A stretch of DNA of 64,000 bases from positions 265,882 to 329,881 of the forward strand of contig WJMO01000006.1 in the NCBI GenBank assembly GCA_014727915.1. The letters run 5' to 3'. Position 1 is the first letter of the stretch; the number at the start of each line of letters is the position of its first letter. Position numbers and translations under genes: made by a program. Of this stretch, positions 1 through 64,000 are shown one piece after another. The notes under the pieces were generated by a model that saw nothing but the letters and a program-made list of their open reading frames with translations, ran no database searches and was not told the origin of the DNA. This DNA comes from Candidatus Altiarchaeales archaeon. Its GTDB lineage: Archaea > Altiarchaeota > Altiarchaeia > IMC4 > SCGC-AAA252-I15.

Positions 1-341
1 TTTTCTTCAGGAACAACATGAAGGTTAGCAAGGCTAAGGCCGCTTTGAACGAGCTGAAGAACTCCGCGGATTTCGTTTACAGCCAGGGAAGCGGCGCCAA
101 AACCAGGGTTTACGTCACCATCCCCGTGGAGACCAACATCACCATAGAAACCCTTTCAACCGGGACAGGTCAGATACAGGCCGAGGTCCTAGTGAACGGG
201 GAGAGGGAGTACTTTGACGTCTACACCGAGGCTAACCTGAGCGGTAGCCTGCCCGAGAAGGGCGGAAGCTACTGCGTGGACATCGAATGCCTCGGCGAGG
301 TGGTCAGCATAACGAGGAGCAGCGGATCATGCTCAACATAG
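1..341 (+). CDS. pilin-like protein, type A (5' end off-window)
   Basis: The frame is open from nt 3. The ATG at 18 is probably internal, because paralogue 20698..21123 has about 40 more N-terminal aa including the class III signal peptide. Both share the (N/S)SADFVY motif and a similar beta-rich tail. The next pilin-like gene follows after 3 nt. Confidence 0.6.
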   Translation, partial: FFRNNMKVSKAKAALNELKNSADFVYSQGSGAKTRVYVTIPVETNITIETLSTGTGQIQAEVLVNGEREYFDVYTEANLSGSLPEKGGSYCVDIECLGEVVSITRSSGSCST

Positions 342-344
342 CTT

Positions 345-770
345 ATGAACTTGAAGATGAGAGTTAGGGGGCAGGTGACTGTAGAGTACGTTGTGGTTTT
401 CGCCATCCTGATGCTGGTTTTCGTGGTGGCCTTCCACTCCGTGAGCGTGGAGCGGAAGCACGCCTCCCAGATGCTGTGGAGCGTGGACGCCCGGGAGAAC
501 ACCTGGGACCTGGCGGAATCCATAAACGCGGCCGTCATAGGAGGTCCTGGGACCAACATGACCATAACAATGCCTGGGAAGCTAGTGGGGGGAGTGAACT
601 ACACCATAACGGTCTACCCGCGCATGGTCGCGTTGGACATACCCTCCTATAACAGGGAGTTCACGTGGAGGATACTCACCAGCAACATAAACGGGTCTGA
701 CGCTGCGCTGACCCTCCATAAAGGGGAGGTCACAATAATGAACAAAGACGACGTCATATACTTGAGCTAA
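345..770 (+). CDS. pilin-like protein, type B (class III signal peptide)
   Basis: The N-terminus MNLKMRVRGQVTVEYVVVFAILMLVFVV has basic residues, G|Q, E at +5 and a ~20-aa hydrophobic helix. It is a paralogue of 21128..22102 (KRGQVSIEFMIVLGIVLTIFII). Confidence 0.75.
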   Translation: MNLKMRVRGQVTVEYVVVFAILMLVFVVAFHSVSVERKHASQMLWSVDARENTWDLAESINAAVIGGPGTNMTITMPGKLVGGVNYTITVYPRMVALDIPSYNREFTWRILTSNINGSDAALTLHKGEVTIMNKDDVIYLS

Positions 771-771
771 G

Positions 772-1281
772 ATGAAGAGGGGAGCGGCTTTCACGTTGGA
801 CATGATAATAGCGGTGTTCCTGTTCGTGGTCATACTCTTGGGCATCCTCTGGCTGTGGAGCGAGACATACAGGCAGGTCTACTACAGCGGGGACGAGAAC
901 GCCAGGTTCCGAAAGTCGGTTGACGTCTCCGACATACTCGTGAAGTCGGGTGGCACACCCGCCAACTGGTACCTGAACGAGGAGGTGACGACAGCCAACA
1001 CGCATTCCATCGGACTGGCGGAGGAGGAGAACGTGCTGGACCGCGTCAGGATCGACAAGTTCAACGCATCGAACACAACAATACTGAGGACAATACTGGG
1101 ACTGACGAGGGAGACGTTCGAGGTGACCATAACAGCCAACTGGACCACCACGCCGAACCTCCTGTACAATGTGAGCGACTTCAACAGCTCCTCCACCAAG
1201 GTGCACGTGGTGGAGAGGATAGCATTGCTGGACGGGGAGAGGGTCAGGTTGAAGGTCAAGGTGGGGTACGCGAGAAGATGA
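772..1281 (+). CDS. pilin-like protein, type C
   Basis: The N-terminus is MKRGAAFTLDMIIAVFLFVVILLGIL. It shares G(T/D)P(A/L)NW ... (I/F)GLAE ... VLD motifs with 22105..24396. It overlaps the next gene by ATGA. Confidence 0.65.
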   Translation: MKRGAAFTLDMIIAVFLFVVILLGILWLWSETYRQVYYSGDENARFRKSVDVSDILVKSGGTPANWYLNEEVTTANTHSIGLAEEENVLDRVRIDKFNASNTTILRTILGLTRETFEVTITANWTTTPNLLYNVSDFNSSSTKVHVVERIALLDGERVRLKVKVGYARR

Positions 1282-1667
1282 GGAGAGGGTTTGTTGTTTC
1301 GCTGGATGTGATGGCAGCCACCATAATAGCGGTGGTGATGATAGTGGCGACATTGACGCTGCTCACAGAGCCCAGCAAGTACCCGGACGAGTACCTCTAC
1401 AGGTATTCGGTGGACTTCCTGACTGTGGCGACTAAGGAGGGAAGCTTCTCCGACGGCATCTCGGGCAACTGGACCCCCGCGGAGGACCTGTTCGACATGG
1501 CCTCCAGCAACGTATGCTTCAACGTCACGCTGAAAGACCAGGATGAGAGCCTGGTATACAATTACACGAGGCCTTGCAGGAGCCCTGACTATGCGGTTGT
1601 TGGGAAGTACGTGGTGACGGACGGGGGCAGGAACTATCTTTCTGAGATGAGGATGTGGTACAAGTGA
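1278..1667 (+). CDS. pilin-like protein, type D
   Basis: The N-terminus MRRGFVVSLDVMAATIIAVVMIV is almost the same motif as 51806..54448 (MRRGYLVTLDAIISLSFILFLML). The gene lies in a tight operon. Confidence 0.65.
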   Translation: MRRGFVVSLDVMAATIIAVVMIVATLTLLTEPSKYPDEYLYRYSVDFLTVATKEGSFSDGISGNWTPAEDLFDMASSNVCFNVTLKDQDESLVYNYTRPCRSPDYAVVGKYVVTDGGRNYLSEMRMWYK

Positions 1668-2845
1668 GGGAGCGCGGATACCTTTTCACGGCTTTGACGT
1701 TCTTCATGCTAATATCAGTGTTCAGCCTGGCCTACTTCTACCATGGCATAAACGCGGACGGGCGGTACTTCGACGTGACGCCCATGAAGAACCGCGCCAT
1801 AAACGACAACATCGGGGAGAACCTGGAGGAGACCCTCGGCCTGGACATATCAGTCAACAGAAGCGGCAACGTGACCGTGGAGTTCGAAGACTATATACCC
1901 TCATCGTATAATGTCACATACGCGGTCGTGAACTACAGCGACTACGTGAACACAAAATACAAGGCGTCGGTGAACTCCAACATAACATTGGACGTCACCC
2001 AGTTCAACCTCCTGTTCCCAATAGACCCCTACAGCTTCACATACGGGTGGGAGAACGACTTCAAGAGGGGGATACTAGCCTATAACACGTCATCCGACAC
2101 TTCAACTTTCATAGGGTACGACATAGTCGCAACGTTCGCCGACGACCGCATATACGATGTGATGTGGTTGGAGGGGGAGAACCTCACCGGCGGAGGGGAC
2201 AACACAGCGAGCGGGAGCGCATCAGGCGGATACTACAAGAGCGGGATAGCAGAGCCGGACGTGTTGACGAGGACCGTGACCTCGCCACTGACAACCAATT
2301 ACACGTTGTGGGTGAGGAGCCTGGACAACCAGTCCACCGACCACCAGTTCATAGTCGGCGTCGGCGGGGTGAACTCGTCCTCCAACTTCGGGGAGCACAC
2401 CGCGGGCGGGTGGGCGTACGGGTGGGAGATGGGAGACAACTTCACCGTGACAGCCGGGCCGTTGGACGTTAAGGTCTATGGGCTGGCTAGCAACACGGCG
2501 GCGGTGGACGTCATCATGCTCGCCTCCGACCCTGACGTTGACCCAAACGACTACGGCGGCTTCGGGAGGCCGCCTGACACTCTGGAGGCCGGGGCGGACA
2601 CTGGAGACCTGGACTTCACGTTCCACATTGAATTCGACAACCTCAAATACTCCTACGCAGGGGACCTGAACAAATCGGGGGAGAGCACGTTCAACTTCAC
2701 CTTCAAAGACAACGACAGCGTCAGGTTCACCATAGGAAAGTACGTGCACGATGGTTTGAGGACCGAGTCTTACAGGGCGAGGTTGAACAACAGCAGGAGC
2801 GGCAGCAGGGGAACGGTCAAGACGATGATGAGGTTCGAAACATAG
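1655..2845 (+). CDS. pilin-like protein, type E, with lectin (CBM6/35-like) domain
   Basis: The N-terminus is RERGYLFTALTFFMLISVFSLAY. Around 2158..2535 the pattern WLEGENL..SGGYY..NYTLWVRS..GWAYGW..VDVIML matches the (I/W)LEAE...SGG...Y.l.vR...W.W...D.i.l pattern of CBM6/35-type sugar-binding jelly rolls. Confidence 0.6.
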   Translation: MVQVRERGYLFTALTFFMLISVFSLAYFYHGINADGRYFDVTPMKNRAINDNIGENLEETLGLDISVNRSGNVTVEFEDYIPSSYNVTYAVVNYSDYVNTKYKASVNSNITLDVTQFNLLFPIDPYSFTYGWENDFKRGILAYNTSSDTSTFIGYDIVATFADDRIYDVMWLEGENLTGGGDNTASGSASGGYYKSGIAEPDVLTRTVTSPLTTNYTLWVRSLDNQSTDHQFIVGVGGVNSSSNFGEHTAGGWAYGWEMGDNFTVTAGPLDVKVYGLASNTAAVDVIMLASDPDVDPNDYGGFGRPPDTLEAGADTGDLDFTFHIEFDNLKYSYAGDLNKSGESTFNFTFKDNDSVRFTIGKYVHDGLRTESYRARLNNSRSGSRGTVKTMMRFET

Positions 2846-2849
2846 AAGG

Positions 2850-3833
2850 ATGAAAGTCAAGGTTTTCGCATTGGTTGTGGTGTTGGCGTGGTTGGCAGCG
2901 TCCATCAGCCAGGAGCAGACGGGGTCCTGCGTGCACCCCAAGAACTCCCCTGACAACCACATAACATGCAGTCTAGGATCGGGGGCGGGGACCGGCAACC
3001 TGCTGGTCACGGCCATATCAACCTCAGGAGACAGCGGACCATACAGCCCGCCCCCTGGATTCACGGTGGTAGACGACTACTCCGGGTCTAAGGTCTCCTG
3101 TGCCCTGGCCTACAAGGTAGCGGACGGGGGGGAGGACGAGTTCACCTGGAACTATGAGGGCAGCGAGATGTCGGTCGCGTGGGTGGGGGAATACAGCGGC
3201 ATGAAGGGAGCCAACCCATTGGACGAGCACAGCGAGAACGACAGCCGGGAGGGGACGGTCTCGTCCCTTGCCAGCGGGACCACCGGAGAAACGATAGTCG
3301 GGGACGAGCTCGCCATCGCAGCATTCGGCATAGGCAGCGGCAGCAAGGGAACAGGCAGGATATGGTCGGACAGCTTCACAGAAGATGAGTATGTAACGGG
3401 CGACAAGTCACCGGGCCTGGCGGTGGGGGAGAGGATACTTACAGACAGGGGACGGTTCCTGACGACGTTGACGTGGAGCCAGCCCGAAAGGGCCTGCGCT
3501 TCTATAGCGACTTTCAAAGCGGACGTTCCTGTCTGCGGGGAGTACGGGTGCGAGCCCGGCGAGGACTACATGAGCTGCCCTGTGGACTGCTGCGAACGGG
3601 ACTGCACGGGAAGGCAGGACAGCATATGCCGCATGGAGTGCATGGGATACAGCGGCTGCGGTCTGGTAAGCATCGAATGCGAGGGGAGCGTGTTCGGGCA
3701 GTGCGAGAGCCCGCTGAAGGAGTGCAGCGGGTGCAGGTGCAAGGTGGGAGAAGTAAGGGTGAACACCAACATACACCTTACCATAGGGGGAGCCTGGAGC
3801 AAGAGTGGCGTGGTATGGCTGGCACGCGGATGA
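2850..3833 (+). CDS. secreted Cys-rich protein
   Basis: The protein has a Sec-type signal peptide (MKVKVFALVVVLAWLAASISQ). The C-terminal ~90 aa contain more than 20 Cys, including VCGEYGCEPGEDYMSCPVDC, which fits the CG.G.C..GE....CP.DC motif common in archaeal surface proteins. Confidence 0.7.
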   Translation: MKVKVFALVVVLAWLAASISQEQTGSCVHPKNSPDNHITCSLGSGAGTGNLLVTAISTSGDSGPYSPPPGFTVVDDYSGSKVSCALAYKVADGGEDEFTWNYEGSEMSVAWVGEYSGMKGANPLDEHSENDSREGTVSSLASGTTGETIVGDELAIAAFGIGSGSKGTGRIWSDSFTEDEYVTGDKSPGLAVGERILTDRGRFLTTLTWSQPERACASIATFKADVPVCGEYGCEPGEDYMSCPVDCCERDCTGRQDSICRMECMGYSGCGLVSIECEGSVFGQCESPLKECSGCRCKVGEVRVNTNIHLTIGGAWSKSGVVWLARG

Positions 3834-3863
3834 AACCCCCAAACTGTCTTGAAGGATGTTCAA

Positions 3864-3874
3864 ATAATTTAAAA
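3864..3874 (+). promoter_or_regulatory. TATA-like box upstream of 3897
   Basis: The sequence ataatttaaaa is centred about 28 nt upstream of the ATG at 3897, which would give a leaderless or short-leader transcript. The same taatttaaa core is present at 20674 and 46135. Confidence 0.35.
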
Positions 3875-3896
3875 TAAATCGTTCGTATATTGTTCT

Positions 3897-4274
3897 ATGA
3901 CTACTGTGTCCAAGGAGAGGGTTGTGAGCCTCCAACTGAGGGACAGGAGCCTCATCGACACCGCAGAGATAAGGATAGACCAGGACCGGAACGTGAGACT
4001 GGACATAACAGGCACGGAAGGTCTGGAGCCTCAGATTATGCGTTTCGGGGACAACGCCAATTCTAGGGAGATCTGGTCGGCGCTCCCGGAGCCCGCGCGC
4101 GACGAGCTGGGAAGGGCCATAGCCAAGGCGGAGCAAAGCTACAGGGGAGGGGTGCCAGGCCTTGAACTCGAACAATACGGCACAAAAGCAGTGGGTCGTT
4201 GGATTTCTGGCGGCGGGAACTCCCAGATAGGATTGAGCGTTATGACCGACTCGAAGATGGTCGAGAGCGAATAA
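3897..4274 (+). CDS. hypothetical cytoplasmic protein upstream of pilus ATPase
   Basis: This 125-aa ORF is the only ORF filling the gap. It has no TM segment and no recognisable motif. It has its own TATA-like box. Confidence 0.5.
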   Translation: MTTVSKERVVSLQLRDRSLIDTAEIRIDQDRNVRLDITGTEGLEPQIMRFGDNANSREIWSALPEPARDELGRAIAKAEQSYRGGVPGLELEQYGTKAVGRWISGGGNSQIGLSVMTDSKMVESE

Positions 4275-4287
4275 CGTTCACAGATGA

Positions 4288-4295
4288 TTTTATAA
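4288..4295 (+). promoter_or_regulatory. TATA-like box upstream of ATPase gene
   Basis: The sequence ttttataa is centred about 29 nt upstream of the ATG at 4321. Confidence 0.35.
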
Positions 4296-4320
4296 CTCCC
4301 TAGTTCAATGCATATATGGG

Positions 4321-6060
4321 ATGGTGGACATCAGAACGCACGTCGACGTACTATTGGACGCTGTCAGGCGTGATGGGGTGGTGGACTTGGACAAGCTCAC
4401 CAAGGAGGTGGGCGAGGACAAGAAGAAGATAAACAACTGGCTCAAACAGTTGGAGAGCGTATTGCACGTAGACTACAGCATAAACCTCCTGAAGAAGCCC
4501 AGCGTGAAAGACAAGGAATTGGAGCGCAAGTACGTGCCGAGCATAAGGGTGGATGTCAAAGGGGAGAAGATCGAGTCCTACAAAATCACCGTTGACGGCG
4601 TGCCTTCCGAGGTAAGCATACTGGACGTCAAAGGAGACGTGATGCGAACCTACAACGTCGACCTGCCAAGGATAGGGGACGGGACCCACGCCCTATTGGA
4701 CAATGTGGTCAAAGAGCTCGCAGTCAAAGCCAGCATCAAGGTCGAGGAGATAGCGGACCCGAAGAAGGCCGCGGGCGTGAAGGAACGGTTCAGGGAGCAG
4801 GCTAAAGCCAGGATACTCGAGGAGATGCCGGTCACAGAGGAACAGAGCAAAATGCTCGCAGGCATCGTATTGCACAGGGTCTACGGCCTGGGAGACCTGG
4901 AGATGATACTCGGCGACGACATGATAGAGGAGATCTGCGTCAACAGCAGCGGACTCCCGATAGTAGTCTACCAGCGGAAGCACGGCTGGCTCAAATCCAA
5001 CATCATACTCCCAGAGGAGAAGGACATATTCGACTACGCCTCGCAGATCGGGCGGAGGGTCGGGAAGGACATAACCAACCTCAACCCTCTCATGGACGCC
5101 CGGCTCATATCAGGGGACCGGGTGGTAGCGTCCATGTTCCCAATATCATCCCAGGGCAACACGATAACCATAAGGAAGTTCGCCCGGGACCCTTGGACTG
5201 TCGTGGACTTCATGAGCCCCGAATACAACACCATCTCCCCCCAGATCGCATCGTTCCTGTGGCTGTGCATACAATACGAGCTGAGCGTCCTCGTAGCCGG
5301 GGGAACGGCCTCGGGGAAGACGAGCATGCTGAACAGCCTCTGCGCATTCATACCCCCCGGGCAGAGGGTTGTGAGCATAGAGGACACGAGAGAGATACAA
5401 TTGCCATCACACCTCCACCTCAACTGGATACAACTGACCACTAGAGAGCCTAACCCCGATGGCCTGGGCGGTGTTACCATGCTCGACCTCATACTGTCCT
5501 CGCTGAGGATGCGGCCGGACAGGATAATCGTCGGGGAGATAAGGGACCGGAACGAGGCTGAGGTATTGTTCGAGGCCATGCACACCGGCCACAGCGTATA
5601 CTCTACCATGCACGCGGACACATGCCAGCACGTCAGACGCAGGGTTACAGAACCCCCCATACAGATACCGGAGGCGGAATTGGAGGCGTTGCAGGTGATA
5701 ATGACCCAGTACCGTGACCGCCTTCACGGGATAAGGAGGACCTTCGAAGTGGCGGAGGTCGTGCCAGGCACCAGGGAGCGGAGGCTGGAGCTGAAATACC
5801 TGTACAGGTGGAGGGTAAAGACGGACACGTTCGACAGGATAGACAAGAGCAGCAGAGTCGCCAACGACCTCAACCTATACACTGGGTTGAGCGCGAAGGA
5901 GATAGAGGAGGACCTGAAGGAGAAGGAGAGCGTGCTACAGTGGCTGCTTGACAACAGCATAAACAAGATGAACGACATAGGCCGGGTGATGAACATGTAC
6001 TACACCGAACACGACGAGCTCATCACCGCAGTAGAGGGTGGCAAGGAGCTGGGAGAATAG
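4321..6060 (+). CDS. type IV filament assembly ATPase (GspE/VirB11/FlaI-PilB superfamily)
   Basis: Motifs present are Walker A AGGTASGKTS, Asp box VVSIEDTREIQL, Walker B RPDRIIVGEIRD and His box GHSVYSTMHA. There is a ~190-aa N-terminal extension. Confidence 0.95.
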   Translation: MVDIRTHVDVLLDAVRRDGVVDLDKLTKEVGEDKKKINNWLKQLESVLHVDYSINLLKKPSVKDKELERKYVPSIRVDVKGEKIESYKITVDGVPSEVSILDVKGDVMRTYNVDLPRIGDGTHALLDNVVKELAVKASIKVEEIADPKKAAGVKERFREQAKARILEEMPVTEEQSKMLAGIVLHRVYGLGDLEMILGDDMIEEICVNSSGLPIVVYQRKHGWLKSNIILPEEKDIFDYASQIGRRVGKDITNLNPLMDARLISGDRVVASMFPISSQGNTITIRKFARDPWTVVDFMSPEYNTISPQIASFLWLCIQYELSVLVAGGTASGKTSMLNSLCAFIPPGQRVVSIEDTREIQLPSHLHLNWIQLTTREPNPDGLGGVTMLDLILSSLRMRPDRIIVGEIRDRNEAEVLFEAMHTGHSVYSTMHADTCQHVRRRVTEPPIQIPEAELEALQVIMTQYRDRLHGIRRTFEVAEVVPGTRERRLELKYLYRWRVKTDTFDRIDKSSRVANDLNLYTGLSAKEIEEDLKEKESVLQWLLDNSINKMNDIGRVMNMYYTEHDELITAVEGGKELGE

Positions 6061-6063
6061 GGT

Positions 6064-6951
6064 ATGAGAGTCTATGCCATGATACTCCCCCAGGAGGCGG
6101 GGAGGAAGCTGGGACGGCGTCTGGAGGACTTCGGAATCTTCCTCACAGAGTTCATGCCCGAGCTGAAGAGCGACATAGTCTACTCTTCCATCGACATGAC
6201 CGCCGAAGAGTACATGGTATCGTCGGTCGCGTCAGCCCTCCTCCTCGGCGCGCTGATGTTCACGTTCACATACATCCCGGTGTCGGTGTTGGAGCTCGCT
6301 CCAGGAAACGAAATGCTCTTCTCAGGGGTGCCGGCACTGGTCGTGATGGGCCTGGACTTCTTCGTCCTGTTGAGATACCCGAAGATACTATCCTTCAAAC
6401 GGGCAGAACTAGTCGACAGAGACCTCGTCTACGCGTTGAAGGACCTCCTTCTGAACATAAGCGCGGGCCTGAGCCTATTCGAGAGCATAAAGAAGATATC
6501 AGACGCCGACTACGGTTTCGTCTCAAGGGACATGAAGACTGTCGTGGAGAACACCAAACAGGGCATGCCATTGGACGACGCCCTCGAAGACCTAGCGTTG
6601 AAGACATCCAGCGAGCACATGAGAAACGCCCTATGGCAGACCATCAACGCCGTAAAAGCAGGGGCCAGCGTCAAAGACGCCCTGGCAGGCATCATAGACG
6701 CGCTTATGAGAGAGCAGAAGAGGAAGATAATGAACTACATACAGGAGCTGAACGTGCTCTCCATGATATACATGCTGTTCGCCGTGGCAGTCCCCACCAT
6801 CATAACAACGGTGCTGGTCGTGCTCACGTCCCTGATGGGAACAGGAGTGGACGAGAACATATACATGTTCGTCATCGGAATATGCATACTGGTCCAGATT
6901 TTCCTAGTGGGCTTCATAAAGAGCAGGCGGCCAGTTGTGACCGTCCTCTAA
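6064..6951 (+). CDS. pilus platform membrane protein, single T2SSF domain (TadB/TadC- or EpdJ/K-like)
   Basis: The 295-aa protein has N-terminal TMs, a cytoplasmic helical domain (..DLVYALKDLLLNISAGLSLFESIKKIS..GMPLDDALEDLA..) and C-terminal TMs. It lies directly after the ATPase gene. Confidence 0.85.
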   Translation: MRVYAMILPQEAGRKLGRRLEDFGIFLTEFMPELKSDIVYSSIDMTAEEYMVSSVASALLLGALMFTFTYIPVSVLELAPGNEMLFSGVPALVVMGLDFFVLLRYPKILSFKRAELVDRDLVYALKDLLLNISAGLSLFESIKKISDADYGFVSRDMKTVVENTKQGMPLDDALEDLALKTSSEHMRNALWQTINAVKAGASVKDALAGIIDALMREQKRKIMNYIQELNVLSMIYMLFAVAVPTIITTVLVVLTSLMGTGVDENIYMFVIGICILVQIFLVGFIKSRRPVVTVL

Positions 6952-7268
6952 GCCTCCGGCTTCCCGAAGAGGTTGGGGCTGCGCGGCTTCTTGTATCCCC
7001 GGTCGTGCACACGATAGGAGTCCTCGCCCAAACCCAGAATGCTTACCAGCTCGGACCTGGCGACTAGGAACCGGCTATGACCGAGGAAAGTTGATAGGTA
7101 GTTGGCAGTCAATCCCGTCATCAGCTTCTCCTTCTCTTCGGCGGTCATGTGCTCCACGTCGGTTATGTTCATCTTCTTAAGCTCGTTGACGAGTATCAAA
7201 GCCCCAGACCTCCCAGACCACTTTATCATGAAATCCAAAAGCTGCTTGCCTATCGCATGCGAAGCCAT
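6948..7268 (-). CDS. hypothetical 106-aa protein coupled to KaiC-like ATPase
   Basis: This is the only plausible ORF in the gap. Its ATG lies 4 nt after the KaiC-like stop (tgataatATG). The protein is soluble and Lys-rich, and I recognise no family. Confidence 0.5.
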   Translation of the reverse strand: MASHAIGKQLLDFMIKWSGRSGALILVNELKKMNITDVEHMTAEEKEKLMTGLTANYLSTFLGHSRFLVARSELVSILGLGEDSYRVHDRGYKKPRSPNLFGKPEA

Positions 7269-7272
7269 ATTA

Positions 7273-7980
7273 TCACTTGTACATCACCTTAAGCCCGTTG
7301 GAGGATATGTCATAGTCCACGAAGTTCTTCACATGGTCCGACCCCCGCATCTTATGGACCTTTATCTGCCGCCCCCACTCCTCAGTCATCTTCAGCAACG
7401 TGACGGAGTCCGAGAGGAAGTCCTCCATCCCGAACCTGCTTATGTCATCAGACGCATAGCTTATCTCGGTTGTGAAAAGGGTGGTCGCGCCCATCTTCTT
7501 CAACGCCATCATGAACCTGAACAGCTCCGACCTGAATATCTGCTCGTCATGGTAGGCGATGGCAAGTGGAACGATGCTGTCCAACCCCACCCTTACGCAG
7601 TCGCTGTAGTTAATCTTTATGAACTCGAACAGGTTGTCCAGCCTCAGGGGGCTCTCCTCGCTCTCCAGCTCGTCCTGGGTTGATATTACATTGGCCCTCA
7701 ACGAGGACATGTCGCATAGTGCGAGCATCTCCTCACCGACCGAGTCCAGATCCAAGCCGATCGTCTTGCAGTCACGCTTGATCTGGGACATGGTCTCCTC
7801 AAGGGTTATGTAGACCGCCTTCTGACCGAACTTCTCCGCGCCGTTCAATAGATAGGACAGGGTGAAGAGGGTCTTGCCGGACCCGCTGCAACCCGCTATC
7901 AGGTTTATGCTCTCAGGTATGTAGCCGCCGCCGAGCAGATTATCATAGCCTTCGATGCCTGTCTTAATCCTGTCACTCAT
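7273..7980 (-). CDS. KaiC/RecA-superfamily single-domain ATPase (FlaH/ArlH-sized)
   Basis: Starting at M29 of the track ORF gives MSDRIKTGIEGYDNLLGGGYIPESINLIAGCSGSGKTLF (Walker A). The Walker B candidate is VRVGLDSIV. A GGTGAT Shine-Dalgarno-like sequence lies just upstream of the ATG at 7980. The product is 236 aa. Confidence 0.85.
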   Translation of the reverse strand: MSDRIKTGIEGYDNLLGGGYIPESINLIAGCSGSGKTLFTLSYLLNGAEKFGQKAVYITLEETMSQIKRDCKTIGLDLDSVGEEMLALCDMSSLRANVISTQDELESEESPLRLDNLFEFIKINYSDCVRVGLDSIVPLAIAYHDEQIFRSELFRFMMALKKMGATTLFTTEISYASDDISRFGMEDFLSDSVTLLKMTEEWGRQIKVHKMRGSDHVKNFVDYDISSNGLKVMYK

Positions 7981-8054
7981 GAGATCACCTTTTGCCAGGT
8001 AACATATTAAGCGGCTATTATAAAAGATGGGTAATATACATAAGATAATCGAAG
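7981..8054. promoter_or_regulatory. divergent promoter region
   Basis: This AT-rich 74-nt spacer carries attataaaag (8017..8026) about 34 nt upstream of the ATG at 8055. On the other strand ttaatatgtt lies about 25 nt from the start at 7980. Confidence 0.35.
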
Positions 8055-9035
8055 ATGAAGGCATACTATATAGCTGCGAAATTCTTCCCGGAAGAAGTTA
8101 AGGAAGAGGTCCGGACGCTGCTACAATACTGCGGCAGCAGGATGAGCCCGGAAGTCTGGGTGGGAAGGGCGCTGCTGGTCAGCATGATGGTCTTCACCTT
8201 AGCCCTGTTCATAGTCCACTATACGATAGAAGACTACTGGAGGGCCGTGTTACTGATGCTGTTGGCATTGACAATCTACCACATAACGACATACCTGCTG
8301 CTCTTCTACAAGGCGGAAGGCCGGGCGAGGGCGGTGGAGAGGGTACTCCCCAACTTCCTGCAGCTGGTGGCGGCGAACCTGAACTCGGGGATGACCCCCT
8401 TCCAGGCGTTCAAGGAGTCCAGCAGGATGGAATTCGGGATACTCAAAGACGAGATAGACAACACCATCGCGCTTTCCATGGGTACCATGCCATTCCACGA
8501 CGCGCTGTTGGACATGCCTAAGAGGGTGAAGTCCACCATGTTCAAGAACGTCATCGAGCTGTTCGTGGAGGGGATGAAGACCGGCGGGCCGCTGGCCACC
8601 CTGCTGGCCGACATCGCCAAGGACATAAACGAGAACCTCGACCTGCGGAGGGAAATCGTGACACGCAGCAGGAGCTACATACTGTTCATATCCTTCATAG
8701 TCGTTTTCGGGTCGCCCCTGCTGACCGCGGTTTCCCTCCATTTCATACGCACAATAGACGAGGTCATCGGGGTCGTGCAGATGGAGATCCCGGAGATACA
8801 GAGCGTAGGGGGCATAAGCTTCGGCGAGCTCGTGCTCACCCCGGAGTTCCTGACCCGCGTGGGCATCGTGAACATCTCGCTCACCTCCCTGATAGCCAGC
8901 TGGCTTCTAGCGATAATCAGCCATGGGAAGGACAAGTACCTGTTCAGGTACGCTGTATTCCTCGTTCCCGCATCTATCGCGGCGTTCTTCATACTCGACT
9001 TCCTGATAAAGACGTTGTTGGGTTCACCGATATAA
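8055..9035 (+). CDS. pilus platform membrane protein 2, single T2SSF domain
   Basis: The 326-aa protein has the same TM-helical domain-TM layout as 6064..6951 (..NFLQLVAANLNSGMTPFQAFKESS..MPFHDALLDMPKRV..). Confidence 0.8.
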   Translation: MKAYYIAAKFFPEEVKEEVRTLLQYCGSRMSPEVWVGRALLVSMMVFTLALFIVHYTIEDYWRAVLLMLLALTIYHITTYLLLFYKAEGRARAVERVLPNFLQLVAANLNSGMTPFQAFKESSRMEFGILKDEIDNTIALSMGTMPFHDALLDMPKRVKSTMFKNVIELFVEGMKTGGPLATLLADIAKDINENLDLRREIVTRSRSYILFISFIVVFGSPLLTAVSLHFIRTIDEVIGVVQMEIPEIQSVGGISFGELVLTPEFLTRVGIVNISLTSLIASWLLAIISHGKDKYLFRYAVFLVPASIAAFFILDFLIKTLLGSPI

Positions 9036-9036
9036 G

Positions 9037-10155
9037 ATGAAGGTTGCACTGGTAAGCGAGTACTTTCCAATGAGCCCCGGCCGGGAGATGCGCGGGGGAG
9101 TGGAAGCCAGGACATACTTCGTGTCAAGACACCTCGCCAAACGCCATGACGTCAAAGTCTACAGCATCATGGAGGATGGGATGAGCGAGGAAAGCGAGTT
9201 CGAGGGCATGAGGGTGGCGAGGGTGAAGCCCGAAGTGTCCTATTCACAGTCGTCGTCTTTGGACAAGCGATTGATGTTCATGCGAAACGCCGCAAAGGAG
9301 ATTAGGAAGGGAGGTTATGACCTGGTGGACGGCTGCAGCGTCACAGGATACCCTCCCGCATGGTGGAGCAAGTGCAGGGGTAGGGTGATAACATACCACG
9401 ACCTCTGGACAGGCAGATGGATCCAGAACATGGGTTGGAAGGGGTTGTTCGGGGAAGTGCTGGAAAGGTACGTCCTGTCAAGGAACTGGGACCACATAAC
9501 GGCCGTCAGCCAGTACACCAAAGACAACCTCGTAGATTATGGGATAGACGCGGATAGGATAACCGTCGCCCACAACGGCATAGACTTGGAAGAGTACAAG
9601 AGCGTGAATTCTGAAAAATACGATTCGCCAACGGTCTGCGCTGTGGCCCGGATGGTGAAGTACAAGCGATTGGAAGACCTGATAAGAGCCCATTCGCTGG
9701 TGAGGGAGGAGGTAGAGGACGCCAGGGTGAGGATAATAGGCACCGGACCCGAGAGAGAAAGGCTCGAATCATTGTCGGAATCCCTGGGAGTCTCCGACTC
9801 CGTGGAGTTCATAGGATACGTGAGGGAGCACGCTGAAGTCCTGAAGACCATCAAGTCCTCCCATTGCCTCTGCCTGCCCAGCGCGGTGGAGGGGTTCGGC
9901 ATAACCGTCGTGGAAGCCATGGCATTGGATGTTCCTTATGTGGCGTCGGACATACCAGCGGTAAGGGAAGCCACGAGAGGCGGGGCTGGCGGATCTCTAT
10001 ACAAGCTGGGAGACGTTGAGGAACTGGCGGAAAAGCTGAAGGCCGCGCTAAACGGCGAGGTAAGGGGAGGGGTGAAGTTCATAGAGGAGTACGATTGGAG
10101 CAGGACGGCGGAGAAGGTGGAGGACGTCTATGAGAGAGTCGTTGAACGGAGTTGA
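9037..10155 (+). CDS. glycosyltransferase family 4 (GT-B)
   Basis: The C-terminal motif PSAVEGFGITVVEAMALDVPYVASD is the E-x7-E region typical of GT4 enzymes. The start lies 1 nt after the platform gene stop. Confidence 0.9.
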   Translation: MKVALVSEYFPMSPGREMRGGVEARTYFVSRHLAKRHDVKVYSIMEDGMSEESEFEGMRVARVKPEVSYSQSSSLDKRLMFMRNAAKEIRKGGYDLVDGCSVTGYPPAWWSKCRGRVITYHDLWTGRWIQNMGWKGLFGEVLERYVLSRNWDHITAVSQYTKDNLVDYGIDADRITVAHNGIDLEEYKSVNSEKYDSPTVCAVARMVKYKRLEDLIRAHSLVREEVEDARVRIIGTGPERERLESLSESLGVSDSVEFIGYVREHAEVLKTIKSSHCLCLPSAVEGFGITVVEAMALDVPYVASDIPAVREATRGGAGGSLYKLGDVEELAEKLKAALNGEVRGGVKFIEEYDWSRTAEKVEDVYERVVERS

Positions 10156-11716
10156 TAGCGGAGCCTGGATGCTAATAGCGCTTATACTTTCTTCCGCGCT
10201 CATGATACCCCAACTTGGAGACGCGTTCGGCGGATTCCACGGCATGAGCGAAGCCTACTTCACACAGCTTGGGCAGAGCCTCCTCGACAACCCGCTGAAG
10301 TATCCCACGAGGCCGGACGGGTCGGCACAGTCGGACAACATACTACTACCATACCTCCTGTACGTGAGCTTCAAGGTGTTCGGCGTGTCGGAGGCCAGCG
10401 CGCGATTTGTGGTGGTGGCGTTCACGCTCGCGGCAATCGCAGCAGTCTACCATATCTGCAAGAGGCTGTACGGTGCCAGGACGGCAGCATATGCGAGCCT
10501 CATACTGGCGGCTACTCCAATGAATGTGCTAGTGGGTAGGAACGTCCAACCGGACACCGTATTCGTATCCCTCGGACTGTCAGCAGTCTGCCTGTTCCTC
10601 AAGGGCGGCAGACGCAACACCATCCTGGCGGGCGCTCTCGCCTTCCTCTCCTTCCTGGCGAAGCTGCCGGGCATACTATTCACAATCGGCATAATAGCCT
10701 ACGTCATATCCGAGAAGAGAAGCGACGTTCTCAACGACCCCCGGCTTAAAACTTTCCTAGTCACATCCCTCCTGATCATGATACCATACCTGGCGTACAA
10801 CCTTGCCTTCCACCAGCAAGGCTTCCTGTCAGCGGTCACGTCAAGGGTGATGCTGGCAGCCTCGGAGGAGGGGAGCAACAACGGACCGGACATGATAGCC
10901 TACGAGACATTCTACGGATTGAGCCCGCTGATAGCATTGGCATTCCTCGCCGGACTTGCATATTCCATTGCAAAGCATCGTGAAAATAACACCCTGCCCC
11001 TCATATTCTCCGCCATGTTCCTCCTGTTCTTCCTCGTCTACAACAAGCACAGCTACTACATCCTACCACTCGCGCCTTTCGCGGCGATGATAGCAGCGAA
11101 TGCACTGGCGGGCATCAGGGAAAAACGTGTTGAAACCGCGCTCATGATATTGCTGGTCTTGTCCGGCGCGTTCTACAGCCTGCTGATGCTCTGCGGCAAC
11201 AAGTACGGGTACAGGGAATACGAGAGGCTGCCGGGAATTTATGGTGAGGAGGACGCGGCCATAGCGGTGTCGGACCACATCTCCGACAACTTCATAGACC
11301 TCGTAACCTACTACAACCCCCGAGCGGAAGTGATCAGGCTGAAGAACGTAAGGGAGGGCGAGGACTGCCTTATGCCGTTGGACTACACCAGACCAACATA
11401 TAACCTGCTACACCGTTCTGAACTGAGCCTGAACGCGTTGAACGAGGACATGAGAGCCCGACTGCTAGAGAGGAGCGCCGCATCCGACGTCTACGCCCTG
11501 TCATTCTTCGGCATCGTGTTCAGCGCCGAGCCAGCCAACCAGCACTTCTTCACCCACGGGAGGCTGCGGATGAACAGGGCAAAAGACGTCAGAGGAACAG
11601 GGCCGGTGAAACTCGGCGAAGCCCCCGAACTCTTCCTCGTCAAACTGAAAGAAGGAGAAAGACTCTACCGCCGCGAAGACGGAGCATACAGCATACGAGG
11701 CCGAGCAGGTTTTTAA
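10130..11716 (+). CDS. GT-C membrane glycosyltransferase, ArnT/PMT_2-like
   Basis: The protein is polytopic. The N-terminal loop is followed by ..FGVSEASARFVVVAFTLAAIAAVYHICKRLYGARTAAYASLILAATPMNV.., a pattern typical of the ArnT / dolichyl-P-mannose mannosyltransferase family. The start could instead be the ATG at 10169. Confidence 0.7.
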   Translation: MRESLNGVDSGAWMLIALILSSALMIPQLGDAFGGFHGMSEAYFTQLGQSLLDNPLKYPTRPDGSAQSDNILLPYLLYVSFKVFGVSEASARFVVVAFTLAAIAAVYHICKRLYGARTAAYASLILAATPMNVLVGRNVQPDTVFVSLGLSAVCLFLKGGRRNTILAGALAFLSFLAKLPGILFTIGIIAYVISEKRSDVLNDPRLKTFLVTSLLIMIPYLAYNLAFHQQGFLSAVTSRVMLAASEEGSNNGPDMIAYETFYGLSPLIALAFLAGLAYSIAKHRENNTLPLIFSAMFLLFFLVYNKHSYYILPLAPFAAMIAANALAGIREKRVETALMILLVLSGAFYSLLMLCGNKYGYREYERLPGIYGEEDAAIAVSDHISDNFIDLVTYYNPRAEVIRLKNVREGEDCLMPLDYTRPTYNLLHRSELSLNALNEDMRARLLERSAASDVYALSFFGIVFSAEPANQHFFTHGRLRMNRAKDVRGTGPVKLGEAPELFLVKLKEGERLYRREDGAYSIRGRAGF

Positions 11717-11755
11717 GGTCTCTGCGAATACTTTACCAAAAATGATATTTTTTCT

Positions 11756-12466
11756 GTGGTGATTGGATTGATTGATCGAGTTCCGAGCGGGATACCAGGC
11801 CTCGACGAACTCCTGGGAGGGGGTTTCGTCAAGCGGAGGCATATCGTCATCTGCGGGGGTCCTGGAAGCGGTAAGACGACACTTGGCTATGAGTTCCTGT
11901 ACCGGGGGGCTGAAGAGTACAATGAGAAGGGCTTGTTCGTTTCCCTTGAGCAGTCCCCGGAGAGGGTGGTGGAGGGCGCGAAGGCCCTCTTCAAGGAGTG
12001 GGACTGGGACAGCCACCTGGACAAGAACATCGTCGTGACGAGGATACAGTTGGAGGACTTCAACAACCTGAAGGACATAATAGGCAGCTATGTGAGGGAG
12101 CACGGGGTCAAGCGGGTAGTGTTGGACAGCCTCACGTTGCTGAAGCTGTACTTCAGGGGGGAGGACGCGTACAGGAACAACCTCTACGAGCTTCTGACGT
12201 TCATGGGCGACCTGGACTGCACCTCCCTGCTCACGTTGGAGAAGGAGATTAACAAGAGGAGCGAGGCCAACTACGACATGGAGGAGTTCGTGGCCGACGG
12301 GGTCATAAACATGTACCTTGTCCCCAAGGACATGGACCGGCTCAGGGTGTTGGAGATAATAAAGATGCGGGACACAGACCACAGCACCAAGCTCTGCCCG
12401 TTCAAGATAACACCCGAGGGGCTTATGATCTCGCCAAAAGCCAGGATGTTCGGCGGCATCGAGTGA
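11756..12466 (+). CDS. KaiC/RecA-superfamily single-domain ATPase
   Basis: The sequence GIPGLDELLGGGFVKRRHIVICGGPGSGKTTLGYEF carries the Walker A motif. The Walker B candidate is KRVVLDSLTLL. The start codon is GTG and the product is 236 aa. Confidence 0.85.
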   Translation: MVIGLIDRVPSGIPGLDELLGGGFVKRRHIVICGGPGSGKTTLGYEFLYRGAEEYNEKGLFVSLEQSPERVVEGAKALFKEWDWDSHLDKNIVVTRIQLEDFNNLKDIIGSYVREHGVKRVVLDSLTLLKLYFRGEDAYRNNLYELLTFMGDLDCTSLLTLEKEINKRSEANYDMEEFVADGVINMYLVPKDMDRLRVLEIIKMRDTDHSTKLCPFKITPEGLMISPKARMFGGIE

Positions 12467-12467
12467 T

Positions 12468-13364
12468 GTGACGATGGATCCGGGTTCTGGAGTCTACGCG
12501 TACCTTTTGAACAAGGTGACAGGGTATTTCAGCGAGGTCAACGGCAGCCTCGCTGAGAAGGCGCTCCAGGACAGCAGGGGAATATTGGATGAAGCGAAGG
12601 TCAAGTACACCATAGACAAGGGGCTTATAACCATCACCGAATCCGAGGAGAAACACATCAATGCACTGTACGATTTCACCCTATCGGTTGCTGAGGTCTT
12701 CGAATCCAAGTACGGCGTGAACGAGGTGTGGGGTAAGCTGAAGAAGGTAATGGTCTCGGTGCTCGTGGACAACAAGACAGAAGTCAAAGAGTACTCGGTC
12801 GAGCTGCCAATAGCCAAGTACAGGATAAGGTACATGAGACAGGACAATGTGGTCGGCTTCAGCACGGCCAAGATAATGGACAAGGACCGGTGGTTGGACG
12901 GGCAGGTGCTGGTCACAAACCATAGGATGGTATTCCAGGAGACGAAGACCGACTATGAGGTCCCGCTCTCTGCGATAGCCACCATAGGGCGTGAGATATA
13001 CCTGAAGGGGGTGAGTTCCCGGGAGCTAGGGGGCGTGATAAGGATGATAGACTTCAGGATGAAACCTGAGCTGCTCTCATGCGCCCTCTTCCTCGCCGAG
13101 AAGGAGTTCATGAGGGAGTTCATGAGGGTCGTGTCCATAGCTAGGGGAGAGTACGCGAGGTTGAACGACGTCGAGACTAGAGTGTTGCTGGCGCTATACA
13201 GGGAGGTTCCCGCCAAGGAGCTTCCCATGATATGCAACATAGGCGAGTGGGAGGCGAAAAAGTCGTTCGAGCGGATTTTGGACCTCGGGTTCGTGGACAA
13301 AGGCGGGCACCTGACTTCATACGGGATAAACACTGCGGAAGGATACTTAAAACAGAACAGGTAA
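12468..13364 (+). CDS. PH/GRAM-like domain plus C-terminal winged-helix protein
   Basis: The gene starts 1 nt after the KaiC-like stop. The central WLDGQVLVTNHRMVFQETKTDYEVPLSAIATIGRE resembles the G.l.lTn.R..F core of GRAM/bacterial-PH domains. The C-terminal LNDVETRVLLALYREVPAKELPMICNIGEWEAKKSFERILDLGFV is wHTH-like. Confidence 0.55.
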   Translation: MTMDPGSGVYAYLLNKVTGYFSEVNGSLAEKALQDSRGILDEAKVKYTIDKGLITITESEEKHINALYDFTLSVAEVFESKYGVNEVWGKLKKVMVSVLVDNKTEVKEYSVELPIAKYRIRYMRQDNVVGFSTAKIMDKDRWLDGQVLVTNHRMVFQETKTDYEVPLSAIATIGREIYLKGVSSRELGGVIRMIDFRMKPELLSCALFLAEKEFMREFMRVVSIARGEYARLNDVETRVLLALYREVPAKELPMICNIGEWEAKKSFERILDLGFVDKGGHLTSYGINTAEGYLKQNR

Positions 13365-13394
13365 AATGGTAAAAGCGGAGGATATTTGGTTAAA

Positions 13395-14090
13395 ATGACA
13401 GTTGATTTGGACAGGAGCATAGTTGTGAACTTCAAGACGTACGAGCAGGCCACTGGAGCGAAAGCGGTGAAACTGGCTGGCATATGCGATGAGGTGGCGG
13501 AGGAGGCGGGAGCCAACATAGTCGTCGCAGTGCAGGCTGTGGACATACGGGCAGTCGCCGAGGCAGTCTCGATCCCGGTGTTCGCCCAGCACATAGACCC
13601 TGTGAAGTACGGGAGCAGCACAGGTTGGATACTCCCGGAGGCTGTATTGGAGGCAGGGGCAGTGGGGACTTTGATAAGCCACAGCGAGCACAAGCTTGCG
13701 GTATTCGACATAGAGCCCCGAGTGAACAAGGCGAGGGAGTTGGGTTTGACCAGCATAGTCTGCTCTGGCATGGAAAGCAACGAGGAAACGATCAAGGAGA
13801 CCAAGGAGATAGCCGCCTTGAAGCCGGACTTCATCGCAGCCGAGCCCCCGGACCTCATAGGAGGTGACGTGTCTGTGACCACCAGGCCGGACCTAGTCAG
13901 GGGCGTGGTAGAAGCCGTCAAAGAAGTGGATCCTGACGTCAGCGTGCTTACTGGAGCCGGTGTCAAGACCGGCGACGACGTCCATGACGCGCTCGAACTA
14001 GGGACCAGGGGAGTGCTGCTCGCATCAGGGGTGACGAAAGCAGAAGACCCCAAGAAAGCGCTGATGGACCTGTGCAAAGGACTCGAATAG
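13395..14090 (+). CDS. tpiA: triosephosphate isomerase, archaeal short type
   Basis: Motifs present are VNFKTYEQATG, ISHSEHKL, AAEPPDLIGG and GAGVKTGDDV. A GGAGGA sequence lies 12 nt upstream of the ATG at 13395 (the track starts at a TTG at 13386). Confidence 0.9.
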   Translation: MTVDLDRSIVVNFKTYEQATGAKAVKLAGICDEVAEEAGANIVVAVQAVDIRAVAEAVSIPVFAQHIDPVKYGSSTGWILPEAVLEAGAVGTLISHSEHKLAVFDIEPRVNKARELGLTSIVCSGMESNEETIKETKEIAALKPDFIAAEPPDLIGGDVSVTTRPDLVRGVVEAVKEVDPDVSVLTGAGVKTGDDVHDALELGTRGVLLASGVTKAEDPKKALMDLCKGLE

Positions 14091-14134
14091 TTTGGGAAAA
14101 AGTATAAACTATTCATACTTTTCCCCATTATTTT

Positions 14135-15148
14135 TTATTTTCTCTTTTTCCGGTATTCGGTGATTATGTCCTCTACCGAGGATCCAGTCTCTGAGAGCTC
14201 ATGCAGTCTCTTGGCCGTTATGTACCTGAACCCTCCGAGTTCTTCAAGCTCGCCGGACTCATAGGAGGGTATGTCGCTGTCATGCAATAGCTCCACTATC
14301 CTCTTCTTGGAGGTGAAGGCAACCTCAACCCCTTCAAGGGAGTCGGGACGATTCTCGATGAGTGTTAGACCTGCGAGCACATGGGGGTAGACGCCCACGG
14401 GAACGACGTCGCCCTGGGAGATCTTCTTCAGCAGAGCCCTGTATTTCTTCAAATCCCTGATCTGCGTCTTCAAAGAGCCGATTCTCTTCTCCACGTTCGA
14501 ATCCCTCACATGAACCACCCTGCGAGAGCCTTTGGACTTATTCAACTCTGCCTTCAACTCATCCAAAAGGGAATCCCGTTCCAGTATCTCCCCCTTCAAC
14601 GCCTTGACCCTCCTCTCCAGGGAGCGTATGCGCCTCTCCTCCGGGGAGGGAGTTTTAGCCCTCTCGGGTTTGGGTTTTTCGCCTTTAACCTCTTCCACAG
14701 GAGCAAACGCTTTCTTGGCGCGGCTTATGCTGTTGCCCTGGAGGACGAAATGCTTCACCCGGTCGCCGAGGCCAAGGGAGTCGATCTTCTCCAGCTTGTT
14801 CCTGTGCTTGCCATACGCATACAATGCGGCGGCCAGGGAGTCGCGCTGATGGGAGTCGGATAGCTCATAATCCGAGGTGAGAGCCTGCTTTTCCGACACG
14901 GACAGGTCCTTCTCTGGAACGTACATTCGAACCCCCAGGTTGGAAGCGACCTTAGAGACCATCTCAGGAGCGGGATTCACATCACAGGCAACCAGGGAGG
15001 GGGAGCCGAATCGTATGATATGGTTCAATATCCTGGACAATCCCATGTCCTTGCTGCTATGCACTTCGACCAGTTCGCCGCCTAGGTCCAACAGCGACAC
15101 CCCGGAAGTGGTCCCAGGGTCGACGCCAACGATCAAATGCCTACTCAT
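14135..15148 (-). CDS. DUF460 / COG2433-type RNase H-fold (RuvC/YqgF-like) predicted nuclease
   Basis: The N-terminus HLIVGVDPGTTSGVSLLDLGGE...SLVACDVNP is followed by a Lys/Glu-rich coiled coil. The gene overlaps the purF stop by 8 nt. Confidence 0.8.
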   Translation of the reverse strand: MSRHLIVGVDPGTTSGVSLLDLGGELVEVHSSKDMGLSRILNHIIRFGSPSLVACDVNPAPEMVSKVASNLGVRMYVPEKDLSVSEKQALTSDYELSDSHQRDSLAAALYAYGKHRNKLEKIDSLGLGDRVKHFVLQGNSISRAKKAFAPVEEVKGEKPKPERAKTPSPEERRIRSLERRVKALKGEILERDSLLDELKAELNKSKGSRRVVHVRDSNVEKRIGSLKTQIRDLKKYRALLKKISQGDVVPVGVYPHVLAGLTLIENRPDSLEGVEVAFTSKKRIVELLHDSDIPSYESGELEELGGFRYITAKRLHELSETGSSVEDIITEYRKKRK

Positions 15149-16499
15149 CTACAAGTTTCCTCTGAGGGTTCTCAAGCGGGTATTCGCCCGTCAGACACGC
15201 AAGGCACAGGTCTCCCCTGCTGTGCCCTATGGCCTCCACCAGGCCGTCGACGCTCAGGTATGCGAGGGTGTCGGCGCCGATTGTCTTCCCGATCTCCTCG
15301 ACGGACTTCTCCGACGCTATGAACTCCCCGCTGGTCTGCATGTCGATGCCGTAGAGACAGGGGTTCCTTATGGGCGGGGATGCAATGCGGACGTGCACCT
15401 CCTTGGCCCCCGATTTCCTGAGGGATTCTATTATCTTCTTCAACGTGGTGCCCCGGACTATGCTGTCATCCAAAAGGACTATGCGCTTGCCCTCGACCTC
15501 CGACCTGATGGGGTTCATCTTCACCCTCACGCCAAGCTCCCTCTGCTTCTGGTCGGGTAGTATGAACGTGCGGCCAACATAGCGGTTCTTCATGAATGCC
15601 TCGCTGTAGGGTATCCCAGAGCCGTTAGCATAGCCTATGGCATGGGTTATGCCCGAGTCGGGAACGGCGCATACTATGTCGGCTTCGACCGGAGACTCCC
15701 TCGCGAGTATCCTGCCCAGGTCCCGCCTGACCTTGTATATTGGCCTCCCGTCTATCACGGAATCGGCCCTGGCGAAGTAGACGTACTCGAACATGCAATG
15801 GCATAGCCTGCCCTTCGGGCCCGAGTATGATTTCATCTGGTCCCCGAACACGACTATCTCCCCAGGCTTTACATCCCTTAAAAGCTCTGCGCCCACTGTG
15901 TCCAACGCGCAGCTCTCGGAGGCGAGATAATGGTGTTCGCCCTTCCTGCCGATGCATAGGGGGCGGACGCCGGAGGGGTCGCGGACGCCGATTACCATAC
16001 CGTCATAGAGTATCGCGAGTGAATATGAACCGACAAGCTGCTTCATGGTGGCCTGGACGGCCTTTATGAAGTCACCGGTCTTGAGATGCTCTTGGGCTAT
16101 CAGGTGGGCGATCAGTTCGGTGTCTGTCGTCGTTGTGAATGTGCCGCCCATCTCCTCGATCATCTTCTTGAGCCCCTCCTGGTTGACTATGTTCCCATTG
16201 TGGGCTATTGCGAAAACGCCCTTCAAGTAGTTTATCAGGAGCGGTTGGGCGTTCTCGGATTTGGAGTCTCCTGTGGTCGAGTAGCGTACATGGCCTATAC
16301 CACAGTTCCCTGAGAGGTAGGCGTTGCGGAATACCTCGCTGACCAGTCCCATTCCCTTATGGATGCGGATCTTGTCGTTGCATGTGGCTATGCCAGCGGA
16401 TTCCTGGCCTCTGTGCTGCATGGCATGCAGGCCATAGTATATGGTCTCGAATACGTCCGTGTCAGATTGAAAGCCGAAAACTGCGCATTTCTCCTTCAT
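15141..16499 (-). CDS. purF: amidophosphoribosyltransferase
   Basis: The N-terminal nucleophile lies in KCAVFGF. The PRPP loop is VLLDDSIVRGTT, and SPPIRNPCLYGID is also present. Confidence 0.95.
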   Translation of the reverse strand: MKEKCAVFGFQSDTDVFETIYYGLHAMQHRGQESAGIATCNDKIRIHKGMGLVSEVFRNAYLSGNCGIGHVRYSTTGDSKSENAQPLLINYLKGVFAIAHNGNIVNQEGLKKMIEEMGGTFTTTTDTELIAHLIAQEHLKTGDFIKAVQATMKQLVGSYSLAILYDGMVIGVRDPSGVRPLCIGRKGEHHYLASESCALDTVGAELLRDVKPGEIVVFGDQMKSYSGPKGRLCHCMFEYVYFARADSVIDGRPIYKVRRDLGRILARESPVEADIVCAVPDSGITHAIGYANGSGIPYSEAFMKNRYVGRTFILPDQKQRELGVRVKMNPIRSEVEGKRIVLLDDSIVRGTTLKKIIESLRKSGAKEVHVRIASPPIRNPCLYGIDMQTSGEFIASEKSVEEIGKTIGADTLAYLSVDGLVEAIGHSRGDLCLACLTGEYPLENPQRKLVDE

Positions 16500-16548
16500 C
16501 TTCTGGAGGTAATAGTTTTTCTACAACCAGGTATAATAATATAAGCTT
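16500..16548. promoter_or_regulatory. divergent purF/argJ promoter region
   Basis: This 49-nt spacer contains tataataatataag. It is not resolved which box serves which gene. Confidence 0.3.
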
Positions 16549-17703
16549 ATGGATTTCAGGAAGACCGGGCATGGAGTATGCCTCCCCGGTTTCAGGGCTG
16601 GAGGCGTGAAACGCGGCAAATACGGGGTGGCGTTGATAGTATCGGACATCGTCTGCGAGGCAGCTGTTGTTTCAACCAGGAACAACGTAAAAGCAGCCCC
16701 CCTAAGATACAACAGCAGGATATTGGAAAGCGGGGTGCAGGCTGTGGTGGCCAACTCCGGGAACGCCAACTGCTGTGTCCGGGAGGGAATCCGAGACGCT
16801 GAGTTGATGGCTGCTGAGGCTTCTGCGGAGTTGGGCGTCAAAGCAAGGGATGTTGCGGTGGCCTCGACCGGGATAATCGGCAGGAGGATGGACATGAAAT
16901 CCGTGAAAGCCCTCATAGTAGAGGCAGCAGCCAAGATCAGTCCAACGCCCAAGGGTAGCCTCCAGGCCGCCAAGGCCATCATGACCACCGACAAGAGGAT
17001 CAAGATGTACTCTGCAGAGTACAGGGGCATACGTGCGGGGGGCATATGCAAGGGCTCAGGCATGATATCACCGAACATGGCAACCATGCTGTGCTTCATC
17101 ACAACCAACGCCTCATTCCCCAAGTCAAAGCTGTCGGCCGCCTTGAAAGAGGCTGTGGAGGACAGCTTCAACATGATAAGCGTTGACGGGGACATGAGCA
17201 CCAACGACACCGTGCTGCTATTGTCGAACCGGACCGAAAAGTGCAGTTACGGGGATTTCAAAGCCTTGCTGAAGCACGTTTGCGTCGAGATGGCGAAGAT
17301 GATACCCCGGGACGGTGAAGGAGCCAGCAAGTTCATCGAAGTCGAGGTAAGAGGCGGCAGGTCCAATGCTGAGGCTAGGAAGGCTGTGAAGTCAGTGATC
17401 GACTCCACAATAACAAAGTGCGCTTTCTACGGTGAGAACCCCAACTGGGGCAGGATACTGTCTTCCATAGGTTCGGCTGTGAAATTCGACGAGATGAACG
17501 TGGACGTGACATTCCAATCGGGTAAGAAGTCCGCCAAGGTCTTTTCGGGGGGTAGATGCCGTCGGCTGGACAGTGCCAGGAAGATACTCGCCAACCGGAA
17601 CATCCGGGTGGTTGTAGACCTCCACAGGGGCAGGCACGGCGCCGTCGGTTGGATGTGCGACATCACCCCCGACTATGTGAGGATAAACGCGGAATACAAC
17701 TGA
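16549..17703 (+). CDS. argJ: glutamate N-acetyltransferase / amino-acid acetyltransferase
   Basis: The sequence is ArgJ-like over its full length. It includes the autoprocessing site PNMATMLCFITTNA. Confidence 0.95.
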   Translation: MDFRKTGHGVCLPGFRAGGVKRGKYGVALIVSDIVCEAAVVSTRNNVKAAPLRYNSRILESGVQAVVANSGNANCCVREGIRDAELMAAEASAELGVKARDVAVASTGIIGRRMDMKSVKALIVEAAAKISPTPKGSLQAAKAIMTTDKRIKMYSAEYRGIRAGGICKGSGMISPNMATMLCFITTNASFPKSKLSAALKEAVEDSFNMISVDGDMSTNDTVLLLSNRTEKCSYGDFKALLKHVCVEMAKMIPRDGEGASKFIEVEVRGGRSNAEARKAVKSVIDSTITKCAFYGENPNWGRILSSIGSAVKFDEMNVDVTFQSGKKSAKVFSGGRCRRLDSARKILANRNIRVVVDLHRGRHGAVGWMCDITPDYVRINAEYN

Positions 17704-17745
17704 AAGGTATTTATAGTAGTTAACGTTTATGTTGTTTGTTGTAAG

Positions 17746-18372
17746 ATGTATCGCATGTTCCGGAGCAGGGTGTTGGAGTATATCATATTGGCGAACGCGT
17801 TCATGTTCATCGTGAGACTGGCCGCTCCCGGTTTTGCCATAGACTATCTCGCCCTGACCCCGGCATATGTTCTGCGTATGCCATGGACGCTTTTGACGAA
17901 CATGTTCATACACGCGGACTTAATGCACATCTTCTTCAACATGTTCTTCGGCGTGTGGATGTTCGGAACATACCTGCAGAGGATAATAGGGGAGAAGGAG
18001 TTCACCAAAGTATACTTCGCGGGGGGTGTGGCTGCCGCCTTCTTCTACATATTCATGAGCCTGGCTTTCGGCATACCAGACCCGCGGACTGCGGCTGTGG
18101 GCGCCAGCGGAGCGGTCTTCGCCGTCATCGGCACGCTGGTGGTGTTGAAGCCGAACATGACCATCTACTTCAACTTCTTCTTCCCCATGCCACTGTGGGT
18201 GTTCGCCTCATTCTACTTGCTCTACAGCATCTTCGCGATCCCTGCGATGGGGGACGGCGGGGGAGTCGCTGTGACAGCTCACCTGGGAGGGCTGATAGCA
18301 GGGTTCATATTCGGGCAGAAGTACAAGAAAGGACACAGGGAGCCTGAGTACACTTACGTCAGATACTACTGA
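17746..18372 (+). CDS. rhomboid-family intramembrane serine protease
   Basis: Motifs present are HADLMHIFFNM (H..H..N), GASGAVFAVIG (GxSG) and AHLGGLIAG (catalytic His). Confidence 0.85.
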   Translation: MYRMFRSRVLEYIILANAFMFIVRLAAPGFAIDYLALTPAYVLRMPWTLLTNMFIHADLMHIFFNMFFGVWMFGTYLQRIIGEKEFTKVYFAGGVAAAFFYIFMSLAFGIPDPRTAAVGASGAVFAVIGTLVVLKPNMTIYFNFFFPMPLWVFASFYLLYSIFAIPAMGDGGGVAVTAHLGGLIAGFIFGQKYKKGHREPEYTYVRYY

Positions 18373-19241
18373 TCGGCAACAAGAGTGACGTTCCCGTTGG
18401 CTTTGTTGAAGTAGACGTGCTTGCCACCGTTATTCCCGTATTCTCCCTCGTATAGGACCCACAAACCGGTAGACCGTCTTCCGGCATCTAGTATCTCGTC
18501 GAGGACCACATCATCGTATGAGGTGAGGTAGGGGTCGTATCGGAGGGTCCAAACCATGCGCTTGCTGAAGTAGGTGGCATAGGAAGGGTTCAGACCGGAC
18601 TCTGAAACCGCCTGGTCGAGCGTCTTGTAGTCGTCACCTGCCATGAAGGAGGCAGCCAGCAACAATGCGAGTATGAAGGCCCCTACGACTGCCGTCTTCC
18701 TCGCCTCCGATCTACTGTCTACCCTCCCTGAAGTGACCTCGACTATCCGGGAGGAGAAGAAGTAGACCAGGCCAAAACCGAACAATATGCCTGTCAACAT
18801 CCTAATCTCATTGTTGGACTCCCTCAGAGAGAGTATCGTCTGGGTCACGCCGTCAACCGCCAGGGGAGTCAGGGATGCAAGGAGGAACAGGGGGGACTTC
18901 ATGGGCTTCGGCAGCCTGACTTTCAGCAAAGGAGCCAATCCACCCATCATGCAGCCGAGGTATATTCCCGTGTCCCGGGCGCAGAATGGCATGGGGTAAC
19001 CGCCGATGAACAGGGTTCGCTGGGGCATCTGATGACAGTTGGATGTGAGATATCCAAAGTTGTAGGCGAGCATTGACACGCCGAACAGCAGCCGGTTATC
19101 GGACGTTGCCAGGACTGGCGTCAGGAAGAACCATGCTAGTATGATGGCGTCCAACATCACATAAACTAGCAGGAGCATGTATAGGGTCTCCAGCACCGCG
19201 CGTCTCTCCAGCTGCCTTGCTATGAATGCGGGATATCTCAT
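18366..19241 (-). CDS. DUF2085-like membrane protein
   Basis: The sequence SNCHQMPQRTLFIGGYPMPFCARDTGIYLG matches the CHQ.p.Rsf...g...P.CARCtGiy signature of DUF2085. Confidence 0.7.
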   Translation of the reverse strand: MRYPAFIARQLERRAVLETLYMLLLVYVMLDAIILAWFFLTPVLATSDNRLLFGVSMLAYNFGYLTSNCHQMPQRTLFIGGYPMPFCARDTGIYLGCMMGGLAPLLKVRLPKPMKSPLFLLASLTPLAVDGVTQTILSLRESNNEIRMLTGILFGFGLVYFFSSRIVEVTSGRVDSRSEARKTAVVGAFILALLLAASFMAGDDYKTLDQAVSESGLNPSYATYFSKRMVWTLRYDPYLTSYDDVVLDEILDAGRRSTGLWVLYEGEYGNNGGKHVYFNKANGNVTLVADQ

Positions 19242-19771
19242 TTGAACCTGTTGTATGAGATCACATCGCCCCGATCTTTCCTGGGCTTGGGTTCAGGATC
19301 TTCATCCGCGTATCCGAAGGCTAGAAGGGCGAGCGGGTCGAACGGAGATTCAATACCTAGAATTTCCATGAACTCCCTCTTCCCGATGCCGTCCATGGGC
19401 GCGGTCATTATCAAACTACCGAGTCCAGAGTCTGCCGCCTGCAATAGCATGTTCTCGCAGGCGAGCATCGTCGACAGCTCAGCCACCGGCTTAGACGAAT
19501 CACAGCATGCCAGAACCAGGGACCCGCGGTCGATGAATGACGAATCCTGTTTGTAGAGTCCCATACGGTCCCTTGCCCTGTCATAGACCGCCCTCACCCT
19601 GGCCTTCAACTGCCTGTCGTCGACTGCAATGAACTTCCAAGGCTGCAGGTTCAAACCGCTGGGAGCCCACCGCCCAGCCTCCAATATCCCATCCAAAACA
19701 TCCCTTGGAACCTCTTTTTCCTTGAATTTTCGGATGCTGCGGCGCTTAAGCGCCAGCTCTTGGAAATCCAT
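19238..19771 (-). CDS. nitroreductase-family protein
   Basis: The N-terminal motif is KRRSIRKFKEKEVP. The size (177 aa) and layout fit the family. The gene overlaps the downstream gene by ATGA. Confidence 0.85.
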   Translation of the reverse strand: MDFQELALKRRSIRKFKEKEVPRDVLDGILEAGRWAPSGLNLQPWKFIAVDDRQLKARVRAVYDRARDRMGLYKQDSSFIDRGSLVLACCDSSKPVAELSTMLACENMLLQAADSGLGSLIMTAPMDGIGKREFMEILGIESPFDPLALLAFGYADEDPEPKPRKDRGDVISYNRFK

Positions 19772-19833
19772 GGAATACCATTTACCTTCTGTTTTTATAA
19801 CAGCAACCCCAATATGTTACTTGGTTGACGGTG

Positions 19834-20067
19834 ATGGATGTCAAGGTTTATTCTACGCCCACATGCCCCTGGTGCAAGCGCGTAAAGGAGTTCCTAAAGG
19901 CCAGGAACGTCGAATTCGAGGATGTTGACGTGGCAGGCAACCAGGAGGCCGCCCAGGAGATGGTGAAGAAGAGCGGGCAGATGGGCGTTCCAGTGATCGA
20001 AGTCGGTGAGACCATTATCGTGGGCTTCGACGAGGAAGCACTGAAGAAGGCATTGAAGCTGGAGTAA
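19834..20067 (+). CDS. glutaredoxin-like protein
   Basis: The sequence MDVKVYSTPTCPWCKRVKEFL carries a CPWC active site. GVPVIEVG is also present. The track starts at a TTG at 19825. Confidence 0.85.
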   Translation: MDVKVYSTPTCPWCKRVKEFLKARNVEFEDVDVAGNQEAAQEMVKKSGQMGVPVIEVGETIIVGFDEEALKKALKLE

Positions 20068-20068
20068 A

Positions 20069-20266
20069 ATGGTGAAGTACGTTATCGAATTCAACAGGGA
20101 TGCTTGTATCGGCTGCGGAGCCTGCGAGAAAGCCTGCGACAACTGGGTAATCCAAGAAGACGGCAAGAGCAAACCCAAAAAGGCGGAATTGGACGAGGTC
20201 GGGTGCAACAAGGACGCCGCCGACATATGCCCCGTCGCCTGCATAAAAATAAACGAGAAAAAGTAA
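20069..20266 (+). CDS. small 4Fe-4S ferredoxin
   Basis: Motifs present are CIGCGACEKAC and a distal CPVACI. The gene starts 1 nt after the glutaredoxin stop. Confidence 0.8.
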   Translation: MVKYVIEFNRDACIGCGACEKACDNWVIQEDGKSKPKKAELDEVGCNKDAADICPVACIKINEKK

Positions 20267-20277
20267 ATAATGAAGGT

Positions 20278-20316
20278 TTGGGGTTTATCCAACCCCAATA
20301 AAAAAAATATTTTTTA
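20278..20316. terminator. bidirectional terminator (hairpin plus oligo-A/T)
   Basis: A perfect 8-bp stem TTGGGGTT / AACCCCAA (20278..20285 and 20291..20298) encloses the loop tatcc. It is followed by taaaaaaaatatttttt. It sits between convergent genes. Confidence 0.5.
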
Positions 20317-20625
20317 GTCTTCTAGGTCTTCGTTCAGGTCTGCCTGGTCGGAGTCCTCTGAGACTGTCTCCTCGTCCGCGCCGGTAGGCCCGCCGTCGTC
20401 GACCGTTATCACAGCCTGCAGTTTCTCGATTAACCCGTTGACTATGTCCTCCTCTGGCGGGAACCCTATGCCGCCCCTGTACCTCCTCTCGCCGTCTGGG
20501 AGGTAGTATCCCTTGGAGATGTTCAGGAAAACAGCGTTGTCTGGTTTGACGCGCTTCTTGCTTACCTCTATGAACTTGTTGCGTCCATAGTCCACGTACT
20601 CGCTTGCAATTGTCTCGTATTCCAT
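20314..20625 (-). CDS. hypothetical small protein with acidic C-terminal tail
   Basis: The 103-aa protein has a beta-rich N-terminal ~70 aa (NKFIEVSKKRVKPDNAVFLNISKGYYLPDGERRYRGGIGFPPEE), faintly PC4/ssDNA-binding-like. The tail is DEETVSEDSDQADLNEDLED. Confidence 0.6.
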   Translation of the reverse strand: MEYETIASEYVDYGRNKFIEVSKKRVKPDNAVFLNISKGYYLPDGERRYRGGIGFPPEEDIVNGLIEKLQAVITVDDGGPTGADEETVSEDSDQADLNEDLED

Positions 20626-20697
20626 TTCAAATACCTCTTCTATAGAGTCTAGTTTATAAGTAATATCCTTTATAATTTAAATAGGAGGGCTGGAAGG
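20626..20697. promoter_or_regulatory. divergent promoter region of pilin locus 2
   Basis: There are two TATA-like boxes, gtttataag (20652..20660) and tttataatttaaata (20669..20683). A GGAGGG sequence (20684..20689) lies 8 nt before the TTG start at 20698. Confidence 0.4.
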
Positions 20698-21123
20698 TTG
20701 GACAAAAGAGGTCAGGCTTCGCTGGAATACATGGTAATGCTGGCATTGTCACTGGTTGTCTTCTCCGCCGTGCTGTATGTAACTGGTATGCTGATAAGCA
20801 CCAGCAGCATACAGGTGGGGGTGGACTCCGCCCACCGGGCGGTGGAGAAGATGAGGAGCTCCGCGGACTTCGTGTACGTCCACGGACACCCCTCAAGGAC
20901 TGAAATAAACGTTTACATGCCTCCGAACATCGAGGAAGTCAGCATCCCGGAGACCAACAACAGCATACGCGCCCGCGTGTCGGTCGGCGACACCTACACG
21001 GACATATACAGCGTCTCCAAGGGAAGCATATACGGCGACCTATCGCAGCTGGACAAGGAAGGCTACTACGTGCTACGCGTTGAATCCACTTCAGAACACG
21101 ACATAAACTTCACGCTGATATAG
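20698..21123 (+). CDS. pilin-like protein, type A' (class III signal peptide)
   Basis: The gene has a TTG start preceded by a Shine-Dalgarno-like sequence. The N-terminus is MDKRGQASLEYMVMLALSLVVFSAVL. It is a paralogue of 1..341. Confidence 0.75.
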   Translation: MDKRGQASLEYMVMLALSLVVFSAVLYVTGMLISTSSIQVGVDSAHRAVEKMRSSADFVYVHGHPSRTEINVYMPPNIEEVSIPETNNSIRARVSVGDTYTDIYSVSKGSIYGDLSQLDKEGYYVLRVESTSEHDINFTLI

Positions 21124-21127
21124 GCTC

Positions 21128-22102
21128 ATGAATAAACCATGGAAGAAGCGGGGACAGGTTAGCATAGAGTTCATGATAGTATTGGGGATAGTACTGACCA
21201 TCTTCATAATACTGGGCTACATCGTCTACAGGAACTACGTCAAGACAAGCGACCTTAAGGTCTACATATACGGCGTGCGATTGGCCAATCACATAGCGGA
21301 CAACATAAACACCATAAACGCCGTGGGAGAAGGTCACAGCACCTCCTTCAGCCTGCCGCCAAGCCTTTACGGAAACAGGGGATACAGCGTCAGCTTCTAC
21401 GAGAACTCTTCAACCGTCTATGTAGTGGGCACCAGCTTCTCACGCGGCGGGGGAGCGGTGACCTTCAGCAGCCCCATATCAACGGCGAACATCAACTGCC
21501 TGCTGGGAGAATGCAATATGGGATGCAATACGAGCCGGGTGGAGCAGTGCATCGCCGTTAACCGGAGCCTTGACATACGGCTTGTGAAGTACCAGGGAGG
21601 GATCTACATGACACAGGAGAACAATGTCATGCAGGCCAGTTCGGAGGGGTCCATCTCACCATTCACGGGAGAGGGGGATGTTACCGTTGGCAGCATACCA
21701 TCTTTCGTCGAGGTTGGAGAGGACTGGAACGTCATGTACGTCCACCATAACAGGTTAGACGACACAGTAAGCCTTGTGATAAGCCTCAACATCACCTCAG
21801 GGGATGCTGCAGAATACAACATATATGATATGGTAGGTGAGGTGTTGGAGGTGCAATCCAACGAGGCAGACCCCCAGAACCCCGAATTCAGCCTTAGCCG
21901 GCCTTTAGAGGGAGCCTGGAACAATGACCTGGGAGGGCTTGGAGACGTTGACGGGGCTGTTCTGAAGTTCAGGGACGGATTCCACCTCTGCATAGAGTCC
22001 GGTAGCGGCACTATGACTTCCAGCGACTGGAAGGTGGTCAGCTCGGACGGCAGTAGCATGCTCTTGGACAAGGAGGAGGACGTGTGCCTAGCATACCCGT
22101 GA
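21128..22102 (+). CDS. pilin-like protein, type B' (expanded)
   Basis: The N-terminus is KKRGQVSIEFMIVLGIVLTIFIIL. The first ~110 aa are collinear with 345..770, followed by a ~200-aa extra C-terminal domain. Confidence 0.75.
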   Translation: MNKPWKKRGQVSIEFMIVLGIVLTIFIILGYIVYRNYVKTSDLKVYIYGVRLANHIADNINTINAVGEGHSTSFSLPPSLYGNRGYSVSFYENSSTVYVVGTSFSRGGGAVTFSSPISTANINCLLGECNMGCNTSRVEQCIAVNRSLDIRLVKYQGGIYMTQENNVMQASSEGSISPFTGEGDVTVGSIPSFVEVGEDWNVMYVHHNRLDDTVSLVISLNITSGDAAEYNIYDMVGEVLEVQSNEADPQNPEFSLSRPLEGAWNNDLGGLGDVDGAVLKFRDGFHLCIESGSGTMTSSDWKVVSSDGSSMLLDKEEDVCLAYP

Positions 22103-22104
22103 AG

Positions 22105-24396
22105 ATGGAGAGAGGACAGATATTCACATGGGACCTGGTGTTCGGGATATCCGTATTCCTGATGACATTGTTCATCGTGACGCACGTGTGGAACAGCTCA
22201 TACAACGACCTAAGGCACGCTGAAGAGGAGTATGAGATGAACTGGCTTGCAGAAACCATCTCAGAACAGCTTGTGAGAACGGCCGGGGACCCGCTGAACT
22301 GGAGTCAAGGGCACGTGTTCGCCTTCGGCCTGGCGGAGGTCAAGGAAGGCCAGAGCAAATACGACAGCAGAGTGCTGGACGCCGACAAGATGCTCAAACT
22401 GGTAAGCAACTTCGGAGAGGACTATGAGGCTGCCAGGAACAACCTGCTAGGATCGAGCAAATACGAGATATACATAGAGTTCTCATGCGTAAACCGATCG
22501 GACCTAACATGCCTTCAGGGGCTTTTCCTGGACGAAATCAACGACCCAGTATCATGTGAGAACTATGTAATCGGGGTGAAGGACATGGTCACCAGCAGCT
22601 ACATATGGCTGGAGGCGGAGGATGAGTGGGGCAACTGGGAGGAATCCTACTGCTGGGAGGGGTGCAGCGGAGGCAACATGAGCCTGGTCCCCGACGGGAT
22701 CGAAGCGGATCTGAGCATGGACCCAGGGCTGTACCAGATGTGGGCTAGGGTGGTAGACCAGCAGACGAGCGCAGAGATGGTAGTGGACGGGCTGGCACAC
22801 CCGCTTCACCCGGATTCCGTGCCCGGGCCTGTCGGTTGGAAGTGGATAGGAGCTCAAGACCTCGGGAAAACAGCCAGGGTCCGCTTTGAGAAGACCGAAG
22901 GGGACATAGTAGACGCCCTGCTATTCACCACTGACCTCTTCTACGACCCCTCTCTGATAAACACCGAAGAATACGGGAACCCCGTTACATCCGACAAGTG
23001 CGTTATAGGGAAGGTCGGCAGGGGCCGCAACCACGTCACCGCAACCAAGAACGCTGTATTCGGGATGCCTGCAAAGGGCAGGGAGGTGATAACAGGGACG
23101 GCGGATAGGCTGGACAAGGAGTTGAACATGAAAGTCGTCGTCTGGACAGGCGAGGAACTGCCAGCCCGGGAGATGACAGGAACCGTAGGGACGAGCTCTA
23201 CGACATCCACCACCCTGCCTAAATGGATAGACTGCGAGGGTAGCCCAACGCCCGTGGAACCGTTGGAGGAATGCGAGTACGATTCTCACTCCATAGACAT
23301 AAGGAACATAACGCTATGGGGCCTCAATGGAATGAGCAGGGTCATCCGATGCGGGAGCGAGAAGAACCTCACAGTAAAGTGGCGTGGTAAGCACAGCAAC
23401 CACCCCAACTACTTCGCATTCTACCTTGACGACAGCCAACAGTACCTCGGGTCATGCCAGAGCGACAACACAGCGGAAGAGCTGATGGGAGAGGTCTACG
23501 ACTATGTCATGAACTGCACCATAGACATACCCGACGGGGACAGCTTCCCAGTCAAGGACGGATACCACGACTTCATAGTTACAGGCGAGGACTACGCAGG
23601 ATACTGCCCGCCAAGCCCCGGCGAGTTCTACGCAGACGATGAGGAGTCGACGAGAGTGGACGTCACGGAATGCATGGACTACACTAGCCTATCCTGCTCT
23701 CAGACCTCAGGAGTCGCGCTTAGGTGCGGAAGCGCAAGCGGTACGGTCGAGGAAGTATACGACGTAGAAGTGAGCGAACTAAACTGCGGATTCTTGAACC
23801 AGGTGGTGGTAAGGTGGGGTGGAACCCACGGAGCAGACAAGGAGGTATACTGGACTTTCGTCGTCGACACAGGAGAGGGTTTCAAGTGCCTTGGAACCTG
23901 CAAGTCGTCGGTGGACCCAGAGGACGGGCCAGGCAGGGAAGACTATGAGATGACATGTGACCTGAACCTGAACAACCTGGACTGTCTCGGAGACCCATAC
24001 AACATAGAAGGGGACTACTGGTTCTACGCAATCGCGGAATCAGACAACAGGGACTACTGCAGCCTGCCCAACAGTCCGGACGCTGAGGCGGTTGGCAGGA
24101 CCGGTAATCAGGTGACGGTGAACTGCATCCTATCCGGGAGCTACGTGCTCGTGAAATACTACGTTGACGTGGCGGTAGCGACCGGGTCGGAGCTGTGGAC
24201 GGACACCTCTGGGACATGGGAGGTGACGGCCACGGTCAGCCCGCTCGACCCGCCGACGGAAGGGGAGCACATGGCATTGATAGACGATATCGAACCCGGG
24301 GTTTACGAGTGGAACATCAAACTCTCCCCCGAGGGTGTGAAGCCGTTGACCAATGATTTCTTATACGATGAAAATCAAGAGTTAATAGTGGAGTAA
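22105..24396 (+). CDS. pilin-like protein, type C' with lectin-like and Cys-rich C-terminal domains
   Basis: The ATG at 22105 lies 2 nt after the B' stop (the track GTG at 22084 overlaps B'). The N-terminus is MERGQIFTWDLVFGISVFLMTLFIV. Motifs DPLNW..FGLAE..VLD are shared with 772..1281. A CBM6/35-like segment YIWLEAEDEW..SGG..LYQMWARV..GWKWIG..DALLFTTD lies at about 22600..22950. Confidence 0.7.
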   Translation: MERGQIFTWDLVFGISVFLMTLFIVTHVWNSSYNDLRHAEEEYEMNWLAETISEQLVRTAGDPLNWSQGHVFAFGLAEVKEGQSKYDSRVLDADKMLKLVSNFGEDYEAARNNLLGSSKYEIYIEFSCVNRSDLTCLQGLFLDEINDPVSCENYVIGVKDMVTSSYIWLEAEDEWGNWEESYCWEGCSGGNMSLVPDGIEADLSMDPGLYQMWARVVDQQTSAEMVVDGLAHPLHPDSVPGPVGWKWIGAQDLGKTARVRFEKTEGDIVDALLFTTDLFYDPSLINTEEYGNPVTSDKCVIGKVGRGRNHVTATKNAVFGMPAKGREVITGTADRLDKELNMKVVVWTGEELPAREMTGTVGTSSTTSTTLPKWIDCEGSPTPVEPLEECEYDSHSIDIRNITLWGLNGMSRVIRCGSEKNLTVKWRGKHSNHPNYFAFYLDDSQQYLGSCQSDNTAEELMGEVYDYVMNCTIDIPDGDSFPVKDGYHDFIVTGEDYAGYCPPSPGEFYADDEESTRVDVTECMDYTSLSCSQTSGVALRCGSASGTVEEVYDVEVSELNCGFLNQVVVRWGGTHGADKEVYWTFVVDTGEGFKCLGTCKSSVDPEDGPGREDYEMTCDLNLNNLDCLGDPYNIEGDYWFYAIAESDNRDYCSLPNSPDAEAVGRTGNQVTVNCILSGSYVLVKYYVDVAVATGSELWTDTSGTWEVTATVSPLDPPTEGEHMALIDDIEPGVYEWNIKLSPEGVKPLTNDFLYDENQELIVE

Positions 24397-24400
24397 TGTC

Positions 24401-27400
24401 ATGAAAAGGGTGGTTTTTTGTGTTTTCTGGCTTTTAACCCTGAGCAGCCTAGCTTCGGCTGACGTCACATACACAATCCACCCCCAGGAGCACACGTTCA
24501 GGCCTGGGGAGACGGTCGAATACTTCATAACAGTCAGCAACACAGGAGGAGCGACCGAGACTGTTGACTTCGACGTCACAGGACTGACCCCCGGATTCTC
24601 CTCTACGGTAGTGTACAGGGACGATGAAATACTAGCAGGAGCCTCCATAGTCGCCACTATGAGGATAACCGCCAACATCGGCGTCTCAGAGGGCACATAC
24701 ACCAACCAGGTAGTGGTGACCCCCAGCAGCCAGGGACCGTTGAGCGTTGACAACATCATACTACCAGGGCGCGGGAACCCCGTGGTAGAGGGGGTGGTGA
24801 ACTTCTGCCGGGACAGCGACAACCTGGTGAAGATGTCCTGCTCTTCCACGGGATACTTCGACTCCGACGCCCTGTGCGGGGGAGCCCAGGTCGGGCATTG
24901 GGTCGAGTTCGGCGATGGAGTGGACGCGGGCAAGTGCACGGAGATCGTGGGGGCAACCTGCGGTAGCGAATGCTGGCCGCTAGGACACCCGTGTCTGGAG
25001 ATAGGCATACCGGTAGTAGCGGAACAGGGCTACGCGTTCATGGTGTGGGAGAGCGGATTAAGCTGCAACGAGTTCGCCACAACAACCACCACATCAACGA
25101 CAGTAACGACCACCTCAAGCACGGTGATAACCACGACCAGCACCAGCACCACGTCGACCACCATATACCAGCCGCCGACCGAGAACTGCTGCAACCAGGT
25201 CGACGACGACGGCGATCCGTGGATCGACGGCGAGGACACCGTAGACTGCCAGAAGGACAGAGGACTGAACGTGGGCTGGAACAACATATGCTGGGCGACT
25301 AGGTGGGACGACTACGCCCCCAGCTCGGACTACCAGTCCGGCGAGTACACCTGCCCGACGGACCACATCGTCTCGGAAGTCGAGATAATCCAGTACATGG
25401 AGGATTGCTGCGACTACTTCCGCATATACGACTCGAGCGACAGCATAGTACACCAGAGCAACGGAGATAACGGGTTCAGGACCATCGACGTCAGGGGGGC
25501 GAGCACCCAGAGCATATACTTCGAGTTCACAAGCGACGGAAGCAACGAATACGACGGCGTGAGGGTGAACAGGATAGAATGCGAGCACGTGTCAGACCAG
25601 TGCCGGGACACGTGCATCTCGGAAGGCTACCTGGACGGACAGTGCAGGGGCATCGACCTCTCGGGCACATCATGCACCAGCTACCTACCGGACAGCTTCT
25701 GCGAAGTGGACTACCTTGGAGAGATGTGCTGTGAAGGGTTCTCCGACGGCACAGACTGCCCGGACAGCTCCTACGATTTCTTCGAGTCATGCTGCGAGAC
25801 AAACGGAAAATTCCTGGGAGGCTACGACCCAATGGCCCCGTTGGACTGCGCCGGTGAGGGAGTAACATTCGAGTGCGTGGATGACAACAACTGCGACGGA
25901 CTAGTATGCCTTGGGACCACCCACATAGGGAGGACTCCCTGCCCGTTCCCCGACCAGCAGCAGTGCTGCTGCAGTGGAACGCCCCAGACCACAACCACTA
26001 CGACCATAGTGTCCGCTCCGGAGGTCTGCTGCAACGACTACGACGACGACTACGACGGCTTGGAGGACGGAGAGGACGAGACGGACTGCAACGGAGACGT
26101 CACCCTGGAGGCTGGAGCGAACAGCGTATGCTGGTGGACGCGGTGGGACAACTACGCCTCTAGCTCGGACTACCAGTCCGGCCTCTACACCTGCCCGGCA
26201 GACCACATAGTTACAGACGTGGACGTCACGCAGGACATGGAAACATGCTGCGACTACTTTGAGATACTAGACGACACCGGAGCAGAGCTTCACAGCAGCT
26301 ACGGCCACTTCGGGGACAGGGTGATAGACCTTTCCACGCACAAGAAGCAGAGCATAAGGTTCCACTTCACCAGCGACATAAGCCAGGAATACGACGGCGT
26401 GAAGATAAACTCGATAACATGCGTGGAATACGTGGGCCCAACGACGACTTCGACCACATCCTCGACGGTGACCACATCAACCCTGCCCGGCGGATGCCTG
26501 GACATGGACGCGACACAGTACTGCGCGGTGACTGGCGGGCGCACGTTCACGGGAGAGTACATAACACGCGTGGACATTCATGGAATAGACCGCTCTTCGG
26601 GGCAGGAACGCTACCTGGACGCTACGGACAGCGTCACGGACCCGCTAGTGAAGACCGGAGTATACATGCTAAGGCTCTACTATCCGGCGGCTACAGGCCA
26701 GGCCGGCGACTGCTTCGCGGCCTGGTTCGACTGGAACCAAGACGACAACTTCGACGACGGAACGGAAAGGATCAGCCTTGGCTGCGCCCACACCGGCTCA
26801 GACCACATAGACGGTTTCGTCGGAGTACCATCGTCCGCGGTGAACGGGCCGACGATGTTCAGGATCATGGGCGAGGACGGCACACCCCCAGGCCCCTGCA
26901 CGGACCCGAGCTTCAACGAGATAGAGGATTACTCGGCATGCATAACGGACACAGGAACCCCGGCAACGACAACGACAACGACATCCACAACCCTGCCAGG
27001 GCCCGAGCTGATAATATCGGACGTCATAGTTTCGCCGAACCCGCCGGTGGCGGGGCAGAACAACGACCTCCAAGTCACCGTAAAGAACCTTGGCGTGGTG
27101 GAGGTCACAAACACTGACCTTTACATTTCATTCAAGGCCCAGGGAACAAGCTGCGGATGGACCAGCAAGTTCGTCTCTTCACTACCTTACAACGGAGAGA
27201 CCGTGTTCAGCGGGTTGTCCTACTTCATCGACACGGCCAGCGTAGGGAACGACCTGCTGATCGACGTCGACGTCAACCCCAACCTATGCGGGAGCGATAG
27301 GAACTATGTCAGCGAGGTCTTCGAGGACAACAACCAGTGGAATGCGGGCGCGGTAGAATCCCCGCCGATGCCGGACCTGATAATAACCGACGTGCAGCCG

Positions 27401-30400
27401 AGCCCGGACCCGCCGGAAGGGGACGCAACGAACAGCTTTGACGTGACAGTCAAGAACGTGGGAAGCGACAGCACAGGATCGGCCACAACATACCTTTCGG
27501 CTGATGTGGCCGGCACCAGCTGCCAGGAGACGAGCATATTCCTGAACGACCTCGCCCCGAACTCCCAGCAGACCTATACGATGAGCTTCTTCATCAACGC
27601 CGGAAGCGCGGGGCAGCCCATATACTTCGACGTCGACTACGGGCCGAATCTATGCGGTTATTTCAGGAGCTACATCACAGAGGAGGATGAGACAAACAAC
27701 GGATTCATAGGGCCGACCGTCCTGCCAGATACCATGGGATTGAGGAACCCTGGCTTCGAATCCGGGAGTGGCGCGGACGCGGACAACTGGGATGAAAGCT
27801 TCGCCAGTGCGGATAGGTCGAGCGACAGGTCGCATGACTCCACATATTCCATGAAGTTCATAGCCCCCAACACACCCCAGTCGGTGTTCCAGGAGACGGT
27901 TAGGGTTCTGCCAAACGTCGAATACCGCCTTGGAGGGTGGATATACGACAGCCTGACATCGGGTAACGCATACCTGGACCTGAACGACATAGGAGAGGAG
28001 TGCGAAGCCGGTTCGACGCTTAACGGCCAGTGGGAGCACGTGGAATGCACGTTCACAACGGGCAGCAGCAGAGAGATCGTCACCGTCCGTATGGTCACCG
28101 ACGGCTCCATCGCAGGGAACACAGGCAACGTATGGTTCGACGACCTGGAGCTGGAGCCTGCCGCGGCGGCGCCGGAGGTCTGCTGCAACGACGCGGACGA
28201 CGACTTCGACTCGTTGGAGGACGGCGAGGACATGGTGGACTGCAGCCAACCAGCCGTTTCGCTCTCCCCAGGATCTAACAGCGTTTGCTGGTGGACGCGG
28301 TGGAACGACTACGAACCGGGTTCAAGCTACAAGTCCTTCACCTTCGAATGCCCGAGCGGATACCACGTGAGCGAGCTGAACATGGACGTCGACACCGAGG
28401 CCAACAATGACGTCATAAGCATCTACGACGACTACACAAACTTCCTGCTGGCGGAGAGGAGCGGGAGCAGGCCCTCGGAGACCGTCGACGTGTCCGAGTT
28501 CAAGAAGGGCAGCGTGCACATGTGGTTCAGCAGCGACAGCAACACACAATACGACGGGGTCAAGGTGAACACGATCACATGCGGCCAGAGCCTGGACACC
28601 TGCGACGCGGAATGCCTGTCAAGGGGTTTCGACTCCGGAACGTGCCGGCCCATAGACTTGTCAGGGACCTTCTGCAGGGAATTCCTCCCTGATACCTGGT
28701 GCACAATAGACGATCCGGGCGGGAACCTCTGCTGCGAGGGCCCCGCGGACACGGACCTGGACTGCGCCAACGACCCGTACATGTTCTACTCGGCATGCTG
28801 CGGGCAGAACGGGGAATACCTGACGGAATACGACCCTATGGGTCCGGCTAACTGCGGCTTTGAGGGAAGCACCTTCTGGTGCGCAGCCACGGACCCTTGC
28901 AACGGCGTCTGCCTCGGGGACAGACACATCGGAAGGACGCCCTGTGCGGACCCGGACAATGAGGTGTGCTGCTGCGCGGGCATCGGTCCCACGACCACAA
29001 CATTGGGTGTGGCAACAGAGATCTGCTGCAACGACTTCGACGACGACACGGACGGGTTGGAGGACGGAGAGGACGAATCAGACTGCGACATGGACGTCAA
29101 CCTGAACACCGGGACAAACAACGTGTGCTGGTGGACGCGGTGGAACGACTACGCATTCGGCTCCAACTACGGGTCGGGATGGTACATATGCCCGGCGGGG
29201 AACATAGTGTCGGAGGTCAGCATAACCCAGGACATGGAAAGCTGCTGCGACTACTTCAGCATATACAATTCAGGCAATACAATCATAGATTCGAGCAACG
29301 GGCAGCAGGGAACTAGGACTTTGGACCTGTCAGCGGACGGCACAGACAGGATAAGGTTCGAGTTCACAAGCGATGGGAGCGTCCAATATGACGGGGTGAA
29401 GGTCCACACGATCACCTGCTTTGAGCCCACGCCAGAGGACTGCTGCAATGGCATAGACGACGACACGGACGGGTTAATGGACGGGGAAGACGAGGCAGAC
29501 TGCGGTGGGGGAGTGGCGATGCTCAGCAACACCGTTAATCCGATATGCTGGTGGACGCGGTGGGACGACTACTCACCTTTCTCAGACTATAACTCCCCCG
29601 TCTACGAGTGCCCTTTGAACAGCAAGGTGACGGATGTCGAGGTGGACCTGCAGACGGAGGGAGGTTATGACTACTTCAGGATATACGATGACGACGGGGA
29701 CGTTCTCTTGGAGGAGTTGGACGGGCAGTTCGGACTGTATACCGCAGACATCTCAAGCGACGACGCCAGGAGCATCTACTTCAACTTCTACAGCAACAGC
29801 GGAATCGAATATGACGGTGTAAAAATCAACAGCATAACCTGCGCGCAGATGACGACTACCACCTCGACCACCCTGCCGACAGCGATAACCGAGGGCGTGG
29901 TGGACGAGTGCGACGACACGGTCGACGGCGCGGGAACGTTCTGCGTCAGCGGGGAGGGCTTCAGCTCGGCAGCCCTGTGCGGCGGAGTCCAGGCAGGCGA
30001 CTGGGTCGGATTCCACACGGGATACGAGAGCGGCAGGTGCCTGGAGGTGGACACGACATTCTGCACTCCCTGCTTCGGAGGCTCCAACGACTGCATATAC
30101 TTCAACGAGGTCTTCCCCTTGACGATACAGCAGGGCGACCAGTTCAAAGTATGGGATAGTCTTACCGACTGCCTCGACGACGTGCCCGCGATACCCGCGG
30201 GGACCAACCTGGAGATAGTGAAGCTGGGCTCGAGCTGGGGGCAGATAGGCACGTACAACTCCGTGGACTTGAACGCGTATGTCAAGAACACCGGCACAGC
30301 CAACGCCGCCGCCACATTGTACGCGGACTTCCTGGTGGAGCACCCCAACGGCGACACCTGCCTCGCGGACACCCGAAGCACGGCATTGAACCCGAGAGAG

Positions 30401-33400
30401 GTCGGAAAGTTCACAGTACTATGGGACACTGACATAGACGTGGGTACTAACACGGTGACTGCATTCATCGACAAGGACAACACCTGCGGCAGCGGCCATG
30501 ACACGAACTCGGAGACTGATGAAACAGACAATTCGATCGTCGAAACGTTCGACGTGGCAGGCCCCGACCTGGTGATAACCGACGTATCAACCTCCCCGGA
30601 CCCTTTGGATGAGGGGAGCAACGACATCACCGTTACGGTCGAGAACATCGGTGGATCGACAGCATACGACCCGATAACGGTTAAGGTAAACGTTCCCGGG
30701 GAGCCGTGCGCCAGCGCGAACACGTTCGGACAGATGGACCCGGGACAGACTGAGACGGTCAGCATAAGCGGGTACGTGCTGAGCGCCAACGCAGGAGGCC
30801 GGCAGCTGAATGCGTCAGTTGACGCTAACCCGGACGTCTGCGGCCAGGACAGCGACAACACCCCATACGAGGAGGACGAGAGCAACAACGAATACGCGGA
30901 CGGCATAGTCGCCGGGGGAGGCCCCGACCTGCAGATAACCGACCTGCAGCTTAGCGACACAACACCCGCGAAAGGAGATTACATAACGTTCACCGCGACC
31001 GTGGAGAACACCGGGTCCTTCGAGACTACCATCGGTTGGATATACGTGGACATGGTCTTGGACGACGGGAGCTGCCTGTGCACGGGCAACGCATACGTGA
31101 ACATGCAGCCGGGTGACGCGAGGACTTTCAGCTGCGGGTGGACCGTGAACAAGGTGGGGACGCGCACAATAACGGCCATCGTCGACGGGCCGAACGACGA
31201 TAACAGCTGCGCCAACCACGATTACATCGACGAGATGAGCGAGACCAACAACGGCTTCCCGTACAACGTGGACATCGCCGGACCCGACCTGGTCATCGAG
31301 AACTTCCAGATGACACCCGCAAGCCCAGCATACAACGAGCAGGTGACGTTGAGCGCGGACGTCCGGAACACCGGGACCACAGCCACGGGTTGGGGCACCA
31401 AGTACATCTACTTCTCGCTCGATGACGGGATATGCCCCAGCATAGGCAACACCTACAGGAACCTCGACATCGCCGCTGGAGGGGTAGAGTCTTTCTCCCG
31501 GACATGGAACGCAAACACGAGGGGAACACGCACGATAACAGCGTCCGTAGACTCTAAAACACCCTGCGCCAACTACGACAACACCCCCGAGACCGACGAA
31601 TCGAACAACAACGCGACCACCGCCCCCTTCCACATACCGGGTCCGGACCTCCAGATAAGCAACCTAGTCATAAGCGACATGACACCCGCCATGGGGGACA
31701 GCGTTACCTTCACGGCTACCGTAGTGAACACCGGCGACGAAGCGACCAGCGGGAACAAGTACATCAAGTACGTGACGAACGAGAGCGAATGCCTCATCGC
31801 CACCTCGAAGAACGTGAACCTCGCCGCGGGCGGAGGCACCGACACCATAACGGGGAACTGGAACGTGAACGTCGCTGGGAAGCAGACGATAACGGCGATG
31901 ATAGACCGGAACCACGTTTGCGCCAACTACGACTACACCGACGAGACCGACGAGGGCAACAACAACTTCACGTCCACGCTGGTGGACATAACGCCCCCCG
32001 ACCTGGTAGTGGAGAGCCTCGAGTTCATACCATCAGACCCGGGAATAGGGGAGAATGTGATACTGAGAGCGACCATCAGGAACGACGGCACCGCAAAGGC
32101 GGTTAACAGTATCTATGTGATGTTCCAGAACGCCACCAGCTGCATAGGATACAGGAGCACCAGTTTGGACATCAACCCAGGGCAGAGCTACCAGATGTCT
32201 GATTACACCTGGAGCATGAAGTGGCCGGGCACCCAGACGATAACAGCCACCGTAGACAGGGACATCGCGGGATGCAATTGGAACTTCGACTACAACGCCG
32301 AAGCGGACGAGACAAACAACGAGCTGGCGAACACGTTCACTGTTTTGCAGCCGGACCTGATAATAGAGTCCCTGCAGGTGGAGCCTGCGAGCCCCGGAAC
32401 CAACGAGTACGTAACGTTCAGGGCTACCGTGGGGAACCAAGGACCGGGCACCGCAGGATACACTATACAGGTAGGATTCAAGAACGCTACAACCTGCATC
32501 GCGACCTCCCTCTCCTCCAATGACATACCTCCAGGCGGGAGCCTCGACATAACGCACAGCAGATACTGGAGGTGGCCCGGGGCGCAGACCCTGACTGCCT
32601 ACGTGGACACGGAAGTGCCAGCTTGCAGCTGGTACTTCGACAACCACCCCGACGAATTGGACGAAGGCAACAACGACTTGTCAACCACGTTCACCGTCCT
32701 CCAACCCGACCTGGAGATAGTCAACGTCGTCCCGGACCCTGACCCCCCGGCGCCGGGAGCCAACTACTTCGACATAACCGTCCGAAACAACGGGCCAGGG
32801 ACCGCGGGCGGGAACATAGTTGTGACTTACAAGTCGCCGGGTACATCCTGTGTGTCAAGGTCCACCGGCACGGACATACCATCGGGCGGGGAGTACACGT
32901 TCAACAACCAATACTACAACATGCAGGCCGCGAGCGCAGGGCAGGGTGTCATGTTCGACGTGGACAAGGCGGACAGCCTATGCGGCAACGACCAAGACAA
33001 CAACATTGAGACCGACGAGACCAACAACGAATACCAGATCGGCTCAGTATCCCTGCCAGACCTGGTGGTAAGCAACGTGGCCACCAGCCCGGACCCGCTT
33101 GCGGCAGGGCAGTGGAACGACCTGGACATAACCATAGAGAACCAGGGAGCCGGGCCGACGGACAGCAGCTACATATACACGTCCGTGATAGCCCAGGGTT
33201 CGAACTGCAACAACTACAACACCCCCTATAACCTACACCTCGCCCCCGGGGAATCATACACGTACAACGTACAATACTACATATACGGGTCAAGCTCTGG
33301 GGAGAACCTAGTCGCGTCGGTGGACGCGAGCCCCAGCGTCTGCGGAGGAACCAGCTACAACTACAACATAGAGTCGGACGAGACCAACAACCAGCACACC

Positions 33401-33418
33401 ATCGGAGTGATAACTTAA
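24401..33418 (+). CDS. giant secreted multidomain surface protein (3005 aa), putative adhesin
   Basis: The ORF is uninterrupted and starts 4 nt after the C' stop. It has a Sec signal peptide (MKRVVFCVFWLLTLSSLASA). Its modular content is listed in the repeat features and findings. Confidence 0.9.
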   Translation: MKRVVFCVFWLLTLSSLASADVTYTIHPQEHTFRPGETVEYFITVSNTGGATETVDFDVTGLTPGFSSTVVYRDDEILAGASIVATMRITANIGVSEGTYTNQVVVTPSSQGPLSVDNIILPGRGNPVVEGVVNFCRDSDNLVKMSCSSTGYFDSDALCGGAQVGHWVEFGDGVDAGKCTEIVGATCGSECWPLGHPCLEIGIPVVAEQGYAFMVWESGLSCNEFATTTTTSTTVTTTSSTVITTTSTSTTSTTIYQPPTENCCNQVDDDGDPWIDGEDTVDCQKDRGLNVGWNNICWATRWDDYAPSSDYQSGEYTCPTDHIVSEVEIIQYMEDCCDYFRIYDSSDSIVHQSNGDNGFRTIDVRGASTQSIYFEFTSDGSNEYDGVRVNRIECEHVSDQCRDTCISEGYLDGQCRGIDLSGTSCTSYLPDSFCEVDYLGEMCCEGFSDGTDCPDSSYDFFESCCETNGKFLGGYDPMAPLDCAGEGVTFECVDDNNCDGLVCLGTTHIGRTPCPFPDQQQCCCSGTPQTTTTTTIVSAPEVCCNDYDDDYDGLEDGEDETDCNGDVTLEAGANSVCWWTRWDNYASSSDYQSGLYTCPADHIVTDVDVTQDMETCCDYFEILDDTGAELHSSYGHFGDRVIDLSTHKKQSIRFHFTSDISQEYDGVKINSITCVEYVGPTTTSTTSSTVTTSTLPGGCLDMDATQYCAVTGGRTFTGEYITRVDIHGIDRSSGQERYLDATDSVTDPLVKTGVYMLRLYYPAATGQAGDCFAAWFDWNQDDNFDDGTERISLGCAHTGSDHIDGFVGVPSSAVNGPTMFRIMGEDGTPPGPCTDPSFNEIEDYSACITDTGTPATTTTTTSTTLPGPELIISDVIVSPNPPVAGQNNDLQVTVKNLGVVEVTNTDLYISFKAQGTSCGWTSKFVSSLPYNGETVFSGLSYFIDTASVGNDLLIDVDVNPNLCGSDRNYVSEVFEDNNQWNAGAVESPPMPDLIITDVQPSPDPPEGDATNSFDVTVKNVGSDSTGSATTYLSADVAGTSCQETSIFLNDLAPNSQQTYTMSFFINAGSAGQPIYFDVDYGPNLCGYFRSYITEEDETNNGFIGPTVLPDTMGLRNPGFESGSGADADNWDESFASADRSSDRSHDSTYSMKFIAPNTPQSVFQETVRVLPNVEYRLGGWIYDSLTSGNAYLDLNDIGEECEAGSTLNGQWEHVECTFTTGSSREIVTVRMVTDGSIAGNTGNVWFDDLELEPAAAAPEVCCNDADDDFDSLEDGEDMVDCSQPAVSLSPGSNSVCWWTRWNDYEPGSSYKSFTFECPSGYHVSELNMDVDTEANNDVISIYDDYTNFLLAERSGSRPSETVDVSEFKKGSVHMWFSSDSNTQYDGVKVNTITCGQSLDTCDAECLSRGFDSGTCRPIDLSGTFCREFLPDTWCTIDDPGGNLCCEGPADTDLDCANDPYMFYSACCGQNGEYLTEYDPMGPANCGFEGSTFWCAATDPCNGVCLGDRHIGRTPCADPDNEVCCCAGIGPTTTTLGVATEICCNDFDDDTDGLEDGEDESDCDMDVNLNTGTNNVCWWTRWNDYAFGSNYGSGWYICPAGNIVSEVSITQDMESCCDYFSIYNSGNTIIDSSNGQQGTRTLDLSADGTDRIRFEFTSDGSVQYDGVKVHTITCFEPTPEDCCNGIDDDTDGLMDGEDEADCGGGVAMLSNTVNPICWWTRWDDYSPFSDYNSPVYECPLNSKVTDVEVDLQTEGGYDYFRIYDDDGDVLLEELDGQFGLYTADISSDDARSIYFNFYSNSGIEYDGVKINSITCAQMTTTTSTTLPTAITEGVVDECDDTVDGAGTFCVSGEGFSSAALCGGVQAGDWVGFHTGYESGRCLEVDTTFCTPCFGGSNDCIYFNEVFPLTIQQGDQFKVWDSLTDCLDDVPAIPAGTNLEIVKLGSSWGQIGTYNSVDLNAYVKNTGTANAAATLYADFLVEHPNGDTCLADTRSTALNPREVGKFTVLWDTDIDVGTNTVTAFIDKDNTCGSGHDTNSETDETDNSIVETFDVAGPDLVITDVSTSPDPLDEGSNDITVTVENIGGSTAYDPITVKVNVPGEPCASANTFGQMDPGQTETVSISGYVLSANAGGRQLNASVDANPDVCGQDSDNTPYEEDESNNEYADGIVAGGGPDLQITDLQLSDTTPAKGDYITFTATVENTGSFETTIGWIYVDMVLDDGSCLCTGNAYVNMQPGDARTFSCGWTVNKVGTRTITAIVDGPNDDNSCANHDYIDEMSETNNGFPYNVDIAGPDLVIENFQMTPASPAYNEQVTLSADVRNTGTTATGWGTKYIYFSLDDGICPSIGNTYRNLDIAAGGVESFSRTWNANTRGTRTITASVDSKTPCANYDNTPETDESNNNATTAPFHIPGPDLQISNLVISDMTPAMGDSVTFTATVVNTGDEATSGNKYIKYVTNESECLIATSKNVNLAAGGGTDTITGNWNVNVAGKQTITAMIDRNHVCANYDYTDETDEGNNNFTSTLVDITPPDLVVESLEFIPSDPGIGENVILRATIRNDGTAKAVNSIYVMFQNATSCIGYRSTSLDINPGQSYQMSDYTWSMKWPGTQTITATVDRDIAGCNWNFDYNAEADETNNELANTFTVLQPDLIIESLQVEPASPGTNEYVTFRATVGNQGPGTAGYTIQVGFKNATTCIATSLSSNDIPPGGSLDITHSRYWRWPGAQTLTAYVDTEVPACSWYFDNHPDELDEGNNDLSTTFTVLQPDLEIVNVVPDPDPPAPGANYFDITVRNNGPGTAGGNIVVTYKSPGTSCVSRSTGTDIPSGGEYTFNNQYYNMQAASAGQGVMFDVDKADSLCGNDQDNNIETDETNNEYQIGSVSLPDLVVSNVATSPDPLAAGQWNDLDITIENQGAGPTDSSYIYTSVIAQGSNCNNYNTPYNLHLAPGESYTYNVQYYIYGSSSGENLVASVDASPSVCGGTSYNYNIESDETNNQHTIGVIT
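25076..25165 (+). repeat. Thr/Ser-rich linker (low complexity)
   Basis: This segment encodes ATTTTTSTTVTTTSSTVITTTSTSTTSTTI. Similar shorter T-rich linkers lie at about 25981..26010, 26441..26480, 26950..26990 and 29851..29880. They also occur at 52430..52487 and 52981..53040 in another gene. Confidence 0.85.
25181..26431 (+). repeat. segmental unit 1: CUB-like module / Cys-rich module / CUB-like module
   Basis: CUB-like copies lie at 25181..25590 and 26015..26431. Each has CCN.(D)DD.D...DGED..DC, then (I/V)CW(A/W)TRW(D/N)(D/N)Y, CP, CCDYF.I(Y/L)D, F.FTSD....YDGV.(V/I)N.I.C. They flank a ~130-aa Cys-rich module (25591..25975). Confidence 0.8.
26485..26948 (+). other. GEVED-like domain within giant protein
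   Basis: The segment contains ..CFAAWFDWNQDDNFDDGTERISLGC.. and ends in FNEIEDYSACI, which compares with the W.D.N.DG.F / GEVEDY signatures of the GEVED domain. Confidence 0.5.
26996..27705 (+). repeat. two CARDB-like Ig repeats
   Basis: The repeats are PELIISDVIVSPNPPVAGQNNDLQVTVKNLG ... EDNNQWN and MPDLIITDVQPSPDPPEGDATNSFDVTVKNVG ... EEDETNNGF. Confidence 0.7.
27726..28165 (+). other. CBM4_9-like carbohydrate-binding jelly roll within giant protein
   Basis: The segment begins LRNPGFESGSGADADNWDE and ends NVWFDDLELE. The N.GFE.G...W start and the final hydrophobic-D-D-h-.l strand are typical of CBM4/9-type modules. Confidence 0.5.
28169..29425 (+). repeat. segmental unit 2: CUB-like module / Cys-rich module / CUB-like module
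   Basis: The order is the same as in unit 1: CUB-like at 28169..28593, Cys-rich at 28594..28985, CUB-like at 29011..29425. The Cys-rich modules align throughout (C.(D/A).C(I/L)S.G(Y/F)(L/D).G.CR.IDLSGT.C...LPD..C ... HIGRTPC..PD...CCC(S/A)G). The DNA string tgctggtggacgcggtgg recurs at about 26129, 28277, 29126 and 29546. Confidence 0.8.
29426..29850 (+). repeat. fifth CUB-like module
   Basis: The module reads PEDCCNGIDDDTDGLMDGEDEADC...ICWWTRWDDY...YDYFRIYDDDG...IYFNFYSNSGIEYDGVKINSITC. Confidence 0.75.
30195..33415 (+). repeat. tandem array of nine CARDB-like Ig repeats
   Basis: Unit starts lie at about 30195, 30560, 30919, 31279, 31639, 31994, 32348, 32702 and 33055, a period of 353-365 nt. 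Each unit begins (G/P/Q)PDL.(I/V), then ..P..G....(T/I)..(V/I).N.G, and ends E(T/S)DE(T/S/G)NN. Confidence 0.8.
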
Positions 33419-33429
33419 AAACTCGACTG

Positions 33430-33435
33430 TTTTTT
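33430..33435 (+). terminator. oligo-T tract after giant gene
   Basis: A T6 run begins 12 nt after the stop codon at 33418. This is archaeal oligo-T terminator logic only. Confidence 0.3.
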
Positions 33436-33459
33436 AGGGATATATCCATTTAATTGTAC

Positions 33460-34980
33460 ATGGGCGGCCATAAGCTCCGATGGGAACTGATAGCAGGGAA
33501 TGGCTTGGGTAAGACTGCTAGGAAGGCTTTCAACACCCTCCCGTACCTAATACTCGTCCTTCAGGTCCTGACTTACATGCTCATATTCACGGCGACCACC
33601 TTCAACGAGTACAACCGGTTCTGGTACGGGAACTTCGACCTGGGAATACCAGACCAGGGCATATGGCTGCTGTCAAGGTTCCAGAACCCCTACCTGACGA
33701 CCAGGGGGCTGCACCTTTTCGGAGACCACGCATCCTACATACACCTGCTCGTCGCGCCCATATACTGGATATGGGACGACGTCAAAGCCCTGCTGCTGCT
33801 GCACACTGCGGCGTTGGCCATAGCGGCGGTTCCGGTATACCTGATCGCCCGGGACAAGTTCGGCAACAACTGGACGCCGCTGGTGTTCAGCCTCTCATAC
33901 ATCATGCTACCGGCGGTACACTACAGCAACCTCGACCAGGGATACCACTATGAGACTTTCATGGTGCCCTTCCTGCTCTTCGGATACTGGTTCCTCACAC
34001 GCAAGATGTACAAGCCATACTATCTTATGATATTCCTCTCCCTCATCTGCAAGGAGGAGATAGCAGTGTCCATAGTGCTGTTCGGGGTCTACGTTGCGTT
34101 GAAGCACGACCGGAAGGCGGGTGTTATTACCTCGGCTGCTGCATTGTTCTACCTGCTCATGGTGATGAAGGTGCTGTTCCCGATATTCAACCAGGAGGGG
34201 GCGTTCTATACCGACCGAACCCTCGGCTCATACGGTAAGACGCCGTTGGACAAGGTGAAGAGCTTCACAAACACCACGTTGATGGAGAAGAAGCTGAACA
34301 CCGAGAAGAACAGGGTTTACGTGAAGAAGCTTCTGGAGTCAACAGGGTACATGGTCTTGCTGGAGCCAATAGCAATGGCGGCATCGGGATCGCTGTGGCT
34401 CAACATGCTCCAGGACTGGTCCTACGCCCACGAGATACAGTACCACTACGTCACGCCCATCATACCGTTCATATACATAGCCCTGATAAACGGGATTGGG
34501 AGGTTCAGGAGGAGCGAGGGTATTATGGCCATGCTCTTGTACCTGATTCTACTTTCCACGTTCTACGGGAACTACCATAACAGCCCCGGGCAGAGCACCC
34601 TACGCCACCCCGAGCGGATGATGACCGAGATAGAGAACTTCGACGAGGTGACGGAGGAGAACGCCGGCATACTGGAGTTGATGGATTCCATACCGGATGA
34701 CGCGTCCGTCTCCGCCACATACGACTTCGTCAGCCATCTCAGCCACCGGAAGACCATATACATGTTCCCCAACCCGTTCAGGATAAACCTGTACGGGATA
34801 GAGGAGCGGGGCGTCCACCCCGACAAGGACGTCGACTACGTGCTGTTGGACATGCGGCTGATAGGGGACGAAGAGCAGAAGCACGGGTCCGTCAGCAAGG
34901 TCACGAAGAGCGGGAAGTACGAGCTGGTGAGAGAGTACAGGTTCGTCCAGCTATGGAAGTACAAGGGAGAGCCCGAATAG
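33460..34980 (+). CDS. DUF2079-like polytopic membrane protein (probable GT-C)
   Basis: The ATG is at 33460. The sequence ..LFGDHASYIHLLVAPIYWIWDDVKALLLLHTAALAIAAVPVYLIA.. fits the lg.H..pi.ll..P.y.l....ll..q....a..a.p.y pattern of DUF2079. There is a large C-terminal extracytoplasmic domain. Confidence 0.65.
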   Translation: MGGHKLRWELIAGNGLGKTARKAFNTLPYLILVLQVLTYMLIFTATTFNEYNRFWYGNFDLGIPDQGIWLLSRFQNPYLTTRGLHLFGDHASYIHLLVAPIYWIWDDVKALLLLHTAALAIAAVPVYLIARDKFGNNWTPLVFSLSYIMLPAVHYSNLDQGYHYETFMVPFLLFGYWFLTRKMYKPYYLMIFLSLICKEEIAVSIVLFGVYVALKHDRKAGVITSAAALFYLLMVMKVLFPIFNQEGAFYTDRTLGSYGKTPLDKVKSFTNTTLMEKKLNTEKNRVYVKKLLESTGYMVLLEPIAMAASGSLWLNMLQDWSYAHEIQYHYVTPIIPFIYIALINGIGRFRRSEGIMAMLLYLILLSTFYGNYHNSPGQSTLRHPERMMTEIENFDEVTEENAGILELMDSIPDDASVSATYDFVSHLSHRKTIYMFPNPFRINLYGIEERGVHPDKDVDYVLLDMRLIGDEEQKHGSVSKVTKSGKYELVREYRFVQLWKYKGEPE

Positions 34981-34994
34981 TAGAAAAAAACAGG

Positions 34995-37226
34995 CTATTT
35001 TCTTAAATAATTCATGATTTTATCAAAATAACCCCTGTATTCCGGTATCAGGGTGTTGTGTCTGTTTGATATGAGAACGTCGGCTGCGAACACCAGACAG
35101 GCCAGGGGGAAGTAGAGGACCCACGAGTGCCATATGTTCAGCTCGTGGTTTATCTGCCAGTAGCCGACGACCAACAAAGGCATGAGCGCGGAATATCGGT
35201 TGTTGAGGAAGAACGCCAGTATTAGGAAGGGCATGCACCATAGGAGATACTGCTCGTGGATGACGTGGGTAGACACGAGGAATAGGGTGAACACCAACGC
35301 CCCCATCGTATACCGGTCCAATCTGATGAAAAGGGATGTTAGGACGATGAGCGCGAAGTAGGACCTGAACATGAGGTTCCTTATGGTAACGTAGTCTTCG
35401 AAACCCCACCCCTCCAATTTGGTCATCCAAGACATGCCTGCGGGCGGGCGGTCCAGGTTAGGGCCTATCAGACGCTCGTACACCAGCAGGGGATCGTCCA
35501 CCAGGAAAGGCAGCATTAGGAGGAACGCCAGCAGCAAAGCCATGAAAGTCCTCTTGTAAAGCCTCTTCTGCAATATCAGCCATGGGAGCAATAGAAGCGC
35601 GAATTGTTTGTGCACGAGAGCATAACCATAGTAGAGAGAGAACCTCGAATGCTCGATGTTCTTCAACGCTAGGAGTATCAAGCCCAGTCCTAGAGCGTCT
35701 GTCTTCCCCTCTGAAGCGCCTATTCTAAGGACCTCGGGGTTGAAGAGGTAGAGGGAGACAGCCAACAACGCCAGGGTCTTGCTCTTGCCTCTGCCACGGA
35801 GTATGGACCAGATGCCGTATGCGACAAGCAGGTCTCCAAGTACGGCAGGCAGCTTTATGAGATAGGGCAGGTATAGGGAGTTGAACCCGAACAATACCCT
35901 GATGATTCCGAGGGGGTACATGGCCCAGCCCGGGGGCTTGGTCAGGTATAGGTTCCCGTTGAAGTTGTAATCCGGATCCAATAGGGTCAGGTGGAGGTCG
36001 GTCTTGTGTATGAGGTTCTCGGTGTAATAGAGTTCCATGTCCTTGACGTCTATGTTGAGGAAGGTGGGCATTATGACGACCCGTATCATCATGGCGAAGA
36101 TGACCACTGCGAGTATCATCCGGTTCTCATGGACGATCCGGCAGAGGCCCCGTAGTGATTCGGAGAAGTCACGCCCTCGAACACAGACATACGAGTAATA
36201 GCATAGCACAATAAGAGATAGCAGTGCGGTGACACGCCATTCGAACGCGTTAAGGCCGTGTTCGACGAAGAAATAGCCACCACCCCTGCCGCGTGTCCTG
36301 ACGGCCAGGGTGTGGATTTCCTCATCCCCCAAATTCGCCCTTAACCTGTACCCTGAAGTGTACTGGACCCTGGACGCGCCATTGTCGAACTCTAGCTCTC
36401 CGTCCAAGTAGACCTTTTCTACGTTAAGGTCCGATACTATGTCGATTTCGACCTCCTCTGCGGAAGATGTGAACTTCACCACGTTGAAGCCGCCACCCCT
36501 GAAGAAGGGGAGATCCACCTCCCTGAAGCCCCTGAGGCCATACCAGGGCTGATACCACCCGCCACCCTCATAGCTGCTGTAGAACGACCCAACCACCTTG
36601 AACTCCCTCGCATTCTGGAATATCATGAACGAGGAGAGGAGGAGCAGAAGCAGCGACAACACGAGGATAGCATGGGGCGCCATTCCCTCCAGGACATGCC
36701 CATAGTCCTCCAGGACCGCGCGGAATAATAGCAGGACGGATGATGCGAGGACAGCAAGCATGAGGAAGATAACCGGTGGTGATTCGCCCGCCAGGTTCAG
36801 CCTGCCCTCCCCCCCGCCTGTGTTCATCACGTGCAGGGCCAGAACATGACCGCCATCATCCTCTCCGCCGGATAGGTTGAGGTCAAGTCCTGCGCAGTGG
36901 GTGCATGAGCCGCAGCTGCTGTTGAATATCATGCGCCCGTCAAAGTATGCCTTGGATAGGCAGTCGTCAACCTTTATTATCCTGAAGACCCCACCGGCTG
37001 GGAGCTTGTCCATGTGTATTCGAAAGTATCCCTCAAGGTTTTCGGTGTAGGAGGAAACGGGAAGCCACATGCCGTCGTCGAATGACCTATCCCGCCATCC
37101 GGGGACCCTGTCTTGGCTGTAGCGTATTTCATACGAGTATTGGCTTCGGTAGTCGTTGAGTGCGTATAAGCTGGCTACCATCAACACCATATAGAGCAGA
37201 ACCTTCAGCTTCTTCCAAGAGCCCAT
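34995..37226 (-). CDS. membrane protein: two jelly-roll ectodomains plus GT-C (DUF2029/GT87-like) domain
   Basis: The true start is the ATG at 37226 (M66 of the track ORF), 2 nt after the asnB stop. The track N-terminus overlaps asnB. The first jelly roll (36792..37115) carries the CGSCTHC cluster. The C-terminal part ..KLPAVLGDLLVAYGIWSIL..LYLFNPEVLRIGASEGKTDALGLGLILLAL.. is GT-C-like. Confidence 0.7.
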   Translation of the reverse strand: MGSWKKLKVLLYMVLMVASLYALNDYRSQYSYEIRYSQDRVPGWRDRSFDDGMWLPVSSYTENLEGYFRIHMDKLPAGGVFRIIKVDDCLSKAYFDGRMIFNSSCGSCTHCAGLDLNLSGGEDDGGHVLALHVMNTGGGEGRLNLAGESPPVIFLMLAVLASSVLLLFRAVLEDYGHVLEGMAPHAILVLSLLLLLLSSFMIFQNAREFKVVGSFYSSYEGGGWYQPWYGLRGFREVDLPFFRGGGFNVVKFTSSAEEVEIDIVSDLNVEKVYLDGELEFDNGASRVQYTSGYRLRANLGDEEIHTLAVRTRGRGGGYFFVEHGLNAFEWRVTALLSLIVLCYYSYVCVRGRDFSESLRGLCRIVHENRMILAVVIFAMMIRVVIMPTFLNIDVKDMELYYTENLIHKTDLHLTLLDPDYNFNGNLYLTKPPGWAMYPLGIIRVLFGFNSLYLPYLIKLPAVLGDLLVAYGIWSILRGRGKSKTLALLAVSLYLFNPEVLRIGASEGKTDALGLGLILLALKNIEHSRFSLYYGYALVHKQFALLLLPWLILQKRLYKRTFMALLLAFLLMLPFLVDDPLLVYERLIGPNLDRPPAGMSWMTKLEGWGFEDYVTIRNLMFRSYFALIVLTSLFIRLDRYTMGALVFTLFLVSTHVIHEQYLLWCMPFLILAFFLNNRYSALMPLLVVGYWQINHELNIWHSWVLYFPLACLVFAADVLISNRHNTLIPEYRGYFDKIMNYLRK

Positions 37227-37228
37227 GT

Positions 37229-39094
37229 TTAAACACCGAACCTTTCCCTCCACATCTGGAACATAAGCAGAGTCCATATTTTCTTGCGGTGGTCTGCTCT
37301 GCCTGTGAAGTGCTCGTCGAGGAGGCCTTGGACGTGGTCGGGGTTGAATATGCCCTCCTCCTCCAGCCTCTCCCTGTCGAATGCCTTCAAAGCCAGCGGT
37401 TTGAGGTCTTTCTTCAGCCATTCAGCCACGGGTATTCCGAACCCCTTCTTACTCCTGTCCACGATGTCTGCAGGTATACTGTCCCTGAACGCGTCCTTCA
37501 ATATGGCCTTAGTCGTCAAGCCCCTGACCTTGTCCCCGTAGGGGATGGAGCACGCGTATTCTATGAAGTAGTGGTCTAGGAAAGGCGACCTGGCCTCCAA
37601 CGACACTGCCATGCTCGCCCGGTCCAACTTCGCCAGGATGTCCCCGCCAAGGTAGAACCTGCTGTAGAAGTAGATAAGCCGGCCATCGAAGCCTTCAACC
37701 CCGGACCCGGCGAACGCATCGTCGATGATGCCATAGGGGTCTTTTGACGTTCTGTTCTTAACATCCGCTGATAGCAGCTTCTCCTGCTCCTCCGGGGTGA
37801 AAGAGCCCAGCCAAGCCTGATGCCGCCTCAAGCCATCGTATCCGTCCCCGGACACGAACCTCTTCAGCTTGAAGTCGAGGCTTATGTTGCTCGTGGAAAC
37901 AGGTAATGAATCCGCAAGACGCTTCAAAACCCTGCGGACAGGCAGAGGCATGATGCGGTAGTATCTGTGGATCTTTTCCGCCTGGAACGTGGGATAGCCG
38001 CAGAACAATTCATCACCGCCGTCGCCGCCCAACGCGACGGTAACATGCTCCCTCGTATACTTTGAGAGCAGGTATGTTGGTATGACTGAAGCGTCTCCGA
38101 ATGGCTCGTCCAGGAAGCCGACCACCTCCTCCAGTATACCCAACATGTCATCCGCCTTGAGGAGGCGCTCATGGTGGTCTGTGCCAAAGTGTTCCGCAAC
38201 CCTCCGCGCATGATTTGACTCGTCGAATGACCTGTCTTCAAAGCCGATTGTGAAGGTCTTGATCCGGTCCGGGGGCACCAGCTCGGACATTAGCGATACT
38301 ATGATGGATGAGTCAAGGCCGCCGCTCAGGAAGACACCAAGCGGGACGTCGCTCACAAGCCTCCGCTCAACCGACGACTTCAGCCTTGAGCGGATCCCCT
38401 CCAGCTTAGCCGAACGGCGTTCACCCGAGTCCTCGAATCTCATGCCCCAGTATCGTCCCACCTTGACGTTCCCATCCTCTAAGGTGAGGGTATGGCCTGG
38501 AGGCAGCTTCCGAACGCCCTCGATTATGGAATATGGCGCCGGCACGAATTCGAAGGCGAGGTACATCCGCAGCGCATCCAAGTCGATACTCCTTTCCAAT
38601 CCGGGGTACTTCAACAGCGCCTTCAGCTCGGAGGCGAACAGAAACCCGTTTCCAAGGAGACAGTAGTAGAGTGGCTTCTGGCCCATCCGGTCACGGGCAA
38701 GCCACAGCCGGTCGTGTCTGCCATCCCACACGGCGAAGGAGAACATCCCATTCAACATGGTCACACACCCGACATCGTATTCTAGGTAGGAGTTCAACAG
38801 AACCTCGGTGTCCGACCCCGTCTTGAACGTGTGTCCTTTGCCTTCAAGTTCGGCCCGGAGCTCCCGGTAGTTGTATATCTCCCCGTTGTATACGAGCTGT
38901 ACTTCCCCTGACTCATCACTCATGGGCTGGTCCGCTCCCCCGCTGAGGTCTATGACCTTTAGCCTGGTGTGCCCGAGGGACATGCGGTCTGAGACGTATA
39001 TTCCGGAGCTGTCAGGGCCCCTGTGAGCCAGTGAACCCCCCATAAGGGAAACGAGTTCCCTGTCCCCCCAGTTGAACCCGCAGATGCCGCACAT
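37229..39094 (-). CDS. asnB: asparagine synthase (glutamine-hydrolysing)-family amidotransferase
   Basis: The N-terminal nucleophile is in MCGICGF and the PP-loop is FLSGGLDSS. The protein is 621 aa. It sits in a glycosyltransferase operon, so it may amidate a sugar rather than make Asn. Confidence 0.9.
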   Translation of the reverse strand: MCGICGFNWGDRELVSLMGGSLAHRGPDSSGIYVSDRMSLGHTRLKVIDLSGGADQPMSDESGEVQLVYNGEIYNYRELRAELEGKGHTFKTGSDTEVLLNSYLEYDVGCVTMLNGMFSFAVWDGRHDRLWLARDRMGQKPLYYCLLGNGFLFASELKALLKYPGLERSIDLDALRMYLAFEFVPAPYSIIEGVRKLPPGHTLTLEDGNVKVGRYWGMRFEDSGERRSAKLEGIRSRLKSSVERRLVSDVPLGVFLSGGLDSSIIVSLMSELVPPDRIKTFTIGFEDRSFDESNHARRVAEHFGTDHHERLLKADDMLGILEEVVGFLDEPFGDASVIPTYLLSKYTREHVTVALGGDGGDELFCGYPTFQAEKIHRYYRIMPLPVRRVLKRLADSLPVSTSNISLDFKLKRFVSGDGYDGLRRHQAWLGSFTPEEQEKLLSADVKNRTSKDPYGIIDDAFAGSGVEGFDGRLIYFYSRFYLGGDILAKLDRASMAVSLEARSPFLDHYFIEYACSIPYGDKVRGLTTKAILKDAFRDSIPADIVDRSKKGFGIPVAEWLKKDLKPLALKAFDRERLEEEGIFNPDHVQGLLDEHFTGRADHRKKIWTLLMFQMWRERFGV

Positions 39095-39100
39095 TTGAGA

Positions 39101-40063
39101 TCAGTCCAATACTTCCTCTACAGAATAGAACTTGAACTTCGACCCTGAGAAGTACGCCCTAATCATTATCTCGCTCAGGAAGCCGAAGATTATCGAGAGC
39201 ATGCCTGTAATCGTCAGCAGGATGCCGAGCATCAGGAGCGGGCCCGCCTCCAACCTCCCGATTATCAGCGCCTTGATTATCTGCTCAACGAATATCAGTC
39301 CTGCAAGCAGGTACTGTGACACTCCGAAATTGCCGAAGAAGTGGAGAGGGCGTGTCGAGTAGTCGCTCCAGAACTTCACGAACAGCAGGTCGAACAACCC
39401 GTTGATGAGCCTTCCACTGGAGTATTTGGTCTTTCCGTGCTCCCGGGGTCGGTGGTTGACCTTGACCTCCCCTAGCTTGAAGCCCTTCCAGGTCAGGAGG
39501 GAGGGTATGTAACGGTGCATCTCCCCGTACAATTCCAGCTCGGACACGGACTCTCGCGTATACGCGCGGAGGGAGCATCCGCTATCGTGTATCTCCTCCC
39601 CGGTGAGGAGCTTCCTCAGTCTGTTGGCGAAAGCGGAGGGAAGTGTCTTGGACAGGGGATCATGGCGCTGGTGCCTCCAACCGCATACCACGTCATATCC
39701 TTCATCCAGCTTTTCCAGTAGCCGGGGTATGTCCGCAGGGTCGTTCTGCAGGTCCGCGTCCATGCTGACTATCACACTGCCGCTCGCGTGGGTGAACCCC
39801 GCGTCTATGGCAGCTGTCTGTCCGAAGTTGCGCCTGAACTTCACGACCCGCACTTGCTCATGCATCTCAGAAAGACTTTTCAGGGCTTCATATGAGCCGT
39901 CGTCTGAGCCGTCGTCTACGAATATTATCTCATAGGGGCTGCCCATCGAGTCAAACACCTTTTTAAGCTGGCTGTGGAGGGGCCCTATGCTTTCCACTTC
40001 ATTGTAGACTGGTATGACGACCGACAGCATATTGTCCTCTTCCGCGATGGCAACCACCCCCAT
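39101..40063 (-). CDS. GT2 polyprenyl-phosphate glycosyltransferase (GtrB/ArnC-like) with C-terminal TMs
   Basis: Motifs present are LSVVIPVYNE, IIFVDDGSDDGS and MDADLQNDP (DxD). There are two C-terminal TM helices. The start could instead be the ATG at 40030. Confidence 0.9.
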   Translation of the reverse strand: MGVVAIAEEDNMLSVVIPVYNEVESIGPLHSQLKKVFDSMGSPYEIIFVDDGSDDGSYEALKSLSEMHEQVRVVKFRRNFGQTAAIDAGFTHASGSVIVSMDADLQNDPADIPRLLEKLDEGYDVVCGWRHQRHDPLSKTLPSAFANRLRKLLTGEEIHDSGCSLRAYTRESVSELELYGEMHRYIPSLLTWKGFKLGEVKVNHRPREHGKTKYSSGRLINGLFDLLFVKFWSDYSTRPLHFFGNFGVSQYLLAGLIFVEQIIKALIIGRLEAGPLLMLGILLTITGMLSIIFGFLSEIMIRAYFSGSKFKFYSVEEVLD

Positions 40064-40180
40064 TAAAGAATGATTTAATAGGAATATACCTTATTAGATA
40101 GTATGAGTTACGGTATATATGCTGGACCCTCTATTCCTCGTTTTACAGCCTTCAAAGCCGCGATCACATCCTGATGGAAC
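40064..40180. promoter_or_regulatory. divergent promoter region of glycosylation island
   Basis: This 117-nt AT-rich spacer (..aatgatttaatagg.., ..tatatatgc..) lies between oppositely oriented operons. Confidence 0.3.
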
Positions 40181-43100
40181 ATGAAAAAGAAGAGAAGAAG
40201 CATGCAAGAGAGGATCTCCCTGTTTTTTCTCGTGCTCGCAGCAGCAGTGACAGCATACTCCCTACTGACCCACCTCAGCACCGAGGACGTTGGGGAGTTC
40301 CAGTGGTACTTCTCGGAGAACGTGACCTGCAACGCGGACAGCAACCTCGGCCAGCCTGGCTGGGAGGAGATAAACGTGCCGTTCACGAGGCAGGAGTCGG
40401 GGAGGAATGTTTGCTTCCTTGGAGTGTCTCATTCCCTCAAAAGCGGGGACGATCTCAGCCTGGAAGTGAGGGTGGACGACAGCATCCGGGGCGTCTACCT
40501 GAACGGGGAGACCGCAAAGTCCATAAGGACCCAGGGCGGTTGGAGGAAGGTCGTGCTGACGGACAGCCTATTGGACGGGGAGAACAGACTGGTGGTCTCC
40601 GGGTATAACATAGCCAAGAACGTGGACCTGAACGTCGTCAGGGAAACCCCAAACAACATGGGATGGTTGTGCCTGGGTCTCGTGTTCGCGTTCATATTGA
40701 CAGCGAAAGACCTTGGCCGAAAACCAGGCTATCTCCTCTTCGCAGCCGCATTGATAATAGTCATATACCTGTTCCCCGCATTCGGGAGGTACAACTACTG
40801 GGGGATAGGGGACTGGAACCAGTTCCAGACCTTCTACCAGTCGGCGAAGAACACCATAGTAAAATACCACCAGTTCCCTCTGTGGAACCCGTACATATGC
40901 GGGGGCAACGTCCAACTGGCCTATCCGCAGCCCGGGTTCCTGTCACCCTACCTCATAACGCTTCTCGTCTTCGATGTGGCCCACGGCATCAAGATAAACC
41001 TAGCCCTCTACTTCATAACCGGCGTAATAGGCTGCTACCTCCTCTCCAGGAAGATGGGGTTGGGCGCCTATTCGACACTCCTGTTCTCCATGACCTTCGT
41101 GTTGAGCGGGTACTTCGCCCACCGCATAAACCAGGGGCACGTGCCCACGCTGATAATCGTCTACCTGCCCTTGATCGTGTACCTTTACTGGAAGACACTG
41201 GAGGACTTCAAATACGCCCCGCTTATGGCGGTGGTGGTCGCCCTCTACGTACTAGAGGCCCACCCGTTCCTCACCACGTTGGTGATGATGTTCCTCGTTT
41301 TCTACAGCGTCTTCCTCTCTGGGACGACCGCCGTGTCCATAACGTTGCGCGGGGAGAAGAGGAGGGCCAGGTCCTGGGCCAAGTACTTGCCTGCCGCGAA
41401 GCCGCTTACTGTCGCGGTGGCCGTGTCCCTGCTCGCAGCCATGCTAGTGGGTTTCAAGGTGGTTCCAGGGTTGGATTTCGCACATGACAACCCGAGGATG
41501 GTTTCGGACGACACCGGATTCAACAGGGGGCTTTTGAAGGATGCGCTGCTGTTGGGTAAGAAGTCAGAGAACCGGCACTCCTGGGGTTGGCACGAGTACA
41601 ACGGCTACATAGGGGTGGTCCCGCTGATTCTCGCCGTTTTGGGAATGCTATTGTCTCTGAGGAAGCCCAAACTTCTCGCTTTGATGATGTTTCTCGCGTT
41701 CATAACGATGTACTCCTTCAACGAGTACTCTCCGGTGAACCTGTGGGAGCTTTTCCACAAGCTGCCGTTGTTCAGCTCCCAGCACCTTCCCATGCGCTCC
41801 ATAGCGTACATAACATTCATACTCTCTTTTTTCGCGGGGTTGGGTTTGGACAGGATAGAGAGGGCCAACTCCCACCTGGCAAAGCTCGTTCTGGTCTTTG
41901 TCGTCGTCAACCTTTTCACCGTTAACACAAACCTCATAGAGGGGACGTTCAGGTACACGCCGAGGATGGACTATGAGAGCTCTATCGGAGCCTTCCACCA
42001 GGCGGAGGACGTGGACGACCGCGGAAGCCCCTCGGACAACATGTACTCCTTCGTGCTCCAGGACGTTGGGGTCACAAACTGCTACGCACCGGGGGGTTTG
42101 AACAACCATGCAACGCCCGTTCAGAGGGCTAACTACAGGGGGGAGGCTTATCTCATGGGCGGAAGCGGAAGCGCTCGGGTGTTTGCGTTCTCCCCCAACC
42201 AGGTGGACGTCATCGTGGACACTCCGGCCCCGAACGTGGTGGTGATAAACCAGAACTACTATGAGGGCTGGTCCGCCGACGGCATAGCCGCGGAGAACAC
42301 TAGGGGGCTGGTGTCTGCGAGGGTGGACGCCGGGAAGAAGATGGTGTCATTCTCCTACGAGCCTCCAGGGCTCAAATTGGGGGTGGCCCTCTCCCTGTTG
42401 GGCCTACTGTTATCTGCGATCATCTACAGGGGCGAGCACAGGAAGATGATAGCCCGGGCTGAATGCTTCGTAAAAGAGCACCTTTTGGATTCGAAGCCTT
42501 TCAGGGGCATGGTGTTGGGGGTGCTGCTGGCTGCGGCCGTCCTATCGACGAACTTCATGGTCGGGGAGGTTATGCAACCCGACGACGTTTGGACGTTCTA
42601 TACGGGCGGGGATGTTGACGGATGGTACGAGCTCGGATTCGACGAGGCCGGGTGGGAGAGGCGGGGCCTTCCCTTCGAAGAGGATAACATAGGGCAGATA
42701 CTCGCAAGGGGCACCGTCTACGTGAGGGATGTGGAAAAGGCCTACGTGGAAATCGTGGGGGACGACTGCATCAGCGAATTCTACATAAACGAGAGGAAGG
42801 CCTATGAGACGAGGAGCTGCGGGCACATGACGCACTGCAACGGAAAGAGGTTCGACCTGAGAAGGCACGTGCAGCCGGGAGCCAACAAGTTCGCATTGAA
42901 GATACTGAACAGCGGAGGAGGCCCGGGACGGTTCAACATCAGATGGGAGGACAGGAGCCTGCGGACCAGGCTGTTCAGGGTTGACAGCCTCCCGTATACT
43001 CTGCTTTTACTATCACTTCTGTGGATCGCGTTCATCCACAGGGAGAAGCCCATGGAGTACCTCGCCAGGAAGGCTAGCAATGCTGTGAAAGCCTCTAAGA

Positions 43101-45292
43101 GGAGGAAGAGGAGGAAAAAGACGGTTGACAGCGTCAGAGATTTCAGGAAGGTAGTCTACGCACTGCTCTTAATATCCCTGATATCATCGGCCTATTTCGG
43201 TTTTGAGGCCCTAAACTCTTCGGATATAAGAGGTTCCTGGAGGTTCCAAACGGGAGCGGAGCCGAAGGGGTGGTACACTGAGGATTTTGAGGACGGGGCG
43301 TGGACTGCCGGGGAGCCGGAGTTCAGGAGAAGCCAGATATCACATATGCTGGTGAGGGGAGAGGTCAGGATAGACAGGGTGAAGGACGCGGTGGCGAGCA
43401 TCGTGGGGGACGACTGCATCAGCGAATTCTACATAAACGACAAGAGGATATTCGAGACGAGGGACTGCGGGCACATGACGCACTGCAACGGAAAGAGGTT
43501 CGACCTTACGGAACATGTCCGCAAGGGAGGTAACACGTTCGCGCTGAAGATACTGAACAGCGGAGGAGGCCCGGGACGGTTCAACATCAGATGGTTGAAT
43601 AGGAGGAACACAACCCCTGCAGTGATATCGATGGCATTGTCCGCGATATTGCTACTTCTCATTTTACAGGATATAACCAAGCTGAAGAGAGTTGATGGAT
43701 ACATACGATTAATCGCGGGTAAGGCTGTCAAAGCCGCGGACAGGATGCTTCCAGTCCTGCTATTGGCCATAATATTGGGTGCGACATTCTTCACGTTGAA
43801 GCACGGTAACACCGGCTACATGGACAAGAAGGTGCGGGACGCCGTCATTGTCTCTTCCGCGGTGGCAGGTGTGCTGTTGGGGGCCGTCATTCACCTGAGG
43901 GGGGGCGAGGTGATCTCGGCCCGGACGTTCAAGGCAGTGTGCATCCTGGGAGCATTGTTCTATATGACGTTGCTATTTCTGCCAAGAGGGTTCAACGCGG
44001 ACGCAGCCATGCAGTCAGTATTCGCCTTCGACATACTCAAAGGGGAGAAGCTGACCCACTACAACGCCACGGGATACCTCGAATACCTGACTTTCATCTA
44101 CCCCCTGCTGCCATTCTACGCGTTGCTGGGGCACCAGGAAGTCCTGATAAAGGCGTTGATAGTCGCGTATGAGCTGGTTTTCATAGTCTTCCTCTACAAG
44201 CTGGTGAGACTGTGGTATGGTGTCAATGCCGCCAGGTACGCCGCGTTCTTCGCGCTGTTCTCCGGCGCCATGACCTTCGTGTTCTCACCATACCTGTCAC
44301 CTGCAACTACGATACCCGTAATAGCGATATACCTCCTGGAAAGCGGCGGCAGGAAACGTCGCTTCCTCGGGTTCGTCCTGGGCGGAGTCTCATACTATTA
44401 CTACTATCACATGCCATTCTACGTGATCCTAGTATATGTGGTGGTAGAGTTCATCTTCAACCCCGGGAGGATTCGGAGGGACTACACCGCATTGGCGGTC
44501 GCTGCGCTGATAGTCTTGCCCGGGTTCCAGGCCACCCTTGCCAACCCCTCCGCGGACAAGACGTTGAACGGCTTCCTTGTGGGAGCTGACACAAGCCACC
44601 TGGGATGGCACGAGTACAGGAAGGACCTGGAGGCCGTGTTCCAGTCCAACTACAAGCTCGCGACCATAAACCCTGTGCTCACAGCCCTAACGGCATTGTC
44701 CATCTTATACTTCATCTTCAAGGCCCTCGAATCAGGTGACAGGGTCAGATTCATATATGAGAACAAGAGTGCCGTTTTCGCGGTTCTCTTCTTCCTGATG
44801 CTGTTCCCCGTGCTGTTCTACGCCCCGTACGTGCAGCCGAGGGTCTACCGCTTCGCATTGCCGGCGTTCTTCATACTCGCGGGGGTCTTCGTTGGCAAAG
44901 TCTCACGCCCGGGAGCGGCGCGTATCATGCTCGTGTCCCTGCTTGTCATCTACGCGGGAGTGGACGTCTACAACCACTTCGACTATGTGACGAGCAGGAA
45001 GTCCATAAGCCCAGGGGAGTTCGAGTACGGCCTTGGAGAGGCTTCGAGTTATCTGATGATGCAGAACCCCAGGAAAGTGTACGTGGACCATAGGATGGAG
45101 CATCAGCTGAGGTTCTACAGCGGGGATAAACTGCCGGTTAGGGAGGTTAACACGATGGGCAAATGCAGCTACTACGTGTTCTGGAGCAACAACAGGGAGA
45201 ACACGTTCGACAGGCCCAACCGGAAGGTTGTGAAGACCATCGACTACCCGTGGGGGGAGCCGGCCATAAGGATACACAGGGAGTGTGGTTGA
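40181..45292 (+). CDS. 1703-aa fusion membrane protein: jelly roll + YfhO-like GT-C + 2 jelly rolls + ArnT/PMT_2-like GT-C
   Basis: The YfhO signature is YHQFPLWNPYICGGNVQLAYPQPGFLSPY, with the family C-terminal element NQNYYEGWSADG...VSFSYEPPGLKLG. The second GT-C-like block is ..YPLLPFYALLG..ALIVAYELVFIVFLYKLVRLWYGVNAARYAAFFALFSGAMTFV... Three W..(F/Y)....GW....FD(D/E).(G/A)W jelly-roll segments are present. Confidence 0.8.
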   Translation: MKKKRRSMQERISLFFLVLAAAVTAYSLLTHLSTEDVGEFQWYFSENVTCNADSNLGQPGWEEINVPFTRQESGRNVCFLGVSHSLKSGDDLSLEVRVDDSIRGVYLNGETAKSIRTQGGWRKVVLTDSLLDGENRLVVSGYNIAKNVDLNVVRETPNNMGWLCLGLVFAFILTAKDLGRKPGYLLFAAALIIVIYLFPAFGRYNYWGIGDWNQFQTFYQSAKNTIVKYHQFPLWNPYICGGNVQLAYPQPGFLSPYLITLLVFDVAHGIKINLALYFITGVIGCYLLSRKMGLGAYSTLLFSMTFVLSGYFAHRINQGHVPTLIIVYLPLIVYLYWKTLEDFKYAPLMAVVVALYVLEAHPFLTTLVMMFLVFYSVFLSGTTAVSITLRGEKRRARSWAKYLPAAKPLTVAVAVSLLAAMLVGFKVVPGLDFAHDNPRMVSDDTGFNRGLLKDALLLGKKSENRHSWGWHEYNGYIGVVPLILAVLGMLLSLRKPKLLALMMFLAFITMYSFNEYSPVNLWELFHKLPLFSSQHLPMRSIAYITFILSFFAGLGLDRIERANSHLAKLVLVFVVVNLFTVNTNLIEGTFRYTPRMDYESSIGAFHQAEDVDDRGSPSDNMYSFVLQDVGVTNCYAPGGLNNHATPVQRANYRGEAYLMGGSGSARVFAFSPNQVDVIVDTPAPNVVVINQNYYEGWSADGIAAENTRGLVSARVDAGKKMVSFSYEPPGLKLGVALSLLGLLLSAIIYRGEHRKMIARAECFVKEHLLDSKPFRGMVLGVLLAAAVLSTNFMVGEVMQPDDVWTFYTGGDVDGWYELGFDEAGWERRGLPFEEDNIGQILARGTVYVRDVEKAYVEIVGDDCISEFYINERKAYETRSCGHMTHCNGKRFDLRRHVQPGANKFALKILNSGGGPGRFNIRWEDRSLRTRLFRVDSLPYTLLLLSLLWIAFIHREKPMEYLARKASNAVKASKRRKRRKKTVDSVRDFRKVVYALLLISLISSAYFGFEALNSSDIRGSWRFQTGAEPKGWYTEDFEDGAWTAGEPEFRRSQISHMLVRGEVRIDRVKDAVASIVGDDCISEFYINDKRIFETRDCGHMTHCNGKRFDLTEHVRKGGNTFALKILNSGGGPGRFNIRWLNRRNTTPAVISMALSAILLLLILQDITKLKRVDGYIRLIAGKAVKAADRMLPVLLLAIILGATFFTLKHGNTGYMDKKVRDAVIVSSAVAGVLLGAVIHLRGGEVISARTFKAVCILGALFYMTLLFLPRGFNADAAMQSVFAFDILKGEKLTHYNATGYLEYLTFIYPLLPFYALLGHQEVLIKALIVAYELVFIVFLYKLVRLWYGVNAARYAAFFALFSGAMTFVFSPYLSPATTIPVIAIYLLESGGRKRRFLGFVLGGVSYYYYYHMPFYVILVYVVVEFIFNPGRIRRDYTALAVAALIVLPGFQATLANPSADKTLNGFLVGADTSHLGWHEYRKDLEAVFQSNYKLATINPVLTALTALSILYFIFKALESGDRVRFIYENKSAVFAVLFFLMLFPVLFYAPYVQPRVYRFALPAFFILAGVFVGKVSRPGAARIMLVSLLVIYAGVDVYNHFDYVTSRKSISPGEFEYGLGEASSYLMMQNPRKVYVDHRMEHQLRFYSGDKLPVREVNTMGKCSYYVFWSNNRENTFDRPNRKVVKTIDYPWGEPAIRIHRECG
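42752..42946 (+). repeat. internal repeat copy 1 (jelly roll 2 core)
   Basis: It shares three perfectly identical runs with copy 2: 42752..42792 (41 nt), 42817..42858 (42 nt) and 42897..42946 (50 nt). Confidence 0.9.
43400..43594 (+). repeat. internal repeat copy 2 (jelly roll 3 core)
   Basis: The identical runs lie at 43400..43440, 43465..43506 and 43545..43594, offset 648 nt from copy 1. Confidence 0.9.
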
Positions 45293-45294
45293 AG

Positions 45295-46116
45295 ATGAGG
45301 GGGAAGACGTATGCGTTCGGCAAGAACTGGAAGGACTTCGTGGACAACCACTTGGACGATAGCAGGGTCGAGGAGGCTGTGAAGTCCCTCTCAGGCTTCA
45401 TAGGCGGTGAGAACATTGGCGGAAGGTTCCTGGACATAGGATGCGGCAGCGGGCTCTTCTCGCTGGCAGCATACCGTCTGGGGTTCAACGAAGTCGTCAG
45501 CTTCGACGTGGACCCCCACTCCGTCGCATGCTGCAAGTACCTCAGGGAGAGGGAAGACAACCCGGAGGGTTGGAGTGTCATGGAAGGCTCCATATTGGAT
45601 GAGGAGTTCGTGGGGGGGCTGGAGTCGTTCGACCTGGTCTACTCATGGGGTGTGCTGCATCACACGGGGGACATGTGGAGGGCGATGGGTAACTCGTGCA
45701 AGCTCGTGAAGGACGGTGGCCTGCTCTACATAGCGATATACAACAAGACAGGCAATTGGGGCTTCCACGGCGACGGACGCTTCGGGCCTTCTAAATTCTG
45801 GGAACGGGAGAAGAGGCTCTACACCAGCATGCCATCCCCCATCCAGAAGATGATAGACTATGCCGTGATGGCGGGGCTGGCATTCACTTATGTCCTAAGC
45901 CTGAAGAACCCGCTGAGGGAGATAAAAGAGCATAGGAGGTACAGGGGCATGTCCTGGTCGGTCGACATAAGGGACTGGCTGGGAGGATACCCATACGAGT
46001 ACGCCACCGCAGAGGAAGTGAACAGGTTCGTTGAAGACCGGGGTTTCGAGACTTTGAAGCAGGCAGTACATGGAGGACTCAGGAACAACGAATTCCTGTG
46101 CAGAAAACTCAAATAG
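45295..46116 (+). CDS. class I SAM-dependent methyltransferase
   Basis: The ATG at 45295 lies 2 nt after the upstream stop (the track start at 45163 overlaps the upstream gene). The SAM motif is FLDIGCGSGLFSLAAYRLGFNEVVSFDVD. Confidence 0.85.
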   Translation: MRGKTYAFGKNWKDFVDNHLDDSRVEEAVKSLSGFIGGENIGGRFLDIGCGSGLFSLAAYRLGFNEVVSFDVDPHSVACCKYLREREDNPEGWSVMEGSILDEEFVGGLESFDLVYSWGVLHHTGDMWRAMGNSCKLVKDGGLLYIAIYNKTGNWGFHGDGRFGPSKFWEREKRLYTSMPSPIQKMIDYAVMAGLAFTYVLSLKNPLREIKEHRRYRGMSWSVDIRDWLGGYPYEYATAEEVNRFVEDRGFETLKQAVHGGLRNNEFLCRKLK

Positions 46117-46126
46117 TTTGTAGAAA

Positions 46127-46144
46127 ATTATAAATAATTTAAAA
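46127..46144 (+). promoter_or_regulatory. TATA-like box upstream of GT2 gene
   Basis: The sequence attataaataatttaaaa is centred about 28 nt upstream of the ATG at 46166. Confidence 0.35.
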
Positions 46145-46165
46145 GAGACCGTATATTCTTTTAAA

Positions 46166-46870
46166 ATGGATGGTTACACAGTTCTCATACCGGTCTACAA
46201 CGAGGAGGACATACTGGAGGATAACATCAGAAAGCTTATGGAGTACCTGGACGACCACATGCCAGGCTATCGGATAATCGTCTGCAGCAACGGGTCCACA
46301 GACCGTACGGACGAGATAGGGTCGGGTATAGACGATCCGAGGGTAAGCTTCATCTCCATACCAGAGCGGGGTGTTGGACGGGCTTTCAAGAGGATGGTCC
46401 TAGAGGCTGAGACTGATAAGCTCGTATCCATCGACGTTGATCTAACAAGCGATTTGAGGTTCATACCGGAGTGCGTGCGGCTCCTGGACGAGAACAGCAT
46501 AGTGATAGGGTCGAAGAGGAAGGGAGAGCAGGAGCGGCAGCCGCACCGAACCCTCATAAGCAACGTTTTCATAAAGTTGGTGAAGGTGCTTCTGGGATTG
46601 AAGTACAGCGACTACAGCATCGGCACCAAGGGGTGGAGGAAGTCAGCTATCTCCGAATACGTCGGGGGAATAGACCACGGATCGTCCTATGTTATAGAGC
46701 TGACATACTATGTGGAAGTGGGCGGCGGCGTGATAGCTGAGGTCCCGGTCTTCTGCTCGGACACCCGGGGAAGCAAGTTCAACATAGTAAATGAGATTTT
46801 CTACAGGCTCTACAATCTGCTGAGGTTGTGGGCCAGGGTAAAGCTGGTCAGAGGGCGAAGAACCTCTTGA
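46166..46870 (+). CDS. GT2 glycosyltransferase, dolichyl-phosphate sugar synthase-like
   Basis: Motifs present are TVLIPVYNEEDIL, IIVCSNGSTDRT and SIDVDLTSD (DxD). The protein is short (234 aa) and soluble or peripheral. Confidence 0.85.
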   Translation: MDGYTVLIPVYNEEDILEDNIRKLMEYLDDHMPGYRIIVCSNGSTDRTDEIGSGIDDPRVSFISIPERGVGRAFKRMVLEAETDKLVSIDVDLTSDLRFIPECVRLLDENSIVIGSKRKGEQERQPHRTLISNVFIKLVKVLLGLKYSDYSIGTKGWRKSAISEYVGGIDHGSSYVIELTYYVEVGGGVIAEVPVFCSDTRGSKFNIVNEIFYRLYNLLRLWARVKLVRGRRTS

Positions 46871-49082
46871 GTTCCCTGTTCTTCCCAAGGTGGGCGTAGG
46901 CTATCACCGACACGGCCGACAGGGTCAGTAGTATGCCGATCCAGTCCACCGGCGTCTTACCGTAGACGATCCTCACATGCTTTTGCGTCGGGTACACGAG
47001 CATGAAGGAAGGTGAGACCAGGTATATCTCGTCGGCGCCTTCCGGCTTCCAGCTCGGGTAGTAGGATATGCTTATTATGTGGGGTGCCCCCACGCAGTCC
47101 GTTGTGAACTCTATGACGTCCGATTGGACTATCTCCCGGACGTTGCACTCCCTGTTCAAAGGCGTCTTGGGCAGGCTATCGAGGTCTGCCATGGAAGGGT
47201 CTCGTATGACGTCTTGGAAAAGGCGCATATCGTCGGTGTCGGCGGACTTCTTGAAGGCTATTGGACTGTCTATCAGGTCCATGTTCCGGAACCACTGGTA
47301 GCTGATGTTCTTCCAGTCGCCGGTCTCGTATAGTACAGGCATGTATTCGGGAACTGTGACATACTGGTTGGGGTTGGTGGTGAGCTCCCACACCTCGAAG
47401 GGCTCGTCCCTGAAGGCCATCCTCCACTCGGGGTGGAGCACCAACGCCTCCTTCAGCTTCTCGCTCCTGGCGACGAGGTACTGGGTGTTGAACATCTTCA
47501 GGTGTTCGGTGCCGTCCTCCAGGTTGAAGCTCGTGCACGGATAGACCGCCCAGAAGGGGCAGGACTGCTGCTCGCTCACCTCAGACTGTATGTAGAAGGT
47601 GAAAGGCGAGGTTATTATGGACTGCATGTACAGGCCTTCGAGTATGCTCCTGCCAGCGAACAATGGTATGCTCTCGAATGCGCGGACCGTGCCTGCGGCG
47701 TTGTGCTTGTCGTTGTGCTCGAACTTGGCGCGTGGGCTGCTGACATCGCCCCCCATGAAGTCGTTGGTGGACTTGAACTGCTTCCAGATGCTCTTCTTCT
47801 CGAAGCCCTCATAGTTCCACTCCACCCAGTAGGGTGTGTACCCGCCGTATTTCCACGTCTTCATCTGTTCCATGAACTTCCCGGGGTGGAATTCTATCTT
47901 GTCGTCCTGCGAGGTTATCAGGACCTTGTTGCTGTTCACCCAGAAGACGGTGAGCAACACGACGATAAGCGGGAGTATCCATTTGCCCTTGAGGGGGCGG
48001 ATGAACTGTGAGAGGCCATATGCCGCGAGCACCATGAGGGTCAGGTAGGTGAAGGGCAGGAACCTTATGTCTACCACGCCTATCTTGGGGGCGAGGACGA
48101 AGAACACCAGAGAGGTCACGATGGAGTATGTCAGGAAGACCACGCGGGAATCCCGGCGGTATGCGCACATGAAAAGGCCGAAGCCGGAGAAGAACAGGAA
48201 AGGCCATAGGATGGGAGGGAGGACCTCCTCTGTTATGTTCCAGGGTATGTCGTATGATGTCGTGTATTTGAGCCTGAGTATGAGGGGTATTATCCAGAAG
48301 CCGGTGAGCATGAACGCCAGGGGAAAGGACTTTCCCATGTACTTGACACGCTCCAAAAGCCTCTTGGGGTTGCGGTCGTAAGATAGTATTAAGGAGGACA
48401 AAACCGCCCATAGCACGGTGTATACGTGGGTCAAGGCCACCAGTGCCAGGATGAACGCGTTGGCGAGCATGTGCTTGTTCCGCTGTATCCCATAATAGAG
48501 CACGCCGAAGAAGAGCATGGTGAGGGAGAGGCTTATGCTGTAGGAGAATTCCCCGGCCAGTGTGCTGGGTATGTTTCCACCCCACATGCTGTGGGACTCC
48601 TGGAACAGGAAAGGGAGGGTGAATATGGCGCCGAAGACGGGGGTGGGGAACTTGAAGCGCATCAGCTTCAAACTGGCGAATACCGTCAGAGGCAGTGAGA
48701 ATATGCCTAGCACCGTAACCAGCTTGAAGGATATCTGCAGGGGTATTATGTAGCCGAGCAGGGCTATCATCACGAAGGGCAGAGTGAAGTAGAACTGGAA
48801 CAATGGCATGCCACCATACCATCCCGGAAGCCAGCCTATAACGTGGCCCTTTGGTATGAGCTCTTCCTTGAGGAACTTGGCGGGATAGTAGTGTGATGCT
48901 GTGTCCCCGCCGGCTGTTATGGTCTTCGCTAGCATAACGTCCGGTGTGAAGACCGAGACGAGGAAGCCATATATGACTATGAAGGCTATGATGTTCACTG
49001 CGAGCTCGAGGGTGAGGTTGAGCGTGCGTTTCCCCATCTGCAGTTCAACTCCCTTAGGCTTTCTCTTTGTTTTCTTCTTCAT
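46848..49082 (-). CDS. large polytopic membrane protein, COG5617/PTPS-related-like (probable GT-C)
   Basis: The sequence GGDTASHYYPAKFLKEELIPKGHVIGWLPGWYGGMPLFQFYFTLPFVM is followed by about 12 TMs and a ~330-aa C-terminal ectodomain. I saw no WWDYG (AglB/STT3) motif. Confidence 0.6.
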   Translation of the reverse strand: MKKKTKRKPKGVELQMGKRTLNLTLELAVNIIAFIVIYGFLVSVFTPDVMLAKTITAGGDTASHYYPAKFLKEELIPKGHVIGWLPGWYGGMPLFQFYFTLPFVMIALLGYIIPLQISFKLVTVLGIFSLPLTVFASLKLMRFKFPTPVFGAIFTLPFLFQESHSMWGGNIPSTLAGEFSYSISLSLTMLFFGVLYYGIQRNKHMLANAFILALVALTHVYTVLWAVLSSLILSYDRNPKRLLERVKYMGKSFPLAFMLTGFWIIPLILRLKYTTSYDIPWNITEEVLPPILWPFLFFSGFGLFMCAYRRDSRVVFLTYSIVTSLVFFVLAPKIGVVDIRFLPFTYLTLMVLAAYGLSQFIRPLKGKWILPLIVVLLTVFWVNSNKVLITSQDDKIEFHPGKFMEQMKTWKYGGYTPYWVEWNYEGFEKKSIWKQFKSTNDFMGGDVSSPRAKFEHNDKHNAAGTVRAFESIPLFAGRSILEGLYMQSIITSPFTFYIQSEVSEQQSCPFWAVYPCTSFNLEDGTEHLKMFNTQYLVARSEKLKEALVLHPEWRMAFRDEPFEVWELTTNPNQYVTVPEYMPVLYETGDWKNISYQWFRNMDLIDSPIAFKKSADTDDMRLFQDVIRDPSMADLDSLPKTPLNRECNVREIVQSDVIEFTTDCVGAPHIISISYYPSWKPEGADEIYLVSPSFMLVYPTQKHVRIVYGKTPVDWIGILLTLSAVSVIAYAHLGKNRELKRFFAL

Positions 49083-49891
49083 TTTTTCACTTGCATGTAC
49101 AGGAACATGCCCACTAGCAATATGAGAGCGGCCATCGGCAGGTATTCTATGGTCTCCTCCTCTTCCTCCTCGACTACCTTGACCATCCCCCCTGAGAGTA
49201 TGCTGTAGTGAAGGCCGGCCTCTTCGTATTCCAGGGATGCGAACACCACATAGGTGGAGCCTGGGAGGGCGCCAAATGCCTTTATTGGTATGGAAACGCT
49301 CCCAGTGCCCTGCGCATCTAGCGATATCTCTGTCTCATACTGGTCCGCGACTATCTCGTCCGGGAGATAGAGCCTGACGGAGACAGTTTGTGGCTTGGCG
49401 TCCAGGTTGGTCACCTCCAATACAAGGTCCCGTTTCTTTTCGGGAGGAAGGCTCACCTCTTTTACGAGCCCCCGCACCTTCGTGGGTGCGGGCTGCTTGT
49501 AGTGCACCACGAACGGGTAGACCGTGGTGAAGGGGTATGCGTTGGCGTCAGCATAGTGTGTTTTGACAACTATAGGGTAGGTTCCAGGTATGTTTGATTC
49601 GTCTATTGATATGGAGAATGCCTGGGTGCTGGGTGTGTTAGGCTGCAGTAGGCCTATGAACACTGGCTGGGCCTGAAATCCGTCGGGTAGAAGAAGGGAT
49701 GCTTGGACATCGTATGCTGGCTCGTCGCCCAGGTTGGTGAACGTGGCCTTAAGGTCCTGGGAACCGGCTGAAATGACCGATATGGGCTCCACTGCCACAT
49801 CTATCCGAATGTAAGCAGCCGATGAAAACCCGGCTAATAGCAGCATAAAAAACGCCGTGATAGTAAGTTTCCTCCTGCCCACACCAACCAC
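49079..49891 (-). CDS. secreted two-Ig-domain (CARDB/S-layer-domain-like) protein with C-terminal TM anchor
   Basis: The protein has a signal peptide, then two ~100-aa units (..DLKATFTNLGDEPAYDVQASLLLPDGF.. and ..DLVLEVTNLDAKPQTVSVRLYLPDEI..). These are followed by an E-rich spacer and the TM segment MAALILLVGMFLYM. It overlaps the downstream gene by ATGA. Confidence 0.7.
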   Translation of the reverse strand: MVGVGRRKLTITAFFMLLLAGFSSAAYIRIDVAVEPISVISAGSQDLKATFTNLGDEPAYDVQASLLLPDGFQAQPVFIGLLQPNTPSTQAFSISIDESNIPGTYPIVVKTHYADANAYPFTTVYPFVVHYKQPAPTKVRGLVKEVSLPPEKKRDLVLEVTNLDAKPQTVSVRLYLPDEIVADQYETEISLDAQGTGSVSIPIKAFGALPGSTYVVFASLEYEEAGLHYSILSGGMVKVVEEEEEETIEYLPMAALILLVGMFLYMQVKK

Positions 49892-49938
49892 TTGCTTTTA
49901 ATTAAAAACTAGTATTATTAAGTAATTTCTATTAAAAG
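49892..49938. promoter_or_regulatory. divergent promoter region
   Basis: This is a 47-nt, very AT-rich spacer (ttttaattaaaaac, tattattaag, tattaaaag). Confidence 0.3.
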
Positions 49939-51792
49939 ATGAGATACTACTCGAAAGCATGTTCTAGAGGCCTTCTTGGTGGTGGAATCGAGAACATGGT
50001 ATTGTTAGCGTTGATTCTCGTGGCCAGCTGGGTCATACTCGGCGTAGTCCTGCCTAGGCTCGGGATACTCGAACCCCCCACATCTGAAAGGGGTTATGTG
50101 GGCTTCAGCGGGATCATACCGGAACATGAGAGGCTGGGATGGCTGATAGACAACGAGAACGACAGGGGATTCTTCGTCTTCAGGAACATAGGCGACTCGA
50201 CCGCAACCATAAGGCCTGGATCGGTTGAGGTGACGATCGGGCAGTTGAAATGCGATCCCGCGCCCGCGGACGAGCCATTGTATGTGAAGCCGGGCGACAA
50301 GGCGTTGGTGGAGGTCAGATGTCCGGAACTCAATGAGAGGTTCTCGAGGATAGGCCAGTACTACGAGGCCTATGTTAACATCGTATACGAGACGCCCGCG
50401 GGCATAAGGCACAACAGCAGCGGGATACTATATGGCCACATCGAGAGGACTGACCCGCGGTTTGAGCCTCCAAATCCCAGTATTACGGGCACAACGCAGC
50501 CGAGAATTCCCCAATGTTTCTACCATGAATGCAACGTTTCAGGCGGCATGGACTACTGGAACTGCGGGGACTTACTATCCCAGTTCGAATGCCTCTACTG
50601 CCCGCAAGAGCCGGACCCAGTGGATGGGAAGCATAAGTGCTGGTACACTGGGACTTGTGGTATGGAGTGCAACTCGGACAAGGAGTGCGACCAGTTCACG
50701 ACAGACCCCTATCTGCTACAGCTGAACAAATGCACGAAATGCAGTGAAGACCCGAACAGCCCAATAGACGATCCTAGGTTCATATGCCAGGAGGTCCCGG
50801 GAGTCATTACCTGCGGGCCATGCCCACCATACGACGCAGGCTCGCTCGACAGCGCATGGTGCGACTACGAGGGATGCCGATACTGCTACTATGAATGGGT
50901 CCAGTTAAGCGAGCTGCCAGACGATGGGGTGATGAGATACAGGTGTGTTGAACAGGGTAACTGCGGAGATTCATGCATAGACTATGGTTTTGACGTATAC
51001 CAGGAATGCCAGGAGAGATGCGTTTTCTGCGAGCCGAACGAGGAGACCCCGGACCCTACAGACGGGACATGCGACCAGGGAAGCTGCGGGGAGCACTGTG
51101 GCCTGACCGGGTTGGACGAGTGCGATGAGGGTTGCATGTGGTGCAACAACACCGGGCCTAACCCCAGCTACACGTGCGAGATGGGAGACTGCGGGAAAGA
51201 TTGCGACCCAACTAACCCCATAGACGAGTGCCAGTTGGGGTGCGACATATGCTATGGGCCCAATCTCTTCGGGGAGTACAAGTGCGTTAAGATGGACATC
51301 GCTGCGGCGATAAACGCCAACAACGGCACCGCATTTGGCAACGTGGTTAGGCCTAATGACCCCATATACGTCGACTTGGAGGGCGAGTGCGAGGATGGGA
51401 TTGACAAGCTGCTTGTGAGCAATAGCATAAGCAACGACCCTGCCACTGAGCCGCCCATAGACTGCCAGGCGATAGCGGATCAGATAAACAGCGACCTGGG
51501 GGAGATAGACGACCCGCTGAGCACGGAAGTGAAGGACTACCTGCAGAACACGTGGGGCATAACGTGGATGTCCGCGCCACACCAGTGCGGAGGCGTAAGG
51601 ATATGCAAGCACAGGTGGGAGACTTCGGAGGCTGACATAAACAGGTACTGCTACTTTGGGATAGCCCAGAAGTTCAGCTCTTCCGGGGATGGCAGATGGA
51701 GTCGGATAGTCGGCGACGACATCATCGTGGGTTACATAGATGTCTACCTGGCATACCCAAAGGCGGAAGGTTACGTCCAGCCGCAGTTTTGA
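49939..51792 (+). CDS. membrane-anchored or secreted protein with tandem 6-Cys modules
   Basis: The N-terminal hydrophobic helix is MVLLALILVASWVILGVV (alternative start at the ATG at 49996). Positions 50587..51295 encode five to six tandem C-x2-C...C-x3-G-x-CG-x2-C...C modules. Confidence 0.7.
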   Translation: MRYYSKACSRGLLGGGIENMVLLALILVASWVILGVVLPRLGILEPPTSERGYVGFSGIIPEHERLGWLIDNENDRGFFVFRNIGDSTATIRPGSVEVTIGQLKCDPAPADEPLYVKPGDKALVEVRCPELNERFSRIGQYYEAYVNIVYETPAGIRHNSSGILYGHIERTDPRFEPPNPSITGTTQPRIPQCFYHECNVSGGMDYWNCGDLLSQFECLYCPQEPDPVDGKHKCWYTGTCGMECNSDKECDQFTTDPYLLQLNKCTKCSEDPNSPIDDPRFICQEVPGVITCGPCPPYDAGSLDSAWCDYEGCRYCYYEWVQLSELPDDGVMRYRCVEQGNCGDSCIDYGFDVYQECQERCVFCEPNEETPDPTDGTCDQGSCGEHCGLTGLDECDEGCMWCNNTGPNPSYTCEMGDCGKDCDPTNPIDECQLGCDICYGPNLFGEYKCVKMDIAAAINANNGTAFGNVVRPNDPIYVDLEGECEDGIDKLLVSNSISNDPATEPPIDCQAIADQINSDLGEIDDPLSTEVKDYLQNTWGITWMSAPHQCGGVRICKHRWETSEADINRYCYFGIAQKFSSSGDGRWSRIVGDDIIVGYIDVYLAYPKAEGYVQPQF

Positions 51793-51805
51793 ACATGGTC
51801 TGAAG

Positions 51806-54448
51806 ATGCGAAGAGGATACCTGGTAACATTGGACGCTATAATTTCTCTTAGTTTCATCCTCTTTCTCATGCTGGGTTTCATTGGGATACAGTACTTCGA
51901 ATACGTTGGCAGGGGAGGGTCTTCGTTCGAGCATCTCCACTCCGTCGCGGAGAACGCAATAGACACCGTTAACAAGAAGGGAGTCCTGGAGGAGATTGGG
52001 AGGCAGTGGGCGTTGGGGAACATGTCCTACGCCGGCAACCTTACAGAAGAGCATTTCGGTTCTCTGATACCAGGGCATGTGGGTTACAGGCTGGAGGCTG
52101 TGGACTCCAACGGGGTTCATGTCATCTATGCGTCAGGCCCTGAACGGCCTGGGGAGGACAGATCCGAGGACGTTACAAGGGCTGTCAGGCTCCTATCGGG
52201 TTACAAGGAGGGCAGCCCCAGAGCTGGTTGGGCTGCCAGGGCATGGCTGGTAGAGAACATGAGCTGGATTACCAATCTTGTGTCGAACGAGAGCGTATGC
52301 TGTGAGGCGTGGGAGGAGGTGATGCTGGAATACAGCCCGGGGGACGAGCAGAACAACGCCTTTTTCATCATGATACCGGGAGACAGGAGCCTCTCAGGGG
52401 CTGAGTTGAACGTTAGCTGGGTCTATGGCAGCACGAGCACCACAACTTCGTCGACGACCACGAGCTCATCTACAACTTCGACCACCCTAGGAGGCTGCCA
52501 TGAGTGCCCGGGTACGGAATGCCCGATACCAGGGTGGTACGGGACTTCGGGAGACGACTACAACTATCACCAGTTCACAACGGACAGGGAATGCGACCTT
52601 GAGGTCATTATCTACACCGGACTGGCAAACAACCAGTTCGGAACCAACCTCTACGACCTCTATGCGAACTGGGAGGAGAACATGGCTGCCCCCGGCTGCG
52701 GCGGCCCCTGCAGTGGGGACGGGGTATTCTACCCCGACTGCCTGTGCAAGTGCGCTCATCCCATGAGCGACCCCCAGCTTTGGCCGTGGGAGTGCAACAC
52801 GCTCATAGACGGGGGGCTTGACACTTACAGGTCATGCATCGTCCCTGAGCTGCCTGCTGGAACATACCAGCTGATGGTGGACTGCTGGAGCCCAGGGGAT
52901 ATAGTCAACCTCTGCCCGGGTGACTATTACATCTACATCCAGTCTACCACGCCGGGTTGCCCGAACTATCAGCCTCCGGGGACCAGCACAACGGTCACGA
53001 CCACGAGCACGACGGACACGACCACCACCTCGACCACGATTCCGCTGCTGGCCAACGGGGAGAGGTGCACGGAGCATGGGGAATGCCAGTCAGGGAACTG
53101 CGCAGTGGACTATGACATGCCCCCGGGCGACGACTGCAGCACGTCCGAGGACTGCTGGTGCGCGCCGGCCGGCAACTGCGCCCACAGCGACGTGGCAACC
53201 TGCGACCAGTCATGCTATGAGGACTATTACTTCGACATGAAGGCTCCGGTATGTCGCTCGGACACGGGGGTGTGGAGGTGCGTCGGAGCAAGGTGGACGG
53301 AGGACTTCTGCCCGGTCTGCGGGTCGAGCGGTAATCCGATAGACATACCGTGCATCGGGATGTGGGAGTGCCAGGCTGGAAGCCCGTATGCAACGTGCGA
53401 CGCGGGTTGCACGAAGGACGGGGACGTCTGCGACTACTGCGGCGGAGGAACCAGCCAGCCCGACTCTGACTCATGGTTCAATGCGGTATGCTTCGAGGGA
53501 TCGTGCAGGTGCGACATGGATGGTGTCCTGCCGGTGGACGAGAACTGCGCGGGCGCAAGGTACGACTGCGACCTGTGCACCTCGTGCTACATACAGAATA
53601 TGGGCTTCGATTGCCTGTTGGCTGGTGGGGATATGTGCTGTGACCCGAGGATGGGGCGGAACGACTACCGCGACGAGGTTCAGGACATCATCGGGCCCAA
53701 CACGTGCACGGCGGACTTCTGTGACGGGGCGGGCAACTGTGTGATGGAGCCGCAGGTTGGCTGCAGCAGCAGGCCGAAGAAGATATACTACGAGTACCGT
53801 GGTTGGGATAGCTGTCCACCTTCACAGTGGGACTATGACTGCATGGACGATGGCACACCGGACGGTAACAATACGAGGCTGAGCCACAGGCGATACACGC
53901 CGGGGTTGACATATGCAAGTACCTACGGGACCCACGAGGGCGGGGGATGGTACTGCTACCCGGAGGAGGTTTGGAGCTACACCAAGGGAGACGATGATGA
54001 CGTGTCCATCGGGAAGTATGAGGCGGGCTGTAATCCGTTCCAGACGAGCCAGTACGTCAAGCACGGGGAGTCGGTGAGGTTCAGCATGGACATCGAATCT
54101 GGTGTTACGGACATTAGGTTCAAGTTCTCGGCGATGCCCCAGGCCAGCTGCCTTGAGACGTTGCAGTTGCTCGATGACACTGGAACGAATACCATCGGGA
54201 CGTGCGTTATCGGAGAGCCGTCGAAGGGTCCGGGCTCGTGCCCTGCGGTACAGATGGACAACTCAATGTGGGACTACTGTGAGGTTCAGGTGGACAGCGG
54301 AGACCCGGAGTGGTCTTATATCACCTTGGGTGCTGAGAACATTTTCACGATAAGATACGATTATGCCTTCGACGGTTATGGCGGGGGCTGCAGCACTAAT
54401 ACCCCGTGTGTCATGTACCTTGACTCGGTTGAGATGGAGTGCAGTTGA
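51806..54448 (+). CDS. pilin-like protein, type D' with large Cys-rich/PPC-like ectodomain (881 aa)
   Basis: The ATG at 51806 lies 13 nt after the upstream stop. The N-terminus MRRGYLVTLDAIISLSFILFLMLGF matches 1278..1667. There are two Thr-rich linkers. Positions 52490..52960 resemble a pre-peptidase C-terminal (PPC) domain (DDYNYHQF..CDLEVIIY..LYDLYAN..LPAGTYQLMVDCW..GDYYIYI). Confidence 0.7.
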   Translation: MRRGYLVTLDAIISLSFILFLMLGFIGIQYFEYVGRGGSSFEHLHSVAENAIDTVNKKGVLEEIGRQWALGNMSYAGNLTEEHFGSLIPGHVGYRLEAVDSNGVHVIYASGPERPGEDRSEDVTRAVRLLSGYKEGSPRAGWAARAWLVENMSWITNLVSNESVCCEAWEEVMLEYSPGDEQNNAFFIMIPGDRSLSGAELNVSWVYGSTSTTTSSTTTSSSTTSTTLGGCHECPGTECPIPGWYGTSGDDYNYHQFTTDRECDLEVIIYTGLANNQFGTNLYDLYANWEENMAAPGCGGPCSGDGVFYPDCLCKCAHPMSDPQLWPWECNTLIDGGLDTYRSCIVPELPAGTYQLMVDCWSPGDIVNLCPGDYYIYIQSTTPGCPNYQPPGTSTTVTTTSTTDTTTTSTTIPLLANGERCTEHGECQSGNCAVDYDMPPGDDCSTSEDCWCAPAGNCAHSDVATCDQSCYEDYYFDMKAPVCRSDTGVWRCVGARWTEDFCPVCGSSGNPIDIPCIGMWECQAGSPYATCDAGCTKDGDVCDYCGGGTSQPDSDSWFNAVCFEGSCRCDMDGVLPVDENCAGARYDCDLCTSCYIQNMGFDCLLAGGDMCCDPRMGRNDYRDEVQDIIGPNTCTADFCDGAGNCVMEPQVGCSSRPKKIYYEYRGWDSCPPSQWDYDCMDDGTPDGNNTRLSHRRYTPGLTYASTYGTHEGGGWYCYPEEVWSYTKGDDDDVSIGKYEAGCNPFQTSQYVKHGESVRFSMDIESGVTDIRFKFSAMPQASCLETLQLLDDTGTNTIGTCVIGEPSKGPGSCPAVQMDNSMWDYCEVQVDSGDPEWSYITLGAENIFTIRYDYAFDGYGGGCSTNTPCVMYLDSVEMECS

Positions 54449-54512
54449 TCGGGGGTTTAAAAGCGTCTGGTGGCGGGTCAAGTATTTAAGCCAGAGTTCC
54501 ATAATATAATGG

Positions 54513-55013
54513 ATGGCTTCGGTTATGAGATCTGATGTTATCCGAAACGTTCTTGCTGAATGCCTGAGTGAAAGTCATGTTAGTGTCCTTGACAAGTTGA
54601 GCGATGAGAAGTATGACGAGGACGTTGCTGCTGACCTCGGACTGAAAGCCACCATCATCCGAACATTGTTGAATGACCTGCATGAGAACAGTCTGGTCGA
54701 GTATCAGAGGACGAAGAACAAGAAGACCGGTTGGTACACGTATCTTTGGGTGAGGCGAGAGGGCAAGATAAAGGAGTACGTGCAGAATTGGCTGAATTTT
54801 CAGCTTTTAGAGCTTAATTCCCGTTTAGAGGATGAGACCAGGAATGTGACTTTCAATTGTGAGTGCATGAGGGTCCCCTATGAGTCCGCCATGGAAGCCA
54901 ACTTCCGGTGCGGCAGCTGCGGCGGTGATTTCGTCGAGTACAACAACAGCGAGCTCATAGATGAGATAGTCAGTGAGGTTGCTCGCATAAACAGTCTGGT
55001 TGAGCAGATTTAA
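54513..55013 (+). CDS. tfe: transcription factor E (TFIIE-alpha homologue)
   Basis: The protein has an N-terminal winged helix (..IIRTLLNDLHENSLVEYQRTKNKKTGWYTYLW..) and a Zn ribbon (FNCEC...FRCGSCGG). Confidence 0.85.
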   Translation: MASVMRSDVIRNVLAECLSESHVSVLDKLSDEKYDEDVAADLGLKATIIRTLLNDLHENSLVEYQRTKNKKTGWYTYLWVRREGKIKEYVQNWLNFQLLELNSRLEDETRNVTFNCECMRVPYESAMEANFRCGSCGGDFVEYNNSELIDEIVSEVARINSLVEQI

Positions 55014-55019
55014 GTTAAG

Positions 55020-55535
55020 ATGTCTTTGTTGACGCGGGATCAGGCACTACAAAAACTCCAATTGAACAATGTACACAGAGATGTTATTGAACATTGTTTA
55101 ACTGTTTCTGGTTTTGCGGTGGAGATCGCAGAGAGGATAAGAGCCAACGGACACCAGGTTGACTTGGACTTCATAGAGACAGCATCACTGCTGCACGACA
55201 TCGGACGATGCAGAACGCACGGGATAGGACATGGAGTGGAAGGGGCCAGGATAATGGAAGACCACCCCCGTTACGCGCGCATCTGCGAGAAACACATCGG
55301 GGGAGGGATCACAAAAGAAGAGGCAGTTGAACTAGGTCTGCCAGCCAGAGACTACCTCCCCGAAACGCTGGAGGAGAAGATAATATGCTACGCGGACAAG
55401 TTGACATCAGGCACAGAAAGACAAAATATCAGCGAAGCAGTGAAGAAGTTCAGCGAACGGCTCGGGCCAGGACACCCAACAATAGAGCGCATAAAAAAGC
55501 TGCATGAGGAGATAACGGAACTAGCAGGATACTAG
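55020..55535 (+). CDS. HD-superfamily hydrolase (HDIG-type)
   Basis: Motifs present are H..V..FAVEIA, LLHDIGRC, GHGVEGARI and ICYADKL. Confidence 0.85.
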   Translation: MSLLTRDQALQKLQLNNVHRDVIEHCLTVSGFAVEIAERIRANGHQVDLDFIETASLLHDIGRCRTHGIGHGVEGARIMEDHPRYARICEKHIGGGITKEEAVELGLPARDYLPETLEEKIICYADKLTSGTERQNISEAVKKFSERLGPGHPTIERIKKLHEEITELAGY

Positions 55536-56752
55536 CCCGCGAGTGGCGTGTTCTCGACGTCCTCTGGAGTCAGCCGTAGGAACCTGTAGATCGTCCGCCT
55601 CTTCATCTCCACGATATTCATCTCAGTGCTGTAGTACTCCCATACGATCTCTTTGTCAGGGGTTATCTCGAAGACATGACCCCGGTCGGATTCGGTTATC
55701 AACGTGTTTCCATTAGGAAGCCGCTGGGCCGCTCCGCGCTTCTCACTGTAGAAGGAGGTCGGCGGCTCGCCCTTGTACTCCCATACTATCTCCCCAGACA
55801 ATGGGTCCACCTCTATCACACGGGAGTAGCCCCAATTCCGCCCATTGTCGAACAATAGTATCCGCCCGCCATCCAACAGGGTCGGATGGTGCTGTCCATC
55901 CAAGACGCCCTGACCCCACGACCACAACACCCTCTCCCCCTCAACGTCGACCAATGCTATGGTGTTTATCTCCCGTATCGATACCAGCAGGGCGCCAGCA
56001 TCACATAAGCCTGGTATCGGCCTGTCAATGACCTCCAAGGTGTTGGAGTGGAAGACGTCGAATATCGTGTCCTTTATGATATTCAACCGTTCGGGCGGGA
56101 CCTGACCCTTTATCTGGGCTATGGTGTCCAAACGGCCCTGAGGGATGAGATGGCTGAAAAGCCCGTAGACCGACAAGGCCTTAACAACGGAACCGTCAGG
56201 TGAGAGCACGGTGATGTAATCGTTCAAAATGGGTATTTCCCCCCCATCATGGTCGATCGTAATCTGTTTTCTCGTGTAAACGTAGACGCTGCCATCCTCT
56301 GAGAAGGCGACATCATGGTGTGCCGGAACTTCAACGCTCCACAGCACATTGGAATCCCAGTCCAGCTTCAAAAGCGCCTTGTCCCTGACGATAGCGTAAA
56401 GGTTCCCCTCGTCGTCCATCCTCACCTGATTCCAACCGTGATCCCGGTAATCGGACCTGTTACGGTGCCATATGTGGACGACTCTACCCTCCATGTCGAG
56501 TATCTGGGCTTGCGTGCCGTCATCGTAGTTGAAGAGGTTATAGCCAGGGTACGCTTTGCCGCGTTCATAATTCACGACACCCTTCAGGCTCTCCTCGCCC
56601 TCCTCCACATCGGACCATTGGACGTAAGGGAGGGACTTCAAACCCTCCAGGGAACTGTCATCCGCCGGGCCGCCGAGGAAAGCGCCTGAGCCGAACACGT
56701 ACAACCCGGCCGAGAAGACCAGTAAAAAGGCCACTATCCATGAATGCCTCAT
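55532..56752 (-). CDS. arylsulfotransferase (ASST)-family beta-propeller protein, N-terminal anchor
   Basis: Motifs present are HHDVAFSEDGSVYVY, FHSNTLEVID, VLWSWGQGVLDGQHHPTLLDGGRILLFDNG and AQRLPNGNTLITES. It is a paralogue of 56793..58061. Confidence 0.7.
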   Translation of the reverse strand: MRHSWIVAFLLVFSAGLYVFGSGAFLGGPADDSSLEGLKSLPYVQWSDVEEGEESLKGVVNYERGKAYPGYNLFNYDDGTQAQILDMEGRVVHIWHRNRSDYRDHGWNQVRMDDEGNLYAIVRDKALLKLDWDSNVLWSVEVPAHHDVAFSEDGSVYVYTRKQITIDHDGGEIPILNDYITVLSPDGSVVKALSVYGLFSHLIPQGRLDTIAQIKGQVPPERLNIIKDTIFDVFHSNTLEVIDRPIPGLCDAGALLVSIREINTIALVDVEGERVLWSWGQGVLDGQHHPTLLDGGRILLFDNGRNWGYSRVIEVDPLSGEIVWEYKGEPPTSFYSEKRGAAQRLPNGNTLITESDRGHVFEITPDKEIVWEYYSTEMNIVEMKRRTIYRFLRLTPEDVENTPLAG

Positions 56753-56792
56753 CCATACAACATAAAATAGAAAAACATAAAAATCAAAAGCA

Positions 56793-58061
56793 TCAGCTCA
56801 AACCGAGCATCTCAGGCTCCAAACGTGCCATGCGGTACATTATCGCCCTGGACTCGTTATCGTCCTTTAGATGTGGGTTGTAGAACTCCCAGACCACAGA
56901 GCCGTCGTATCCGACCTCAAACGCCCAGCCCTGGTCGGACGAGCATATTAAAGTGTTCCCGTTGGGGAGGCGATATGCGGAACCTCGCTTCATGCTATGG
57001 AACCTATTTGGGGGGGTTCCGGTATAGTTCCAAACGACCTCGAGCGTGAGAGGATCTATCTCCAGTACTTGGGAGTATCTCCTGTGGAACCCATTGTCGA
57101 AGACCAGAACGTTACCGTTGTCCAGGAGGGTGGGGTGGTGCGGGTAGTCTAGGACGCCGGGGCCCCAAAGCCAGACTATGCGCTCACGTACAGGGTCTAC
57201 GACGGCTATGATGCTCAGCATCCTGGTGGATACGAGCAAGTCGCCCCTATGGCAGAAGCCTGGGATGTCCCTGTCAAGATACTCTATGGAGTTGGTATGT
57301 ACCACATCATAATATGGGCCACTATTTGCGTTATGGGTCACGTTTTCGTCTAGATGGTGCTCAAGCAGCTTATCCATCGACTCATTGCTTACGAAACCCC
57401 CCAGAAGGGCATACAATGATATGTTCCAGAGCTTCTCGCCGTCGCTTGACAGGACAGTGACGTAGTCTGCCAGGACGGGCACTTCATGGGATGAGTAGTT
57501 CACGCGATCCACGGTCCGGTCCAACGCGTAGATCAGACCGTCTCCGCCGAATGTTATGTCATGGTGAGGCTGCATGCTCACATTCCATATTACGCCGGAA
57601 TCCCAGTCCAGTTTCATCAAAGCCCTGTCCTTAACGATTACGAACAACCCATCGTCGGCGTATTCGACATGGTGCCAGCCACGCCTCGGGTAAGGCGTCA
57701 GGTTGGCATACCATACGTTCACAATGCCACCGTCCATGTCCAATAGCATGGCGAAGTTGCCGTCGTCGTCGTTGTAGAGGTTGTAACCCGGGTATGCGCC
57801 CTCCAGGTTCAACTCGACGCCGTGCTTGTCTTCGGTGCCGTTCTCGACCGGAGACCAGCCAAGATACTGCAAGGCCATAAGCTCGTCGATCTCAGATTCT
57901 GAGCCCATGATGACGCCGTCACCGCTCTCATTCCGGTCTTCGAGCAGGGGAACGCCAGAATCGTCCGCTGACGAGGCCCTTGGGCTTCCAGGACCTGCTA
58001 GGACTATGAGTAAACACAGACCTGCCGCCAAGGCAGTTGCATGCAATGCGTTCAGCCTCAT
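56793..58061 (-). CDS. arylsulfotransferase (ASST)-family beta-propeller protein, signal peptide
   Basis: Motifs present are HHDITFGGDGLIYAL, VHTNSIEYLD, IVWLWGPGVLDYPHHPTLLDNGNVLVFDNG and AYRLPNGNTLICSS. Confidence 0.7.
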   Translation of the reverse strand: MRLNALHATALAAGLCLLIVLAGPGSPRASSADDSGVPLLEDRNESGDGVIMGSESEIDELMALQYLGWSPVENGTEDKHGVELNLEGAYPGYNLYNDDDGNFAMLLDMDGGIVNVWYANLTPYPRRGWHHVEYADDGLFVIVKDRALMKLDWDSGVIWNVSMQPHHDITFGGDGLIYALDRTVDRVNYSSHEVPVLADYVTVLSSDGEKLWNISLYALLGGFVSNESMDKLLEHHLDENVTHNANSGPYYDVVHTNSIEYLDRDIPGFCHRGDLLVSTRMLSIIAVVDPVRERIVWLWGPGVLDYPHHPTLLDNGNVLVFDNGFHRRYSQVLEIDPLTLEVVWNYTGTPPNRFHSMKRGSAYRLPNGNTLICSSDQGWAFEVGYDGSVVWEFYNPHLKDDNESRAIMYRMARLEPEMLGLS

Positions 58062-60013
58062 CTTATCAGGGTTGAACCGTCTATCGAATCCGGCACTCGC
58101 AAGCCAACGGCGTCCAAGACCGTTGGTGCAACGTCCGTCTGAGAGGGTGAATCCGCTGATAACCGGGCATTTGAGAACAATACGCCCGGCACGAACTTCG
58201 GGTCTACTAGGTGGTCTCCACCCCAGCGCTTGCGGTTGTCCGTTAGCACTTCCTTCGTGAACCCTCCGATTGCGGTCTGCCAGGCCATCCTATAACCTGG
58301 GTTGAAGCCTACGATAACGTCAGGGCAGTTTTCCACGTAGTCGCCGCTGTAGACGTCATCGCGGAGGTATGCGCTGTTCACGACGTCCCTGCCATACACG
58401 CCGTCTTTGAGCTTCTTCAGGTCCCGTGCTATGGACTCGGCAACGTATTCCCTGTCCTCCACGACACCATTACCCTCACGGCCCTCTAGGTTGACGTATA
58501 TGCTGTTGAAACCGAGAGAGTAGGCCTGGGTCCCGCTCCAATCGACATTCTGGAACAGCGGGGCCTCGTCACCCTCCCGCAGCTCCTTCTTCAGCTTCAT
58601 GTAATCGTTCTCGACAAGCCAGGTGTTCAAGCTAACAGACCTCTCAAAGGAGGTGAACCCATGGTCGGATATGAGCAGGAACAACGTGTCCTCGTCCAGG
58701 TCGGAAACCAACCCGCCGATGAACTCGTCCTTCCTATCGTAGTAGTCCGCGACAGCATCGTTAACTGACAATCCATCAACCGGGCCGTCGATTACCTTCT
58801 CGTCCCAGAACACGTGCTGGACCCTGTCCGAGCTGTCATATACGAAGGCGAGGACTCCCTCGCCCCGCTTCTTGAACGCGTTGAACTCGCGGTTGAACAT
58901 CCTGTCCCTCTGAGCTTCGATGTCAGCTATCTGAGCGAGGAAGGCGCGGCTGTCCAGCTTCAAGTCCACGTAACCGTCGGTCTCCTCCGGCATGCCCAGC
59001 GTGTAATAGAGCCCTATGTCGCCGGCGAGCTCGGCCCCATACTTTCCCGGCGAGGTTATGTCCACCACAGGGTTCTCAGGGTCTATCTGCACAGCCGACA
59101 CGTACATCTCGAACGGGTCAGTGCCAATGAGATAGGCCTTGAATATGCCTGTGACAGACTTCAACATGCCGACCTTGAACTTCGCCCGGATGAAATCGCT
59201 CCAAAACCCCTTACCCACCCGGGTGGTCTTACCGTCAACTGTGATTTCGCATGCATCAGCAGACAGCTTAACCTCCAGGGGAACCGTGACGTCAACCACC
59301 TCGCCAGACTTCCGGGTCTTCGGGCCCGAAAGCTCTGTATTCACAAAGCCGTCAGCCAACTCGACCTTCACGACCTTGTTGGACTGCTTGTCAGACTCTC
59401 CTGGATCGCCGGACGTGTAGTATGTGTAGCCGCTGAGGAACCCCTTGATGTCCGGGACGCCCAAGCCCCCCAACATGCTTCCCTCGACCTTCTCCGGCGG
59501 GAAAGTGACCGGCCATCTGACGACCGTTGTGGGTATGCCCGCGTCGGAGGTCAGCTTCCAGAAACGGTCGGCCATCACAAAAGACTCATAGCCTGTCCCG
59601 CCCACCCCGGCCTTGGTCTTCGAGAGCGAGAGCTCCGGCATATGGGTTCCAGGGTCCCTGCGTATGAAGTCGAAGATGTTATGCTTGCCCGGGTTCATGC
59701 CCGTAGCGATGGAAGTCCACGCAACAGGGCTGTTAGGCGGATTGCTAGTCGCAAGGGTTGTGAAGGTCCCCGAATCCGCCAGTGCCTGAAGGTTGGGCAG
59801 CCTGCCATCTTCCAACAGCTTGCCTGTTATGTTCGGGTCCATCCCGTCAACGCCCAAGACCAGCACCTTCTTGTACTTTGTCTCCATCCTAGCACCTGAT
59901 GTGACACCTTTGTATAGTGACTTGTATATGAGGCCTCCGCCCGCCAGAGCTGCCGAAGCCGCCAGCCCATACTTCAGGAACTGCCTCCTGGTTATTTCAC
60001 GACCTTCCGCCAT
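58058..60013 (-). CDS. Tat-exported alkaline-phosphatase-superfamily phosphodiesterase/nucleotide pyrophosphatase-like protein
   Basis: The twin-arginine signal is ITRRQFLKYGLAASAALAGG. Other motifs are VLVLGVDGMDPN, NPPNSPVAWTSIATG and LLISDHGF. The gene overlaps the downstream ASST gene by ATGA. Confidence 0.85.
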   Translation of the reverse strand: MAEGREITRRQFLKYGLAASAALAGGGLIYKSLYKGVTSGARMETKYKKVLVLGVDGMDPNITGKLLEDGRLPNLQALADSGTFTTLATSNPPNSPVAWTSIATGMNPGKHNIFDFIRRDPGTHMPELSLSKTKAGVGGTGYESFVMADRFWKLTSDAGIPTTVVRWPVTFPPEKVEGSMLGGLGVPDIKGFLSGYTYYTSGDPGESDKQSNKVVKVELADGFVNTELSGPKTRKSGEVVDVTVPLEVKLSADACEITVDGKTTRVGKGFWSDFIRAKFKVGMLKSVTGIFKAYLIGTDPFEMYVSAVQIDPENPVVDITSPGKYGAELAGDIGLYYTLGMPEETDGYVDLKLDSRAFLAQIADIEAQRDRMFNREFNAFKKRGEGVLAFVYDSSDRVQHVFWDEKVIDGPVDGLSVNDAVADYYDRKDEFIGGLVSDLDEDTLFLLISDHGFTSFERSVSLNTWLVENDYMKLKKELREGDEAPLFQNVDWSGTQAYSLGFNSIYVNLEGREGNGVVEDREYVAESIARDLKKLKDGVYGRDVVNSAYLRDDVYSGDYVENCPDVIVGFNPGYRMAWQTAIGGFTKEVLTDNRKRWGGDHLVDPKFVPGVLFSNARLSADSPSQTDVAPTVLDAVGLRVPDSIDGSTLIR

Positions 60014-60207
60014 ACACTCCTAACCCCTTCCTTGATCTGGGTGAAGAACTTGAGAAAGAATCCTAGAATCCCCGCTGCAATAGCGGCAAGCAACGGCCAA
60101 ATGGACCCGCCGACGATCATGCCCGCAGTCCCCGGGTCGATGTACGCCGACACGCAGCCGACCAAAGGCAGAAAAGCCAATAAACCCAAATAACCCTTTC
60201 GACGCAT
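59992..60207 (-). CDS. small two-TM membrane protein
   Basis: The 71-aa protein begins MRRKGYLGLLAFLPLVGC and has a second TM segment, WPLLAAIAAGILGFFL. It overlaps the start of the phosphodiesterase gene by 22 nt. A coding call is plausible but unproven. Confidence 0.45.
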   Translation of the reverse strand: MRRKGYLGLLAFLPLVGCVSAYIDPGTAGMIVGGSIWPLLAAIAAGILGFFLKFFTQIKEGVRSVWRKVVK

Positions 60208-60245
60208 CCTTAAACATTTAAAATGACAAAATAAAACCGCAGTGG

Positions 60246-61154
60246 TTACCTCTTCAAAAGCGCGACACGGCTCTCGACCTTCTCATCCGCGACCTCATAG
60301 GACAGTTCGCCAGCCAGCTCTCCGGCAAAGGCCCTGACCTCGGAGTGGGAGGGCATGTTGTCCATTGAGAGCCTGTTCCTGCTTCCACCCACGAACATGA
60401 ACGCCTTCACCTCAACGAAGTCCGGGTTGGCCCTGGAGATGAGCCTCGCATAAGCCTGGGGGTCCAGCATATTCCAGCCTTTCACCGCAGTCAATCGGAT
60501 GACCTTCCGGGTGTCAAGGGAGGGAAACAACTCCAACGTGGAGTTTATGCTATCCCAGGCATCAGACACAAGGGGAGCGCAGACCCTCCTATGGGTTTCA
60601 CGGTCGGGGGCGACAAGGGACATGTAAAGCTGTGAAGGCAGAGTGTCTAGGGCTTCAAGCCGCCCGGGTAGAGTGCCGTTGGTGACCAGGTAGGTGGTCA
60701 TAGCCCTCTTTTTGAAGCATTCAATCAAGCCTCCAATGTCGGGGTAGATGGTGGGCTCCCCAGCCAGGCTGATAGCCGCATGACTTGGCTCCTGAGCCTC
60801 CCTGAACCTGTCCATGTCAACGCCGTCGGACCCGCCGAAACCGGAGATGGCCTGCCTTTGAGCGTTGAAACATCCTTCAACAATTTCCTCAGGGTCCTCC
60901 CAGGAATCCATCCCCACGCCCATGGTGTGCTCGGTGTTCCTCCAGCAGAACACGCAAGCGTGGGTGCACCAGCCGACCGCGGGCGTCATCTGCATGCACC
61001 TGTGGCTCTCGATGCCATAGAACCTCTGCTTATAGCAGTGACCCTCCCCCCGCAGGCTCTTCTTCAACCAGAGGCACGGCTTCACCGCACTGTGACCTCC
61101 GACCAGGGAATAGTGCTGTTTAGCCAGCAGGCGCCTTAGGGCTTCGGATATCAT
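60246..61154 (-). CDS. taw1: tRNA 4-demethylwyosine synthase (radical SAM, Taw1/Tyw1)
   Basis: The start is the ATG at 61154 (M80 of the track ORF). The radical-SAM cluster is CTHACVFC. The upstream auxiliary-cluster cysteines are KPCLWL..GHCYKQ..SHRC. The product is 302 aa. Confidence 0.9.
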   Translation of the reverse strand: MISEALRRLLAKQHYSLVGGHSAVKPCLWLKKSLRGEGHCYKQRFYGIESHRCMQMTPAVGWCTHACVFCWRNTEHTMGVGMDSWEDPEEIVEGCFNAQRQAISGFGGSDGVDMDRFREAQEPSHAAISLAGEPTIYPDIGGLIECFKKRAMTTYLVTNGTLPGRLEALDTLPSQLYMSLVAPDRETHRRVCAPLVSDAWDSINSTLELFPSLDTRKVIRLTAVKGWNMLDPQAYARLISRANPDFVEVKAFMFVGGSRNRLSMDNMPSHSEVRAFAGELAGELSYEVADEKVESRVALLKR

Positions 61155-61215
61155 AGGTATTGTTTTTAAAGCTGGATTCTTAATAAACTGTATTGTTTTA
61201 CACGTGGGGTGTACT

Positions 61216-61461
61216 ATGGTTACATACATTATAGCAAGGCAATTGGGCGGGAAACCTGTCATAACGGTTGGCGGCGAGGAGCTAGGCCGCCTCGACGACG
61301 TAATAGTAGACGAGTCCACGGGCGACTTCATATCCTTGATAGTCGAGCCTGTGGTGGAGGCACCCCCGCGTGTCGCATACCCGAAGGACAAGGAAGGAAA
61401 CTACGTCATACCCTTCGACGCAGTCAACGCGGTAAGCAAGGTCGTAGTAGTAAAGGAATAA
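61216..61461 (+). CDS. PRC-barrel domain protein
   Basis: The sequence VTYIIARQLGGKPVITVGGEELGRLDDVIVDESTGDFISLIV..IPFDAV is a typical small archaeal PRC barrel. The ATG is at 61216 (the track starts at a GTG at 61204). Confidence 0.75.
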   Translation: MVTYIIARQLGGKPVITVGGEELGRLDDVIVDESTGDFISLIVEPVVEAPPRVAYPKDKEGNYVIPFDAVNAVSKVVVVKE

Positions 61462-61468
61462 GCGGGTT

Positions 61469-62026
61469 TCACTTCCTCTCCCAGTAGACGCTGACCATGC
61501 CCTCAGCCGTGCTCACGATCCTCCAGGAGGAGTCAACCAGTTCGGCGGCTACCTTATGGTCCTTCTCAGCCACGCCCTCTACCACATGCAATTCGAAGGG
61601 CACGACCTCCACCTCCCCCGCCTTAAGGTCAACGACAACAGGGTTCTCAGACTCGGACCGGAATCCGTTGGGAAGTTTCAACTCCAAAAGCAGTCTCCTG
61701 TCATCAAGAGAGGATAATACCACGTTGAAGGAGAATGACGAGCCATCAGCAACGCGTGGATCATACACAAGTTTCATACCATCCGAACCCAGACCCCTGC
61801 CGCAATCAAGGCAGTCCCCAGTCCAACAGCAACCCTCACATGAGTAGCATATGGCAGGCCCGGGACAGCTGCAGTCATCACAGCATGATGAAAGCCCACC
61901 TTCAAGCACAGCGTATCCTGAGGGCATTTCAGAGGATATCAGGGAGTTTTCGAGGGTCAAAGCAGTCAAAGTAAGCAGCCCCAGCACAAAAACCGTGTAT
62001 TCGAGGGTTTTGATCTCAGAGTCCAT
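61469..62026 (-). CDS. anchored or secreted protein with Cys-cluster and Ig-like domain
   Basis: The N-terminal hydrophobic helix is TLEYTVFVLGLLTLTALTL. It is followed by the cluster SCCDDCSCPGPAICYSCEGCCWTGDCLDCG and then a ~100-aa beta-rich domain. Confidence 0.6.
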   Translation of the reverse strand: MDSEIKTLEYTVFVLGLLTLTALTLENSLISSEMPSGYAVLEGGLSSCCDDCSCPGPAICYSCEGCCWTGDCLDCGRGLGSDGMKLVYDPRVADGSSFSFNVVLSSLDDRRLLLELKLPNGFRSESENPVVVDLKAGEVEVVPFELHVVEGVAEKDHKVAAELVDSSWRIVSTAEGMVSVYWERK

Positions 62027-62062
62027 TACTATTACGTAATTATTGGCTCTGATAGATTATAT

Positions 62063-63331
62063 ATGTTAAAAATGACATTATCTAACGTGAAACCGGTTGT
62101 TCTCTGCGTCGACCGCGACGACGACATAGGAAGGAACGTTGGCATCAAGGGCCCCATTGTCGGGAGGGAGAAGAACCTGGAGGTCGCGCGGAAGCTGGCG
62201 TTGGTTGACCCGGCCGACACGGACGTCAACGCACTGTACGGAGCGTTGAAGCTGGCATACGAGCTGGACACCGAAGTGGTCACGTTGACCGGCGACGAGA
62301 AGGTCGGGCTCATATCGGACAGGGAGATATCAAAGCAGCTGGAGAAGGTCATCAAAGAACTGAAACCCAATTCGGTAATCTTCGTCTCCGACGGATTGGA
62401 CGACGAGCAGGTGATGCCCATAATACAGTCGAGGGTCAAGATAGACTCTGTGGAGACGATAGTGGTTAGGCAGAGCAAAGAATTGGAGAAGGCCTATTTC
62501 AAGCTAACCCACTTCCTCAAGGAGGTCACGGAAGACCCCAACCTCGCAAGGCTCATATTCGGCATACCAGGCATAGTGCTGCTGCTGCTGGCCGTGTTCG
62601 GCACCCAGGCGTTAAGCCTCACCATAGGCGTCATCGGAGTATACCTGATCATAAAGGGTTTCGGATGGGAGGAGGAGTTCTTCCAGAGAACTTCCGAGTT
62701 CTTGAAGTCCCTGTCCGTGGAAAGGATAAGCACCCTCATATACTTCATAGCGTTCATAACCTTCACCCTCGGATTGAGCTACGCCTACGAGAGCATACAG
62801 GTGAACAACCTGAACTTCACGGACTTCAACACCGGAATAAACACATTGGCGGCTTTCATACACAGGTCCAACGCATTGAACCTCATAACCGTCACCTTCC
62901 TACTGGTCATACTGGCCAGGATAGTGGACGAATGGGCAGTGAAGAACTTCATACACGTTCGCAGGTACCTCATACTAGCCGCGTTCATAGTATTGATAAA
63001 CGTGGTCTTGGACGCCGGAGCCGAGTTCATGATAGTGGAGGAATTCGGATTCGGCAACTTCATATTCAACGGGGTAGTTGGCGTCCTGTCACTGTGGATC
63101 TGGACCAAGCTGACAGACTACTTCTTCAGCGAGGAGATAGAGATAATGCACAGGATAATGAGGGACCATGAGGGCAAGGAGATAGTGGACTCCGAGGGGA
63201 ACAGGCTGGGGAGGGCTTCCAAGGCGGTGATCATTAACCTCGAGCTGAAAGAGCTGCGCTACGGGCGGAAGACCATACCCAAGAAGGACATAGCGTCTGT
63301 GGGCGATAAGATAGTGGTAAAGACCAAGTGA
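62063..63331 (+). CDS. DUF373-family archaeal membrane protein
   Basis: The N-terminal soluble domain VLCVDRDDDIGRNVGIKGPIVGREKNLEVARKLALVDPADTDVNALYGALK is followed by 6-7 TMs and a small C-terminal beta domain. Confidence 0.8.
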   Translation: MLKMTLSNVKPVVLCVDRDDDIGRNVGIKGPIVGREKNLEVARKLALVDPADTDVNALYGALKLAYELDTEVVTLTGDEKVGLISDREISKQLEKVIKELKPNSVIFVSDGLDDEQVMPIIQSRVKIDSVETIVVRQSKELEKAYFKLTHFLKEVTEDPNLARLIFGIPGIVLLLLAVFGTQALSLTIGVIGVYLIIKGFGWEEEFFQRTSEFLKSLSVERISTLIYFIAFITFTLGLSYAYESIQVNNLNFTDFNTGINTLAAFIHRSNALNLITVTFLLVILARIVDEWAVKNFIHVRRYLILAAFIVLINVVLDAGAEFMIVEEFGFGNFIFNGVVGVLSLWIWTKLTDYFFSEEIEIMHRIMRDHEGKEIVDSEGNRLGRASKAVIINLELKELRYGRKTIPKKDIASVGDKIVVKTK

Positions 63332-63342
63332 CCAGATCCGGA

Positions 63343-63963
63343 CTAGTCGCAGCAGATCTTCTCTAGCTTGTCCACTGACTCCCGGGCGCCCAAGACTATG
63401 AGCATGTCACCCTCTTTCACAGACGTGTTCTTGCTTGGATTGTATATCCACCTGCCGCTACGCTTTATCGCCCTCACAAAGCATCCGGTCTCGGACAGCA
63501 GCCGGTATTCCCCAAGGGTCTTCCCAGCCAGGTCGGAACTCCCGCTCACTACCAGCTTGACCACCTGCTCCTCGGACTCGTCCAGCATGGTCTGGTATAT
63601 GGGATGGTCGCCCACACCACGCAATACGACGTCAACTATGTCCTCCGCCGCATCGGATACCTTCTCCGCCGCGGACGCCACGTGTATTATCCCGCTCAGG
63701 TCAGCCGCGTCCTCGGGGGTCCTCGCAGCCAGCATTGCCAGTATCTCTATCTCGTATTGGAGGTTGTCCATGAGCTCCTCCAAGTCCTCGACCTCCTCCG
63801 CTATCGACTTGCTGTTGGTCAGCAGTGCGGAATATGCGAGGTCGATCATCAGCTCCGAATTGTCCTTCATCTCAACGAGGATGTCCTTGACGTTCCTCTT
63901 TTTCTGTATCGCGTCCTCTGCAAGCACATCCACTTCCTTGTCTTCTTCAACCATTTCAGTCAA
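63343..63963 (-). CDS. PhoU-like plus TrkA-C (RCK_C) domain protein (COG3273-type)
   Basis: The N-terminal helical PhoU-like repeat is (..MIDLAYSALLTNSKSIAEEV..). The C-terminal part is VVSGSSDLAGKTLGEYRLLSETGCFVRAIKRSGRWIYNPSKNTSVKEGDMLIVLG. Confidence 0.8.
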   Translation of the reverse strand: MTEMVEEDKEVDVLAEDAIQKKRNVKDILVEMKDNSELMIDLAYSALLTNSKSIAEEVEDLEELMDNLQYEIEILAMLAARTPEDAADLSGIIHVASAAEKVSDAAEDIVDVVLRGVGDHPIYQTMLDESEEQVVKLVVSGSSDLAGKTLGEYRLLSETGCFVRAIKRSGRWIYNPSKNTSVKEGDMLIVLGARESVDKLEKICCD

Positions 63964-64000
63964 CCCACATAACTTAATTAGCCCATTGTTTTTATTAAAC

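Follow-up and report, generated by a model that had tools for sequence, protein, structure and literature searches.

Most work on GT-C glycosyltransferases concerns proteins with a single module that transfer sugars one by one, and the coordination of successive extracytoplasmic glycosylation steps is poorly understood. The Altiarchaeales, which are archaea without cultured members, have an unusual cell envelope. Teichoic acids, which classically serve the YfhO family as acceptors, are not expected in an archaeon. YfhO/GT-C three-component systems have a known mechanism (PMC7389260, PMC11127046, PMC12041528). The mycobacterial AftD protein is a GT-C enzyme with three beta-sandwich carbohydrate-binding modules (CBMs), which are thought to hold a complex glycan acceptor (doi 10.1101/2019.12.22.885152), and EmbC is a GT-C enzyme with a C-terminal lectin-like CBM (PMC3044687).

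We analyzed a stretch of 64,000 nt from an Altiarchaeales archaeon (the window), in which one gene encodes a protein with two different GT-C modules and three predicted beta-sandwich domains (Table 1). The initial annotation had described this gene as one continuous ORF, and this was confirmed. The ORF starts with ATG, comprises 1703 codons plus stop and has no in-frame stop. Codon log-odds, with 14 further genes of the window as training set, were best for the annotated frame in all of the 67 segments of 150 nt, and the two alternative frames contained 15 and 30 stops between positions 42400 and 43800. The deduced protein of ~190 kDa has ~31 predicted TM helices, and the order of parts proposed earlier was right within a few residues. 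The fusion looks real and unusual. We consider it fairly likely that this is a genuine single gene with two outward-facing GT-C modules, encoding a doubled three-component extracytoplasmic glycosylation enzyme with CBM-like beta-sandwiches.

The whole protein had no match to Pfam and NCBIfam at E<=1, and scanning seven pieces separately gave only sub-threshold hints. Since the query was below every Pfam and NCBIfam threshold, both family assignments are transitive. The domain names given in the initial annotation received no support from direct scans of these databases, but were supported by a structure model, by profile-profile comparison and by way of intermediate sequences. Pfam and NCBIfam miss the two modules and the beta-sandwich because of their divergence, which makes all of them candidates for new family models.

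Table 1. Features of the 1703-aa protein and of its neighboring genes (positions in the window; aa, residues of the 1703-aa protein).
Feature	Position	Strand	Basis
Whole ORF	40181..45292	+	ORF call, coding-frame test, TM model
Signal-anchor TM, aa 12-30, after basic cytoplasmic tail MKKKRRSMQER	40214..40270	+	TM/helix prediction
Beta-sandwich (jelly-roll-like) ectodomain 1, aa 31-159	40271..40657	+	alignment, AlphaFold, Foldseek
Return TM closing cassette 1, aa 160-176	40658..40708	+	TM/helix prediction
YfhO-like GT-C transmembrane core, aa 184-587, 11 TM	40730..41941	+	homology, profile-profile
YfhO-type C-terminal outside alpha/beta domain, aa 588-730, and closing TM, aa 731-749	41942..42427	+	
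Cassette 2: TM 776-795, beta-sandwich 2 796-935, TM 936-953	42506..43039	+	
Basic cytoplasmic linker, aa 954-987, 14 K+R in 34 residues	43040..43141	+	TM/charge model
Cassette 3: TM 988-1008, beta-sandwich 3 1009-1145, TM 1146-1165	43142..43675	+	
Extra TM hairpin, aa 1189-1207 and 1221-1239	43745..43897	+	AlphaFold, TM model
Divergent PMT_2/ArnT-like GT-C core, aa 1249-1604	43925..44992	+	homology, AlphaFold, Foldseek
Small C-terminal alpha/beta domain, aa 1605-1703, predicted outside	44993..45289	+	alignment, AlphaFold, TM model
GT2, full-length ArnC/GtrB-type polyprenyl-phosphate glycosyltransferase, candidate donor synthase 1	39101..40063	-	profile and PDB matches
SAM-dependent methyltransferase, operon partner of the 1703-aa ORF	45295..46116	+	
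Short GT2, dolichyl-phosphate hexose/mannose synthase-like, candidate donor synthase 2	46166..46870	+	profile and PDB matches
Neighbor gene, beta-sandwich and GT87-like polytopic module	34995..37226	-	

The N-terminal polytopic module (module 1) together with its C-terminal beta domain spans aa 184-749. Its designation as YfhO-like was borne out by proteins P0003-P0009, all annotated as PF09586, which matched the query at E 1.6e-10 to 1.2e-5 (phmmer); re-scanning of P0003 gave PF09586 at E 2.4e-24. HHalign aligned the query subfamily with PF09586-annotated proteins over 339 columns (99.8%, E 7.9e-29), the comparison set being chosen from matches to the query. When the isolated module was compared to Pfam, the PF09586 threshold was not reached, and only TgpA_N appeared at E 4.5e-4, below its cut-off. 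A sequence-profile search of the PDB with the module 1 alignment returned no meaningful match. The AlphaFold model of the N-terminal part had a mean pLDDT of 47.6 overall and values of 70-90 in the TM core; with this low-confidence model Foldseek listed Pmt4 (E 0.013), ArnT (0.07) and AftD (0.08), all above 1e-3. The GTDB genome scan yielded only distant, stand-alone YfhO-like homologs; those from bacteria matched exactly aa 177-755 with 27-29% identity (tblastn), and their best Pfam hint was GT-C_AftD. The nearest stand-alone members of this compact YfhO-like subfamily of ~600 aa were found in Omnitrophota and Planctomycetales.

The first outside loop of the YfhO-like core (aa 203-267) contains the invariant motif FPLWNPY..GG and the conserved D211 (codon 40811-40813). 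An acidic residue at this position is conserved among YfhO-like homologs, and D211 is the putative catalytic Asp of the module. The characteristic C-terminal beta domain, which had also been claimed, was recovered as well. Distant PF09586-annotated matches aligned to aa 189-576 and 662-743 of the query; the second region showed 36% identity to residues 862-948 of P0003, a segment matching positions 753-835 of the PF09586 profile, which has 835 positions in all. In the AlphaFold model, predicted strands at 665-726 are followed by a helix at 731-767, and the domain carries the sequence YYEGW, conserved as YYxGW in the alignment. The YfhO family (PF09586, GT-C clan) includes YfhO from B. subtilis and S. 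aureus, Lmo1079 from L. monocytogenes, and the streptococcal proteins PgtC2 and PgfM1. The query shares with this family the polytopic core, a large first outside loop in which the PLWNP motif and an acidic residue occur, the C-terminal outside beta domain with the final TM that closes it, and an adjoining GT2 gene for polyprenyl-phosphate sugar (PMC7389260, PMC12041528). It departs from the family in being archaeal, in the TM/beta-sandwich/TM cassette at its N-terminus and in its fusion to a second GT-C module.

This second polytopic module (module 2) comprises aa 1189-1703 when the TM hairpin, which is missing in its stand-alone relatives, is included; the PMT_2/ArnT-like part covers ~1249-1703. 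Only 8 relatives were found among 1.84e9 representatives, and all 8 are stand-alone proteins. The ArnT/PMT_2-like nature (GT39/GT83-like) suggested for this part was substantiated by homology and fold. Protein P0010 (PF13231) covered 84% of the module 2 domain in a match with E 2.9e-26. HHalign of module 2 with three canonical PMT_2 proteins gave 92.4% and E 5.1e-7 over 163 columns. The AlphaFold model of module 2 (pTM 0.77, mean pLDDT 73.7) had the GT-C fold, and its 19 PDB matches at E<=1e-3 were all GT-C enzymes (ArnT, STT3/PglB/AglB) with ArnT 5f15 at the top (E 1.3e-6, TM 0.53); DPY19, Pmt4, ALG9 and AftA/B followed just above E 1e-3. The PMT_2 profile (PF13231) was matched by four of the nine subfamily members (best 2.2e-8). 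The isolated query module reached only E 3.8 and 8.1 bits against PMT_2 (cut-off 26.1), and no PMT_2 match was obtained for the query as a member of the nine-sequence alignment. A sequence-profile search of the PDB with the module 2 alignment gave no meaningful match.

The conserved motif LFLPRGFNADAA lies directly after core TM1 of module 2 and includes D1274 (codon 44000-44002), the putative catalytic Asp. The Asp of LFLPxGFNxD is kept in 8/8 subfamily sequences that span the region. The C-terminal alpha/beta domain is also conserved in the stand-alone relatives, and in one of them, P0015, an NPCBM domain is appended after it. ArnT (5F15/5EZM), the closest structural match, shares with module 2 an acidic residue right after TM1 and a soluble C-terminal domain past the last TM. 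It is supplied by the donor synthase ArnC, and an ArnC-like GT2 gene adjoins the query gene. Sequence identity to ArnT is about 12%, and module 2 differs from ArnT in belonging to a very small subfamily, in its own LFLPxGFNxDAA motif and in its small alpha/beta C-terminal domain. The acceptor of the query is certainly not lipid A, unlike that of ArnT.

Three jelly-roll ectodomains had been predicted, and we found three related, predicted beta-sandwiches, which can be aligned with one another and are each bracketed by two TM helices. A short basic inside loop (DLGRKPG) comes after the return TM of cassette 1. AlphaFold predicted nine strands for beta-sandwich 1 (pLDDT about 50-76) and seven for beta-sandwich 2, and left beta-sandwich 3 unfolded. 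The Pfam scan of the pieces revealed no significant profile match of the beta-sandwiches to a known sugar-binding family; domain 2 had a sub-threshold match to GH32_BT1760-like_C (E 0.032) and domain 3 to Glyco_hydro_2_N (E 0.027). With the low-confidence model, Foldseek aligned GH2 beta-glucuronidases and beta-galactosidases over about 115-130 columns (probability 1.0, E 5e-3 to 8e-2). These matches hint that the beta-sandwiches may resemble GH2_N-type sugar-binding domains, and carbohydrate binding is a putative function. A profile of five beta-sandwich copies retrieved nothing at E<=0.01 from 5.8e9 proteins, and the core of beta-sandwiches 2/3 had no relatives in the JGI metagenomes; within these two collections no member of the family was detected beyond the Altiarchaeales source genome. 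As in AftD and EmbC, a GT-C enzyme is combined with beta-sandwich modules outside the membrane, their outside location in the query being predicted and their binding role putative. The CBMs of AftD and the Emb proteins form one contiguous soluble region on a single catalytic module, whereas the query has separate TM-bracketed cassettes and two putative catalytic modules.

Cassettes 2 and 3 are tandem duplicates with 51% aa identity (E 1e-55). The C-terminal halves of their beta-sandwiches are 86% identical over 208 nt, with an exact 50-nt word at 42897 and 43545. Because the two cassettes share near-identical DNA, it is conceivable that their copy number was mis-resolved. An assembly or binning artefact of this kind, or the joining of two genes, would also be in line with the source, a metagenome-assembled genome, and with the protein being a database singleton. 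We regard such an artefact as highly improbable. Both cassettes are complete and set apart by a unique TM/basic-linker/TM segment, while a repeat-mediated chimera is expected to give one hybrid cassette. Coding frame and codon usage are unbroken, and TM parity and charge pattern are coherent, at every junction. The gene is located on a contig of 537 kb, and the paralog P0002 independently has the junction YfhO-like module, TM, TM, beta-sandwich, TM, second GT-C module. The true number of these cassettes may possibly be one or three instead of two, which would leave the fusion itself unaffected.

As to whether all jelly rolls face outside, the 31-TM model placed the three beta-sandwiches there. 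In this model, K+R accounted for 63 of 197 residues in short inside loops and for 18 of 199 in outside loops, a statistic that is partly circular for the C-terminal module, since charge was used to fix helix parity there. At aa 254-297 and 1297-1316 the model was set from AlphaFold helices, according to which helix 1297-1316 is better read as juxtamembrane than as TM. The topology of the whole protein is a prediction. Three long, basic linkers (aa 750-775, 954-987 and 1166-1188) probably face the cytoplasm, and the stand-alone relatives of module 2 begin at the equivalent of aa ~1250. Both observations would suit an ORF that yields separate stand-alone GT-C enzymes, either because translation also starts internally or because proteases cut these linkers. 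This seems highly improbable to us, as a non-systematic inspection showed neither a processing site nor an internal start signal and the TM parity is as needed for a single, co-translationally inserted chain.

The genes next to the ORF supported its comparison with three-component systems, since polyprenyl-phosphate glycosyltransferase genes are encoded alongside the GT-C gene. The first GT2 gene is divergently transcribed 117 bp upstream of the 1703-aa ORF. Its product matched NF007986 (E 5.8e-56), ArnC over aa 13-318 (PDB 9hwj, E 9e-51) and GtrB sll0501 (E 3e-33). Downstream, the likely start codon of the methyltransferase gene (ATG 45295) lies two bases past the stop of the large ORF. The second GT2 matched NF041391 (E 2e-10) and PDB 5mlz (E 1.4e-7), with matches to Dol-P hexose transferase, ArnC and DPMS. 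A hydrophobicity screen of window ORFs of at least 80 aa for small proteins (up to 260 aa) containing three or more TM segments revealed no convincing candidate for a GtrA/Wzx-like flippase near the locus; the flippase gene may be located elsewhere in the genome.

In the doubled three-component enzyme that we favor, the two flanking cytoplasmic GT2s (ArnC/GtrB-like and DPM1-like) would each load a sugar on dolichyl or polyprenyl phosphate, and some flippase would flip the lipid-linked sugars to the outside. There the YfhO-like module and the PMT_2/ArnT-like module, with their putative catalytic residues Asp211 and Asp1274 in the respective first outside loops, would each pass one sugar to an acceptor on the cell surface, be it a glycoprotein or a glycan. 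Held at the membrane surface by TM pairs, the three beta-sandwiches would act as carbohydrate-binding modules that keep the acceptor near both active sites, as is assumed for AftD. Donors and acceptor are predicted from these comparisons, and coupling between the two sites is hypothetical. A processive two-step machine, as proposed in the initial annotation, is a reasonable inference because the fusion occurs together with two flanking polyprenyl-phosphate sugar synthase genes.

The modular fusion recurs in paralog P0002 (GF416_05920, 1282 aa) on the same contig, which has the order beta-sandwich, YfhO-like module, beta-sandwich, GT87. It shows 43% identity to aa 27-923 of the query, a region that runs from the anchor through beta-sandwich 1 and the YfhO-like module to a TM and beta-sandwich 2. 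Its second catalytic module is GT87/PIG-M-like (PF09594, 37 bits), while that of the query is PMT_2-like, and a single cassette lies between its two modules where the query has two. The neighbor gene listed in Table 1 (probable start M66 of an 808-aa ORF) represents the second half of P0002 in stand-alone form, with the order anchor TM, beta-sandwich, TM, TM, beta-sandwich, TM, GT87-like module. It has beta-sandwiches of the same family as the query but lacks the YfhO-like module.

The different partner in P0002 suggests that pairing of the modules is loose and interchangeable and not a co-evolved two-step pathway. The two modules of a real fusion may thus be uncoupled: they could serve different acceptors independently, the fusion merely securing co-expression and co-localization, or one of them could be a non-catalytic scaffold for binding of lipid carrier or acceptor. 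The long basic cytoplasmic linkers and TM hairpins without an obvious interface, and the divergence of the query modules beyond Pfam thresholds, would fit such an arrangement. Nevertheless, the acidic residues expected for GT-C catalysis, D211 and D1274, are both retained, and the two flanking candidate donor-synthase genes would match two active modules, observations that are still compatible with independent action. On balance we consider uncoupled modules somewhat unlikely. An idea that we put forward only tentatively, and hold to be unlikely, is that the TM/beta-sandwich/TM unit represents a kind of shuffleable "membrane-tethered lectin cassette" not described before. If so, this lineage would insert the unit before and between GT-C modules, in the query a growing surface glycan would be physically handed on by it from the YfhO-like to the ArnT-like site, and the result would be a covalent two-station assembly line for extracytoplasmic glycans. 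We know of no such assembly line described for GT-C enzymes.

The fusion, its paralog and a stand-alone partner module in one genome provide a compact system for questions on GT-C enzymes: whether proximity couples two transfers from lipid-linked sugars, how acceptor glycans are kept at the membrane surface, and by what routes evolution shuffles GT-C modules and their accessory lectin-like domains. The 1703-aa protein points to an unexplored repertoire of surface glycosylation in the Altiarchaeales.

Searches of 5.8e9 proteins, the GTDB genomes and the JGI metagenomes revealed no ortholog of this architecture, and the whole protein had no relatives in the JGI metagenomes. In this respect the view of the fusion as singular held; it did not hold with regard to P0002, which joins a YfhO-like module to GT87, and to P0009, which joins YfhO to PMT_2. 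P0009 is an unannotated metagenomic protein of 1554 aa (Logan SRR9952632) with PF09586 plus PF13231. It has the same family order in one chain as the query, YfhO-like then PMT_2, but without beta-sandwich cassettes between the modules. Only its YfhO part aligns with the query (24% identity), and its PMT_2 part has no detectable similarity to module 2. Judged by these alignments, the P0009 fusion looks like one that arose independently of the query fusion. Considering P0002, the stand-alone beta-sandwich-GT87 gene and P0009, we concluded that the fusion is modular rather than unique.

In an Omnitrophota locus (L002), a PMT_2 gene directly follows the YfhO-like homolog. We rejected this arrangement as "Rosetta-stone" evidence. 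Since its PMT_2 protein has no detectable similarity to module 2 of the query, it links YfhO and PMT_2 only at the family level. The neighbor protein at another locus (L003) likewise had no detectable similarity to module 2. The window also holds archaeal marker genes.

The ORF at 40181..45292 (+) starts with ATG and comprises 1703 codons without any in-frame stop. To detect hidden frameshifts, we derived a codon log-odds model from 14 other genes of the window that have Pfam support and applied it to overlapping 150-nt windows. The annotated frame scored highest in 67 of 67 windows, and the other two frames contained 15 and 30 stops over 42400-43800. The continuous frame without stop or frameshift described in the initial annotation was thus confirmed. 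Cassettes 2 (aa 776-953) and 3 (aa 988-1165), each composed of a TM helix, a beta-sandwich and a TM helix, are 51% identical (E 1e-55) and represent a tandem duplication. The C-terminal halves of their beta-sandwiches (42752..42957 vs 43400..43605) showed 86% DNA identity over 208 nt, have a 50-nt exact word in common and use identical codons at 48 of 53 identical residues, whereas their N-terminal halves have diverged strongly. This mosaic similarity suggests recent gene conversion. The near-identical 208-nt repeat could also confuse an assembler and marks a possible spot of misassembly. It is nevertheless unlikely that the fusion is an assembly chimera, since neither cassette is truncated, a unique linker lies between them, reading frame and codon usage are unbroken, TM parity is coherent, and a junction of the same kind is present in the paralog P0002. 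The number of cassettes in the assembly may possibly be wrong.

Pfam and NCBIfam scans of the whole protein gave no match even at E<=1. When the protein was cut into seven pieces for a second profile scan, all matches were sub-threshold: TgpA_N for the first polytopic piece (E 4.5e-4), a GH32_C-like domain for beta-sandwich 2 (E 0.03), GH2_N for beta-sandwich 3 (E 0.03) and PMT_2 for the C-terminal polytopic piece (E 3.8). The proposed domain names, for which profile searches had been set beforehand as the test that could refute them, did not emerge from direct Pfam/NCBIfam scans; they were supported by relatives, profile-profile comparison and structure models.

Sequence comparison showed module 1 (aa ~184-749) to be YfhO-like. 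Of 5.8 billion proteins searched, seven matched distantly (E 1.6e-10 to 1.2e-5), all seven annotated as PF09586, and a re-scan of two of them gave PF09586 at E 2.4e-24 (P0003) and E 4.8e-8 (P0009). The PF09586 proteins aligned to the TM core (aa ~189-576) and to aa 662-743, which correspond to the C-terminal beta domain and final TM at the end of the PF09586 profile. Stand-alone homologs of ~600 aa were found by a GTDB scan in one Omnitrophota and one Planctomycetales MAG; they span exactly aa 177-755 with 27-29% identity. In the joint alignment, the first outside loop has an acidic residue (D211 within WGIGDWNQF); an invariant FPLWNPY..GG motif and a YYxGW motif are also present. Profile-profile comparison of this subfamily with five PF09586-annotated proteins reached 99.8% probability (E 7.9e-29, 339 columns). 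The AlphaFold model of aa 1-1180 was poor (mean pLDDT 47.6; TM core 70-90), and the Foldseek matches of this low-confidence model to Pmt4, ArnT and AftD (E 0.013-0.08) were non-significant, though compatible with a GT-C fold. The nearest stand-alone homolog (4834..6621 of locus L002, Omnitrophota MAG DAOWGP010000064.1) is followed after 13 bp by a PMT_2 gene (6635..8194, E 6e-7), so that both families are neighbours there as separate genes. Similarity of this PMT_2 protein to module 2 was not detectable.

Module 2 (aa ~1249-1703) is a GT-C of a divergent PMT_2/ArnT-like type. In a word-indexed search, P0010 (571 aa, PF13231; E 2.9e-26, 84% coverage) was the single relative recovered, and exhaustive HMMER searching of 1.84 billion representatives recovered only eight, all of them stand-alone proteins of 248-646 aa that begin at the position corresponding to aa ~1250. 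The family alignment revealed a conserved LFLPxGFNxD[A/E] immediately past the first TM, and its Asp (D1274) is kept in every covering sequence. PMT_2 was reached by four of nine family members (best E 2.2e-8), and HHalign against three canonical PMT_2 proteins gave 92.4% (E 5.1e-7). All PDB matches of the AlphaFold model (pTM 0.77, mean pLDDT 73.7) were GT-C enzymes, with ArnT on top (5f15, E 1.3e-6, TM 0.53), followed by STT3/PglB/AglB, DPY19, Pmt4, ALG9 and AftA/B.

Beta-sandwich 1 and both copies of P0002 fit the same template as the cassette domains, with DD..Y.N invariant. The low-confidence model of aa 1-1180 predicted nine strands in beta-sandwich 1 and seven in beta-sandwich 2. Best PDB matches of the beta-sandwich model were the N-terminal sugar-binding domains of GH2 beta-glucuronidases and beta-galactosidases (~115-130 columns, probability 1.0, E 5e-3 to 8e-2). 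Because these matches agree with the Pfam hints, we accepted the label GH2_N-like, jelly-roll-type, with moderate confidence. Of the three jelly rolls claimed initially, three related domains were thus retained, with their Pfam hints staying below threshold. We infer that they bind carbohydrate. No homologs beyond this genome were found among 5.8e9 proteins searched by profile or in JGI metagenomes. The type-2 beta-sandwiches carry a Cys/His-rich loop at aa 879-890 (~42815..42850) and aa 1095-1106 (~43463..43498) with the pattern DDC ... C-G-H-M-T-H-C (C-x2-C-x-H-C in other proteins). It also occurs in P0002 and the first beta-sandwich of the neighbour gene 34995..37226 (-), is deleted in beta-sandwich 1 and is seemingly missing from the neighbour's second copy. 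This loop might be stapled by a disulfide or form a metal site on the outer face.

P0002 (GF416_05920, 1282 aa, named 'Candidatus Altiarchaeales archaeon') is encoded on the same 536,761-bp contig beyond the window and is 43% identical to the 1703-aa protein over aa 27-923 (anchor, beta-sandwich 1, YfhO-like module, TM, beta-sandwich 2). Its C-terminal polytopic module differs, matching GT87 (PF09594, 37 bits) and PIG-M (PF05007, 27 bits) above threshold. It represents a second double-GT-C fusion, with the order beta-sandwich, YfhO-like, beta-sandwich, GT87/PIG-M-like. In this genome, YfhO-like modules have thus been fused twice independently, each time to a different second GT-C module. The neighbour gene encodes an anchor TM, a beta-sandwich, two TMs, a beta-sandwich, a TM and a GT87-like polytopic module. 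Its two beta-sandwiches belong to the same family (tblastn E 1.8e-15), and its homology to P0002 aa 713-1257 (E 1e-26) identifies it as a stand-alone beta-sandwich-GT87-like form. Since its 5' end overlaps an asnB-like ORF (37229..39094), the first ~65 codons are probably untranslated. The unrelated metagenomic P0009 (1554 aa) also carries PF09586 followed by PF13231, the YfhO-then-PMT_2 order, but lacks the cassettes. P0002 and P0009 show that the fusion is not unique and, together with the neighbour gene, argue that YfhO/GT-C fusion is biological and recurrent.

A topology model based on hydrophobicity and helix boundaries from two AlphaFold models predicted 31 TM helices. With the basic N-terminus set inside, every strongly basic linker is inside (aa 387-407, 750-775, 954-987 with 14 K+R in 34 residues, and 1166-1188). 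All three beta-sandwiches are predicted outside, as had been expected for the jelly rolls, and so are the YfhO beta domain, the C-terminal alpha/beta domain and the first loop of each module (with D211 or D1274). Each beta-sandwich would accordingly form a hairpin cassette of in-to-out TM, ectodomain and out-to-in TM. Short inside loops contained 63 K+R in 197 residues vs 18 in 199 outside (Fisher p ~1e-8), a statistic partly circular for module 2 because charge decided that helix 1297-1316 was taken as juxtamembrane, as in ArnT-like enzymes, and not as TM. The NPCBM domain appended past the C-terminal domain in P0015, a module 2 relative, is consistent with an outside location of that domain.

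The protein is best read as an extracytoplasmic GT-C enzyme with two active sites. Known three-component extracytoplasmic glycosylation systems pair a cytoplasmic donor synthase of the GT2 type with a flippase and a GT-C that faces outward (PMC7389260, PMC11127046); in streptococci, YfhO-family protein O-glycosyltransferases are also among their components (PMC12041528). The flanking GT2 genes are of this donor synthase type. The upstream protein matched ArnC (NCBIfam, E 5.8e-56; PDB 9hwj, E 9e-51, aa 13-318) and GtrB sll0501 (E 3e-33). On the downstream side, the probable start of a methyltransferase lies two bases past the stop codon; next comes a short GT2 with best matches to dolichyl-phosphate hexose transferase, ArnC and Dol-P-mannose synthase. 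A hydrophobicity screen of the window ORFs yielded no flippase candidate. The GT2 enzymes would supply two lipid-linked sugars to the two GT-C modules, and the membrane-tethered beta-sandwiches might hold the acceptor, a surface glycan or glycoprotein, as AftD with its three CBMs (doi 10.1101/2019.12.22.885152) and EmbC with its lectin-like domain (PMC3044687) suggest by analogy. The modules may act in a coupled or processive manner; that they act independently, or that one is non-catalytic, are serious alternatives. The families and the logic of such a two-site enzyme are already known, and its covalent GT-C pairing and TM-bracketed cassette layout are unusual.

Genes surrounding the double-GT-C fusion gene
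Feature	Position	Strand	Remarks
T2SSE ATPase, type IV pilus/archaellum-type assembly	4321..6060	+	
T2SSF-like membrane protein	8055..9035	+	
GT4 gene	9037..10155		
PMT_2 protein, canonical	10130..11716	+	E 1e-20
Class III signal peptide protein	21128..22102	+	
3005-aa surface protein	24401..33418	+	nine CARDB repeats, GEVED domain, DUF11
DUF2079 protein	33454..34980	+	E 1.5e-60
Neighbour gene, 808-aa ORF	34995..37421	-	probable start M66 (~37226); no Pfam/NCBIfam match
Polyprenyl-phosphate glycosyltransferase, full-length ArnC/GtrB-type	39101..40063	-	divergent, 117 bp upstream of the fusion ORF
PTPS_related protein	46848..49082	-	E 3.5e-19
Arylsulfotransferase-like (ASST) genes, tandem pair	55532..58061 and 58058..60013	-	

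Envelope genes are abundant in the wider window (membrane proteins of the DUF2079, PTPS_related and canonical PMT_2 types, GT4, AsnB, the 3005-aa surface protein), and with three further GT-C-type membrane proteins in the same 64 kb the density of GT-C genes is unusually high. Three ORFs within this cluster, 49939..51792 (+, 617 aa), 51740..54448 (+, 902 aa) and 22084..24396 (+, 770 aa), had no significant Pfam/NCBIfam match. The window is archaeal, with genes for TFIIE-alpha, a Taw1-type wyosine radical-SAM enzyme and the class III signal peptide protein; the latter belongs, together with T2SSE and the T2SSF-like protein, to an archaeal type IV filament locus close to the glycosylation cluster. 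The giant 3005-aa protein, whose gene lies directly upstream of the glycosylation genes, is a conceivable acceptor. The ASST pair adjoins a TAT-signal type I phosphodiesterase/nucleotide pyrophosphatase-like gene, and these genes may provide further extracytoplasmic modification chemistry.
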